IMG/VR virus record: IMGVR_UViG_2740892229_000013
Length of the DNA stretch: 38,746 bases
Reading direction: 5' to 3' (one strand)
Source of the DNA: a virus
Taxonomy: Duplodnaviria > Heunggongvirae > Uroviricota > Caudoviricetes
Part shown: positions 1-38,746 of the stretch, one piece after another
How positions within the stretch are numbered: position 1 is the stretch's first letter
Layout: each line of letters begins with the position of its first letter
Notes under the pieces: model-generated
Database searches by the model: none
The model's input: only the letters and a program-made list of their open reading frames with translations
Told to the model about the DNA's origin: nothing
Position numbers and translations under genes: made by a program

Positions 1-46
1 ATGTTATTACCCGATCTCGATGGAAGTTATTGAGTGATCTCCTTTC

Positions 47-513
47 ATGAAAATACGCAATTACCCAAACAGCGAAGAAACACCTGAACCACTGAAACCC
101 CAACGAAGCCTGTTACCGCAAGGATTCTCTCAATCCCAAAAGACACGAAACAGAACAATCACGGGAAACGCCATTACCCAATACACGAATAACTACAAAA
201 GCCCTTCACACTCCAGACAAACAACTCAAACACAATAACGAAAGGATTCGCCCACCTGCCATTACTCCATACACGGAGAAGAACAATCACCAAAACGACG
301 AGAACACCCCATAGAAGAACCACCGCAAAACTAACGAAACCACATACACCGACAGAGAAAACAACACACCCAATTCACCAACAGAAATAGTCGCCGTATA
401 GAACGTTCTGGAAGGAGTGAGCATTAACGCCTATAGAGAGGTTGAGACAGATAAAACACGAAGAAAACACAACATGTATAGCGAAGAAGCCAGGTATGTA
501 TAAGTGGAGAGGG
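47..513 (+). other. A/C-rich, G/T-poor non-coding tract (possible leader/3'UTR or long ncRNA; rut-like composition)
   Basis: Hand counts: 241-300 = 23A/19C/10G/8T; 301-360 = 30A/19C/8G/3T. The only track ORF (47..238) is low-complexity with no RBS. The tract runs into a strong intrinsic terminator. Confidence 0.55.
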
Positions 514-540
514 AAGGAGGGGTGTCGCCTCCTTTTTCGT
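514..540 (+). terminator. Rho-independent terminator
   Basis: Stem AAGGAGG (514-520) / CCTCCTT (528-534), 7-nt loop, T-run 533-537. Confidence 0.8.
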
Positions 541-600
541 ATTTATTCAACTCCTGATTTTATCCCCCGTAACACCCCTACGGTCAGCCTTCGGTCCATA

Positions 601-735
601 CAGGGAAAAGGCTGCATCCCGCTACAGAAACGGCTGGGTTGCCTTCGGGGAACGGCTGGAGGTTTTCAGGGAAACGGTCGAGTTGCCTGTGTGGATTTCG
701 GGAGAAGGCTCGATGCCGGTTCAGGAACGGTGGCG
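601..735 (+). repeat. Iteron-like direct repeat array, core (G)GGAAACGGCTG, six copies
   Basis: Cores end at 614, 636, 658 and 680 (exact 22-bp phasing), then 712 and ~733. Variants: AAAAGGCTG, AAACGGCTG, GAACGGCTG, AAACGGTCG, GAAGGCTCG, GAACGGTGG. Confidence 0.65.
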
Positions 736-913
736 TACCGGTATAGCGAGAGGGAGAGTTGCGGCTACCCACCTGTAATGTGCGGGAAGAAGAGAGGCGC
801 TCACGTAGGCGGACTTGCTTACCGCTGGATTCCCTCTGAATGCCCAGCTACAGCGTAATTGTGCCAGACAGCCAACGGGTCACAATCGATTTCAGTAGGT
901 TTTCGGGGAGAGG

Positions 914-958
914 ATTATTCTGCCCACCAGCCACTTTCGGCCACTAAATCAGAATAAT
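914..958. repeat. 9-bp inverted repeat ATTATTCTG / CAGAATAAT (stem-loop or protein site)
   Basis: Perfect arms at 914-922 and 950-958. The 27-nt loop contains CCACCAGC (Chi complement, 924-931) and a duplicated GCCACT. Confidence 0.5.
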
Positions 959-1067
959 GTAAAAAGTGTACTCGGTACTGAACCTGAAAACTCACTGCCA
1001 AAACCACATTCACCGGAATAAAATCCTTTTTCGCCTGTGCGTTATTGCGATAATAACACCATCAAGA

Positions 1068-1080
1068 AAACATGTTGTTT
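1068..1080. promoter_or_regulatory. Palindromic leader box AAACATGTTGTTT (variant of AAACAAnTTGTTT)
   Basis: 12/13 identical to the box at 1552-1564. Directly abuts the RBS AAGGA of the 1093 gene. A possible extended -10, TGCGATAAT, lies at 1046-1054. Confidence 0.5.
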
Positions 1081-1092
1081 AAGGATTGCTTT

Positions 1093-1422
1093 ATGTTTGC
1101 AAATATCGACATCAACCAAATCAAGAAATTAACTCAAAAAGAGTTTGATCAGTTTTATGAGTTAGAAGGTTGGTCTTCCACTCTGATCAATTCGCGGTGG
1201 GTGCTTGAGCTGATGACTCGTGATGACGCACCTGCTTTGATGATTTGCGACATGGGTGAAGATGCTGACTTTATGGATATGAGCGAATTTTGTGTGGACA
1301 CATACAACCGCAGCCAGAAGTACTACTTCACATGCGATAGCGAAAATGACGTGATTTCTAAGGTCTATCTTCACCTCGTCCAGCATTGGGACGTTCAGGA
1401 GTTTCTTGAGGTATTCGCGTAA
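1093..1422 (+). CDS. Small acidic hypothetical protein (109 aa)
   Basis: Track ORF 1072..1422 trimmed to ATG 1093 (AAGGA 8 nt upstream; the 1072 ATG lies inside the palindromic box). 21 D/E versus 8 K/R by hand count. Hairpin follows. Confidence 0.7.
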   Translation: MFANIDINQIKKLTQKEFDQFYELEGWSSTLINSRWVLELMTRDDAPALMICDMGEDADFMDMSEFCVDTYNRSQKYYFTCDSENDVISKVYLHLVQHWDVQEFLEVFA

Positions 1423-1431
1423 TCCCAACCA

Positions 1432-1458
1432 AAGCCAGCATTGCTGGCTTAATTTCTC
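1432..1458 (+). terminator. Hairpin terminator (weak U-tract)
   Basis: AAGCCAGCA (1432-1440) / TGCTGGCTT (1442-1450), followed by AATTTCTCT. Confidence 0.55.
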
Positions 1459-1528
1459 TATAGCCGCTGGGAGGAACCTGCATATCGATCATGCACCTGA
1501 TCATTATGCTTTGTAGCCGTTTTCTTAC

Positions 1529-1537
1529 TGGTATTAT
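1529..1537 (+). promoter_or_regulatory. Candidate extended -10 element TGGTATTAT
   Basis: TGnTATTAT match. It places a transcription start ~1544, 8 nt upstream of box 1552-1564. Confidence 0.4.
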
Positions 1538-1551
1538 TTACGCCATTTAGA

Positions 1552-1564
1552 AAACAAGTTGTTT
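1552..1564. promoter_or_regulatory. Palindromic leader box AAACAAGTTGTTT
   Basis: Perfect 6-1-6 palindrome, 4 nt before the GGAG RBS of the 1573 gene. Identical 13-mer at 12362-12374. Confidence 0.6.
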
Positions 1565-1572
1565 ACGGAGTT

Positions 1573-1887
1573 GTGATGAAAAAATCATTGGTTCTTGGTC
1601 TGGACAAAGACCAGAAGAGAAAAGAGAAGCCTGCACTGGTTGCTCAATTAACTTTGCTAGACATCGTTGCCAATGGAACCTCTATTCGTCTGTTCCGTGA
1701 AACAGCGGTGTCTTTCGATAAAAACACCTTTACTCGTTATGTAATGAATGTTCGTCGCCAGCGTGGAAAAGGCTGGATGGCATTTCAAAGAATGTGGCCG
1801 GAACATCAGCTCGAACTGGCTTTGATGGAAGTTAACCGCGTGGCCCAGCAAGAAATTCAGAGAGCATCAGTGATGGCAATAGCCTGA
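1573..1887 (+). CDS. Hypothetical basic protein (104 aa)
   Basis: ORF track. GGAG RBS upstream of GTG 1573 / ATG 1576. Strong terminator follows. Confidence 0.7.
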   Translation: MMKKSLVLGLDKDQKRKEKPALVAQLTLLDIVANGTSIRLFRETAVSFDKNTFTRYVMNVRRQRGKGWMAFQRMWPEHQLELALMEVNRVAQQEIQRASVMAIA

Positions 1888-1921
1888 TAATGTGCAAGTG
1901 GTAATTAGTCGACAGTACGAC

Positions 1922-1950
1922 AGCCCCGCCATCCTTACGGGGCTTTTTTG
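1922..1950 (+). terminator. Rho-independent terminator
   Basis: AGCCCCG (1922-1928) / CGGGGCT (1938-1944), T-run 1944-1949. Confidence 0.85.
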
Positions 1951-1952
1951 TA

Positions 1953-1981
1953 TTGTAAGTACATACTTACGATCATAGAAT
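1953..1981 (+). promoter_or_regulatory. Candidate sigma70 promoter TTGTAA-N17-TAGAAT overlapped by palindrome GTAAGTACATACTTAC (1955-1970)
   Basis: -35 at 1953-1958, -10 at 1976-1981. The 16-bp palindrome covers the -35 and spacer. 44 bp upstream of ATG 2014. Confidence 0.5.
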
Positions 1982-2013
1982 AGAAAAATAACCAAGACAC
2001 TACGGAGAGTGAA

Positions 2014-2409
2014 ATGACCGTTAAACGCGAAAAACTGACAGTTGATGTTTACTATGCCTCTGAAACCGCCGAAGGTAAGAATGTGGCAAAAATCACCGTT
2101 GTTACGTACAACACCGAAACTGGTGCCGAAGTCCAGGCCAGTACGATCGTGCGTAAAGGTGATGCCTCCGGCGGCGAGTACGCGACTCAATACCAGTCCA
2201 TTCTCGATGCAACTGACCCGCTGCTGCTGAAAATCGAGAACTACTTCCGCCAGGTTGATGAAGAGGTGTTTGAAACCATGATGAATATGGTTAACACCGT
2301 ATTCGCCTCCAGCCTGAACACCAGCACCACCTGGATTGGCCAGTACGGTCTGCGCATTACCTCTGGCATTCCTGCCGACACCTTAATCCCTGAAAGCGTA
2401 TTCGCTTAA
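2014..2409 (+). CDS. Hypothetical protein (131 aa)
   Basis: ORF track. GGAGAG RBS. Strong terminator follows. Confidence 0.75.
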   Translation: MTVKREKLTVDVYYASETAEGKNVAKITVVTYNTETGAEVQASTIVRKGDASGGEYATQYQSILDATDPLLLKIENYFRQVDEEVFETMMNMVNTVFASSLNTSTTWIGQYGLRITSGIPADTLIPESVFA

Positions 2410-2417
2410 TCCTCTTT

Positions 2418-2447
2418 AAATGGCGCGCAAACCGCGCCATTTTATTA
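2418..2447 (+). terminator. Rho-independent terminator
   Basis: ATGGCGCG (2420-2427) / CGCGCCAT (2433-2440), 5-nt loop, then TTTATT. Confidence 0.85.
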
Positions 2448-2454
2448 TGCCCGA

Positions 2455-2467
2455 TAACAATTTGTTT
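2455..2467. promoter_or_regulatory. Palindromic leader box TAACAATTTGTTT
   Basis: AACAA-T-TTGTT palindrome just downstream of a TATTAT hexamer (2443-2448). Confidence 0.5.
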
Positions 2468-2526
2468 TCTGCCTTATCTGATTTGTGAAAATGATTTCAC
2501 TGAAGCAACTTAATAAGGAAACCATC

Positions 2527-2901
2527 ATGGGACTTGATATCTATATCGAGACACAGCCTAAAAACGATCTGAATAACGAGGCATCCAGAAAGCAGGTTGC
2601 TTACTTCCGTAAGTTCAATGCGCTCGTTGGGTGGATGGAGCGCAACGTAGGTGAAGTCGAAAATTGTGAGCTTTTAGAATTAACGATGAATGACATTTGT
2701 CTTCTGAAAGCTCATTTGATGCACATAAACGAAAGCAATTGCGAAGAGTACTTGCCTACTCGGGAAGGTTTTTTCTTCGGCAGTCAGGAGTACGACGAAG
2801 GTTACTGGCATGACGTGGATAAGCTGAAAAAACTTGTGGAAGACCTGATCAGGAACCACGACTTTCACAATAACAGACTGACCTTCTGCGCCTGGTGGTA
2901 A
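2527..2901 (+). CDS. Hypothetical acidic protein (124 aa, starts MGLDIYIE)
   Basis: Track ORF 2485..2901 trimmed to ATG 2527 (AAGGA RBS 8 nt upstream). GTG 2485 has no RBS. Confidence 0.7.
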   Translation: MGLDIYIETQPKNDLNNEASRKQVAYFRKFNALVGWMERNVGEVENCELLELTMNDICLLKAHLMHINESNCEEYLPTREGFFFGSQEYDEGYWHDVDKLKKLVEDLIRNHDFHNNRLTFCAWW

Positions 2902-2903
2902 AT

Positions 2904-3047
2904 ATGGGCGATTTCAAGAAACGCCTGAAGGAAAGAGCCGAGATGGTCAGAAAGCAAAACGCCTCTTCTGTCATCAGATACGCAAGGCAGTTTAGTCGCA
3001 ACAACAAATCAGTTGAGGAAAAGATCCTTAGCGTAATCGGTCGATAA
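2904..3047 (+). CDS. Possible small basic protein (47 aa, MGDFKKRLKERAEMVRKQN...)
   Basis: Hand-translated ORF below the track cutoff. ATG lies 2 nt after the upstream stop. A hairpin (AAGGCCA / TGGCCTT) follows. No other support. Confidence 0.35.
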   Translation: MGDFKKRLKERAEMVRKQNASSVIRYARQFSRNNKSVEEKILSVIGR

Positions 3048-3177
3048 TTATTAAGGCCATCAGCATTGGTGGCCTTAAATGACCATCCTGTTTCCCGCAG
3101 GCTAAAAACACCAACCTCTTACCTCCAGGCAACCGACAAACCCACCTGTTCCCGTCCGGCTACCGCAACTTTCCACT

Positions 3178-3206
3178 TTGACGCCTTATTCGTACAACGA
3201 TAATTA
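3178..3206 (+). promoter_or_regulatory. Candidate sigma70 promoter TTGACG-N17-TAATTA
   Basis: -35 at 3178-3183, -10 at 3201-3206. Predicted start ~3213, just before box 3219-3231. Confidence 0.5.
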
Positions 3207-3218
3207 ACACAAACAAGA

Positions 3219-3231
3219 AAACAATTTGTTA
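3219..3231. promoter_or_regulatory. Palindromic leader box AAACAATTTGTTA
   Basis: Same 6-1-6 architecture, 8 nt upstream of the AAGGA RBS of the 3252 gene. Confidence 0.55.
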
Positions 3232-3251
3232 TTTACGATAAGGAATTAATC

Positions 3252-3734
3252 ATGAATTTTATCGCTACTGTAAACGCACCCGCACATGGCAATATCGCTG
3301 TAACGTTCTCTGACATTGAAAAACGAGTACTTGGTGCATGGCGCGACAATGAGACGGTAGAACTGTCAGCACAAGAAAAATGCATTATTGCACGCGACAT
3401 CATTGGCAATCGTCGTTACTCGCGGGTATTTGAGAAAGCGTATGTGGTAAATTCTGGATTCGGAACGTTCGTCTTTCCGGTGCGCTCCGGGCGATTCTGC
3501 CAGTCCAAGCTGATTGAGTTCGCTACGCAGATTTCTGTCTGGATTAAAACTCAATCGTCGTTCAAATTTTCCGACGATGAAGCAGTATCGCAGGGGATGC
3601 GGATCGCCAACAATGCAATTAAATGCAAAAACATTACGTATACCGCTGGCGTTGATACATGGAAACTGTTTTGCGCTAACTTTATGCTGAATGTATACGC
3701 AAGCAACCGCATCCACATCCTTGATGGCGTGTAA
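3252..3734 (+). CDS. Hypothetical protein (160 aa)
   Basis: ORF track. AAGGA RBS. Hairpin follows. Confidence 0.75.
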   Translation: MNFIATVNAPAHGNIAVTFSDIEKRVLGAWRDNETVELSAQEKCIIARDIIGNRRYSRVFEKAYVVNSGFGTFVFPVRSGRFCQSKLIEFATQISVWIKTQSSFKFSDDEAVSQGMRIANNAIKCKNITYTAGVDTWKLFCANFMLNVYASNRIHILDGV

Positions 3735-3737
3735 CTG

Positions 3738-3766
3738 AGAAGAGGGCCAGAAACGGCCCTTTCTCT
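3738..3766 (+). terminator. Hairpin terminator (T-rich 3' arm)
   Basis: AGGGCC (3743-3748) / GGCCCT (3755-3760), extended by GAGAA/TTCTC with one bulge. Confidence 0.5.
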
Positions 3767-3862
3767 ATAGCCACCAGCTGCCGCAGGGAAATTTTCAGAA
3801 ACGGCGAGGAACGTATTCGTGAGCCGACGGGGAACGGCCAGGATTTTTTCGGGAAACGGCTG
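3747..3862 (+). repeat. Second cluster of the GGGAAACGGCTG-type iteron motif (4-5 copies)
   Basis: AAACGGCCC at 3751-3759, AAACGGCGA at 3799-3807, GAACGGCCA at 3832-3840, AAACGGCTG at 3854-3862 (last two 22 bp apart). GGGAAACGGCTGCAT at 3851-3865 mirrors GGGAAAAGGCTGCAT at 603-617. Confidence 0.55.
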
Positions 3863-4152
3863 CATTCGCCTTTGTGTAGAAAAAACATCGGGAAGCTGGT
3901 GGAATCCAACCAGCGGTTGTCGGACAGGTGAGCGGGGAAAATCATGATGACTTTCGTCGCCTGAGACATCCAGATTTCTTTCGTAGCGTAATCACATATG
4001 TGATTAAGTGGTGTGATTATGTGAAAAATCACGCGCACATAATACGCGAGCGGATACGGAACAAAACAAAATGCCGATCCGCGCCGACAATTAAACGCGG
4101 ATCACATAGCAAGAATAAAAGCCAATGATTAACCATACACCATAACGCAATA

Positions 4153-4180
4153 TAACGCGATTTAAGCGCGTTAATGCGCT
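4153..4180. promoter_or_regulatory. Overlapping GCGC-type palindromes (operator-like)
   Basis: TAACGCG (4153-4159) / CGCGTTA (4167-4173), 7-bp arms with a 7-nt spacer. AGCGC (4165-4169) / GCGCT (4176-4180). Confidence 0.4.
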
Positions 4181-4274
4181 AAGTAATGGGTATGTACTGG
4201 TAAGGATATAGAAGCGCGTCTATGGCGTTATTTTGGCGCTTATTTTTATGTTGTTGGCTTGAGTCAAAGACAAT

Positions 4275-4297
4275 AAAAAAAGCGCCATCATTGGCGC
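4275..4297 (-). terminator. Rho-independent terminator (minus strand)
   Basis: GCGCCA (4282-4287) / TGGCGC (4292-4297). The A7 run at 4275-4281 gives a U-run on the minus strand. Confidence 0.75.
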
Positions 4298-4321
4298 GTT
4301 ATGGTGGAAGTATTGGAAACG

Positions 4322-4345
4322 AAAAAAGCGCCCATAGTGGGCGCT
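4322..4345 (-). terminator. Rho-independent terminator (minus strand, possibly bidirectional); 19-bp hairpin copy 1
   Basis: AGCGCCCA-TAG-TGGGCGCT at 4327-4345. An A6 run at 4322-4327 and ATTTTATTT flank it. Lies 6 nt after the stop of the 4351..4581 gene. Confidence 0.8.
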
Positions 4346-4350
4346 CGATT

Positions 4351-4581
4351 TTATTTATGTAGACTGATTTCAAATCCCATTTCTACAAACGCTTTTAACA
4401 TTAAAAATATATCAGCGTCGTTCACGTCTGCTTTTTTTCGCTCCTGGTCGCTCAATAAGTCAATTTTGCGCGTCGTTTCATCTATAAGCTCGACTGCGCG
4501 CCCAGCGTAACCAGCGATCCCAGCGATGCGATTAACATAATATTCGTTATGGACGTTAACGCCAGCGATAAGAACAAACAT
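4351..4581 (-). CDS. Hypothetical protein (76 aa)
   Basis: ORF track. AAGGAG RBS 7 nt upstream on the minus strand. Tandem terminators downstream. Confidence 0.7.
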   Translation of the reverse strand: MFVLIAGVNVHNEYYVNRIAGIAGYAGRAVELIDETTRKIDLLSDQERKKADVNDADIFLMLKAFVEMGFEISLHK

Positions 4582-4601
4582 GATTAAGCTCCTTAAAAAA
4601 A

Positions 4602-4805
4602 TTAAATAGAATTTTGAAGTTTTCCGATTAATGCGCTTAAACGTAAGTATTCACGTTTGCGCTTGCAATCTCGCTTGCTGTTAAGCAAATCAGAAAACGT
4701 AAAATTTAATTGGTCGCGTTGCGCGATTAAATCATCGATTAATTCCAGTTTATAAGCGCGATACTTTGCGCGATATTCCGCGCGGATCTTGTCATAGCTG
4801 ACCAT
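4602..4805 (-). CDS. Hypothetical coiled-coil-like basic protein (67 aa)
   Basis: Track ORF 4602..4850 trimmed to ATG 4805 (AAGGAG 8 nt upstream). The longer version would read through the conserved hairpin. Confidence 0.65.
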   Translation of the reverse strand: MVSYDKIRAEYRAKYRAYKLELIDDLIAQRDQLNFTFSDLLNSKRDCKRKREYLRLSALIGKLQNSI

Positions 4806-4822
4806 TTTCAAAGCTCCTTTAA

Positions 4823-4841
4823 AGCGCCCATAGTGGGCGCT
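4823..4841 (-). repeat. 19-bp hairpin copy 2 (AGCGCCCATAGTGGGCGCT), intercistronic
   Basis: Identical 19-mer to 4327-4345. Shared flanks: A before, yGATT after. Sits between the 216-aa and 67-aa genes. Confidence 0.8.
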
Positions 4842-4853
4842 TGATTCCATTAA

Positions 4854-5504
4854 TTACGCTTTGAAAGCATCAGCTAAATAATTGTAGAAATCATTTTTAA
4901 TGAAGCGATATTGCTGAGTACCAGCTTTCGCACTCCCAGCTCCTTTGACTTTTTCAACAAGTCCAAGACGTTCGCAAAGATTGATCAACTGGTTGGCTTG
5001 AGTATAGCCAGCGTCCAATTTAATTTCACACGCTTTTTTAGCTTCATTCATTAAATCGAAAACAGCGCCATTGGTGAACGTGTCGATCTCGTCGTTAATC
5101 ATATCGATTAAAGCGAATACACGAGATCCTGACATATCAGCGATGGAATAAACGCATTTACCAGATTTAATTGATTTAACCAGATAAACCAGTTTTTCCA
5201 GAGAATAACTATTAGTCATTGCATCACGGAAAAATACTTCTGGCGCTTGTTTGCTTGCTTTAATCGCATAGTAGAAAACAGAGCATAATTTTTCGTCTTC
5301 TACTGCGTTTACGACGTTGTTGATGAAGTAAGCAAGTTTAGTGGTCGCAGCTTGCATATTTGCTTTGTCTGCTTTAGTGTGCGTACCATTTTTATAATGT
5401 TCGTTATATGTTTGAGTTGCCAGATCTGCTTTATCGCGCAGCTCGTCGGATACAATAGATGCAGCTTCAATGATGGACTTTTTAGAAATGATAATGTTAG
5501 CCAT
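4854..5504 (-). CDS. Hypothetical protein (216 aa), AT-rich gene
   Basis: ORF track. AAGGA RBS and its own promoter. 17 G+C in 60 nt at 4861-4920. Confidence 0.8.
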   Translation of the reverse strand: MANIIISKKSIIEAASIVSDELRDKADLATQTYNEHYKNGTHTKADKANMQAATTKLAYFINNVVNAVEDEKLCSVFYYAIKASKQAPEVFFRDAMTNSYSLEKLVYLVKSIKSGKCVYSIADMSGSRVFALIDMINDEIDTFTNGAVFDLMNEAKKACEIKLDAGYTQANQLINLCERLGLVEKVKGAGSAKAGTQQYRFIKNDFYNYLADAFKA

Positions 5505-5569
5505 GATAATTTTTCCTTATGTAAATTTAAAATTTATTGTCGTTAGCGTCTTCGCTTTCGACGAGTTCA

Positions 5570-5597
5570 ATTATCGATACGCGAAAAAAGATTGCAA
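5570..5597 (-). promoter_or_regulatory. Candidate sigma70 promoter TTGCAA-N16-GATAAT with A/T-rich UP-like tract
   Basis: Minus-strand -35 at 5597..5592 and -10 at 5575..5570. A/T runs at 5600-5625 lie upstream. Confidence 0.55.
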
Positions 5598-5743
5598 GTG
5601 TTTTTTTTAAATTTTTTGCAGGGATGAAAGTCCTAGAAATAAAAGCGAGATCGTCGAAGGTGTTCCCTAAATAAATAATCGATTCCGGCTTTCGACCTTA
5701 TATATATTTAGGTTATTTGATTTGTAGATATAAAGAAGTGATG

Positions 5744-5775
5744 TGAAAAATAATAACCGGACTTAGCCGGTTATT
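5744..5775 (-). terminator. Rho-independent terminator (minus strand)
   Basis: AATAACCGG (5752-5760) / CCGGTTATT (5767-5775), 6-nt loop. The A-run at 5744-5750 gives a U-run on the minus strand. Confidence 0.85.
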
Positions 5776-5787
5776 AACCTTATAGAT

Positions 5788-6096
5788 TTATTGAACAGAC
5801 TCTACAGCCTTACGATTGGTGTCAAATAGCGCATCAACGAACTGTGCCGATGACTCGCTAGATTCGCAATCCAACATTGCCCGTTCTTCATTTGCCACTT
5901 TCTTACACAGTTCCACATTCTCACCTATCGCTTTTCCTGCTTTTACGGCTGCCGAAAATTGATACATGCAAACTGATACATTCTGAGACGTTGAGCACAC
6001 GTCATTCATCAGCGACTGAATGACAGGCTTATAGTCCATTGCATTTGCCGCAACTGAGCAAAGTAAAAATAATGGTGGTAACAATATCGATTTCAT
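5788..6096 (-). CDS. Secreted (periplasmic) Cys-containing small protein (102 aa)
   Basis: N-terminal signal peptide MKSILLPPLFLLCSVAANA with an A-x-A cleavage motif. Five Cys in the mature part. Confidence 0.75.
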   Translation of the reverse strand: MKSILLPPLFLLCSVAANAMDYKPVIQSLMNDVCSTSQNVSVCMYQFSAAVKAGKAIGENVELCKKVANEERAMLDCESSESSAQFVDALFDTNRKAVESVQ

Positions 6097-6099
6097 AAC

Positions 6100-6624
6100 T
6101 CAAAAAGGCAAAATTCGTTCAACCCAATCGAACAAAACAACTATTTTTCTACCGTTCTCGACACGTAGTGTAACCTGACAAGCATCTGCGCCTGCTGACA
6201 CCCCCTCAATTTCACGGCCATCCGCCATGTACACCCTTATAGATTTGTTTGCTTTGTAGGCTTGGTTGCAAATTGCAAAAAAATCGCGGCGTGATGGCCG
6301 ATTATCGACATAATCAGGGTGAACTGTTAGTCGACCTTTGAAATCGTGAGCGATACTGTCAACCACACCTGATTCAATTGTACTAATGCGTTCAAGTGGG
6401 AGCCTTATACGATTTTCTTTGTCAAAAGGGGCTGGGCAAAGGTCAACTTTGTTACGAGATGGCATGAGGCCATAAACGTACATGCAAAACGCCTGGCCAT
6501 CTTCGAGAGTGACCCTTACAGGAATTTGTTCTCTGCGCCAGAACATCAGTAGTTTTTCAACGTTAGTGTAATCTCGCGGCCAGAGTTCAGCTTGGATACC
6601 GTAGGTAATATCTTTGGTTGTCAT
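6100..6624 (-). CDS. Hypothetical cytoplasmic protein (174 aa); possible tandem Sm/SH3-like (Rof/Hfq-like) barrels
   Basis: Track ORF 6100..6702 trimmed to ATG 6624 (the rest overlaps the upstream gene). Two segments, IPVRVTLEDGQ...IRLPLERISTIE and IRVYMADGREIEG...VVLFDWVERI, fit the Rof/Hfq pattern from memory. Confidence 0.7.
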   Translation of the reverse strand: MTTKDITYGIQAELWPRDYTNVEKLLMFWRREQIPVRVTLEDGQAFCMYVYGLMPSRNKVDLCPAPFDKENRIRLPLERISTIESGVVDSIAHDFKGRLTVHPDYVDNRPSRRDFFAICNQAYKANKSIRVYMADGREIEGVSAGADACQVTLRVENGRKIVVLFDWVERILPF

Positions 6625-6628
6625 GTCA

Positions 6629-7093
6629 TCACAGAGTTGTTGGCAGAATGTCGATGTCACCAGAATTGCTGGTGAACACCCTGAACGCTTTTGTGTCTCC
6701 ATTCTTCAGAGTCGTTTCTCGCTCTTGACGAGCGGGGTTTAGAGCACATAAACCTGCACCTTCAAGAGATGCACCCACAATTAATTCTCCGGCATTTAAA
6801 TGGAAAGTCGCTTTTTCGCCTGTAGCCAGTTTTGCGACAGTTTCGCCATTGATGAAAATGGAAGCATCACATCCAGCTCCTACAAAACCTGTGTCTCTCA
6901 TTACCACCAACGTAGCTGGCGCTGCGCTTTGATACTTGAACACTTTGGCCTGCGGTGCTGGTTTGGCGTCATGGATTGATATTGGACGTGATTGGCACGC
7001 GGTAAGCATCAACACTGGTAACGTTAGTAGAGGGAGAAGCGAGTATTTCATGTTAGTTTTAGAACAGAAAGTGAACAGTATGGGAGACTTCAT
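6629..7093 (-). CDS. Outer-membrane-type lipoprotein (154 aa; alternative start 7051)
   Basis: Lipobox L-T-A-C with Gln at +2. GGGAG RBS before ATG 7093. Beta-rich mature domain. Confidence 0.8.
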   Translation of the reverse strand: MKSPILFTFCSKTNMKYSLLPLLTLPVLMLTACQSRPISIHDAKPAPQAKVFKYQSAAPATLVVMRDTGFVGAGCDASIFINGETVAKLATGEKATFHLNAGELIVGASLEGAGLCALNPARQERETTLKNGDTKAFRVFTSNSGDIDILPTTL

Positions 7094-7119
7094 CTTTGTC
7101 TCCCTAATTGATAGCGTGA

Positions 7120-7398
7120 TTATTTTAATCTGCTTAATAGCGTTTCGAGATCTTCCTTTGTCATATTAGAGTTCTCATAGATACGCATGATTTTCTCACG
7201 AGTCTTAGCGGAAGCCCCGACAGAAGATATAACCTTGTCAAAGTCGGCCATTGTCAATTGTTCCAGAATGGTATTAATGACTTCAGCCTTAGACATTTTG
7301 ATATTTTTTTCTTTTAGTTTCACTTGAAACTTTCCAAGTTTGTCATTGGCCTTATCAGACAATGCTACCTGACAGTAAGTTGTTTTCTTTTCACTCAT
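7120..7398 (-). CDS. Hypothetical protein (92 aa), N-terminal ribbon-helix-helix-like
   Basis: ORF track. The strand-helix-helix pattern TTYCQVALS / DKANDKLGKF / SKAEVINTILEQL is a pattern-level call only. Starts 2 nt after the helicase stop. Confidence 0.65.
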   Translation of the reverse strand: MSEKKTTYCQVALSDKANDKLGKFQVKLKEKNIKMSKAEVINTILEQLTMADFDKVISSVGASAKTREKIMRIYENSNMTKEDLETLLSRLK

Positions 7399-7400
7399 AA

Positions 7401-8960
7401 CTAATCTCGTTTCAGAACTCCAAAATCGAATGCTCCATCAATAGGCAATACACCTTCTGCAAAGCCAGGTGTGGTGTCGATGATGTGTTTTCGCTCATAA
7501 GAGTGAGACAACAGGTATTTGTTGCTAATGTCAATGAAATCAGTGATAAAACACACGTTTGCCTGATTTTTTTTGGCTCGTAAGCCACGACCGACACGCT
7601 GTCTCATTTCAACTTCTGCTTTCCCACCACCAGCAAGAATGACCGCACCAACGCTTGGCACATCAACACCAACATCCAGAATAGTCGAGCCTATTAAAAC
7701 ATCTATTTCACCAGACGCTAAACTGTTCAGCTTTGCTTGCCTTGTCGTCTGGTTAGATTCCCCATAGATGAAATCAACTCTAAGACCTGACTCCTTCATC
7801 ATCTCCATCAGGATTTGCCCGTGGCGTTTAAGACGAACCAGAGTCATGCAGTTGAGTGAATGTTGCTTATAAAGCAATGCCTCGCGCACTATGGCCTCGT
7901 TACGTCCCAAATTATACACGATCCCCAACTGATAAGCCTTTTGGTAGGCGGTGCTCATACCAACTCTAAAATTGAGATGTTTGTTGGCAAGTTCGGCCTT
8001 GATTCTGGCCTCGTCTGGCTTGTAGGCAACTTTATGATAAAGGAAGTACGGCTTTGCCAGAATGCCTCGATCAATCAGGTACTTTTCTGTGACTTTAATT
8101 TCAATTCGCCCGGCCACCGCCATCAGGCGCATGTTGGCTTCCGTCGAATCCTTCATGAACGGCGTGGCTGTAAGCGCCAGACGATAGTCTGCGTTCACAC
8201 ATAATCTGGCGATGTCATAGAAATTTGAGCCTGAAGACTCATGCGCCTCTTCCAGAATAAGAAGAGAGACACTTGAAAGGAAGCGTTTCACCAACTCCCG
8301 ACGTTTGAGGTGGTAGCTTTTCTTATCTGGTGTTGCATCGCGTGGTGGTTCTTCGAGGAAACTTGCAAGAGTTTGAACTGTAGCGACGTTGATATGTCGT
8401 GATACCTGGAACTCACCCGAGCCAATGACTCCAACCTTTTGGTCTTTTAACCACGGTTCGCCATTTTTGGCGCGGTAGTCGATGGATCTCTGGAAGTTTT
8501 CGGCCATTTGAAACATCAGAACAGAGCGGGTTGTTAAAAATAATGTCATTCGACCGATACGTGCAGCTGCTTTGCAGGCAACATTAGATTTCCCGCCACC
8601 AGTAGCGATCTGCGCAATCATCATTCCCTCTCGAACCAGTGTTTCCACAGTCTGATCCTGATACGCATAATCAGGATTGTATGGGAATGGGTTAACCGCC
8701 GGATTTGGTTTTCCAAGCGCCGGGGCTTTGTCTTTGCGGATATGAACACATTTGATGCCCGCCTTGTTCAAGTTCGCCGCTACAGGCTTGGCAAAGCCTG
8801 CAGGGAACGAGTTTTTACTCCAGTTGAACATTGTGCTTGTGCCCTTCCAGTCGCCAGTCTCGACTTCGTAGCTCAACATCTGTTGCACCAGTTGCTTTAC
8901 CTTGTCATCTGCGCCAGAAATAAGCGCATTAACTGCGTTAGATACAATCCGAACAGTCAT
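7401..8960 (-). CDS. SF2 (DEAD/DEAH-type) DNA helicase, 519 aa
   Basis: Motif I ATGGGKS, motif II LEEAH, motif III TATP, motif VI QRVGRGLR, all read in the translation. Confidence 0.9.
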   Translation of the reverse strand: MTVRIVSNAVNALISGADDKVKQLVQQMLSYEVETGDWKGTSTMFNWSKNSFPAGFAKPVAANLNKAGIKCVHIRKDKAPALGKPNPAVNPFPYNPDYAYQDQTVETLVREGMMIAQIATGGGKSNVACKAAARIGRMTLFLTTRSVLMFQMAENFQRSIDYRAKNGEPWLKDQKVGVIGSGEFQVSRHINVATVQTLASFLEEPPRDATPDKKSYHLKRRELVKRFLSSVSLLILEEAHESSGSNFYDIARLCVNADYRLALTATPFMKDSTEANMRLMAVAGRIEIKVTEKYLIDRGILAKPYFLYHKVAYKPDEARIKAELANKHLNFRVGMSTAYQKAYQLGIVYNLGRNEAIVREALLYKQHSLNCMTLVRLKRHGQILMEMMKESGLRVDFIYGESNQTTRQAKLNSLASGEIDVLIGSTILDVGVDVPSVGAVILAGGGKAEVEMRQRVGRGLRAKKNQANVCFITDFIDISNKYLLSHSYERKHIIDTTPGFAEGVLPIDGAFDFGVLKRD

Positions 8961-8999
8961 AAACCTCTTTCCTTAGTGCCTTTTGTATGTTATTTGGCT

Positions 9000-9025
9000 A
9001 TTATAATAAGTAAGTGATTACTTAG
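9000..9025. promoter_or_regulatory. Divergent promoter core: palindromic -10 ATTATAAT (9000-9007) plus degenerate GTAAGT-N4-ACTTAG palindrome (9010-9025)
   Basis: TATAAT reads on both strands. The 82-bp gap separates the divergent helicase and ParB-like operons. The -35 elements are weak. Confidence 0.45.
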
Positions 9026-9042
9026 TGGATTGTAGCAATAAA

Positions 9043-9726
9043 ATGGATGTAAAAATCACGATTTTGCAGGTTGATGTTGCCAACCTTCGCCCGAATACCT
9101 GGAACACCAATTCGGTTGGTGCGCAGAATTTTGAAAAACTGAAAGGTTCTATCGAAAAATTGGGCTTTTTTAAGCCAATTTTGGCTCGTGAACTTGAAGA
9201 TGGATTTTTTGAAATCCTCGGCGGCGAACATCGCTGGCGTGCCGCTATTGAGCAAGGAATTTCAACGGTTCCAGTGCTTTCTGTGGGCAAAATTAGCGAT
9301 GTCGTAGCTAAACAGATGTCACTGGTGGACAACGAGCGATACGGTGAAGACGACCAAATCGCATTGCAACGCTTCATTGAAGAAATTCAGTCAGAACTTG
9401 ACTATCAACTGTCTGAAATCGCCCCGTATGACGACGAAATCTCGATGGTTTTAGCAAAAGAGGCGGCAATCGACCTTGAAGCACTGGAGGCGTTGTCTCG
9501 TGGTAGTGATGAGCCTGTCGATACCGACAAACGAGAGAAAACCGAACGTGTGGGGGCGGAACATCAGACCATGCGCTTCAAAGTAACTTTCGATGCGTCA
9601 GATCGTGTTGCAGAAACCATAAAAAACATCATCAAAGAGCAGGCTATTAACACCGGTAATGAAATGGAGAACGCTGGTGAGGCTCTGGTGTGGCTGGTCG
9701 ACTACTACTACAAGGAGCGTATGTAA
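9043..9726 (+). CDS. ParB/Srx N-terminal-domain protein 1 (227 aa; alternative GTG start 9025)
   Basis: ParB arginine box ILGGEHRWRAA. Acidic central linker. The stop overlaps the next start (TAATG). Confidence 0.8.
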   Translation: MDVKITILQVDVANLRPNTWNTNSVGAQNFEKLKGSIEKLGFFKPILARELEDGFFEILGGEHRWRAAIEQGISTVPVLSVGKISDVVAKQMSLVDNERYGEDDQIALQRFIEEIQSELDYQLSEIAPYDDEISMVLAKEAAIDLEALEALSRGSDEPVDTDKREKTERVGAEHQTMRFKVTFDASDRVAETIKNIIKEQAINTGNEMENAGEALVWLVDYYYKERM

Positions 9727-10394
9727 TGACCAAAAAGTTTGAAATCGTATATCGCGACCCGGCAGATCTTATTCCCTATGAGATGAATGCCAAAAAGCAT
9801 GATGAACAGCAGATCCGAGATCTAGCCGCAGCCATTAAAAAGCGCGGATTTGACCAGCCAATTACGGTCGATAAGAACGACGTAATTATTACTGGCCACG
9901 GCCGCCGTGAGGCTGCAATTTTTGCTGGACTTGAGCGCGTACCGGTTATTGTTCGCGATGATCTCAGTGATGACGAGGTTCGTGCGAAGCGCCTTGAAGA
10001 TAACCGACTTGCCAGCATTGATTACGATGCAATTAAGCTACAGAAAGAGCTTGAGTCGCTTGTTCTGGACGATATCGAGGTTTTCGGCTTTGAAGAGCGT
10101 GAGTTGAATGTTCTCGTTGGCAGCATGACAGAAGAAATGGACACCGACTCGCTAGTTATCGATCTTGGCGAAGAAACTAAACGACAGAAGGATGAACACA
10201 CCGAGATCAGTCGTGAAGTTGCAGCGGAAGAAGTACGTGTTGTCGACGTATTGGGCTTTAAAACGCTTCCTGCTGGCTCTGCCATTGTTGTTGGTGATTT
10301 GCTTGCCCACATGGAAGAAATGACGGGAGAAAGCGGGGTAGACGCATTTGTGGCATATGCGGAGAAGATCTCTTCCGGGGAGATGGCTGTATGA
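9726..10394 (+). CDS. ParB/Srx N-terminal-domain protein 2 (222 aa)
   Basis: Track ORF 9690 trimmed to ATG 9726 (AAGGAG at 9712-9717). Motif ITGHGRREAA. Acidic linker. Confidence 0.8.
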   Translation: MTKKFEIVYRDPADLIPYEMNAKKHDEQQIRDLAAAIKKRGFDQPITVDKNDVIITGHGRREAAIFAGLERVPVIVRDDLSDDEVRAKRLEDNRLASIDYDAIKLQKELESLVLDDIEVFGFEERELNVLVGSMTEEMDTDSLVIDLGEETKRQKDEHTEISREVAAEEVRVVDVLGFKTLPAGSAIVVGDLLAHMEEMTGESGVDAFVAYAEKISSGEMAV

Positions 10395-11056
10395 GCAAAT
10401 ACATCATCAACGTATCGTTTCAGACACGCGTAAATAAAACCACGCGCACGTTGGAAATCGCTGAGTCGTTCGGGCTTGGCCTGGACGAAAAAGAGTGGAC
10501 GCTTTACGACAATCTGGAGCTGGAAGTGAAGCAGGGCGATGTGGTGTACATCACCGGCCAATCCGGTTCCGGCAAATCCGTTGTGCTGCGCGAGTTGCAA
10601 CGACAGATGAAGGATGAAGGGCTGTCTGTAGCCTCCATCGATGATTTTACCTTCGATAATGAGGTTAACGTCATCGATCAGTTGGGCAAAACGACCAGCG
10701 ATGCGCTTGGGTTGTTATCTATGGCTGGTCTGAACGATGCATATCTGTTTGTTCGCAAGCCTTCTGAAATGTCAGACGGTCAGAAATATCGTCTCAAGAT
10801 TGCCAAACTGATTGAGTCAGGCGCTAAAGTGTGGGCTGCTGACGAGTTCGGTGCTGTTCTAGACCGTGTAACCGCTCAGGTTGTGGCATCTAACCTCCAG
10901 CGTGCCGCTCGAAAGGTTGGTGCGACGGTAATGGTGGCGACGACTCACGAAGACCTGAAGAACGCGCTGCGCCCGGATATGCAGATCACCAAGCACTACA
11001 AAGAACGCGTGAAGGTGGAATATCACAATGGTAGTCATGATGAGGTTCATTTATGA
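10391..11056 (+). CDS. ABC-type / P-loop ATPase (221 aa)
   Basis: Walker A GQSGSGKS, signature-like SDGQKYR, Walker B VWAADEF, H-loop-like TTHED. ATGA overlaps at both ends. Confidence 0.85.
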   Translation: MSKYIINVSFQTRVNKTTRTLEIAESFGLGLDEKEWTLYDNLELEVKQGDVVYITGQSGSGKSVVLRELQRQMKDEGLSVASIDDFTFDNEVNVIDQLGKTTSDALGLLSMAGLNDAYLFVRKPSEMSDGQKYRLKIAKLIESGAKVWAADEFGAVLDRVTAQVVASNLQRAARKVGATVMVATTHEDLKNALRPDMQITKHYKERVKVEYHNGSHDEVHL

Positions 11057-11943
11057 CGGACATCATCATTAAACGCTACCGCCCTGAAGAGTTTCCGCGT
11101 CATCTGGACTTTCTGGAGCGAATGACTGTCACAAAGGGAACTGTAGAGGACTGGCACGCTCTTAAGTCGCTTCACTACAAAACAGACGGCAAACCTTTCG
11201 CGCCAACTTACTATCGCTGCGAACTTGATGACCGTCTGGTGGGCGTCGTGGTTATGGCTTACCCGAAACTACTGCTGGCACCTCGCCACCGCATGTTTCC
11301 TAAGTTGAAACCAACCACTAATACCACCGTGGCTAACCAGTACTGGGGTCGGTACGTGAATAACAACTTTGCGGTGATCAGTCGCTCAGTTGTGGATACT
11401 CAGTATCGTGGCGTAGGCGTCTCTTATCGAATGATTAACCTGGTTAGCAGGATGCATGACCGGCCAATCATTGAGATCCAGTCCTCGATGAGCAAATACA
11501 ATCCCTTCGCCATGAAAGCAGGGTTTAAGTTCATCCGCCCTGAGCGACCGAAGAGCTATGAAAGTGCACTGCGTGTATTCCAGCGCCATTTCCGTTCCGA
11601 CCCGGGTGATAACGAGGCGATCGTCAAAGAATTGTTCGCAATGAGCGAGTCTCGTCGTCGCCGTGCACTGCGTGATCTGGTGGCGGACTACCACAAGAAC
11701 AGTTCCCTGGCAAAAGCTGGGCGGAATCGTGGCACGACGATTCAGGACATTGCCGACAGTCTGGTGGACGAGGCCAGCATTGTGAAGCTGCTCAAGGACA
11801 TTCACAACCTGAGCTTTACGTCTCCGTTGTATGGTGTGTACCGAAACCCTGACTTTGGCCGTCGACTGCCTGACACGCTGCCACTGCTGGCATTCGACAA
11901 ACAACCTTTGGATAAACCGTTAGAAATTGCTTTACCGGCATAA
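11053..11943 (+). CDS. GNAT-like acyltransferase-domain protein with helical C-terminal extension (296 aa)
   Basis: Motif-A-like VVDTQYRGVGVS and motif-B-like NPFAMKAGFKF, from pattern recognition only. Confidence 0.6.
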   Translation: MTDIIIKRYRPEEFPRHLDFLERMTVTKGTVEDWHALKSLHYKTDGKPFAPTYYRCELDDRLVGVVVMAYPKLLLAPRHRMFPKLKPTTNTTVANQYWGRYVNNNFAVISRSVVDTQYRGVGVSYRMINLVSRMHDRPIIEIQSSMSKYNPFAMKAGFKFIRPERPKSYESALRVFQRHFRSDPGDNEAIVKELFAMSESRRRRALRDLVADYHKNSSLAKAGRNRGTTIQDIADSLVDEASIVKLLKDIHNLSFTSPLYGVYRNPDFGRRLPDTLPLLAFDKQPLDKPLEIALPA

Positions 11944-11952
11944 GGATTTGCC

Positions 11953-12219
11953 ATGACGTTAACCGATAAACAAAAGGACATCATCAAAACGCTCAATCTC
12001 GGTTATGAGCGAGGTCATCTACTTGACCTGGACGAATTGCTTGAAGTTTTGCCGTACAAGACAACCAAGCAAAGTATCCAGTTCTCAATTCGCGCTCTGA
12101 TAAAAAAGGGGCTGGTGGAGAAAGGGCATACGCGCCAACGCAGTGACAATCGCTATCACCGCCGAACTCTTGGGTTAACCACTTTAGGTCGAGCCAAAGC
12201 GAAGTTACTGGTGATGTAA
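11953..12219 (+). CDS. Small winged-helix DNA-binding protein (88 aa)
   Basis: wHTH-like segment TTKQSIQFSIRALIKKGLVEKG. TAAGGA RBS. Last gene before the packaging module. Confidence 0.6.
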   Translation: MTLTDKQKDIIKTLNLGYERGHLLDLDELLEVLPYKTTKQSIQFSIRALIKKGLVEKGHTRQRSDNRYHRRTLGLTTLGRAKAKLLVM

Positions 12220-12252
12220 TCGGTCTGGGAGCTTATTTAAAGACCTGCATCT

Positions 12253-12289
12253 GTATATATAAATAATAAGTAACTTATTAAATATATAC
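12253..12289. repeat. AT-rich imperfect palindrome centred on AATAAGT-A-ACTTATT (12265-12279)
   Basis: Perfect 15-bp palindrome with GTATATAT...ATATATAC outer arms. Shares the TAAGTA half-site with the GTAAGTA palindrome family. Confidence 0.5.
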
Positions 12290-12336
12290 GGAAGCAGGCT
12301 TCGTAAGACATGCCAGACCTAATTAAACACCCCAGA

Positions 12337-12349
12337 AAACAAGTTGGTT
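12337..12349. promoter_or_regulatory. Palindromic leader box AAACAAGTTGGTT
   Basis: 12/13 match to AAACAAGTTGTTT. First of two copies upstream of TerS. Confidence 0.5.
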
Positions 12350-12361
12350 AGCAGATGCAGT

Positions 12362-12374
12362 AAACAAGTTGTTT
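12362..12374. promoter_or_regulatory. Palindromic leader box AAACAAGTTGTTT
   Basis: Exact copy of 1552-1564. Abuts the hairpin at 12376. Confidence 0.6.
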
Positions 12375-12375
12375 T

Positions 12376-12405
12376 AGAGCGCATGGACGCGCTCTGTGTG
12401 TTTTA
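12376..12405 (+). terminator. Intrinsic terminator/attenuator in the TerS leader
   Basis: AGAGCGC (12376-12382) / GCGCTCT (12389-12395), 6-nt loop, then GTGTGTTTTA. Lies 10 nt before ATG 12415. TTTTAGAG is duplicated at 12372 and 12401. Confidence 0.55.
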
Positions 12406-12414
12406 GAGGGATCT

Positions 12415-13047
12415 ATGACGGTCGAAAAAGACGAGGTAAAAACTCGCCTGACACCAGCGGAGTGGGCCGAAGCTGAAGCCAAATGGACGTCAGGCGAATA
12501 TACACTCTCAAAGCTGGAGGAAGAGTACGGCATTCGTCGTGAAACACTCTCCAGACATTTCAAAAAGCGAGGATTAGAGAAAGGCGCGGACTCTGTTGGG
12601 AAGATGGTTCGTGAGTCTCTTAAATCTGACGCAGAGCTTCGCGCTAAAGTCCGTGCGGAAAAGATAGAAGAACGTCGTACACGTTATGACGGCTGGGCGT
12701 ATGCGTTGGGGCAGATGGTGATGGTCGAAGTCACTACGGCCAAACGTGAGGGTAAGCCTTTAGGGGCGATTGAGGATTCTCTCAAGAGCTTACAGAGAGC
12801 CAGTAATACCCTTGCAAAATGCTTTGAAGTTTCGTCCAAAGCATTGGGCATGGATCATGCGGAAAATGACGAGGAAGAAATTCCGAATCTGGTATTTGGT
12901 GAGCTTACGCCTTCCCAGGTGGCGAAATTACGTCAGGAAGACGACGAGCCTGAAATCATCGATGACGAATTGCTTGAGACGTTGGAAGAAGAAGCTCTAA
13001 GCGAATTTGATGCGACAGATGATGGAAGTGAAGGGGAGGACGAATAA
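12415..13047 (+). CDS. Terminase small subunit (210 aa)
   Basis: Immediately upstream of TerL and overlapping it (TAATG). N-terminal HTH-like region (YTLSKLEEEYGIRRETLSRHFKK). Very acidic C-terminus. Confidence 0.75.
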   Translation: MTVEKDEVKTRLTPAEWAEAEAKWTSGEYTLSKLEEEYGIRRETLSRHFKKRGLEKGADSVGKMVRESLKSDAELRAKVRAEKIEERRTRYDGWAYALGQMVMVEVTTAKREGKPLGAIEDSLKSLQRASNTLAKCFEVSSKALGMDHAENDEEEIPNLVFGELTPSQVAKLRQEDDEPEIIDDELLETLEEEALSEFDATDDGSEGEDE

Positions 13048-14303
13048 TGGCAATCCCGTCCTCGCTCAGTCTTGTGCAACTGCATTCTGGACAGATGAAA
13101 GTCTTCCAGTCTCCGCATCGATTTAAAGTTGTTTGTGCTGGTCGACGCTGGGGAAAATCCCGGTTGTCGATCTCCACTATTATTCGTGCGGCGGCAAAGG
13201 AAAAAAAGCAAAGGGTCTGGTATGTCGCTCCTACTTACCAGATGGCTCGCCAGATTTTGTGGGACGATCTACAGGAAGTTCTGCCTCGTAAGTGGGTTAG
13301 GAAAAAGAACGACACCACGATGACAATCGTGTTGAAGAACGGTTCGGAGATCGCCCTCAAAGGTGCTGATAAGCCTGACACTCTGCGCGGCGTAGCGTTG
13401 CATTTTGTAGTGCTTGATGAATTTCAGGATATGAAGGCTGACACTTGGTACAAGGTGTTACGACCTACTCTTTCATCGACACGCGGCGGTGCACTGATCA
13501 TTGGTACGCCAAAAGGCTTCTCGGAATTTCACAAACTGTGGACTATAGGCCAGAACGTAGAGCTGCAAAGAAAGGGACAGTGGAAGAGCTGGCAGTTTGT
13601 AACTGCCGATTCTCCGTTTGTACCTACGGCGGAAATTGAAGCTGCTAAGAACGATATGGACCCCAAATCGTTCGCTCAGGAGTACCTGGCCAGCTTTGAG
13701 AACATGTCCGGGCGCGTTTACTACCCGTTCGATCGTAACGTGCATGTAAAACCGCTTCAGTTCAACCCTCGGTTACCTATATGGGTAGGGCAGGACTTCA
13801 ACATTGACCCGATGTCTTCCGTAATTTTGCAACCTCAGCCAAATGGTGAGCTATGGGCAATTGATGAATTGGTGCTCTTTTCCTCTAACACGGCAGAGGT
13901 TTGTGATGAGCTTGAGAGACGCTTCTGGCGCTGGAAATCACAGATAACGATATTTCCAGATCCGGCAGGTGCTTATCGCCAACATGCTCGCGGGGAGTCT
14001 GACGTCGACATATTCAAAGAGAAGGGATTCTTACGTGTCGATTATTCGAAAAAGCACCCGCCAATTGCGGATCGTGTTAATGCTGTTAACCGAATGCTGA
14101 TGACCGCATCTGGAGATATCCGGCTGTATATCGATCCGAAGTGCAAGCATTTGATTGATTCACTGGAAAAAGTCATCTACAAGCCTGGAACACGAGATAT
14201 GGATAAGACAGGTGGCATTGAGCATAGTGCAGACGCATTGGGCTATCCAGTACATCGTAGGTATCCAGTCAAAAACCGTGTTATTCTTGGTGGTTCTCGA
14301 TAG
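13047..14303 (+). CDS. Terminase large subunit (418 aa)
   Basis: Walker A CAGRRWGKS, Walker B VVLDEFQD. Size and position upstream of the portal gene. Confidence 0.9.
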   Translation: MAIPSSLSLVQLHSGQMKVFQSPHRFKVVCAGRRWGKSRLSISTIIRAAAKEKKQRVWYVAPTYQMARQILWDDLQEVLPRKWVRKKNDTTMTIVLKNGSEIALKGADKPDTLRGVALHFVVLDEFQDMKADTWYKVLRPTLSSTRGGALIIGTPKGFSEFHKLWTIGQNVELQRKGQWKSWQFVTADSPFVPTAEIEAAKNDMDPKSFAQEYLASFENMSGRVYYPFDRNVHVKPLQFNPRLPIWVGQDFNIDPMSSVILQPQPNGELWAIDELVLFSSNTAEVCDELERRFWRWKSQITIFPDPAGAYRQHARGESDVDIFKEKGFLRVDYSKKHPPIADRVNAVNRMLMTASGDIRLYIDPKCKHLIDSLEKVIYKPGTRDMDKTGGIEHSADALGYPVHRRYPVKNRVILGGSR

Positions 14304-14329
14304 GTAAGTAATTATCTAAGGTTATTCAA

Positions 14330-15904
14330 ATGGAATTGAACGACAAACAAATTAAGGATCTGGTGGCGCGACGCCACCCGGAATACGAAAAGAAAAAAGA
14401 ACATTGGGACTTCCTCGCCAGCACTTACGCTGGCGGGCGTGGTTGGTTTACAGACAATATCTTTCGTTACTTTAAAGAGGGAGATCAGGAGTTTAAGGAG
14501 CGAGTTGAACGTGCTTATCGCTTCAACCACACTCGTGAGGTGGTAAACCTCATCAACAAATATCTCTTTAAAGAAGACATTCATAGAAATATCGAAGAGG
14601 CACCAGAGCAGATCCGCAATTTCTGGAAACGTGCGACTCGCCAGAATGCCTCTATTGACTCATTTATGGCCGCTATTGATTTGCAGTCGTCTATTTACGG
14701 TCGCATATGGGTTGTTGTCGATAGCACGATGAGTGGTGATGTTGAGTCAGTAGCTGACGAGAAAAAGAAAGATGCTCGCGCCTACGCCTACTGGATTTCA
14801 CCTCAGCAAATGCTGGATGTGGCATGGGACGACGACGGGAATATGTTGTGGGCGTTAATTGTGGAAGTCGCTCGTGATGACGCAGATCCTTTTACTTCTA
14901 CAGGTCAGGAATACCAACGTTATCGTCTGTGGACACAAAACGAGTGGTATCTGTTCCGTGAGGAAGTGAAGAAGGGCGCTGGTGGAGCAGGTCGCCGTCA
15001 GGCAAAAGTTATTTTAGAGGATAGCGGTGAGCATAATCTCGGCGTAGTTCCTGTGTTTCCTGTTGATTGTATTGGAGAAAGTGAATCACCGTATTTCAGC
15101 CCATCGTTGATCGATGATATCGCTTATCTTGATCGTGCGGTTGCAAACTATCTGTCAAACCTTGATGCCATTATTCAGGATCAGACATTTAGCCAGTTGG
15201 CTATACCGGTACAGTCGCTTTTACCTGGTGATGAAAACCACACTAAAGTGCTTGAAATGGGCACAAAGCGAGTCTTCACCTACGATTCTGAAGGTGGAAA
15301 CCAGCCGTTTTATCTGTCACCAGACCCGAAACAAGCTCAGATGATCATCACTACGATTAAGACGGTGATTAACGAAATCTACCATTCAGTTGGTGTAGCT
15401 GGTGAGCGAACGAAGCAGGACAACGCACAGGGAATCGATAACTCATCTGGGGCCGCAAAAATGTATGACTTCCAGCGTGTAAATAGCTTGCTTGTCACAA
15501 AAGCAGAGCGTCTGGAAAGGGCTGAACGCCAAATCATGCTACTGGTTGCGAAATGGATGGGGGTAGATCTGGACGAAGACCACTCTTTAATTGCGTATCC
15601 AGAAAGTTTCGATATTCGTGGCCTTACAGATGAATTTTCTGTTGCCGAGAAACTGTCATTACTTCAGGCACCGGACTCTGTACGTCGTCACCAGATGGAA
15701 ATGCTTATTGAGAAGATTTTCCCGAACATTACTGAGGCGATGAAAAAGGAATTTGATAAAGATCTCTTGAATTTTCCGCCAAAAAATGATCTAAATACCC
15801 TTGAAAATAAGTCAGTACTTACTTATGATCGTGGTGTGGCCCAAGAAAGCGGGCAAGATCAACCCCGAGGGAATGGGGACTCATCTACTCAAGAGAACGA
15901 GTGA
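14330..15904 (+). CDS. Portal protein (524 aa)
   Basis: Size and position directly after TerL. Acidic C-terminal tail. Confidence 0.85.
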   Translation: MELNDKQIKDLVARRHPEYEKKKEHWDFLASTYAGGRGWFTDNIFRYFKEGDQEFKERVERAYRFNHTREVVNLINKYLFKEDIHRNIEEAPEQIRNFWKRATRQNASIDSFMAAIDLQSSIYGRIWVVVDSTMSGDVESVADEKKKDARAYAYWISPQQMLDVAWDDDGNMLWALIVEVARDDADPFTSTGQEYQRYRLWTQNEWYLFREEVKKGAGGAGRRQAKVILEDSGEHNLGVVPVFPVDCIGESESPYFSPSLIDDIAYLDRAVANYLSNLDAIIQDQTFSQLAIPVQSLLPGDENHTKVLEMGTKRVFTYDSEGGNQPFYLSPDPKQAQMIITTIKTVINEIYHSVGVAGERTKQDNAQGIDNSSGAAKMYDFQRVNSLLVTKAERLERAERQIMLLVAKWMGVDLDEDHSLIAYPESFDIRGLTDEFSVAEKLSLLQAPDSVRRHQMEMLIEKIFPNITEAMKKEFDKDLLNFPPKNDLNTLENKSVLTYDRGVAQESGQDQPRGNGDSSTQENE

Positions 15905-15925
15905 TAAGTAACAAAGGGAATTTTT

Positions 15926-16813
15926 ATGAAACTGTGGCAAATGCTTTTGGCCCGTCGTGGTCTGATGGATGTTGCTGAAGCGCATGAGCGTGGGGGCGCT
16001 GGCGGTGTAGCTGCTGATAATGAGCAGAGTACACAAGATCCTGACAAGCAGGGTGAACAAAAAGAGCAGCCGAAGGGTGATGACGAATACGCTGGCATGA
16101 CTCATGAAGAGTTACTGGTCGAACTTCGCAAAACCAAGAAAGCTGGTGCTGAACTGCTGAAAGAGAACATGAAGCGCAAAGAGAAAGAGCGCACATTGGC
16201 CGATCAGCTTGCTCAGTACGGTGATATCGACCCGGCGCGTGCTCGCCAGCTTTTAGAAGCTGAACAGGCCGCAGAAAACGCACGTCGTGAGGCGGAGCAA
16301 GCTGAACTGGAGCGTCGTGGTGAGTTCGATGCTGTTAAAAAACAGATGATCGAAGCACACCAGGCAGAGCTGGCACAGCGTGACGAACGTTATGCAGCAC
16401 TGGAAAGTGAAAACGCATCACTGAAATCTCAATTAGTCGAGATGACCGTGGGCGCTTCCTTCAGTAACTCTCTCTTCCTACGTGACAAAGTTCTGATGAC
16501 TCCGGCAAAAGCCCGCGTGATCTACGGTTCTCATTTTGAAGTGGGTGAAGACGGTAGCGTAGTGGGTTATGACAAACCGGCAGGTCATAAAGAACGAGCT
16601 GTTCTGGTTGACGGTGAAGGTAAGCCGTTGCCGTTTGAATCCGCGATTGAACGCATTGTGCGGGCAGATCCGGAAGCTGACGCATTGATGCGTAGCGAAG
16701 CCAAGCAGGGTGTAGGCTCACATTCCAAATCGACCTACACAATATCCCAACCGAAGAACAAGTCGACTATGGATAAGTTGGCCTCCGGTCTGGGGAAAAT
16801 TGGACTTAAGTAA
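15926..16813 (+). CDS. Scaffolding protein (295 aa)
   Basis: Lies between the portal and capsid genes. Long charged coiled-coil segment (EAEQAAENARREAEQAELERR...). Confidence 0.7.
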   Translation: MKLWQMLLARRGLMDVAEAHERGGAGGVAADNEQSTQDPDKQGEQKEQPKGDDEYAGMTHEELLVELRKTKKAGAELLKENMKRKEKERTLADQLAQYGDIDPARARQLLEAEQAAENARREAEQAELERRGEFDAVKKQMIEAHQAELAQRDERYAALESENASLKSQLVEMTVGASFSNSLFLRDKVLMTPAKARVIYGSHFEVGEDGSVVGYDKPAGHKERAVLVDGEGKPLPFESAIERIVRADPEADALMRSEAKQGVGSHSKSTYTISQPKNKSTMDKLASGLGKIGLK

Positions 16814-16838
16814 CATCTAAATCAAAGGGAATTGATAG

Positions 16839-17714
16839 ATGCCATTACTGCGTGAAGAAGCTGAAAAGCTGTCTAACAACGAACTTGAACAGGGCGTGAT
16901 TGAAACCATCATCGATCGCGATGACCTGTTTGCCATCCTGCCTTTTATGAAAATTACTTCAAAGGCATATCTGTACAACCGTGAAAAAACGCTGAGTGAA
17001 GCTACCTTCATCGACGTTAACGACACCATCCCGGAAGGTGCAGCAACCTTCGAAGAATGCGTTGCGAAACTGCGTATTCTGGCTGGTGACGTAGACGTTG
17101 ATAAATTCCTGGCAACCACTATGGCCGACACCAATAACCAGTTGGCTATTCAGGTTCGTCAGAAAGTTAAAGGTCTGGCTCGTGCGTTCCGCCGCAACCT
17201 GATTTTGGGTGACTCCAGCTCCAACAACAAAGCGTTTGACGGCATTCCACGCCTGATGCACGCAGATCAGAAGATCGATATCGCCGGTGCATCTATGACT
17301 TTCTCTATGTTCGACGAACTGGTCGATGCGGTGAAAGATCTTGGTGCTGACTGCATCATGATGCGTTCAGAGCACCTGCGTGCTTATCGTGCGCTGCTGC
17401 GTACAGTAAACGTAGGTCCGTCTGAAATCATGATGGAGAACTTTGGTCGTCCGATGCTGTGTCATAACGGCGTTCCGTTCATCATCAACGACTTCATCCC
17501 GACCGATGCTGGCAAAGCAAGCATCTATTGCCTGCATCTGTCAGAAGAGAACGGCGTTACTGGTCTGTATGGCGGCGATAACGCAGGTATCGTTGTTGAA
17601 AACATTGGTACTGTACAGAACAAAGACGCAGTACGTACCCGTGTGAAGTGGTACTGCTCTCTGGCGAATAAGCACGATAAGGCTATCGCTGCACTGACCA
17701 ATGTAAAAATTTAA
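16839..17714 (+). CDS. Major capsid protein (291 aa)
   Basis: Position after the scaffold gene. Strong RBS AAAGGGA and a very strong terminator downstream. Confidence 0.85.
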   Translation: MPLLREEAEKLSNNELEQGVIETIIDRDDLFAILPFMKITSKAYLYNREKTLSEATFIDVNDTIPEGAATFEECVAKLRILAGDVDVDKFLATTMADTNNQLAIQVRQKVKGLARAFRRNLILGDSSSNNKAFDGIPRLMHADQKIDIAGASMTFSMFDELVDAVKDLGADCIMMRSEHLRAYRALLRTVNVGPSEIMMENFGRPMLCHNGVPFIINDFIPTDAGKASIYCLHLSEENGVTGLYGGDNAGIVVENIGTVQNKDAVRTRVKWYCSLANKHDKAIAALTNVKI

Positions 17715-17746
17715 TCAGTGTGGTAGATAAGCAATTATCTATGTTT

Positions 17747-17775
17747 AAGGGTGGGCTATACGCCCACCCTTTTTG
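17747..17775 (+). terminator. Rho-independent terminator
   Basis: AAGGGTGGGC (17747-17756) / GCCCACCCTT (17762-17771), T-run 17770-17774. Confidence 0.9.
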
Positions 17776-17787
17776 TAGGAGCAAGAA

Positions 17788-18708
17788 ATGCCAGAACAAA
17801 AGATGAAGATTACGGAAGAGGCATTTTCGGATTTTACGGGGCATATGTGCCGCGCCGGATTTACCAATTCTATCTCCGATGAACCTTTAACCGAGCGGCA
17901 ACAAAGTCAGCTATCTGCTTGTTTGCAGGCGGTTCCCCTCTCCCAATCCGTAAACATAACCCCGGCTTCACCGTCAGTTTTGGTTGGGAAAACTGTTCAA
18001 CTTAGTGCAGGTATTAGTATGGGTAAGAGTGCCAGTTCATTCACTTGGAAGTCAGCTAATGATCAAATTGCAGCCGTTAACGGCACTGGATTAGTAACTG
18101 GTGTAGCACCAGGCAAAGTAAAAATTACTGCAACTGATCAGGAAACCCAGCTTTCCGCGTCAGTGGAAGTCACCGTAAATCCGGTAGCCGTTCAATCCGT
18201 AACGGTAACGCCAGACTCAACCTCTGTTGAGAAAGGGAAATCAGTCAGTCTGAAAGCGAATGTTCAGCCGTCAAATGCGACGAATAAGGCTGTTACCTGG
18301 TCTTCAAAAAATGAAGATAAGGCAACGGTAGACCAGAGCGGGAACGTTACTGGTGTAGAAGTTGGCACTGCGACGATTGAGATCGTTTCCCAAGATGGCA
18401 GCAAAAAGGCAACTGCAACGGTGGAAGTAACTGCGCCTGTTGTGGCTGTTACCGGCGTCGAAATCGACCCAAATAGCACAACCGTTGAGGCAAACAAAAC
18501 TGTTCAGCTGACCGCAAATGTCGAGCCGGCAGGAGCAACAAATAAAACCGTTACTTGGGAATCCCAAAATACCGAGTTTGCAACGGTTGATAGCGAAACC
18601 GGTGTTGTAACTGGCGTTGCGGCTGGTACTGCCACAATCGAGGTTACTACCCAAGATGGTAGCCACAAAGCGACAGCGACCGTAGAAGTCACTGCTGCAC
18701 AGGAATAA
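17788..18708 (+). CDS. Ig-like (Big_2) repeat protein, probable capsid decoration/accessory protein (306 aa)
   Basis: Three tandem ~85-aa units of the type VTVTPDSTSVEKGKSVSLKANVQPSNATNKAVTWSS...ATVDQSGNVTGV..GTATI. Confidence 0.85.
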   Translation: MPEQKMKITEEAFSDFTGHMCRAGFTNSISDEPLTERQQSQLSACLQAVPLSQSVNITPASPSVLVGKTVQLSAGISMGKSASSFTWKSANDQIAAVNGTGLVTGVAPGKVKITATDQETQLSASVEVTVNPVAVQSVTVTPDSTSVEKGKSVSLKANVQPSNATNKAVTWSSKNEDKATVDQSGNVTGVEVGTATIEIVSQDGSKKATATVEVTAPVVAVTGVEIDPNSTTVEANKTVQLTANVEPAGATNKTVTWESQNTEFATVDSETGVVTGVAAGTATIEVTTQDGSHKATATVEVTAAQE

Positions 18709-18716
18709 TCAATATT

Positions 18717-18734
18717 GGGCGGCGAAAGCCGCCC
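18717..18734 (+). other. Stable GNRA hairpin without U-tract
   Basis: GGGCGGC-GAAA-GCCGCCC. Confidence 0.6.
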
Positions 18735-18752
18735 ATGTAGAGAGAAAGCGTT

Positions 18753-19187
18753 ATGAAACCAGCAAAAATTGTTTTATTAGAACCGCAATTTTCCGGTTAT
18801 TCGGGAATGCTGTGTGGCGTTCAGTTCGAGAACGGGGTATCCGTAGCGGAGTTGCCTTTTATCGATCAGCAGAGGATTTGTGCTTCAATGCGAGCGTCAA
18901 CAGTAGAGGGCAAAAATGTTTCTCCGTCTGCCGCATACAGTGATCGTGGTGAATTGACAGCAGACCTGATTACCGAGCCAGCAGCGCCTGACATTGTGCC
19001 AATGAAACGTGGGACACCAGATGAACCGGCCAAACAGATCCAGACTTTCACACGAGAAGAGCTGGAGTCAATTGCAGACAACGAAGGTATTGCCGGTCTA
19101 CGAGTTATTGGTAATCAGGTTGGTGTCAAAGCGAAAGGAATTGTCGAAATGATTGACGGCATCCTGAAAGCACAAGGTGGTGAGTAA
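18753..19187 (+). CDS. Hypothetical structural-module protein (144 aa)
   Basis: ORF track. Lies in the head module. The stop overlaps the next start (TAATG). Confidence 0.7.
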   Translation: MKPAKIVLLEPQFSGYSGMLCGVQFENGVSVAELPFIDQQRICASMRASTVEGKNVSPSAAYSDRGELTADLITEPAAPDIVPMKRGTPDEPAKQIQTFTREELESIADNEGIAGLRVIGNQVGVKAKGIVEMIDGILKAQGGE

Positions 19188-20020
19188 TGGCGCAGATCGA
19201 CTCGTATCGTAGCGGTGAAGCTGTTTCTCTTTCATTTGCCTTCAACGTGCTGGATATCGAATCTGCCACCTACACAGTAAAGGACAGCACCGGGGCTATT
19301 CTCGTTGATGGCGAGCCGCTAGAAATTACCAACGGTCAAATGTCGATTCCGGTTGTCGTGTCGGCTGAATATAACCAGCTCTCTGAGAAAGAGCGAGATC
19401 TGCGGTACGTCATTGTGAAGGCTGTTGCATCGGGCCTGACGCATGAAGAGCGTCAAATGTATGTTCTGCTGAATACTTTTGAACTGTCGATACCAGAACA
19501 GTCGTTTGCAACTGTCGCTGATGCTCAAATGCAGGCGATCGATATGCTGAATGGGGACACTTTGCTGTCGGATGGTGAAGGCTTAATGCGCAAGCGTCTC
19601 ATTGAGGCTACCAGACGAATTAAAACTTTACCGTTCTCAATCCGCAAAATTCTACGTATCGACTTTGACCGATACGATCGCCCTCAAAATATGCTGAATG
19701 TGTATGACATTCCGTGGGGAGCAGATGGAGCGTACCGGCATGATTTAGTCGATTGGGAAAAGATGACGCAGGAGAAGTTTGAAGAGTTCCCTGACTACTT
19801 CAAAGAAGCGTTGATGCTTGCCGTTGTCAACGAAGCGTGTGAGATCGCAAATGGCAATGATGTAGCCGCAGCACGAGAGGATGGCATTTTGTCAGAGTCC
19901 ATCGGTGAAACAACCAACATGTACCGTACCGGTAAAGCTGCAAACGTGCATGTGGCTCGTAGTACCTGGCGCTTGCTGGTCAGTTACATCAACAACCGTA
20001 TGATTGTTCGCCGTGCGTAA
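19187..20020 (+). CDS. Hypothetical head-completion/connector protein (277 aa)
   Basis: ORF track. Function assigned from position between the head and neck genes only. Confidence 0.65.
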   Translation: MAQIDSYRSGEAVSLSFAFNVLDIESATYTVKDSTGAILVDGEPLEITNGQMSIPVVVSAEYNQLSEKERDLRYVIVKAVASGLTHEERQMYVLLNTFELSIPEQSFATVADAQMQAIDMLNGDTLLSDGEGLMRKRLIEATRRIKTLPFSIRKILRIDFDRYDRPQNMLNVYDIPWGADGAYRHDLVDWEKMTQEKFEEFPDYFKEALMLAVVNEACEIANGNDVAAAREDGILSESIGETTNMYRTGKAANVHVARSTWRLLVSYINNRMIVRRA

Positions 20021-20099
20021 CGCCAGTCGCATTATTTACTTTTGGTCTAAAGGGTTTTTGGCCAGTAATGAGAGCGACCGACAACAACAGGGAGAGAGC

Positions 20100-20444
20100 A
20101 TGAATATTTCATGGCAAACAGAAATTGCGATCTACCGCTTTGGCGCAAAGAACGTTTACGGTGAGGCGCAATTACAATTCGTCAGGAAGACGAATGTCGG
20201 CGTGGTTAAGTTCGAACAGAGTAATGAGAAATCGTCAGTTCGTGCTGATAGCTCTGGTAGTCGTGGTAAGGCGAGTCTGGAGCTGTTTGATGCTGTGTTA
20301 GTTGTCCCTTTGGAAGCGGCTGTACAACTTGATGATGTACTGATCCTTGAAGGTCAAAAATTAAAGGTGTCCAGTGTTCATCGCCGCTGGGGGCTACGAG
20401 GAAGACCTGGGCATCTTGAAGTAGGGGCGAATATATGGGTCTGA
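20100..20444 (+). CDS. Head-tail connector/head-closure protein (114 aa)
   Basis: Track ORF 20004 trimmed to ATG 20100 (GGGAGAG RBS). Function by position only. Confidence 0.6.
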   Translation: MNISWQTEIAIYRFGAKNVYGEAQLQFVRKTNVGVVKFEQSNEKSSVRADSSGSRGKASLELFDAVLVVPLEAAVQLDDVLILEGQKLKVSSVHRRWGLRGRPGHLEVGANIWV

Positions 20445-20908
20445 AATACGATGCGCATCAGTTCAAACGTGCGGGGAATAGACTCAACAACAGCCAGAAA
20501 GCATTTAAGCGATATCTTATTCGGGACATGGAAAAGCTGGCGCGTTTGGTTGAGCGTCTCAGCCGTGCAATGGCCCCGCTGGAAACCGGATCTCTGGAGA
20601 CAGCCATCTTTGCCAGGGTGATTAAAGAAGGTTATTCAGGGCTGCGTATTGAGCTTTCTGTGTCTGGAGCAAAACCACGTCAGGGGCATCCGGGCGTAGA
20701 AGTAGGTGACTATGCTAAGTACATGGAGCTGGGTAAATACCGACTCGGTTATCTTTCTCGAATGAAGAACGTGACAAACCCACCAATTGCCGGTGTTAAA
20801 CCCCGTGTTGGGCCACACTTTCTGGAAAGAGCGGTGGAAATTAGCGAGAAGCAGTTCTCAGAAGCGATTCTTGAGGCTGCCAGAAAAGCCGGATTTACGA
20901 GAGGTTAA
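20435..20908 (+). CDS. HK97 gp10-like tail-completion/neck protein (157 aa)
   Basis: Motif APLETGSLETAI resembles the xxDTGxLxxSI signature of the HK97 gp10 family. Overlaps the upstream gene by 10 nt. Confidence 0.7.
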   Translation: MGLKYDAHQFKRAGNRLNNSQKAFKRYLIRDMEKLARLVERLSRAMAPLETGSLETAIFARVIKEGYSGLRIELSVSGAKPRQGHPGVEVGDYAKYMELGKYRLGYLSRMKNVTNPPIAGVKPRVGPHFLERAVEISEKQFSEAILEAARKAGFTRG

Positions 20909-20909
20909 T

Positions 20910-21293
20910 GTGTTTATTGAAGCGTTTGCAAGTTTGATGCAGAAGGCAAAGATTGGCACGGTCGGGACTGACATTTTCTGTCACTACTTGCCTGCCAATG
21001 TGAAATCTGGCGTCCTGCTTATTAACCCAAATACCGGTATCAGCATCGATCATGAGCTACAGGGCTTTTATCTCGAATCATTCACAATCATTGTGCGTGG
21101 TTCGTCAATTACTACGACGGTTGAGAAAGCCAATAAAATCATTGAGATGTTTCCAGTAGAGGAAACGGAATCTGGTGGTGTTTATTTTCGACTTGTACGA
21201 CCGATGGCGATGCCAATCATTTATCCCAAAAATGATGGGGCATTAATAGAAGCAGGCATTCCTGTTGAATTTGCTGGCTATTTATTGAATTAA
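20910..21293 (+). CDS. Tail terminator/tail-completion protein (127 aa, GTG start)
   Basis: Track ORF 20787 trimmed to GTG 20910 (GAGAGG RBS), 2 nt after the upstream stop. Last gene before the major tail protein. Confidence 0.6.
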   Translation: MFIEAFASLMQKAKIGTVGTDIFCHYLPANVKSGVLLINPNTGISIDHELQGFYLESFTIIVRGSSITTTVEKANKIIEMFPVEETESGGVYFRLVRPMAMPIIYPKNDGALIEAGIPVEFAGYLLN

Positions 21294-21299
21294 CTCAAT

Positions 21300-21319
21300 T
21301 AGTAAGTATATACTTACTA
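21300..21319. promoter_or_regulatory. Perfect 20-bp palindrome TAGTAAGTATATACTTACTA
   Basis: Self-complementary on hand check. ~50 bp upstream of ATG 21368. The core GTAAGTATATACTTAC is 15/16 identical to 1955-1970. Confidence 0.65.
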
Positions 21320-21367
21320 TTAGCGCAATGAATGCGTAGAATTAACGGAAAAAGGAGTTTTCCATCA

Positions 21368-22114
21368 ATGTCTAATACCCATGTAAAAAACATCAAACTT
21401 GGTGCCTGTAAGGTGTCGTTTGGTGGTGTGGATTTGGGTTACACCAAAGGTGGTGTTCAGGTTGAAGTAGCCACTGAAACGCTGAAAGTCACCGTCGATC
21501 AGTTGGGGCAGACCGTAATTTCCGAATTAGTTCAGGGGCGCAACATTACCATCACCGCGCCTCTGGCTGAGTCTGTACTCCAAAACATGGTTGACCTGAT
21601 GCCTGGTTCTACTCTGAGCGAAGATGACAACTCTGTCACGATCACATCTGCACAGGGCGTTAACCTGATTGATGTGGCGAAGGAGCTGGTTCTGACTCCG
21701 CAGGACACCACCGACTATGTGTTGACCATCCCGAAAGCGGCAACCGCGGGCAACTTCACTATGACCTACCAGTCTGATGATGTTCGTGTGTTCTCTGTTC
21801 AGTTCAGCGCATACCCTGATGACGAAGGCGTTCTGGGAAGAATGAGCGGCCCTAAACCGGTAAAAACTGTGTCGATCGCACCGGAATCTCCAACCGTAAA
21901 AGCTGGAGAAACTGTGCAACTGACAGCCGAAATCACTCCAGCTGATGCCGCAGACAAAACCGGTGTTTGGGAATCCGAAGACCAGGAAAAGGCCACGGTA
22001 GATCAAACGGGTCTGGTACGTGGTGTGGCGCAGGGTTCTACAAATATCTCCTTCACCAGCAATAGCGGTGGTAAGAAGGCAACTAAATCAGTAACGATTA
22101 ACCCCGCAGATTAA
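21368..22114 (+). CDS. Major tail (tube) protein with C-terminal Big_2 Ig-like domain (248 aa)
   Basis: Track ORF 21332 trimmed to ATG 21368 (AAGGAG RBS). C-terminal VSIAPESPTVKAGETVQLTAEITPADAADKTGVWES... resembles the Ig domain of lambda gpV. Strong terminator follows. Confidence 0.85.
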   Translation: MSNTHVKNIKLGACKVSFGGVDLGYTKGGVQVEVATETLKVTVDQLGQTVISELVQGRNITITAPLAESVLQNMVDLMPGSTLSEDDNSVTITSAQGVNLIDVAKELVLTPQDTTDYVLTIPKAATAGNFTMTYQSDDVRVFSVQFSAYPDDEGVLGRMSGPKPVKTVSIAPESPTVKAGETVQLTAEITPADAADKTGVWESEDQEKATVDQTGLVRGVAQGSTNISFTSNSGGKKATKSVTINPAD

Positions 22115-22127
22115 TCAGTAATTAAGC

Positions 22128-22154
22128 AGAGGCTCAGGATGGGCCTCTCTTTTA
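22128..22154 (+). terminator. Rho-independent terminator
   Basis: AGAGGC (22128-22133) / GCCTCT (22143-22148), then CTTTT. Confidence 0.75.
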
Positions 22155-22169
22155 AAAGGATTTTAACCA

Positions 22170-22487
22170 ATGACCAAATTACTCGATCTCGATTCCATTC
22201 TGCCTCCGAAGAAACGCATCAAATTTGGCGGTCAGGAATATCCCATCGTTGAAATGACGGTAGGTCTGTTCGTTTCCATCAAGCAGATGGAAGGTAAAGA
22301 TCTCATGAACATGTCTCCTGTTGAGCAAGTGACAGCTTATGCAGATCTGGTTCGTAAGGTTATCCCTTCAGTACCTGACGAAGTTCTTGAAAAACTGACT
22401 GTTCCGCAACTCCAGCAGATCTTCACCTTCGCTATGGAAGTGATTGATGAAGAAAACGAAAAAGCGGCTGGCGAAGGGGCAAAGTAA
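22170..22487 (+). CDS. Tail assembly chaperone (gpG-like, 105 aa)
   Basis: Position between the major tail protein and the tape measure. Acidic C-terminus. Confidence 0.75.
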   Translation: MTKLLDLDSILPPKKRIKFGGQEYPIVEMTVGLFVSIKQMEGKDLMNMSPVEQVTAYADLVRKVIPSVPDEVLEKLTVPQLQQIFTFAMEVIDEENEKAAGEGAK

Positions 22488-22837
22488 TTTCCCGCGATGA
22501 ATCCGGGACAAGGACCGTCTCAATAGATCTCGGATTCTATTTCAGTCGTGTAGTTGCTCACTACGCCGTGTCGCCATTAGAGCTACTGAACGTTCCTCTC
22601 ACGATGTTCTGGATGCTCAGTCGCAATATAGACCGTCTGCGTGCGGAAGAGGATGTCCGCAACTTACAAGTCGCTCGTGCGTCCCAGGCGGATGGCGAGG
22701 CTGTGAAGGCGTTCATGGAGGGTTTGCAACTCAGGATTGGAAGACCAGTCGTAACAGATAAAGTCTACGATCCAAGCCAGGATAAGGCAGACCCTGACGC
22801 CAAAGAGCAACTGATGCAAATATTTGGCAGAGGATGA
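22451..22837 (+). CDS. gpT-like extension reached by -1 frameshift from the gpG-like frame
   Basis: By hand translation the -1 frame is open from 22451 through 22837. Slippery candidates are GAAAAAG (22458-22464) and CAAAG-TAA (22480-22487). No RBS precedes the track start at 22568. Confidence 0.6.
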   Translation, partial: RKRKSGWRRGKVISRDESGTRTVSIDLGFYFSRVVAHYAVSPLELLNVPLTMFWMLSRNIDRLRAEEDVRNLQVARASQADGEAVKAFMEGLQLRIGRPVVTDKVYDPSQDKADPDAKEQLMQIFGRG

Positions 22838-25800
22838 CAAGGGAATGTCACAAAACGTAGAGTTTATCCTGTCGCTGGAAGACAAACAGTTTACAGCGTC
22901 AATCGATCGTGCGGGGAAACTGCTTACTCGATTTGGTGAGCAGGTAACAAAGCCTGCTCAAAAAATCCAAACCTTTGAACGCTCTTTGGGTTCGGTCGCC
23001 CGTATCATTGGCGTTCTGGAAAGCAAGCTCGATTCTACGGCAGATAAACTACAGGATGTAGCTGCCGGTTTTGAGCTTGCTTCAGATGCTACGCGTAAAA
23101 TGCGTGGCAACATCACCAGCCTCAATTCTGGTCTTAAAGCCCTGATTGAGCGCGTCGATACGACAACTTCTTCAGTAGATAAACTCACCGCGTCATTGCG
23201 TAAAGTGCAATCAGAGCTAAATGATTTCTCTGATTGGGCGACCTATGCAAGCAAAAGCGCAAGCCGCTTTGGTACGGAGGTCAAAGAAGCCTCTGTGTCC
23301 GTGAGTGGCATGAATACGCGCCTTAATACCACGACGAAGCGACTCAGTAATTGGGGTGTCACAACGAGTCAGGCTGCCGAGGGACTGAAAAAGGTTCGTG
23401 AGCAGATGGACGAAGTTATCGGACGTCAGCAACTGATTAGCAAGCCGGTACGCGTTCGTACATCTGGAAGTGGCGATGGTGGTAGCGGGCGGCGTAGCGG
23501 CGCTTCTGGCCATAGCGGTAAAAGTAACGAAGGAGGTATGTTCTCTGGCCTTCGTGGCAACATTTTCCTGCTTGGCGAGATCGGAGATGCAGCCAGAACG
23601 GTTACTGACATCATGTTTGGGTGGCAGAAGCCTATTGTTGAAGCTGCGGCCGAAATGGAACGTATGCGGGTGATGCTTCGAGGGTTGAATAAGGAGAAGT
23701 CCAACCCGGGCCAGGCTGCCGCTGATGATATGAAGTACATCGTAGACATGGCTCAAAATGCGCCGTTCGCGATGCAGGCGTTAACAGACTCCTTCGTGAA
23801 GTTTCGTTCTGCTGGCTTAGATCCAACCGATGGTTCTCTGAAGGCGCTGGTGGACTCCGTTGCTCGTTTTGGTGGTGATAGTGAGCTGTTGAAACGTGCG
23901 GCTGTGGCCGTTCAGCAGATGTCCGGTAAGGGCGTTGTGTCAATGGAAGAGCTACGTCAGCAATTAGGTGAAGCCGTTCCTAACGCGATGCAGGCAATGG
24001 CAGACGCCGCAGGCATCACTATGGGGGAACTGACTAAAGCCGTTGCCAGCGGTACGGTTGAGGCAAAACAGGCGTTGTCTCTGATGTTTGTTGGTCTGCG
24101 TGCGGAGAATGAGAACGCAGCGAAAGACATGATGCAAACCTACACAGGTGCGCTGGCGCAACTTCAGACGTCATTCACGTTATTTGCTGATCGGGTTGGT
24201 CAGGCCGGATATCTGGATTCTCTATCGAAGGGGATGAAAGAACTGGCTTCAATCATGAATAGCGCCGAAGGGATTTCGTTTGCCAATTCTTTAGGTTCGG
24301 GGTTAACAACGGCAATCGATGGGTTGCGTCAGCTTGCTCAATGGTTAGCAAAGAACCAAGAGCTGGTAATTAATCTCGGTAAGGTCGTGGCCGCGATGGT
24401 TGCGTTCAAACTGATGCGAGCAGGGATCATGGGGGTAGTTGGCGCAGGCAGCCAGATGGTTAGCACCTTTGCCACGATGGCGACAGCCATACAGACTCCA
24501 TTTAACCTCGGCGCTACAGCAGTAACCCGATTCAATCGTGCGGCACGTATGGGGCTGGCTCCGATCCCCTCTCTTATTTTCGCCATCCGTGGGGCGATTA
24601 CGGGGCTTAAAGGCGCTTTTGCTGGATTAACGGCGTTCATTGCAGCAAACCCTATAGGGGCAGCATTTACAGTTGCCACTGTAGCTGTTGCTGGCCTAAT
24701 CACGTACATGACCATGCTCCGCAGCGAAACTTCAAAGGTCGTTGACGAGATTAGGAAAATACCAGAGGCGATGACAGCGGCCAAACGAGCACAGATGGCC
24801 GATCGCGCAGAAAAGCTCGAAAAGCAGATTCTCGCTGATCAACGAGCATTAAAAAATGGTGAGGGCGTTAATTACGTATCTAACTCTGCCGGTGTTATTA
24901 CTCACAAAGAGTCGAAGGCTGACATCGAAGCACGCCTGAAAAAAAATCAGGAAGAGTATCAAAAGATAACCGGCACGATAGCTCTTGGTGACGGCGCTGT
25001 AGCAAAGCGTTTGGCTAAAGAGGCTGCCGAATCTCAGATTGAGAAAATTCGAGCGGAAAACCAGATTTTCGCGGCAACATTCGTGAAAGCCCGGCAGGAG
25101 GCTCTGGATAAGATCCAGAAAATCAATGATGACGGTTCACTTTCAGATGACGAAAAGAACAAGCTATTGGCACCGTTACGTGAAACGGTAAACAAAAGCT
25201 ATCTGGAGCCTGCGCAAAAACTGGTTGATTCACTTTCTTCTCGTAAGAATGCGACCGAGAAGCAAATCGCGACTCTTAATGATCAGCTTGAAAAAGCCAA
25301 AAAGGATGGAAATACCGAGCAGATCCAGAAACTGCAAGGCAGTATTCGTGGTTATCAGGAGCATTTGGAAGCCGTTGCTCAGGAGCTGACTCAGGCAGAG
25401 TTCGAGAGAGATAACGCGGCCAAAACTGGTAAGGGCGTAATGTCAAACCAGGGGACTGTTCTTGGGTTAGGTACAACTGATAAAGCTGCTCAGAAGGCGC
25501 TGGCGCAATATATGCGAAACCAGATGGATTCTGCGACTTATCAACGTACTTTGCCTGACGGCACTCCGATGATGGACTTCGAAGGTAAGCCGATTATTGG
25601 GCCTAAACAACTCAAGACGCAGCTTAATTTGCAGAAAGCATCCAGCGCCAGCTCTCTGGAGAAAATGAGCGATGAAGAGCGTGCCGCAGCCATTGCTGCA
25701 CTGACTAAAGCTCGTGAACAGGATGCAGCAGCTGCCGAGAAAGCAGCCCAACGATCAGCTAACGCCTCGCAGCGTGCGGCCAAGAAGGAACAGGCAGCGC

Positions 25801-27398
25801 AACAGAAACTGGCAGCCGGATACCAGAAGGCTCTGGACAAAGCCGATCAGCTTATGGGGCAAATGGGTGAAAGCTCTAAGGCTACGGTATCGTTTGATCA
25901 GTCTCTTCGCGATACAACGAAATCGCTGACAGATTTGGCTAATGCGGTTCCTAACGAGTTCATCACTCAAGAGATGATCGACAAGGCGAAAAAACGTCTT
26001 GAAGACCTCAAAAATGCGACACCTGAATATCGCGAGATGTTTAATCGCCGCAATGTTGAGCAGATGATCTCCACTTGGGCACCGGAGGCGGATTCCATTA
26101 TTAGTGCTGGCTATACGCCGTCTCGCGAAGATAAAGTTGCTGATTTCGAAGACACCTACAACCGCAATCTCAAAGCGTTGATAGAACTTCGTGATAAGGC
26201 GTCTGATCCTAAAGTTGTGGCGCTTTATACAAAGAAAATCAATCAACTGATTGCTGCTGGCAATACCGCGCTTATTAAAGAGACGGGGACTGCGACGCAG
26301 AAGTTGGCACTGGAATACGAAAACTTGGCAGAGCAGATCGAAAGCACCTGGACTGATTTGTTTAGTGGCTTAACTGATGTCCTGACTGATTTCGTTATTA
26401 ACGGGAAGATGAGCTTCTCCAGCCTATCTCAGTCCATTTTGAAAGATATCACCAATATGGTCGTGAAGTCGCAAATCACGCTGCCTCTAATGAACATGTT
26501 GGGGATGGGAACCACCGCAGCTGGTAGTTCACAGAGTGGCAATTTGCTCACTGGAGTTGCTTCTGCCGTTGCCAATCAAGGTGTACGAATGGGCAACACT
26601 GTTAATGGCGACAAGTCGGTAGGAGAAGCCACGAAGGAGACGTCCAGTTCGGTAACTGGATTGGGGCAAACAACACAGCAGACCACCAGCGCAATTGGCA
26701 CAGCAACAAATGCGATTGGTAGCTGGGTATCGGGGCTATTTGATAGCACCGAAGCCAAAGATGCCGAGACAAAAGCCGTGAAGGACTCCATCTTCTCGAT
26801 GCAGAACCTCAGCTCTGTTACCGGCGCGCTGTCTGCCGCGTTTGCAATGCTTGGAGCTAATGCTTCCGGCTCTGGTAATAAGTGGTTGAGTTTTGGAGCA
26901 ACGGTTGCATCTGGTCTTGTTTCAGCTTGGGCTGGCGGTGGTTTCGACAGCTTGACATCAAGCTCTGCTAAAACCGCAACCAGCAGTGTGGCTGACGGAA
27001 CTAAAGGCATTCCTGCAATCCCGAAGTTTGCAAATGGAGGAATATTCGGAAAAGACGGCGTGATCCCGCTCCGGGCATACCAGAAAGGCGGTATTGCTAA
27101 CTCGCCTCAATTAGCGTTGTTTGGGGAAGGTTCTATGAATGAGGCGTATGTTCCATTGCCTGATGGCCGAACAATCCCTGTAACGCTCAGTACCGATGGT
27201 ATGAGTGGAGGCGGAAATGTTCTTTCTCCTGTATCAATTGAGATCAACGTCCATAGTGACGGTAGCACAACTGAATCCGGCGATACAGAAAGCATATGGA
27301 ACAATGCCGCTCAACGGATGAAAGCAATCGCGCTTGAGACTATCGCTCAAGAGAAACGCCCTGGCGGATCACTCAACCCAAACACTCAACGTAACTAA
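22824..27398 (+). CDS. Tail tape measure protein (1524 aa; alternative start 22845)
   Basis: Size, position, long helical regions, a hydrophobic central segment, and a lambda gpH-like C-terminal motif ALFGEGSMNEAYVPLPDGR. Confidence 0.95.
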   Translation: MAEDDKGMSQNVEFILSLEDKQFTASIDRAGKLLTRFGEQVTKPAQKIQTFERSLGSVARIIGVLESKLDSTADKLQDVAAGFELASDATRKMRGNITSLNSGLKALIERVDTTTSSVDKLTASLRKVQSELNDFSDWATYASKSASRFGTEVKEASVSVSGMNTRLNTTTKRLSNWGVTTSQAAEGLKKVREQMDEVIGRQQLISKPVRVRTSGSGDGGSGRRSGASGHSGKSNEGGMFSGLRGNIFLLGEIGDAARTVTDIMFGWQKPIVEAAAEMERMRVMLRGLNKEKSNPGQAAADDMKYIVDMAQNAPFAMQALTDSFVKFRSAGLDPTDGSLKALVDSVARFGGDSELLKRAAVAVQQMSGKGVVSMEELRQQLGEAVPNAMQAMADAAGITMGELTKAVASGTVEAKQALSLMFVGLRAENENAAKDMMQTYTGALAQLQTSFTLFADRVGQAGYLDSLSKGMKELASIMNSAEGISFANSLGSGLTTAIDGLRQLAQWLAKNQELVINLGKVVAAMVAFKLMRAGIMGVVGAGSQMVSTFATMATAIQTPFNLGATAVTRFNRAARMGLAPIPSLIFAIRGAITGLKGAFAGLTAFIAANPIGAAFTVATVAVAGLITYMTMLRSETSKVVDEIRKIPEAMTAAKRAQMADRAEKLEKQILADQRALKNGEGVNYVSNSAGVITHKESKADIEARLKKNQEEYQKITGTIALGDGAVAKRLAKEAAESQIEKIRAENQIFAATFVKARQEALDKIQKINDDGSLSDDEKNKLLAPLRETVNKSYLEPAQKLVDSLSSRKNATEKQIATLNDQLEKAKKDGNTEQIQKLQGSIRGYQEHLEAVAQELTQAEFERDNAAKTGKGVMSNQGTVLGLGTTDKAAQKALAQYMRNQMDSATYQRTLPDGTPMMDFEGKPIIGPKQLKTQLNLQKASSASSLEKMSDEERAAAIAALTKAREQDAAAAEKAAQRSANASQRAAKKEQAAQQKLAAGYQKALDKADQLMGQMGESSKATVSFDQSLRDTTKSLTDLANAVPNEFITQEMIDKAKKRLEDLKNATPEYREMFNRRNVEQMISTWAPEADSIISAGYTPSREDKVADFEDTYNRNLKALIELRDKASDPKVVALYTKKINQLIAAGNTALIKETGTATQKLALEYENLAEQIESTWTDLFSGLTDVLTDFVINGKMSFSSLSQSILKDITNMVVKSQITLPLMNMLGMGTTAAGSSQSGNLLTGVASAVANQGVRMGNTVNGDKSVGEATKETSSSVTGLGQTTQQTTSAIGTATNAIGSWVSGLFDSTEAKDAETKAVKDSIFSMQNLSSVTGALSAAFAMLGANASGSGNKWLSFGATVASGLVSAWAGGGFDSLTSSSAKTATSSVADGTKGIPAIPKFANGGIFGKDGVIPLRAYQKGGIANSPQLALFGEGSMNEAYVPLPDGRTIPVTLSTDGMSGGGNVLSPVSIEINVHSDGSTTESGDTESIWNNAAQRMKAIALETIAQEKRPGGSLNPNTQRN

Positions 27399-27404
27399 CT
27401 ATCG

Positions 27405-27424
27405 ACTGCCCCGACCGGGGCAGT
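27405..27424 (+). other. Stable 9-bp hairpin without U-tract
   Basis: ACTGCCCCG (27405-27413) / CGGGGCAGT (27416-27424). Confidence 0.6.
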
Positions 27425-27440
27425 CTCACAAGGATGTGAG

Positions 27441-27776
27441 ATGGAAAGACAAACGTTTAATTGGTATCCAGATTACGAATCTGAAAAAAGCGTAAAACCG
27501 AATGTAACTGTACTTAATTTTGGTGATGACTACGAGCAGCGACAGGCTCAAGGTCTTAATCGTATTAAAGAAGAATGGTCGTTAACCTTTACCAGATCAT
27601 ACAACGAAATTAATGCAATCGATGACTTCCTGACTGAGCGATCAGGCGTTGAATCGTTCTATTGGGTTAATCCAAGAGGCAAGCAGATTGTAGTTGTATG
27701 TGACAGTCATACGGTCAAGCGATATCAGGGGTACTGTGTCTTAACTGCTACATTCAGACAAGTATTTGAGGCTTAA
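27441..27776 (+). CDS. Minor tail protein, lambda gpM-like (111 aa)
   Basis: Recalled similarity to lambda M (FGDDYEQR, SFYWVNP motifs). First gene after the tape measure. Confidence 0.9.
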   Translation: MERQTFNWYPDYESEKSVKPNVTVLNFGDDYEQRQAQGLNRIKEEWSLTFTRSYNEINAIDDFLTERSGVESFYWVNPRGKQIVVVCDSHTVKRYQGYCVLTATFRQVFEA

Positions 27777-27783
27777 GTATCTG

Positions 27784-27808
27784 GATAAGTAAGTACTAAT
27801 TTACTATC
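27784..27808. promoter_or_regulatory. Imperfect palindrome GATAAGTAAGTACTAATTTACTATC (GTAAGTA family)
   Basis: Arms GATAAGTAA / TTACTATC with one indel. Intergenic between the M-like and L-like genes. Confidence 0.4.
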
Positions 27809-27858
27809 ATTGTGGCGCTGACAGGATGTTAGCGCTTACTTATTTTAAGGATGAAACA

Positions 27859-28557
27859 ATGGGAATTAAAGCTGATATTCAGAGCTTATCTCCCTCTGCA
27901 CTCATTGAGTTGTTCGTATTGGATATGTCGAACACAACTTCAGGGGGGAAGCTATTCTTCCACGCCGGAACAAACGAACTGATGCAACCGGTCGTCTGGC
28001 AAGGAGTGACATACGAGCCGTGGCCAATCAAAGCATCAGGCTTTGACAAAACTGGCCAGGGAACGTTGCCACGTCCAAAAATTCAGGTATCGAACTTTGC
28101 CGGAACCGTCTCTGCGGAAGTTCAGGCGAACGACGATCTTGTTGGCTGCCGCATTATTCGCAAGATGACGCTGGCTCGCTTCCTCGATGCCGTTAATTTT
28201 AAAGACGGCAACCCAACAGCAGATCCAAACCAACATTTCCCGGATGAAATGTGGTTTATCGAACAGAAAACTCTCGAAACTCATCAGGTTGTCGAGTTTG
28301 AATTGTCCAGTGTGTTCGATTTGATGGGGGTGCAACTGCCGTATCGTCAGATCATTAAAAACACCTGCCCGTGGAAATACCGAGGGCCAGAATGCGGCTA
28401 TACCGGTCCATATTTCGACAAAAATAACCAGCAGACGTCTATGTCTGGTGCTGATTACTGCACAAAACGTTATGACGCCTGTAATGCGCGTCGGAATTAT
28501 TTTGCCGACGGTGTGATCCATTTTGGCGGATTTATTGGAGCTACGCGGTATGGGTAA
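27859..28557 (+). CDS. Minor tail protein, lambda gpL-like (232 aa)
   Basis: Track ORF 27826 trimmed to ATG 27859 (AAGGA RBS). Cys cluster CPWKYRGPECGY...C...C as in lambda L. Confidence 0.9.
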   Translation: MGIKADIQSLSPSALIELFVLDMSNTTSGGKLFFHAGTNELMQPVVWQGVTYEPWPIKASGFDKTGQGTLPRPKIQVSNFAGTVSAEVQANDDLVGCRIIRKMTLARFLDAVNFKDGNPTADPNQHFPDEMWFIEQKTLETHQVVEFELSSVFDLMGVQLPYRQIIKNTCPWKYRGPECGYTGPYFDKNNQQTSMSGADYCTKRYDACNARRNYFADGVIHFGGFIGATRYG

Positions 28558-29347
28558 TAAAGCAATCCCTGAGCTTGGCTCTGACGTTATGCAGCAAATC
28601 TATCTCTGCGCCATAAATCGCTACCCTAATGAAGCGTGTGGCTTTCTGGTTAGAACTAATGGCGACAAATATCGCTTTATGGAAGCGCGGAATGTTTCGG
28701 AGAACCCGCAGAACACTTTTGTAATGCACGTTGACGACATTATGGCGGCAGAGGATGCGGGTGATGTTATCGCAATCTGGCATTCACATACTGATGAATC
28801 AGCAGAAGCATCTGATGCCGATCGTGCAGGCTGCGAAGCGACGGAAGTTCCGTGGATGATTCTGGCTATTCGCAAGAATGTTGAGGGAGATGCCCCTTTC
28901 CATTTTAGCGAGATGAATGTGATCACTCCTGATGGTTTCGAAATGCCATACCTGGGCAGACCGTATGTATTTGGCGTATTTGATTGCTGGATGTTGTGTC
29001 GGGACTATTTGAAGCGTGAGTTTAACGTCGAACTAAACCCGAACGCACACCTGCATATTCCATCGTGGTACACCGGCGATAACGACATTCTCGATCAGAA
29101 CTACCGAAACGAAGGATTGGTACGGCTTGCGCCCGGAACAGAACCTCAACGTGGGGACGTCTTCTTTATCCAATACGGGAAAATGCCTGACCACTGCGCG
29201 GTTTATATCGGCGATGGAATGATTCTTCATCACCAGATCGACCGCCTAAGTTGTCGTGCTTATTACGGCGGAATGTATCAGAAACATACGACGCATCACT
29301 TGCGTCACAGAGACTTGCTCAAGGGAGATGAGACGTGTCTGAGTTAG
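28550..29347 (+). CDS. Tail tip protein, lambda gpK-like (MPN/JAMM + NlpC/P60; 265 aa)
   Basis: Track ORF 28523 trimmed to ATG 28550 (GGAG RBS). JAMM motif HSHTDESAEASDAD. C-terminal Cys...His pattern typical of NlpC/P60. Confidence 0.9.
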   Translation: MGNKAIPELGSDVMQQIYLCAINRYPNEACGFLVRTNGDKYRFMEARNVSENPQNTFVMHVDDIMAAEDAGDVIAIWHSHTDESAEASDADRAGCEATEVPWMILAIRKNVEGDAPFHFSEMNVITPDGFEMPYLGRPYVFGVFDCWMLCRDYLKREFNVELNPNAHLHIPSWYTGDNDILDQNYRNEGLVRLAPGTEPQRGDVFFIQYGKMPDHCAVYIGDGMILHHQIDRLSCRAYYGGMYQKHTTHHLRHRDLLKGDETCLS

Positions 29348-29925
29348 TTCATGTGCAGCTTGGCGGCCCTATGGCCAAACATTTTGGCCGCCACTGGCAT
29401 CTAAAGGTGCGTAATACAAAACAGGCTCTGGATTTAATTGAGGCCAACAAGCCTGGGTTTAAAGCATGGATGAAGCGCAATATCAAAACCTATGACAGAT
29501 ACCACATCCAGATCACCAATAAACAGGGCCACAAGTGGTCTGTGGACGAGAGTGAATATCAGATGATGGGGCAGTCTGACAATATTGCAAAAATCCGCAT
29601 TACCCCTGTTCCGCGAGGAAGTGGTGGATCTGCTTTTGGATGGTTTCAGACGGTTGTTGGAGCAGTATTAATGGTTGCCTCGATATGGGTGCCCGCTCTT
29701 GCGCCTCTCGGTTTGTCACTGATGATGGGCGGTATAGCGCAAATCATATCTCCGCAAGCCACTAACGAAAGTGTGAGGCAGGCGGATAACTCGAACTCTT
29801 ATTACTTTGATGGACCTCAAAACACAACAAACCAGGGGAACCCTGTACAGCTTATCTATGGCGAGGAAATTTTAGTTGGCTCACAGGTCGTGAGTTCTTC
29901 TATCACCATCGACCAGCTTATGTAA
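29335..29925 (+). CDS. Tail assembly protein, lambda gpI-like (196 aa, GTG start)
   Basis: Position between the K-like and J-like genes. Central hydrophobic segment and conserved C-terminal NPVQLIYGE. Confidence 0.85.
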   Translation: MSELVHVQLGGPMAKHFGRHWHLKVRNTKQALDLIEANKPGFKAWMKRNIKTYDRYHIQITNKQGHKWSVDESEYQMMGQSDNIAKIRITPVPRGSGGSAFGWFQTVVGAVLMVASIWVPALAPLGLSLMMGGIAQIISPQATNESVRQADNSNSYYFDGPQNTTNQGNPVQLIYGEEILVGSQVVSSSITIDQLM

Positions 29926-29942
29926 TCAAGGATTTTTTGGAC

Positions 29943-32900
29943 ATGGAACAGTTCAAGAAGAAAAAATTACCGCTTCTTATTGCCGGTGCTGGTGGCAAGA
30001 AAAGTAAAAGCTCCAGCCGTACCCCGGTTGAAGCTGATGATACTGTCAATTCTCGTGCTATGGCAGCCATCCTCGACCTTCTTGGCGAGGGGGTTATCGG
30101 TGGCCTGGTAAATGGCGCAAAGTCGATCTTCATCGACGATTTACCGATCTTGAATGAAGATGGCTCTTCCAACTTCAGCGGTATTACATGGGATTTTCGT
30201 GACGGCTCACAAGATCAGACGCCAATGGCTGGTTTTGATTTTGTCGAAACGCCTAAGTCCGTAAATATTCAGCTTAAAAAAACACACGACGTTACGGTTT
30301 CAATCGATAACGATGAAGCTGATCGCGTTCGTGTCATCATGAAATTCCCCTCTTTACGTAGCGTTGATAAAAGCTCTGGCGATACAAATGGCACTACGGT
30401 GAAGTACAAATTCCAGATCGCCAACGCAGACGCAACATTTTCTGATGTAGTGGCAGAAGGTGAGAAAAGCGTTGATATCACGCTAACGGCAAAGAAAACC
30501 GGCGTGTATTACCGTAGCTATGAGCTGAAACTGCCTAAGCCTGGTCGTGCATACAAGGTTAGGGTGATTCGTCTTACAGATGATAATAGTAGCCAGTACC
30601 TCTACAACGACACATGGGTTGATTCCATCGGTGAGATTGTCGACACGCCAATGAACTACCCTAACTCTGCTCTTGTTGGCTTGAAGGTCAATTCAGAGCA
30701 GTTTGGTAGCACAATGCCTTCCCGTTCGTATTTGGTGCGCGGTATCAAAATCCGAGTACCGTCAAACTACAACGAATACACCAATACTTATGTCGGCGTA
30801 TGGGACGGTACTTTTAAGCTGTTGTCTTCTTCAAACCCTGCGTGGATTCTCTACGATTTGCTTACCAATACTCGGTATGGTCTTGGGCAATTTGTGTCGG
30901 AATCCATGATTGACCTCGGCCAGCTCTACCAGATTGGTCGATATTGTGACGAAGAGGTCGATGATGGCTTTGGGGGTAAAGAGAAACGCTTTGCAATCAA
31001 TACGCAGATCACCAGTCGACAAGACGCATACCGATTAATTCAGGATATTGCCGGTGCATTCCGCGGCATGGTGTTTTGGGCTGGTGGCATGGTTAACATC
31101 ATGCAGGATAGCCCATCAGATCCGGTAATGATGTTTACCAACTCCAACGTCAAAGATGGACTGTTTACCTATAAAGGTTCTGCGCGTAAAGATCGCCCAT
31201 CCGTTGCGCTCGTAACCTACAACAACAAGGAGGACGGTTATAAGCAAAACATCGAGTACGTTGAAGATCAGGACGCAATGCGCCGTTATGGTGAGCTTAA
31301 AACAGAAGTCGTAGCATTTGGGTGTACAAGCCGAGGCCAGGCTCACCGAGTAGGTTTGTGGCTTTTGTATACCGCCAGAATGGAGTCGGATGTAATTACA
31401 TTTACTGCCGGCTTAGACGCCTCATTTCTGATGCCTGGTGAAACCGTTCTGATTCAGAACAAATATCGTGCAGGTAAACGTAACTCCGGTCGAATTGTGG
31501 AGTTTGCCAAAAACAGCATCACTCTCGATGCGCCTGTGTCGTTAGCTAAAAGCGGCAGCTTTATTCGGATATTGAATCAGGAAGGCAAAATCGTTGAACG
31601 CGATGTTCTTGAAACTGGCGAAAACATAACAAAGGTTACGTTTTCAAAAGCCCTGTCGTCAGCGGAAACGCCTGTTTTGAACGGTGTCTGGACAATTACA
31701 GAACCAGATCTCGAACCTATGCGCGTTCGCATCGTTAACATCGCGCAGGGGGAAACGCCGGGTAGCTTTGACATCACCGCTGTTGAGAACAATCCGTCTA
31801 AATATGAGGCAATCGACAATGGTGCAACGCTGATCCCGCAGAATACGACGGTATTGGACCCGACTTACTCCAAGCCATCTAATTTGCAAATCACTGAAGG
31901 GACTTATCTCTCAAGCCCGGGCAACCTGTCAGTAAAACTGACTGCAACATGGGAAGGGAAATCTCCAGAGTATTGGATCAGTTGGCGACGTTCTGATGAA
32001 AACAATGTATCGAACTGGCAATCGGCGCGTGTAACCGAAGAGCAATACGAAATCGTTAATGTCGCGGAGAATGGACGCTACGACTTCCAACTGTATGCGG
32101 TTTCATTCAACGGTAAAAAAACAGAGATTATCAGTACCGTTTATCAGGTGTTGGGCACAATGACACCGCCGGATGCCCCAACGTCATTAACGGCCGTTGG
32201 AGACTATCGTAATGTGATACTGAATTGGGTTAATCCAGATTCGGTAGACCTTGATCACATTAATGTTTACGCATCCCAGACCAACAATCTGGATACGGCG
32301 AAACTGATCGCAGAGTCTGCAAGCACCACCTTTACACATGCTGGTCTTGGGGATAGCGAAACGTGGTATTACTGGGTTCGAGCATCGAACAAGCGAGGTA
32401 TGTTAAGCCCTCCGAACTCAAACTTGGGTACAGAGGCGACAACTCGCGATGTACTGTCGTTCCTGGCTGGCAAAATTACATCTTCCGAGCTTGGTCAGGC
32501 TCTGCTTGAGGACATCAACAGCAAAGCCTCTCAAGAAGCAGTTGACGAGTTAAATGAGCATATCAACCAGAGCGTCGAATCTTTGGAGGGGGCGGTAAAC
32601 GACGTTAAGGAAGATATAGCTGAATTAGATAAGCAGTTCAGCGATAACCTCGCGGATTTTGAAATAAAATTCAACGAGCGTAGCGATGCTTTGGAGAACG
32701 CACAAACCGAGCTTAAAGGTGAGGTTTCGGCAACGATCGACAAGGTCAATGAAGCGTTTGAAAAAATTGATGCTACTGATGCTGCAATTGTTGAAATCGA
32801 AAACACCGTATCTGAACACGATAAAGCTCTCGCTAATACAGTCGAGGCAATAAAGGCTGCAAGAGATGAAGCGGCGGCTCTTATTGCTAAGGAAAGCGAG

Positions 32901-34568
32901 GCTCGTGTTGAAGGCGATGCTGCAAACGCTAAACAACTGGAAGTGTTGCAGTCAACGGTAGAGGAAAGCTCCGCTGCCGTTGAAGAAATGAAAAAGACGG
33001 TTGCAGAGGTCGATCGTGCCAGTGCAGAACTGACTACGAACATTGAGGCGTTAGCCAAAACAAATATTGACCTGGCTCTTCGTCAAGATGAAGACCAGCA
33101 CAAGCAGATGGTCAATAACGCGAAGATCGCAACAACACAGAAAACCTTTGCTGATGATATGTCTGCAATGGCCACGAAGGTTGAGGAAATTCGCGTAGAA
33201 ATTGGCGAAGACATTAAGGCCAGTATTCTGGAAGAGTCCACCGCTCGTGCCGATGGCGATGAAGCGTTGGCAAAGCGTGTCACTCAGCTGCAATCTAAGT
33301 TTGAAGGAGATATCAGCTCGGCGATTAGTACAGAGCAGGAGGCTCGTACATCTGCCGATGAAGCTCTGACGACACAGATCACTCAGCTTGAGTCGAAAGT
33401 AAGCAACGATATCGTCGCAGCTATTAAGGAAGAGCAAGAAGCCCGAGCAACGGAAGATTCGGCTCTGGCAAGCCAGATCACCCAACTTCAGGCAAAGGTT
33501 GACGGTGATATATCCGCTGCCATCACTCAGGAGCAGGAGGCCAGAGCAAGTGCTGACCAGGCGCTCTCACGAGAAATTAACAGCCTGCGAGCACAAACCG
33601 GAACTGATATTGCCGCAGCGGTTGCTGTAGAGACAAAGGCAAGGACTGATGCCGATAGTGCATTGTCCACTCAGATTACGTCTCTTACAGCAAAAGCTAA
33701 TGATCTCGAGGCATCTCTTGCCAGAGAAACAACGGCTCGTGCTGATGGTGATACCGCTTTAACAAAAGAGGTTTCAAGTTTAAAAGCACAGACAGCGAAA
33801 GATATTAGTGCGGCCGTTGCAGTTGAAACGCAGGCTCGAACTGATGCTGACTCGGCGTTGTCGTCTCAGATCACCAAGCTGACCTCTCAATACAAAGAGG
33901 ATATTAAAGCGGCTGTAGCAACCGAAACGAAAACGCGTACAGAGCAAGATGCTGCATTGGCGACTCAAATCACAAACTTAGAGTCTCAAACGGCAGCCAA
34001 CATTTCCGCGGCGGTAACAACTGAAACGACAGCGAGAACGCAGGCAGATAATGCTCTGAGTGGGCGAATCGATACTCTGAAAGCAGAGGTGGATGGAAAT
34101 ACCGCGACAATTCAACAGCAGGCAACAGCTATTGCTGATACCAACAAAAAAGTGTCAACCGCGTGGACGTTGAAAATGGAAACTTCAACGAGCGGAGGGC
34201 AGAAGTATGTTGCTGGTATTGCGCTTGGTATCGACACCACTGGCCTTTCTCAGTTTTTGGTGCAGGCTGACAGGTTTGGTTTGGTCAACTCTGTTAACGG
34301 GAAGATCACCACGCCATTTGTTATCGAAAACAGTATCGCCTATATGAATGGTGCGTATATCAAGGATGGCACAATCACCAATGCAAAAGTAGGCGATCTG
34401 CAATCTACCAATTTTGTTAGCGGTAGATCTGGATGGCGGTTCGGCAAAAATGGAACGCTTGAGATCAACGGTAATAGCGGGGGTAATGGGCGACTGGTCA
34501 TAAATGGTCAGCGGATTGACGTTTATGACGATAACAACGTCCTACGAGTAAGAATTGGCCTTCTGTAA
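29943..34568 (+). CDS. Tail tip / host-specificity protein, lambda gpJ-like (1541 aa)
   Basis: Track ORF begins at TTG 29937; ATG 29943 is preferred. N-terminal ~830 aa are J-like, including an FN3-like region. A long coiled-coil repeat follows, then a C-terminal globular domain. Confidence 0.95.
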   Translation: MEQFKKKKLPLLIAGAGGKKSKSSSRTPVEADDTVNSRAMAAILDLLGEGVIGGLVNGAKSIFIDDLPILNEDGSSNFSGITWDFRDGSQDQTPMAGFDFVETPKSVNIQLKKTHDVTVSIDNDEADRVRVIMKFPSLRSVDKSSGDTNGTTVKYKFQIANADATFSDVVAEGEKSVDITLTAKKTGVYYRSYELKLPKPGRAYKVRVIRLTDDNSSQYLYNDTWVDSIGEIVDTPMNYPNSALVGLKVNSEQFGSTMPSRSYLVRGIKIRVPSNYNEYTNTYVGVWDGTFKLLSSSNPAWILYDLLTNTRYGLGQFVSESMIDLGQLYQIGRYCDEEVDDGFGGKEKRFAINTQITSRQDAYRLIQDIAGAFRGMVFWAGGMVNIMQDSPSDPVMMFTNSNVKDGLFTYKGSARKDRPSVALVTYNNKEDGYKQNIEYVEDQDAMRRYGELKTEVVAFGCTSRGQAHRVGLWLLYTARMESDVITFTAGLDASFLMPGETVLIQNKYRAGKRNSGRIVEFAKNSITLDAPVSLAKSGSFIRILNQEGKIVERDVLETGENITKVTFSKALSSAETPVLNGVWTITEPDLEPMRVRIVNIAQGETPGSFDITAVENNPSKYEAIDNGATLIPQNTTVLDPTYSKPSNLQITEGTYLSSPGNLSVKLTATWEGKSPEYWISWRRSDENNVSNWQSARVTEEQYEIVNVAENGRYDFQLYAVSFNGKKTEIISTVYQVLGTMTPPDAPTSLTAVGDYRNVILNWVNPDSVDLDHINVYASQTNNLDTAKLIAESASTTFTHAGLGDSETWYYWVRASNKRGMLSPPNSNLGTEATTRDVLSFLAGKITSSELGQALLEDINSKASQEAVDELNEHINQSVESLEGAVNDVKEDIAELDKQFSDNLADFEIKFNERSDALENAQTELKGEVSATIDKVNEAFEKIDATDAAIVEIENTVSEHDKALANTVEAIKAARDEAAALIAKESEARVEGDAANAKQLEVLQSTVEESSAAVEEMKKTVAEVDRASAELTTNIEALAKTNIDLALRQDEDQHKQMVNNAKIATTQKTFADDMSAMATKVEEIRVEIGEDIKASILEESTARADGDEALAKRVTQLQSKFEGDISSAISTEQEARTSADEALTTQITQLESKVSNDIVAAIKEEQEARATEDSALASQITQLQAKVDGDISAAITQEQEARASADQALSREINSLRAQTGTDIAAAVAVETKARTDADSALSTQITSLTAKANDLEASLARETTARADGDTALTKEVSSLKAQTAKDISAAVAVETQARTDADSALSSQITKLTSQYKEDIKAAVATETKTRTEQDAALATQITNLESQTAANISAAVTTETTARTQADNALSGRIDTLKAEVDGNTATIQQQATAIADTNKKVSTAWTLKMETSTSGGQKYVAGIALGIDTTGLSQFLVQADRFGLVNSVNGKITTPFVIENSIAYMNGAYIKDGTITNAKVGDLQSTNFVSGRSGWRFGKNGTLEINGNSGGNGRLVINGQRIDVYDDNNVLRVRIGLL
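33210..34100 (+). repeat. Nine tandem 33-aa (99-nt) degenerate repeats inside the J-like gene
   Basis: Units of the form DIxAA-IxxEQEARxxADxALxxQITxLxxKxxx. One unit is 32 aa. Confidence 0.8.
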
Positions 34569-34601
34569 TGTAGAAAAAAATATTTATATCGGTAAAAATA
34601 A

Positions 34602-34617
34602 GTAGGTACATACTTAA
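34602..34617. promoter_or_regulatory. Palindrome-family copy GTAGGTACATACTTAA
   Basis: 14/16 identical to 1955-1970. 44 bp upstream of ATG 34661, followed by hairpin GGTGGGC/GCCCACC. Confidence 0.55.
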
Positions 34618-34660
34618 TGGTGGGCAAGGATAGCCCACCAAATCAAGGAGCATATTCAAC

Positions 34661-35623
34661 ATGTGGTACAGGGAAGGTACTATCACATTTACACAGGGCA
34701 GCAATACTCTGGTTGGGGCAGGGACAGCCTGGAACGTAACAGCTAATGGTGTGTTGCCGGGGATGATCGTCATTGGCCCCGACAATAAGCTGTATGAGAT
34801 CAAGCGCGTAACCAGTGATACGAACATTGTTCTCTCAGAACCTTATACCGGCGAAACTCAGTCTGAAGTTCCGTGCCGAATCATTACGACCTATGAAGGC
34901 GACTTAACACAGTTTAGCGCGCGCTTTACAGCACTAATGTCGCGTATGTCGGCTGATTCCAAGTCCATGCGCAGTTGGTTGACTGCTCTGGATGAGGTGA
35001 CAATCGAGCGTGAAGACGGTACAGAAGTGACCGTTAAGCCGCTAATGCAGATCGTCAACGAGCACAACGAAAACGTTGAGTGGTATAAAAATAACACTGA
35101 CGCGATTGATGCTGCTGGCGACAAAGCTCGTGAGGCGGCGGCCAGTGCTGCCGCAGCAGCAGAAAGCGCCAATATCGCTGGAGAAAAAGCCTCTCAAGCG
35201 TCTCAAAGTGCATCCGCTGCAGAGTCCTCAAAAAGCGCGGCGGCCACCAGTGCCGGTGCCGCGAAAACGTCTGAAACGAATGCTGCAGCGTCACAAAAAT
35301 CTGCAGCCACTTCTGCATCCACCGCGACCACGAAAGCGTCAGAAGCTGCCACCTCAGCCCGGGATGCGGCGGCCTCAAAAGAGGCAGCGAAATCATCAGA
35401 AACGAGCGCAGCCTCGAGCGCCAGTAATGCCGCTTCCTCGGCAACGGCGGCAGGAAATTCCGCGAAGGCGGCAAAAACGTCCGAGACGAACGCCAGGTCT
35501 TCTGAAACGGCAGCGGGACAGAGCGCCTCGGCTGCGGCAGGCTCAAAAACAGCGGCTGCGTCGTCTGCCAGTGCAGCGTCAACAAGTGCCGGGCAGGCCT
35601 CAGCCAGTGCCACCGCCGCCGGA
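34661..35623 (+). CDS. Tail fibre protein, 5' part (truncated by scaffold gap)
   Basis: AAGGAG RBS. N-terminus MWYREGTITFTQGSNTLVGAGTAW is typical of phage fibre N-termini. From ~35212 it carries the Stf-type Ala/Ser-rich repeat. The ORF runs into the N-run. Confidence 0.85.
35212..35623 (+). repeat. Stf-type Ala/Ser-rich repeat block (copy in the phage fibre gene)
   Basis: Near-identical at nucleotide level to 36331-36372, 36455-36815 and 36827-37165 (AAESSKSAAATSAGAAKTSETNAAASQKSAATSAS...). Confidence 0.85.
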
Positions 35624-35633
35624 NNNNNNNNNN
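35624..35633. other. Scaffold gap (10 N)
   Basis: Run of n characters. The flanking sequences belong to different genes (fibre repeat versus lom 3' end). Confidence 1.
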
Positions 35634-35708
35634 GTCGCTTATGAAGGCTCCGGCAGTGGTGACTGGCGCACTGACGGGTTCATCGTGGGTGTTGGTTATA
35701 AATTCTGA
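35634..35708 (+). pseudogene. lom: 3' terminal fragment of a lom (Ail/Lom outer-membrane protein) gene, 24 codons
   Basis: Translation VAYEGSGSGDWRTDGFIVGVGYKF* matches my memory of the lambda Lom C-terminus. The 5' part is lost in the gap. Confidence 0.85.
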
Positions 35709-35734
35709 TTAGCCAGGTAACACAGTGTTATGAC

Positions 35735-35761
35735 AGCCCGCCGGTTCAGGCGGGCTTTTTT
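35735..35761 (+). terminator. Rho-independent terminator
   Basis: AGCCCGCC (35735-35742) / GGCGGGCT (35749-35756), T-run 35756-35761. Confidence 0.9.
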
Positions 35762-35772
35762 GTGGGGTGAAT

Positions 35773-38746
35773 ATGGCAGTAAAAATTTCAGGTGTACTGA
35801 AAGACGGCACAGGAAAACCGGTACAGAACTGCACAATCCAGCTGAAAGCAAAACGTAACAGTACCACGGTGGTGGTGAACACGCTGGCATCTGAAAATCC
35901 GGATGAAGCCGGGCGTTACAGTATGGACGTTGAGTACGGTCAGTACAGCGTTATTCTGTTGGTGGAAGGATTCCCGCCGTCACATGCCGGGACCATCACA
36001 GTGTATGAAGATTCCCGACCCGGTACGCTGAATGATTTTCTCGGTGCCATGACGGAGGATGATGCCCGTCCGGAGGCACTGCGCCGTTTTGAACTGATGG
36101 TGGAAGAGGTGGCGCGTAACGCGTCCGCGGTGGCACAGAACACGGCAGCCGCGAAGAAGTCAGCCAGCGATGCCGGCACATCAGCCCGTGAGGCGGCAAC
36201 CCATGCGACTGATGCTGCAGGCTCAGCACGTGCAGCCAGCACATCAGCCGGGCAGGCCGCGACGTCGGCTCAGTCAGCGTCTTCCAGCGCAGGAACGGCA
36301 TCAACAAAGGCTACTGAAGCATCAAAAAGTGCTGCCGCTGCAGAGTCCTCAAAAAGCGCGGCGGCCACCAGTNNNNNNNNNNCGCAGCCAGCACGTCAGC
36401 CGGACAGGCCGCGTCGTCGGCTCAGTCAGCGACTTCCAGCGCAGGAACGGCATCAACAAAGGCCACTGAAGCATCAAAAAGTGCTGCCGCTGCAGAGTCC
36501 TCAAAAAGCGCGGCAGCTACCAGTGCCAGTGCCGCGAAAACGTCAGAAACGAATGCGGCAGCGTCACAACAATCAGCAGCCACTTCTGCATCCACCGCGA
36601 CTACGAAAGCGTCAGAAGCTGCCACCTCAGCCCGGGATGCGGCGGCTTCAAAAGAGGCGGCAAAATCATCAGAAACGAACGCATCCTCGAGCGCCAGTAG
36701 CGCAGCTTCCTCGGCAACAGCGGCAGGAAATTCCGCGAAGGCGGCAAAAACGTCAGAGACGAACGCCAGGTCTTCTGAAACGGCAGCGGGACAGAGCGCC
36801 TCGGCTGCGGCAGGCNNNNNNNNNNGGCAGCGTCACAAAAATCTGCAGCCACTTCTGCATCCACCGCGACCACAAAGGCGTCAGAAGCTGCCATCTCAGC
36901 CCGGGATGCGGCGGCCTCAAAAGAGGCAGCGAAATCATCAGAAACGAACGCATCATCAAGTGCCAGTAGTGCAGCTTCCTCGGCAACGGCGGCAGCAAAT
37001 TCTGCGAAGGCGGCAAAAACGTCCGAGACGAACGCCAAGGCTTCTGAAACGGCAGCGGGACAGAGCGCCTCAGCTGCGGCAGGCTCAAAAACAGCGGCTG
37101 CATTATCTGCCAGTGCCGCGTCAACAAGTGCCGGGCAGGCCTCAGCCAGTGCCACCGCCGCCGGAAAATCGGCAGAAAGTGCTGCATCGTCTGCTTCAAC
37201 AGCCACAACGAATGCTGGCGAAGCCGCTGTACAGGCCAGCGCAGCAGCGAGGTCAGCTTCCGCAGCGAAGACATCCGAGACGAACGCGAAAGCGTCGGAA
37301 ACCAGCGCAGAATCCTCAAAAACGGCAGCGGCATCGTCCGCCAGTTCGGCGGCGTCATCGGCATCATCGGCGTCTGCTTCAAAAGATGAGGCGACCAGAC
37401 AGGCGTCAGCAGCGAAGAGCAGCGCCACGACGGCATCCACGAAAGCAACAGAGGCGGCAGGCAGTGCGACGGCGGCAGCACAGAGCAAAAGTACGGCGGA
37501 ATCCGCGGCAACGCGCGCCGAGACAGCGGCAAAACGGGCAGAGGATATTGCATCCGTCGTGGCGCTTGAGGATGCGAGCACGACGAAAAAGGGGGTAGTA
37601 CAGCTCAGCAGTGCGACCAACAGTACGTCTGAAACGCTGGCGGCAACGCCAAAGGCAGTAAAATCAGCCTATGACAATGCAGAGAAACGTCTGCAGAAAG
37701 ACCAGAACGGCGCTGATATACCCGACAAGGACCGCTTCCTGAGTAACATTAATGTTTACAGCAAAGGTGAAGTGGATCAGAAAAAGGGGATGCGATACGT
37801 TGTGGTAAATGCCCCGGCGGGTGTCCAGGAAGGTAAATATTATCCGTTAGTGATAAAAAGGAATGACAGCCATCGGGCATCCCGCGTTGTCATTTCAACG
37901 CCAAGTCGCTCAGCTAATCACAGAATGAATAATTGTGAGTTTAATGGTTTTGTTTGCGCAGGCGGCTGGACGGACCGGGGTAGCTATGCCTGTGGTATGT
38001 TCTGGGCTTATTCAACATCGGAACGCGCTATTCATTCCATTCTGATGAGTAATAAAGGCGATACCGTAGACAGCGTATTCTATATAGAAGGTGGGGCATT
38101 TCCCGTAGAGGTCTTTTTAGAAGAAGGTCTCTCCGTTACTGCACCTGCTTCTGATTATATTGTTGCTGAAACGACTTATAAATTTGGCGCAACTGATCCT
38201 TATTCTGAATCAGTTGCGGTAAATTTAATTTTAGATTTTAAACAAGGTAATGGATTTTATAGTTCATATCCTGTTTTGAGTAAGTCAGACATTAGCGGGA
38301 ATAAGATTTACGCTAATGATGAAGTTATTGTCCGTAGTCAGAACGCGTTAAGGATGATTGCAGGTGATTACGGTGTCATATGGCGAAATGATGGAGCAAA
38401 TACTTACTTGCTCATGACTGATAAAGGCGACCAGTACGGTGGCTGGAACGGTCTTCGACCATTTGCAGTAAATAACGCAACAGGTGAAGTGACGATCAAT
38501 ACACCACTTAATTCTCCTAAGGGGATTAAGGGAAATTCTGATACAGCTACGAAACTTCAGACAGCAATAAAAATATCTGGTGTTTCGTTTGATGGTTCTA
38601 CTGATATCACTTTAACCGCTGCGCATGTTGCTGCTTTTGCCAGAAGAGCAACGGATACGTATGCCGATGCGGATGGGGGCGTTCCATGGAATGCCGAATC
38701 AGGCGCTTACAATGTCACCCGCTCTGGCGACAGCTATATTCTGGTT
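35773..38746 (+). CDS. stf: Lambda Stf-like side tail fibre, broken by two scaffold gaps and open at the window end
   Basis: N-terminus MAVKISGVLKDGTGKPVQNCTIQLKA... matches the recalled lambda Stf. True frames by hand: frame 1 for 35773-36372, frame 3 for 36384-36815, frame 2 for 36827-38746. The distal part carries the fibre repeat GNSDTATKLQTAIKISGVSFDGSTDITLT. Confidence 0.85.
36373..36382. other. Scaffold gap (10 N)
   Basis: Run of n characters. The frame changes across it. Confidence 1.
36816..36825. other. Scaffold gap (10 N)
   Basis: Run of n characters. The frame changes across it. Confidence 1.

Follow-up and report, generated by a model that had tools for sequence, protein, structure and literature searches.

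The perfect 20-bp palindrome TAGTAAGTATATACTTACTA at positions 21300-21319 belongs to a family of two-fold-symmetric dyads, and is most likely a putative binding site of a plasmid-encoded dimeric regulator that would switch lytic genes together. The window (the whole stretch of 38,746 nucleotides that we analysed) shares 98.8% identity with Escherichia phage Cyrano and 82% with SSU5; judged by sequence, the element from which it comes is an SSU5/pHCM2-type phage-plasmid with a genome of roughly 108 kb. The motif is a 16-bp dyad with the consensus RTARGTA-NN-TACYTAY (minimal form TARGT-N4-ACYTA), often lengthened by ATAR or YTAT quartets, and eight dyad sites lie in the window:

1955-1970: dyad GTAAGTA-CA-TACTTAC, after an intrinsic terminator, with an ORF start (2014) 44 bp downstream
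9006-9025: dyad ATAAGTAAGTGATTACTTAG, where two operons diverge, helicase/92-aa ORF on the minus strand and ParB...wHTH on the plus strand
14300-14319: dyad ATAGGTAAGTAATTATCTAA, in the 26-nt gap between TerL and portal; the TerL stop codon, TAG (14301-14303), is within the dyad
15807-15826: dyad ATAAGTCAGTACTTACTTAT, within the portal gene, at its 3' end
17727-17742: dyad ATAAGCAATTATCTAT, after the stop of the major capsid gene and before that gene's intrinsic terminator (17749-17775)
21302-21317: core GTAAGTA-TA-TACTTAC of the flagged palindrome (21300-21319), with the major tail gene start (21368) 51 bp downstream
27785-27804: dyad ATAAGTAAGTACTAATTTAC, separating the M-like and L-like tail genes, with a GC hairpin downstream (27814-27836)
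34598-34617: dyad ATAAGTAGGTACATACTTAA, with a hairpin downstream (34619-34639) and the tail-fibre gene start (34661) 44 bp downstream

All three strong copies of the original prediction (at 1955, 21300 and 34602) were found where it had placed them, and the distance from core end to start codon, which it had given as 44-50 bp, is 44, 51 and 44 bp, i.e. slightly outside that range in one case. Its degenerate copies fared less evenly: those at 9010, 14304 and 27784 overlap member sites, while two others were rejected. At 12265-12279 (AATAAGTAACTTATT) the half-site spacing is 1, not 4, and the stretch is the midpoint of another inverted repeat, a long one (12244-12299); 15904-15911 consists of one half-site alone and is not conserved in a diverged relative. 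The members at 15807-15826 and 17727-17742 had been missed by the earlier list.

The family is strongly over-represented. Allowing up to 3 mismatches, GTAAGTAYATACTTAC has 10 matches in the window compared with 0.2 expected, a count that 0 of 100 shuffles reach, and the generalised core RTARGTANNTACYTAY with up to 2 mismatches has 13 matches (corresponding to the 8 sites) compared with 1.6 in shuffles. Eleven of these 13 matches fall in the 8.5% of the window that is non-coding (binomial p 1e-10). The full Cyrano genome carries about 30 sites, and 41 of 44 matches (up to 2 mismatches) lie in the 13% of its DNA that is intergenic (p 6.6e-33), which rules out equal frequency in coding and intergenic DNA; ATAAGTA is enriched 31-fold in intergenic DNA. 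The motif family is thus real, and larger than first listed. In Cyrano, the approximately 30 sites precede plus-strand lytic genes, and the site in the helicase|ParB divergent gap is the only one that serves a minus-strand operon expressed in the lysogen. The genes concerned had been described as structural and middle genes; such genes are indeed among them, alongside replication, recombination, nucleotide-metabolism and ParB genes. Computation supports the view that the dyads mark transcription-unit boundaries and promoter-like sequences genome-wide, in line with the proposal that they coordinate expression units along the genome.

The internal geometry of the dyads is informative as to what may read them. 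When TARGT..ACYTA spacings from -3 to 15 were scanned in intergenic DNA, half-sites were separated by 4 (n=13) or 8 (n=11), with the spacing-8 cases mostly being the same sites as the spacing-4 ones via ATAA/GTAA duplication; the other spacings yielded a single spacing-1 case, in the separate long repeat. Across 28 Cyrano sites, 28 deviations from consensus affect one arm and 0 are compensated, the pattern in SSU5 is alike, and the R4/Y13 combinations are AT (16), AC (14), GT (8) and GC (2). Fixed half-site spacing together with independently degenerating arms speaks for a dimer on duplex DNA and against a hairpin, so that the earlier assignment to a dimeric regulator is upheld, by computation, in that the dyads behave as the target of a two-fold symmetric reader.

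These numbers bear directly on the idea that the palindromes are transcribed stem-loops, or REP/PeSL-like boundary or mobile elements, which we consider the least probable of the readings set out here. Many sites do lie in very short gaps beside a Shine-Dalgarno sequence or contribute the stop codon of the gene upstream, one has a stop codon before it and a terminator after it, and the mean RNA MFE of the 24-nt sites is -3.3 kcal/mol compared with -0.8 kcal/mol in shuffles. In one lysogen condition, B6, motif junctions tend toward step-downs in RNA-seq, which suggests only that the sites are unit boundaries, and the half-site change seen in Acinetobacter (described below) also preserves pairing. 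However, no compensated change is found within any genome and A-C mismatches are as common as G-T pairs: the conserved feature is the sequence, not the pairing. The stems are weak, AU-rich and 6-7 bp long, and conservation of the positions from E. coli to Acinetobacter argues against mobile spread. Given the independence of the two arms, we rejected the hairpin model.

The positions are kept in 76 IMG/VR relatives as well as in SSU5, Cronobacter and Klebsiella elements, while the flanks diverge; the earlier refuting condition, that related genomes would not conserve the positions, therefore does not hold. The block GGTAAGTATATACTTA at the flagged site is nearly invariant among the 41 distinct upstream sequences of the 76 relatives, with both flanks varying, and five sites are positionally fixed across 57 loci. 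The dyad at 14300-14319 keeps its position in 31 distinct relatives, whose variants retain the dyad, and in Klebsiella L086; that at 17727-17742 keeps its position in 31 distinct relatives, and those at 15807-15826 and 27785-27804 are conserved in 32 and 41, respectively. The site at 34598-34617 has orthologs in Cyrano (22448) and SSU5 (21937), the SSU5 ortholog of 1955-1970 retains TTGTAA-17-TAATAT, and the dyad at 9006-9025 has a perfect match (GTAAGTAATTACTTAT) in Cronobacter relatives and a counterpart, ATAAGTCAGTACTGACTGAT, in Acinetobacter. SSU5, Cronobacter and a Klebsiella plasmid, the last with a ParB of just 66% identity, share the same motif.

In a distantly related phage-plasmid from Acinetobacter, the corresponding junctions have TCAGT-N4-ACTGA (18 matches compared with 1.3 expected), among them a TCAGT-type counterpart of the dyad at 14300-14319. 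The same half-site position is altered symmetrically at all orthologous sites, which suggests that the dyad reader is probably encoded by the phage-plasmid itself. A Pectobacterium plasmid that keeps homologues of the wHTH and ParB-like proteins was considered as a possible intermediate. It shows no enrichment of N4 dyads, N8 dyads or TACGTA-type motifs, and this lineage is uninformative and mildly contrary to the operator reading discussed below.

Were the reader a host protein instead, UvrY/SirA/GacA would be the candidate, and lytic-gene expression would be tied to BarA-UvrY signalling, a scenario to which we give very little credence. The UvrY/SirA/GacA box is an 18-bp TGTAAG-N6-CTTACA (PMC4682653), and the core GTAAG-N6-CTTAC of our dyads is identical to the inner 16 bp of this published consensus in both half-site core and spacing; site 1954-1971 fits 11 of the 12 specified bases, equal to csrB, and the motif is invariant across Enterobacterales hosts. 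The outer T/A, though, is not conserved, with the base before GTAAG mostly being A or G, and the phage sites conserve TA..TA inside N6, whereas UvrY sites do not. Moreover, UvrY activates from about -180 (PMC4682653), while the dyads overlap core promoters, and the Acinetobacter variant is GTCAG..CTGAC.

Three proteins encoded in the window were weighed as possible readers:

11953-12219, plus strand: best candidate reader, an 88-aa winged-helix (wHTH) protein, last gene of the ParB operon and immediately upstream of terS
9046-9726, plus strand: second candidate reader, a ParB-family protein with its start codon about 20 bp after the dyad 9006-9025
7120-7398, minus strand: RHH-like candidate of 92 aa, with a sequence pattern that on direct reading is compatible with ribbon-helix-helix

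The 88-aa MarR-like wHTH protein is the most likely candidate. Its AF2 model (mean pLDDT 87.6) has the topology H-H-H-wing-H, and the top Foldseek hits are MarR/MexR/MepR and small archaeal wHTH proteins (TM 0.68-0.78), with MarR-DNA (5h3r), MexR and MepR at TM 0.70-0.75 and E values as low as 4e-4. No other reader candidate is as well conserved: this protein is 78-89% identical in elements that share the motif, with a helix, TKQSIQFSIRAL, that is invariant there and reads TKQALQFSIRSL in Acinetobacter; the gene is found in about 800 PLSDB plasmids. In the lysogen its mRNA is low (7.8 normalised counts in LB, compared with 96 for the putative repressor CYRAN_45), though in most lysogen conditions roughly 2-6-fold over that of the preceding gene. 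MarR-family proteins act as dimers on 16-20-bp (pseudo)palindromes overlapping the -35/-10 elements, and the likeness extends to our case in that the model superposes on MarR/MexR/MepR and the 16-bp dyad overlaps predicted core promoters. It differs in being a minimal winged helix of 88 aa, putatively dimeric, for which no Pfam match (MarR included) was found, and in having about 30 sites on a mobile element as opposed to one or few operators. Of the two proteins that had originally been put forward, this one is retained as a putative reader whose identity we infer from fold and conservation.

The other, the RHH-like ORF (CYRAN_117), is disfavoured, even though it is expressed in the lysogen (114 normalised counts). 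Its identity falls to 57% in Cronobacter and 35% in Klebsiella L086, where its putative DNA-facing residues Y/Q/A become H/Q/Q and S/H/K, respectively, while the motif is unchanged, and no similarity was found to the ORF at the same position in Acinetobacter. A FljA-like protein was set aside on the same ground of poor conservation where the motif is invariant.

The ParB-family protein merits closer consideration, as the dyads might be parS/OB-like loading sites from which it would spread or slide, in the manner of KorB on RK2 or SopB on F and N15, to silence, organise or segregate the DNA of the phage-plasmid; we hold this to be improbable. A 7-2-7, 16-bp palindrome is an architecture typical of ParB/SopB sites, which speaks for this reading, and SopB sites are dispersed in the phage-plasmid N15. 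The protein has a ParB_N domain (E 3e-13) and aligns over residues 13-160 with Spo0J residues 23-171, a dyad lies about 20 bp upstream of its start, and it is conserved together with the motif (66-88%), with an invariant C-terminal strand, HQTMRFKVT, that differs in Acinetobacter (HQIMRFKVP). Co-variation cannot separate the wHTH from the ParB-like protein: both differ in Acinetobacter and both are kept in Pectobacterium. A precedent is KorB of RK2, a global repressor and CTP-dependent clamp with palindromic operators dispersed over the plasmid, many of them at promoters and one beside a ParB-family gene (PMC11790492). KorB, however, has a canonical HTH and is made in the plasmid state, whereas the ParB-like gene here (CYRAN_119) is at the floor in LB lysogen RNA-seq (log2 2.32, i.e. 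5 normalised counts), which argues against a silencer or partition protein of the plasmid state. The expected HTH region reads as acidic and without basic residues, the AF2 model (pLDDT 41) is unusable, and a separate ParA locus exists elsewhere in the genome. The number of sites also differs (about 30 here compared with 12 KorB OB sites in RK2 or 4 SopB sites in N15), and their strict promoter or intergenic placement suggests transcription control rather than partition. If true, this reading would mean KorB-like long-range silencing in a clinically widespread phage-plasmid family, with a protein of CTPase fold clamping onto the DNA and sliding from about 30 sites so as to silence or organise the entire lytic genome.

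How a dimer bound to the dyads might act depends on their relation to promoters. The median best sigma-70 score is 7.0 at the sites compared with 4.65 at control intergenic positions, these promoters being consensus predictions in AT-rich DNA, and the dyad centre lies in variable register, from about -34 to 0 relative to the predicted promoter. The promoter scan recovered the previously proposed TTGTAA(1953)-17-TAGAAT(1976-1981), which overlaps the dyad 1955-1970. At the flagged site a promoter-like TTGAAT(21285)-18-TATACT(21309-21314) overlaps the palindrome; the 17-bp spacer of TTGAAA(15801)-17-TATGAT(15824-15829) is filled exactly by the dyad 15807-15826; a promoter-like TGGATA-17-TATCAT (27782-27810) surrounds the dyad 27785-27804; and a perfect minus-strand TATAAT (9005->9000) abuts the dyad 9006-9025. 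At the sites 14300, 17727 and 34598 no convincing promoter was found. In Acinetobacter the dyad forms the spacer of promoter-like TTGAAA-17-TACAAT and TTGATC-17-TATAAT.

Overlap with sigma-70-like core promoters in variable register favours an operator over an activator site, the two options that had been left side by side. The analysis shows the family itself, with its geometry, its enrichment, its conserved positions and its co-variation in a distant lineage; promoters and repression we infer. On this footing we tentatively read the palindrome as an operator for a DNA-binding homodimer that the phage-plasmid encodes and that may silence its lytic units; this is possible rather than probable. 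Each dyad would cover the region from about -35 to +1, the core promoter, of a lytic unit transcribed rightward, and the units so controlled would comprise genes for structure, lysis, replication, recombination and nucleotide metabolism as well as those of the ParB operon. While the element is a plasmid-prophage, the dimer on its dyads would exclude RNA polymerase and keep the lytic units silent, and inactivation of the reader would release all dyad-controlled units together. The dyad at the promoter of the wHTH's own operon would give autoregulation. In the LF82 lysogen, genes behind consensus-like dyad promoters are at background level, while in macrophage 6-h samples some genes behind dyads rise by 2.4-3.65 log2; at the flagged-site junction Cyrano gene 12 is 2.5 log2 above gene 11 in macrophage 6-h RNA-seq. 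No general RNA-seq step-up was seen at motif junctions.

Several points count against an operator. A repressor gene just upstream of terS, in an operon of lytic orientation, would be unusual, as late activators (P1 Lpa, RinA) are what one typically finds there, and an operator that is invariant across hosts is unusual for an immunity repressor. The sites 14300, 17727 and 34598 lack a convincing promoter, and the dyad 17727-17742 lies between a stop codon and a terminator. The low wHTH mRNA in the lysogen and the lack of a general step-up at motif junctions also weigh against this reading.

The same dyad could instead be bound by a lytic-phase activator, the wHTH or another protein, that would turn on about 30 weak promoters in the manner of P1 Lpa at its -22 box or of a MerR-type spacer binder; lysogeny would then need only that the activator operon be kept off. 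We regard this as rather unlikely, though it accounts for a good deal. The wHTH gene lies directly upstream of terS, as lpa does in P1, and its operon is nearly silent in the lysogen and carries its own dyad, making positive feedback possible. In the most numerous class of sites the dyad occupies the spacer and is centred at about -17 to -25, which resembles the P1 -22 box, and in 15 of 28 sites the right arm is succeeded by a TAYnnT. Neither motif nor wHTH varies between hosts, which is the usual behaviour of core late-transcription machinery, and step-ups are seen downstream of several sites under partial induction. On the other hand, several sites come with a good -10 and, at 17-18 bp, a consensus-like -35, so that activation should be superfluous, and a register that ranges from -34 to 0, even over the -10, is incompatible with one activation geometry. 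On reading the sequences, a -10-like hexamer stands at a fixed distance in only 5 of 13 exact dyads; a promoter defined by such a fixed-distance hexamer, whether of Lpa type or for a new sigma factor, was rejected as a weak tendency only. Sites precede early-type and late-type genes alike, and an Lpa homologue is lacking: tblastn and phmmer searches of the window, Cyrano and SSU5 with P1 Lpa gave none (best E 0.4-0.66), and hhalign of the wHTH profile against Lpa returned a probability of 0.1.

Comparison with P1 remains instructive for the operator reading as well. P1 is likewise a plasmid-prophage with dozens of transcription units, each with a short conserved promoter site, and in both a regulator gene, here that of the candidate reader, adjoins the packaging genes. 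Its annotation contains many C1 operators, which are asymmetric 17-mers, whereas the dyad here is a symmetric 16-mer. P1 has 11 Lpa boxes (PMC10695390), and the six P1 late promoters that we extracted all carry AAGT-N1-ACTT; like our dyad, the Lpa box is a small palindrome that replaces or lies beside the -35, with the AAGT/ACTT tetranucleotides in common. The Lpa box is, however, fixed 4 nt from the -10 (centre -22), has no -35 and serves late genes only, in contrast to the AAGT-N4-ACTT found here in variable register, at early- and late-type genes and in several cases with a consensus-like -35.

A second parallel is mycobacteriophage-style silencing from dispersed sites, as in L5. Work by Brown et al. 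in the EMBO J of 1997 is said to describe L5 gp71 stoperators as asymmetric, orientation-dependent 13-mers at which a monomeric immunity repressor blocks elongation. Reportedly, about 30 copies are dispersed in early and late lytic operons, where they presumably silence the whole prophage, and they are said to lie mostly in short intergenic gaps, often touching stop or start codons. The likeness lies in the approximately 30 short sites dispersed through lytic units: as for dispersed repressor operators, the dyads occur in many copies across lytic units and are absent from lysogeny-expressed genes, the helicase|ParB gap excepted. They differ in being two-fold symmetric and in mostly coinciding with promoter-like sequences, and, while gp71 is an immunity repressor, our candidate reader is not equated with one.

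In the literature on SSU5, pHCM2 or Cyrano we found no description of the motif, and the literal sequences were also unmatched. The dyad family does not reveal a new principle of regulation. Elements of the SSU5/pHCM2 type are nevertheless common in Escherichia, Klebsiella, Salmonella, Yersinia pestis (pMT1), Enterobacter and Cronobacter, and they carry resistance genes; to our knowledge, the silencing of their lytic genes is unstudied. The dyad yields a shortlist of regulators, a DNA probe of defined sequence and, with TAAGT in Enterobacterales and TCAGT in Acinetobacter, a natural swap of specificity; it is also a signature by which transcription units of such plasmids can be annotated. Forced induction or curing via the dyad would be possible in principle, and one conserved dyad at about 30 putative promoters offers a testable handle on the lysis-lysogeny circuit of this phage-plasmid family.

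A 12-kb part of the window is 98.8% identical to Escherichia phage Cyrano (OV696614, plasmid pLF82), 82% identical to Salmonella phage SSU5 and 79% identical to Klebsiella phage-plasmids. These matches make the window a portion of an SSU5/pHCM2-type phage-plasmid of ~108 kb, and the annotated Cyrano and SSU5 genomes were used for the genome-wide study of the motif.

The palindromes of the original prediction are the best members of a far larger family. Its three strong copies were found where it had placed them, that at 21300-21319 being a perfect palindrome over 20 bp, and its own pattern yields 10 matches in the window versus 0.2 expected. The top over-represented intergenic 7-mers in Cyrano are ATAAGTA, TAAGTAA and ATAGGTA, the first of which has 23 occurrences across 14 kb of intergenic sequence versus 4 across 94 kb of coding sequence. 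Allowing up to two mismatches, the 16-bp core RTARGTA-NN-TACYTAY matches Cyrano 44 times at ~30 separate sites, with 41 of the 44 matches being intergenic (p 6.6e-33). The same core has 13 matches in the window, representing 8 sites (shuffles: 1.6), and 11 of these matches fall within the 8.5% of the sequence that is non-coding. The original list of weaker copies required revision. The element at 12265-12279, whose half-site spacing is wrong, forms the middle of a long inverted repeat of another kind, and 15904-15911 is an unconserved half-site; two true sites had been omitted:

15807-15826: additional dyad
17727-17742: additional dyad

The sequence consists of quartets, ATAR GTAA GTAn nTAC TTAC YTAT, and many sites therefore match in two registers offset by 4 bp. 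In intergenic DNA the distance from TARGT to ACYTA is 4 (n = 13) or 8 (n = 11), and nearly all distance-8 cases are distance-4 sites with a duplicated quartet; no other distance from -3 to 15 was found there, except for one spacing-1 case that belongs to the separate long repeat. Among 28 Cyrano sites all 28 arm deviations from the consensus are confined to a single arm and none is compensated, and at the degenerate R/Y position the A-C combination is as frequent as A-T. This fixed spacing, the independence of the half-sites and the conservation of sequence rather than pairing speak against a hairpin and match the expectation for a rigid dimer bound to duplex DNA. The upstream gene often takes its stop codon from the motif (14301-14303 in the window; sites 3624, 50256, 79651 and 84620 in Cyrano), and the quartet repeats (TAAG TAAG TAA) introduce stops on both strands and in more than one frame, which contributes to the exclusion of the motif from coding DNA.

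Conservation was assessed in 76 IMG/VR relatives retrieved by searching with the major tail protein (76-100% protein identity). The block GGTAAGTATATACTTA upstream of the tail gene is almost invariant among 41 distinct sequences, while both of its flanks vary freely. Four more window sites (TerL/portal, portal 3' end, post-capsid and the M/L gap) are fixed in position in the relatives, and the variants at these sites retain the dyad, so that positional conservation, proposed earlier as a check, holds for the flagged site and four others. SSU5 (48 matches), Cronobacter elements and a Klebsiella plasmid all share the unchanged motif, the last despite a ParB that is only 66% identical and unrelated intergenic flanks. 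An Acinetobacter baumannii plasmid with shared gene order, in which the ParB-like protein is 38% and the homologue of the 88-aa winged-helix protein (wHTH) 45% identical, carries an analogous family, TCAGT-N4-ACTGA, at the same junctions (18 matches versus 1.3 expected). One half-site position is altered symmetrically at every Acinetobacter site, a pattern that reads as the signature of an element-encoded reader co-evolving with its sites. No dyad family is enriched in a Pectobacterium plasmid, where only remnants were found, though wHTH and ParB-like homologues are retained. Upstream of its major tail gene (NZ_KP942676, 26375-26392) the arms lie 8 bp apart, TAAGT-AAAGGAAT-ACTTA, with a Shine-Dalgarno sequence within the spacer and the ATG overlapping the right arm.

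A promoter scan placed the dyads within or over predicted sigma-70-like promoters, including the TTGTAA-17-TAGAAT promoter proposed originally:

1953-1981: predicted promoter TTGTAA-17-TAGAAT, overlapping a dyad
15801-15829: predicted promoter TTGAAA-17-TATGAT, its spacer being exactly the dyad
21285-21314: predicted promoter TTGAAT-18-TATACT, its -10 covered by the dyad
27782-27810: predicted promoter TGGATA-17-TATCAT, overlapping a dyad
9000-9005, minus strand: perfect TATAAT, abutting the dyad at 9006-9025

Across the genome, the median of the best promoter scores is 7.0 near sites compared with 4.65 at control intergenic positions, and two Acinetobacter dyads serve as 17-bp spacers, one between TTGAAA and TACAAT and the other between TTGATC and TATAAT. 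The dyad centre lies anywhere from ~-34 to 0, and this variable register over the core promoter would fit a repressor better than an activator. In published RNA-seq data for the E. coli LF82 lysogen (PMC9928086, supplementary file 2), genes downstream of motif promoters are at background level. Directly past some sites, expression steps up after 6 h in macrophages (log2 +2.5 for gene 12, +2.4 for gene 34, +3.6 for gene 56 and +3.65 for gene 60); no general step-up was found at motif junctions, and one condition has significantly more step-downs there. We infer that a transcription unit begins at each site, with a promoter that would be intrinsically competent yet held off. In the lysogen, the operon of the helicase and a 92-aa ORF, for which the minus-strand TATAAT would be the promoter element, is expressed, and the divergent ParB operon is silent. 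Three dyads are followed within a few bases by small GC hairpins (21323-21337, 27814-27836 and 34619-34639), the first keeping its pairing in relatives through compensatory changes (AGCGCA..TGCGT, GGCACC..GGTGC, GTGTC..GACAC); if transcription begins just upstream, they could be 5'-terminal mRNA stabilisers.

The closest paradigm is P1, in which 11 late promoters are bound by Lpa (PMC10695390) and, in the annotated record, consist of AAGTnACTT, 4 nt and a -10. The dyad shares AAGT/ACTT with this box but differs in its spacing of 4 rather than 1 and in having no fixed register. Unlike the P1 box, it also precedes early-type genes; the sites predicted upstream of structural and middle genes are there, but the motif is not restricted to them. 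Together with the failure to find an Lpa homologue in the window, Cyrano or SSU5, these differences place the dyad outside the P1 late-promoter family. In behaviour the dyads resemble P1 C1 operators, which are likewise dispersed, or the stoperators of L5, but are symmetric. There is also a notable resemblance to the host UvrY/SirA/GacA box, TGTAAG-N6-CTTACA (PMC4682653): the core GTAAG-N6-CTTAC equals the inner 16 bp of that consensus, and the site at 1954-1971 matches 11 of its 12 specified bases. Identity with this box fails at the outer bases, the promoter position and the Acinetobacter variant.

Four candidate readers are encoded around the divergent helicase/ParB region, which itself carries a dyad, in the window and its relatives. 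The RHH-like 92-aa ORF (7120-7398), one of two regulators put forward originally, reaches 114 normalised counts in the lysogen and so is well expressed there; it is disfavoured by identities of only 57% in Cronobacter and 35% in Klebsiella, with putative DNA-facing strand residues that differ while the motif stays the same, and the ORF at this position in Acinetobacter is unrelated. A FljA-family protein (6100-6702, minus strand; PF03614, 'repressor of phase-1 flagellin', E 2.5e-84) was rejected because it is only 33% conserved. This protein, unexpected in a phage-plasmid, has a weak Hfq-like C-terminal match, moderate lysogen expression and poor conservation in diverged relatives.

The wHTH (11953-12219), the other original candidate, shows 78-89% conservation, and its putative recognition helix is invariant except in Acinetobacter, where two positions differ. 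AlphaFold predicts a winged helix (pLDDT 87.6), and the model can be superposed on MarR, MexR and MepR; proteins of the MarR family are obligate dimers whose palindromic targets overlie -35/-10. The ParB-like protein (9046-9726) has a ParB_N domain, aligns with Spo0J and is likewise conserved and changed in Acinetobacter, and a ParB-type reading of the dyads could be modelled on KorB of RK2 (PMC11790492); mRNA of the ParB-like protein is at floor level in the lysogen and its AlphaFold model was unusable. The wHTH therefore ranks first as the predicted reader and the ParB-like protein second. Co-variation with the motif does not separate the two proteins, and both have the low wHTH mRNA and the Pectobacterium plasmid against them. 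Immediately before terS/terL runs the plus-strand operon at 9046-12219, which encodes two ParB_N-domain proteins, an ABC-type ATPase, a 296-aa unknown protein and, last, the wHTH; its synteny extends from E. coli to Acinetobacter, and in the lysogen it is silent.

Other elements were noticed alongside the dyads. The long AT-centred inverted repeat CCTGCaTCTGTATATAT...ATATATACgGAaGCAGG (12244-12299, between the wHTH gene and terS) is separate from the 16-bp dyad and has two further Cyrano copies, at 31160-31210 and at genome 78085-78130 (38085-38130 of the second sequence piece, L002). Lysogen RNA drops >100-fold across the 31160 copy, from CYRAN_30 to CYRAN_31; the repeat may act as a bidirectional terminator or insulator, or be related to pac or ori. 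Beyond the window, a second intergenic k-mer family (AGTGGAT, GTGGATA, ATAGTGG, AACCACT), DnaA-box-like or iteron-like, surrounds repA at Cyrano 60.5-62.4 kb (L002 20500-22400). The hypothetical 184-aa CYRAN_43 (L002 268-822, minus strand), also outside the window, is by far the plasmid's top-expressed gene in the lysogen (~7000 normalised counts); it lies within an integrase/repressor module absent from SSU5.

No prior description of the motif was found in the accessible literature. The motif is a genuine regulatory site, under strong selection and present throughout the family, and it most probably serves as operator for a dimeric regulator that the element itself encodes. Control of a plasmid-prophage through many operators is already known, and no new principle is involved. 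The practical value of the motif is that it delimits transcription units in a clinically widespread, mechanistically unstudied phage-plasmid family and yields a short list of candidate master regulators, for the testing of which the Acinetobacter variant offers a natural specificity swap.

Follow-up and report, generated by a model that had tools for sequence, protein, structure and literature searches.

Near the right-hand end of this phage sequence, a tail-fibre gene belonging to some 35.6 kb of phage DNA is followed, across a short run of N, by the lom and stf genes of a lambda-type prophage. Do phage and prophage really meet here, or was the junction made when the sequence was assembled? 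The window (the whole stretch of DNA that was analysed, 38,746 nucleotides of IMG/VR virus record IMGVR_UViG_2740892229_000013) contains exactly three runs of N, each of 10 N, and these separate four contigs, which we call A to D (Table 1). The original prediction took them for collapsed or paralogous repeat contigs placed in series.

All of the comparative evidence agrees with this: C overlaps its neighbours, B and D are contiguous in finished genomes, and among 5,426 complete E. coli genomes there is not one in which the fibre fragment of A adjoins lom. What looks like a phage/prophage junction was very probably produced by assembly and is not biology. We put at about 0.88 the probability that short-read assembly mis-scaffolded a tangle of repeats here and that there is no physical junction; judged by comparison with finished sequences, the feature is not real.

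Table 1. Features of the window, with positions counted from its first base
Feature	Position	Strand	Remarks
ISEc12 (IS21-family) terminus	1-58		~58 terminal bases; multi-copy repeat
Contig A	59-35623 (contig 1-35623 including IS end)	+	~35.6 kb of SSU5-type phage-plasmid
Tail-fibre gene, 5' part	34661-35623	+	First 321 codons; cut inside Ala/Ser-rich region common with lambdoid Stf
Gap 1	35624-35633		10 N; unsupported phage-plasmid/lambdoid prophage join
Contig B	35634-36372	+	lom 3' end, terminator, stf 5' end
lom 3' end	35634-35708	+	Last 24 codons and stop; PF06316
Terminator-like hairpin and T run	~35735-35766	+	Between lom and stf; right-hand end at 35756 or 35766
stf 5' part	35773-36372	+	First 200 codons, lambdoid side tail fibre; end of contig B
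Gap 2	36373-36382		10 N
Contig C	36383-36815	+	433-bp piece of a second, paralogous stf, probably misplaced between B and D
Gap 3	36816-36825		10 N
Contig D	36826-38746	+	Probably the same stf as B, continued; 640 open codons running off the window

The gaps and the repeated segments

The first gap joins the fibre gene, in mid-repeat, to the final 24 codons of lom, just as had been read from the letters. Read from 34661, the fibre fragment runs up to ...ASATAAG at 35623, and VAYEGSGSGDWRTDGFIVGVGYKF* stands on the other side. This peptide aligns with positions 176-199 of the 199 in Pfam family PF06316 (Ail_Lom; E = 1.5e-10), that is, with its last 24 residues only, and in the records L004, L005 and L006 the lom fragment falls on the end of the CDS annotated as Ail/Lom. 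The terminator and the stf start that were said to follow lom are there too, as a hairpin with a T run and an ATG at 35773. The stf N-terminus covers the whole of PF08400 (1-134 of 134, E = 5e-73); its start agrees with an annotated CDS start, and the stf of contig B is 98.8% identical to the NCTC9113 chromosome.

Changes of reading frame over the gaps, from 1 to 3 to 2, had been described, and the open frames are indeed frame 1 from 35773, frame 3 from 36384 and frame 2 from 36827. The sequence after the gaps was also said to repeat earlier segments with single-nucleotide differences. Comparison of the window with itself finds such segments at 92-95% identity, far above chance. Contigs C and B overlap by 141 bp (36232-36372 against 36384-36524, 95.0%, E = 2e-61), C and D by 259 bp (36557-36815 against 36826-37084, 92.3%, E = 2e-108) and A and D by 339 bp (35285-35623 against 36827-37165, 94.4%, E = 2e-152); in addition, 35185-35542 matches 36458-36815 over 358 bp (92.7%). 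No tRNA or tmRNA genes were found in the window.

The stf contigs

Set against finished genomes, B and D are one stf gene. In the 20 best-scoring finished chromosomes they are adjacent, collinear and in frame within 2,689-2,692 bp, and in 147 finished genomes a single place spans 80% or more of the B-D query. Contig D is 99.84% identical to L004 and L006, where it begins 33 bp after the end of B in the same frame, and likewise 99.84% identical to NCTC9113; its part from 37166 to 38746 is 100% identical in five finished chromosomes, and a Gp34_trimer domain was found in it with Pfam. Relatives with 98-100% identity show the order J-lom-stf-tfa. Two reference alleles are combined in contig B, which is exact to L005 over 35634-36092 and to L004 over 36001-36372; such a mosaic might have arisen naturally or be one more chimera of the assembly.

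B and D lie 33 bp apart in finished genomes and 453 positions apart in the window. Since all three gaps are exactly 10 N and the real distance from B to D is 33 bp, the gaps are placeholders and not measured distances.

Contig C comes from elsewhere. Its identity is 100% to the stf of a prophage beside ydfJ in the chromosome of strain 2013C-4991 and 93.75% to the stf of the B/D type, from which it differs at 27 of 432 positions. It duplicates the last 141 bp of B and the first 259 bp of D, and because it overlaps both it cannot lie between them. TRF reports a 269-bp, two-copy repeat in the window at the overlap of C and D; this repeat is absent from the finished stf genes checked with TRF, and beside those genes the "tandem repeat" is evidently made by the scaffold. 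The original prediction had called the middle of stf unreliable; it can be rebuilt as B, 33 bp and D.

The phage-plasmid contig

By its relatives, the 35.6-kb part is SSU5-type phage-plasmid DNA. Its genes, named from the annotation of those relatives, comprise ParB-like, helicase, terminase, portal, capsid, tape measure and tail tip (M/L/K/I/J) genes and the 5' end of the fibre gene. Contig A is collinear with circular E. coli plasmids of ~110 kb at 99.2-99.97%, the lower figure being that for pAVS0225-A and the higher that for plasmid unnamed3 of strain 2013C-4991 over bases 55-18000, and with Escherichia phages Cyrano and CMS-2020a at 94-98%. Its tail genes (29000-35623) show 79% identity over 75% to Salmonella phage SSU5. 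The ORFs 9025-9726 and 9690-10394 correspond to the ParB/RepB/Spo0J and ParB/Srx genes of the 99.2%-identical pAVS0225-A. About one third of the phage-plasmid element is within the window, and the replication genes fall outside it.

Among complete E. coli genomes, 240 carry the terminase-to-capsid module, at 250 places in total; all 250 are plasmid-borne and none is chromosomal. The carrier replicons in these genomes are ~100-230 kb long, mostly 100-120 kb. As complete genomes show plasmid replicons only, the phage part would not be expected as an integrated prophage at all. Nor would the join of A to B be expected from homologous recombination, because in it the fibre repeat meets the last 24 codons of lom without homology. 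The view that linkage of the 35.6-kb segment to lom-stf, and with it any claim of an integrated prophage, is unproven is borne out both by the plasmid-only module and by the lack of A/B adjacency in the 5,426 genomes.

The fibre fragment fits the same plasmids. It is 99.8% identical to positions 7162-8124 of plasmid L003 and 96.8% identical to phage Cyrano, whose fibre gene has 4,026 nt. Related plasmids have a fibre gene of ~4 kb with cor and lysis genes after it, and not lom. Beyond the end of A, 14-17 further bases are common to all fibre types, and a three-way split follows; the L003-type sequence there reads AAATCGGCAGAAAGTGCC..., and the closest relatives of A (99.8%) differ from D from the 18th base.

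At the other edge of the window, bases 1-60 exactly match the flank of ISEc12 istA/istB in two finished records. This stretch is found at 5,127 places in 1,720 complete genomes, and identity to the phage-plasmid references begins at base 55-59.

Contig ends and a possible origin of the scaffold

The 3' ends of A, B and C sit in stretches of 38-60 bp that are identical between paralogues. The last 48 bases of A are exactly those of 37118-37165 in D, the last 38 bases of B recur exactly in A, and the last 60 bases of C are exactly 35483-35542 of A. For the 5' ends of B and C, a comparable exact match to other contigs was not found. The overlap lengths (38, 48 and 60, with ~58 at the IS) indicate no single k-mer size, which counts against the artefact model.

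From these identities and the arrangement of finished genomes, both of which are observed, we infer an assembly history of the following kind. The source strain or sample would have held at least three fibre genes with a conserved Ala/Ser-rich centre and exact common stretches of ~40-140 bp: the fibre gene of an SSU5-type phage-plasmid (A), the stf of one lambdoid prophage (B and D) and a second lambdoid stf (C). This would accord with the suggestion, made from the window alone, that the source has several Stf-type fibre genes, since at least three are involved. The contigs would have stopped at the shared stretches because the assembler could not thread reads through them. A scaffolder or contig-ordering step may then have joined the ends on the strength of ambiguous links within the shared regions, laying the four contigs in one line with fixed 10-N placeholders.

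If so, three real molecules would stand behind the scaffold. One would be an extrachromosomal phage-plasmid of ~110 kb whose fibre gene continues for ~3 kb outside the window. Another would be a chromosomal J-lom-stf-tfa with B, 33 bp and D in succession. The remaining one would be the stf of a second prophage, with 433 bp of it present here.

Other explanations

Several other histories deserve mention. The fibre gene of the phage-plasmid might truly run from A into a D-type sequence after a recent exchange of distal modules with a resident lambdoid prophage; D would then have been present twice and collapsed, and B and C alone would be misinserted. The 48 bases shared by A and D suit such a hybrid, as does the preserved reading frame when A is continued with D from 37166. 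Plasmid pRHB23-C03_2 has a single open fibre ORF in which an A-type N-terminus (95.5%) is followed by collinear D-like sequence (91.6%, 1,916 bp), and seven PLSDB plasmids cover at least 80% of the distal part of D. Since some SSU5-type plasmids combine an A-type N-terminus with D-like sequence at 91.6%, real continuity from A to D is biologically possible. Nevertheless, we consider it quite unlikely in this case: the part of D that five chromosomal stf genes match at 100% is 94.7-95.6% identical to the ~110 kb plasmids, the sequences closest to A leave D within 18 bases of the end of A, and the 3' part of B carries the same chromosomal allele as D. If the hybrid were real, the link between A and D would be the trace of an ongoing exchange within a single cell, in which an extrachromosomal phage-plasmid and an integrated prophage swap the distal, receptor-binding part of the fibre, a host-range module. 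A smaller question is where C came from if the scaffold is an artefact all the same. An origin in a contaminant or another strain within the sample, in place of a second prophage of the same genome, would go well with the mosaic of two alleles in contig B and with the representation of the second stf by 433 bp only. However, several such genes per E. coli genome are common (median 2, maximum 15 places), and strain 2013C-4991 carries a near-identical phage-plasmid and a C-type stf together in one genome, which makes a mixture very unlikely as the source.

The order of A and B would be physical if recombination at lom/stf had brought the phage-plasmid into a lambdoid prophage of the chromosome, forming a cointegrate. 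Fibre sequence common to both elements at ~94% could support recombination, and with an IS end at the left edge of the window an IS-mediated rearrangement is conceivable. Against this, the join lies at non-homologous positions, from a fibre repeat to the C-terminus of lom; it is seen in 0 of 5,426 finished genomes, the structural module is never chromosomal in the 240 carriers, and the join itself consists of the same 10-N placeholder as the two gaps nearby, both of them demonstrably wrong. A cointegrate is highly improbable, and integration of the phage part in general was set down as unlikely on the same two grounds, the want of chromosomal copies in the 240 carrier genomes and the non-homologous join. 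It is hardly credible that B, C and D are truly consecutive in a single stf whose Ala/Ser region was expanded by internal duplication. The region is of low complexity and expandable in principle, and TRF does score the C/D overlap as a two-copy repeat of 269 bp; but C is an exact copy of the allele of a different prophage, with 27 of 432 positions differing from the allele of its neighbours, finished stf genes are without the repeat, and the extra ~420 bp occur in none of the best-scoring finished genomes. A real tandem duplication of stf is therefore out. We return to the reading of the region as mis-scaffolded repeat contigs.

Significance

The main value of this case is as a caution for annotation. 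Taken literally, the scaffold would have a 36-kb "prophage" called integrated beside lom-stf, and two fictitious proteins would be read across the runs of N (ORFs of 327 aa at 34661-35644 and of 400 aa at 35767-36969). The same literal reading would fail to place the phage part in a phage-plasmid replicon of ~110 kb.

On the present comparisons, what is left for biology is modest and of a kind already known: SSU5-type phage-plasmid fibres and lambdoid Stf have long near-identical segments in common, in keeping with the mosaicism for which tail-fibre genes are well known. Because of these segments, such loci are systematically unassemblable with short reads.

Relation to known systems

SSU5-supergroup phage-plasmids of Enterobacteriaceae include Salmonella phage SSU5 and Escherichia phages Cyrano and CMS-2020a (Pfeifer et al. 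2021, PMC7969092). The window from 59 to 35623 is likewise collinear with them and has ParB-like genes and a full siphovirus-like structural module; it differs by the ISEc12 end at its left edge and by a fibre gene that is cut after 321 codons. The lambda-type J-lom-stf-tfa region of finished prophages has the same order and spacing of the lom C-terminus, the terminator and a PF08400 stf as are found here, whereas the window is without J and the 5' part of lom, and its stf is broken by two gaps and a foreign contig of 433 bp.

Repeat-induced scaffolding errors provide the remaining likeness. They show the same equal-length runs of N, the same neighbours that re-read each other with SNPs and the same frame breaks; contigs that end in exactly shared stretches and an arrangement missing from all finished genomes are also found here. 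The sole peculiarity of the present case is that the repeat is common to a plasmid replicon and to chromosomal prophages, and for this reason the scaffold would appear to fuse two replicons.

Scaffold structure and reading frames

Comparison with finished genomes leads us to regard the phage/prophage junction as no real feature and as a standard repeat-induced scaffolding error. The same comparison supports the original prediction of an assembly artefact with paralogous repeat contigs placed in series.

Exactly three N runs of 10 bases each divide the window into pieces A to D (see table). A fibre ORF from 34661 reaches gap 1 ending ...ASATAAG, and directly after the gap translation gives 24 codons, VAYEGSGSGDWRTDGFIVGVGYKF, and a stop, which Pfam assigns to the C-terminal end of Ail/Lom (PF06316, positions 176-199 of 199). 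A frame-1 ORF with its ATG at 35773 is open up to gap 2 and encodes a complete prophage tail fibre N-terminal domain (PF08400, 1-134 of 134, E = 5e-73). Translation finds piece C open in frame 3 and piece D, which holds a Gp34_trimer domain (Pfam), open in frame 2 to the window end; the frames change because the 10-N spacers are arbitrary. The lom end, terminator and stf start first described after gap 1 are confirmed by translation, Pfam and the hairpin. The three N runs, the frames 1, 3 and 2 and the re-reading of segments with SNPs likewise hold at the tabulated coordinates by translation and segment comparison, far beyond chance. Mechanical ORF calling reads straight across N runs in a 327-aa ORF (34661-35644) and a 400-aa ORF (35767-36969); gene callers would turn these into truncated or chimeric fibre proteins that do not exist.

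Pieces, gaps and re-read segments of the window
Feature	Position	Compared with	Identity	Length	E
Piece A	1-35623
Gap 1	35624-35633			10 N
Piece B	35634-36372
Terminator-like hairpin with T run	35735-35756
Gap 2	36373-36382			10 N
Piece C	36383-36815
Gap 3	36816-36825			10 N
Piece D	36826-38746
Re-read segment	36232-36372	36384-36524	95.0%	141 bp	2e-61
Re-read segment	36557-36815	36826-37084	92.3%	259 bp	2e-108
Re-read segment	35285-35623	36827-37165	94.4%	339 bp	2e-152
Re-read segment	35185-35542	36458-36815	92.7%	358 bp	1e-153

Origin of the pieces

The left 35.6 kb is not a lambdoid prophage; it matches SSU5-type phages and circular plasmids of ~110 kb. SSU5 and its relatives are textbook phage-plasmids, temperate phages maintained as plasmids (Pfeifer et al. 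2021, PMC7969092). Bases 29000-35623 are 94-95% identical to Escherichia phages CMS-2020a and Cyrano (~108 kb) and 79% to Salmonella phage SSU5, and bases 1-25000 are 98.3% identical to CMS-2020a. Among complete E. coli genomes, ~110-kb circular plasmids match 10700-35623 at 99.3%; pAVS0225-A is collinear with all of 55-35623 (99.2%), and plasmid unnamed3 of strain 2013C-4991 matches 55-18000 at 99.97%. Such plasmids are annotated with ParB-like partition genes, helicase, terminase, portal, capsid, tape measure and tail tip proteins. Downstream of their ~4-kb fibre gene come small genes, cor and lysis genes rather than lom. In complete E. coli genomes the module from terminase to capsid (12415-17714) occurs at 250 places, spread over 240 genomes; every one lies on a plasmid and none on a chromosome. 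The original caution that an integrated prophage is unproven stands and can be refined: the phage part is best read as a phage-plasmid, plasmid-only in those 240 genomes, and integration is therefore not expected.

Only 963 nt of the fibre gene are present in the window, versus 4,026 nt in Cyrano, and the corresponding frame is open for ~1,390-1,440 codons in two reference plasmids (L003 and L008). PGAP annotates this gene as an N-terminally incomplete pseudogene in finished reference plasmids (L003 7627-11319; L007 4597-8430; L009 1483-3964), despite a frame in L003 open from ATG for ~1,390 codons. Portal and DUF6651 genes are flagged as frameshifted in the plasmid of strain 2013C-4991. Over 18 kb, 5 indels separate the window from this plasmid, pointing to indel errors of long-read origin in the plasmid reference.

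The left window end is also a repeat boundary: bases 1-60 match the terminus of ISEc12, an IS21-family element, exactly, and this element has 5,127 places in 1,720 complete genomes. Its terminal ~58 bases (window 1-58) are joined to phage-plasmid sequence, and near-identical plasmids have no IS at the corresponding point. This edge is either an ISEc12 insertion in this phage-plasmid or another repeat-bounded contig end.

The right part matches chromosomes. The NCTC9113 chromosome matches piece B at 98.8% across its lom-stf junction and piece D at 99.84% within the same stf gene, where D begins 33 bp past the end of B with the frame kept. Five finished chromosomes match the distal 1,581 bp of D at 100%, and the context in chromosomes matching B and D is J-lom-stf-tfa. 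A single place covering at least 80% of 35634-38746 occurs in 147 complete genomes, and in the 20 best of these it spans 2,689-2,692 bp, versus 3,113 positions in the window. All 433 bp of piece C are identical to the stf of another prophage, adjoining ydfJ in the 2013C-4991 chromosome, and differ from the B/D-type allele at 27 of 432 positions. Piece C spans the equivalents of the last 141 bp of B, the missing 33 bp and the first 259 bp of D, and therefore cannot physically sit between them. In the window, Tandem Repeats Finder detects two copies of a 269-bp repeat (36555-37084); in finished stf genes it detects none. The earlier view of an unreliable stf middle and several Stf-type genes is supported in a more precise form: judged by these alignments, B and D are one gene with 33 bp missing, and C is an interloper from the stf of a second prophage.

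Piece D has a cluster of three SNPs (36874, 36877 and 36894) within its first 70 bp. They are absent, base by base, from the finished stf references L002, L004 and L006, and a 40-mer carrying them has no match in three public contig collections; over its other 1,852 bp, D agrees fully with L004 and L006. Either a private variant or an error in the consensus of the collapsed repeat could explain these SNPs. Piece B is exact to the C-type reference over 35634-36092 and to the D-type (NCTC9113-type) reference over 36001-36372, with a 92-bp overlap common to both. This mosaic could reflect natural variation or recombination, or an assembler cross-over within the shared stretch.

The junction and its alternatives

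The assembly probably broke at the fibre region because phage-plasmid fibre and lambdoid Stf genes have its Ala/Ser-rich central part in common: nucleotide identity there is ~92-95%, and some stretches, from tens of bp to over 100 bp long, are exactly alike. The last 48 bases of A recur exactly in D, and the last 38 of B and the last 60 of C in A. Agreement among all seven reference fibre genes extends 14-17 bases past the end of A; beyond that point there are three variants (C type, D type and plasmid type). Read-pair or graph links that pass ambiguously through the shared fibre region would have connected all four pieces, and a scaffolder linearising the branched graph probably put the short contigs, of 739 and 433 bp, into a "gap" between the larger ones. 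The join at gap 1 has no homology across it. Because its flanks occur together in 0 of 5,426 complete genomes and the phage part is plasmid-only, a fusion of two replicons by the scaffold is the parsimonious reading.

Several alternatives can be weighed. A real A-to-D hybrid fibre is biologically possible: in pRHB23-C03_2 a single open fibre ORF has an A-type N-terminus and then collinear D-like sequence at 91.6%. We nevertheless consider it unlikely here, as D is 100% identical to chromosomal stf and only ~95% to such plasmids, the nearest relatives of A continue with different sequence, and D and the 3' part of B carry the same allele. It is also quite improbable that C came from a mixed culture, not from a second prophage, which would be a variant of the artefact explanation. 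A true cointegrate of phage-plasmid and chromosomal prophage would need a join that is non-homologous and never seen in finished genomes, and we give it very little credence. True internal duplications within stf are the least credible, C being an exact copy of another locus's allele.

Relation to known systems

Over 35185-35623 and 36826-38746 the Ala/Ser-rich central region of phage-plasmid fibres and lambdoid Stf is ~94% identical in nucleotides. The whole D-like distal part is also present in some ~110-kb plasmids (e.g. pRHB23-C03_2; L008 4501-7040) at 91.6-95.6%, which suggests that integrated prophages and phage-plasmids exchange fibre modules. Each element involved is already well known (the lambdoid lom-stf module, ISEc12 and the SSU5-type phage-plasmid), and fibre segments common to phage-plasmids and lambdoid prophages exemplify the mosaicism for which tail fibres are well known. 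The junction, for its part, fits repeat-induced scaffolding error as a standard case.
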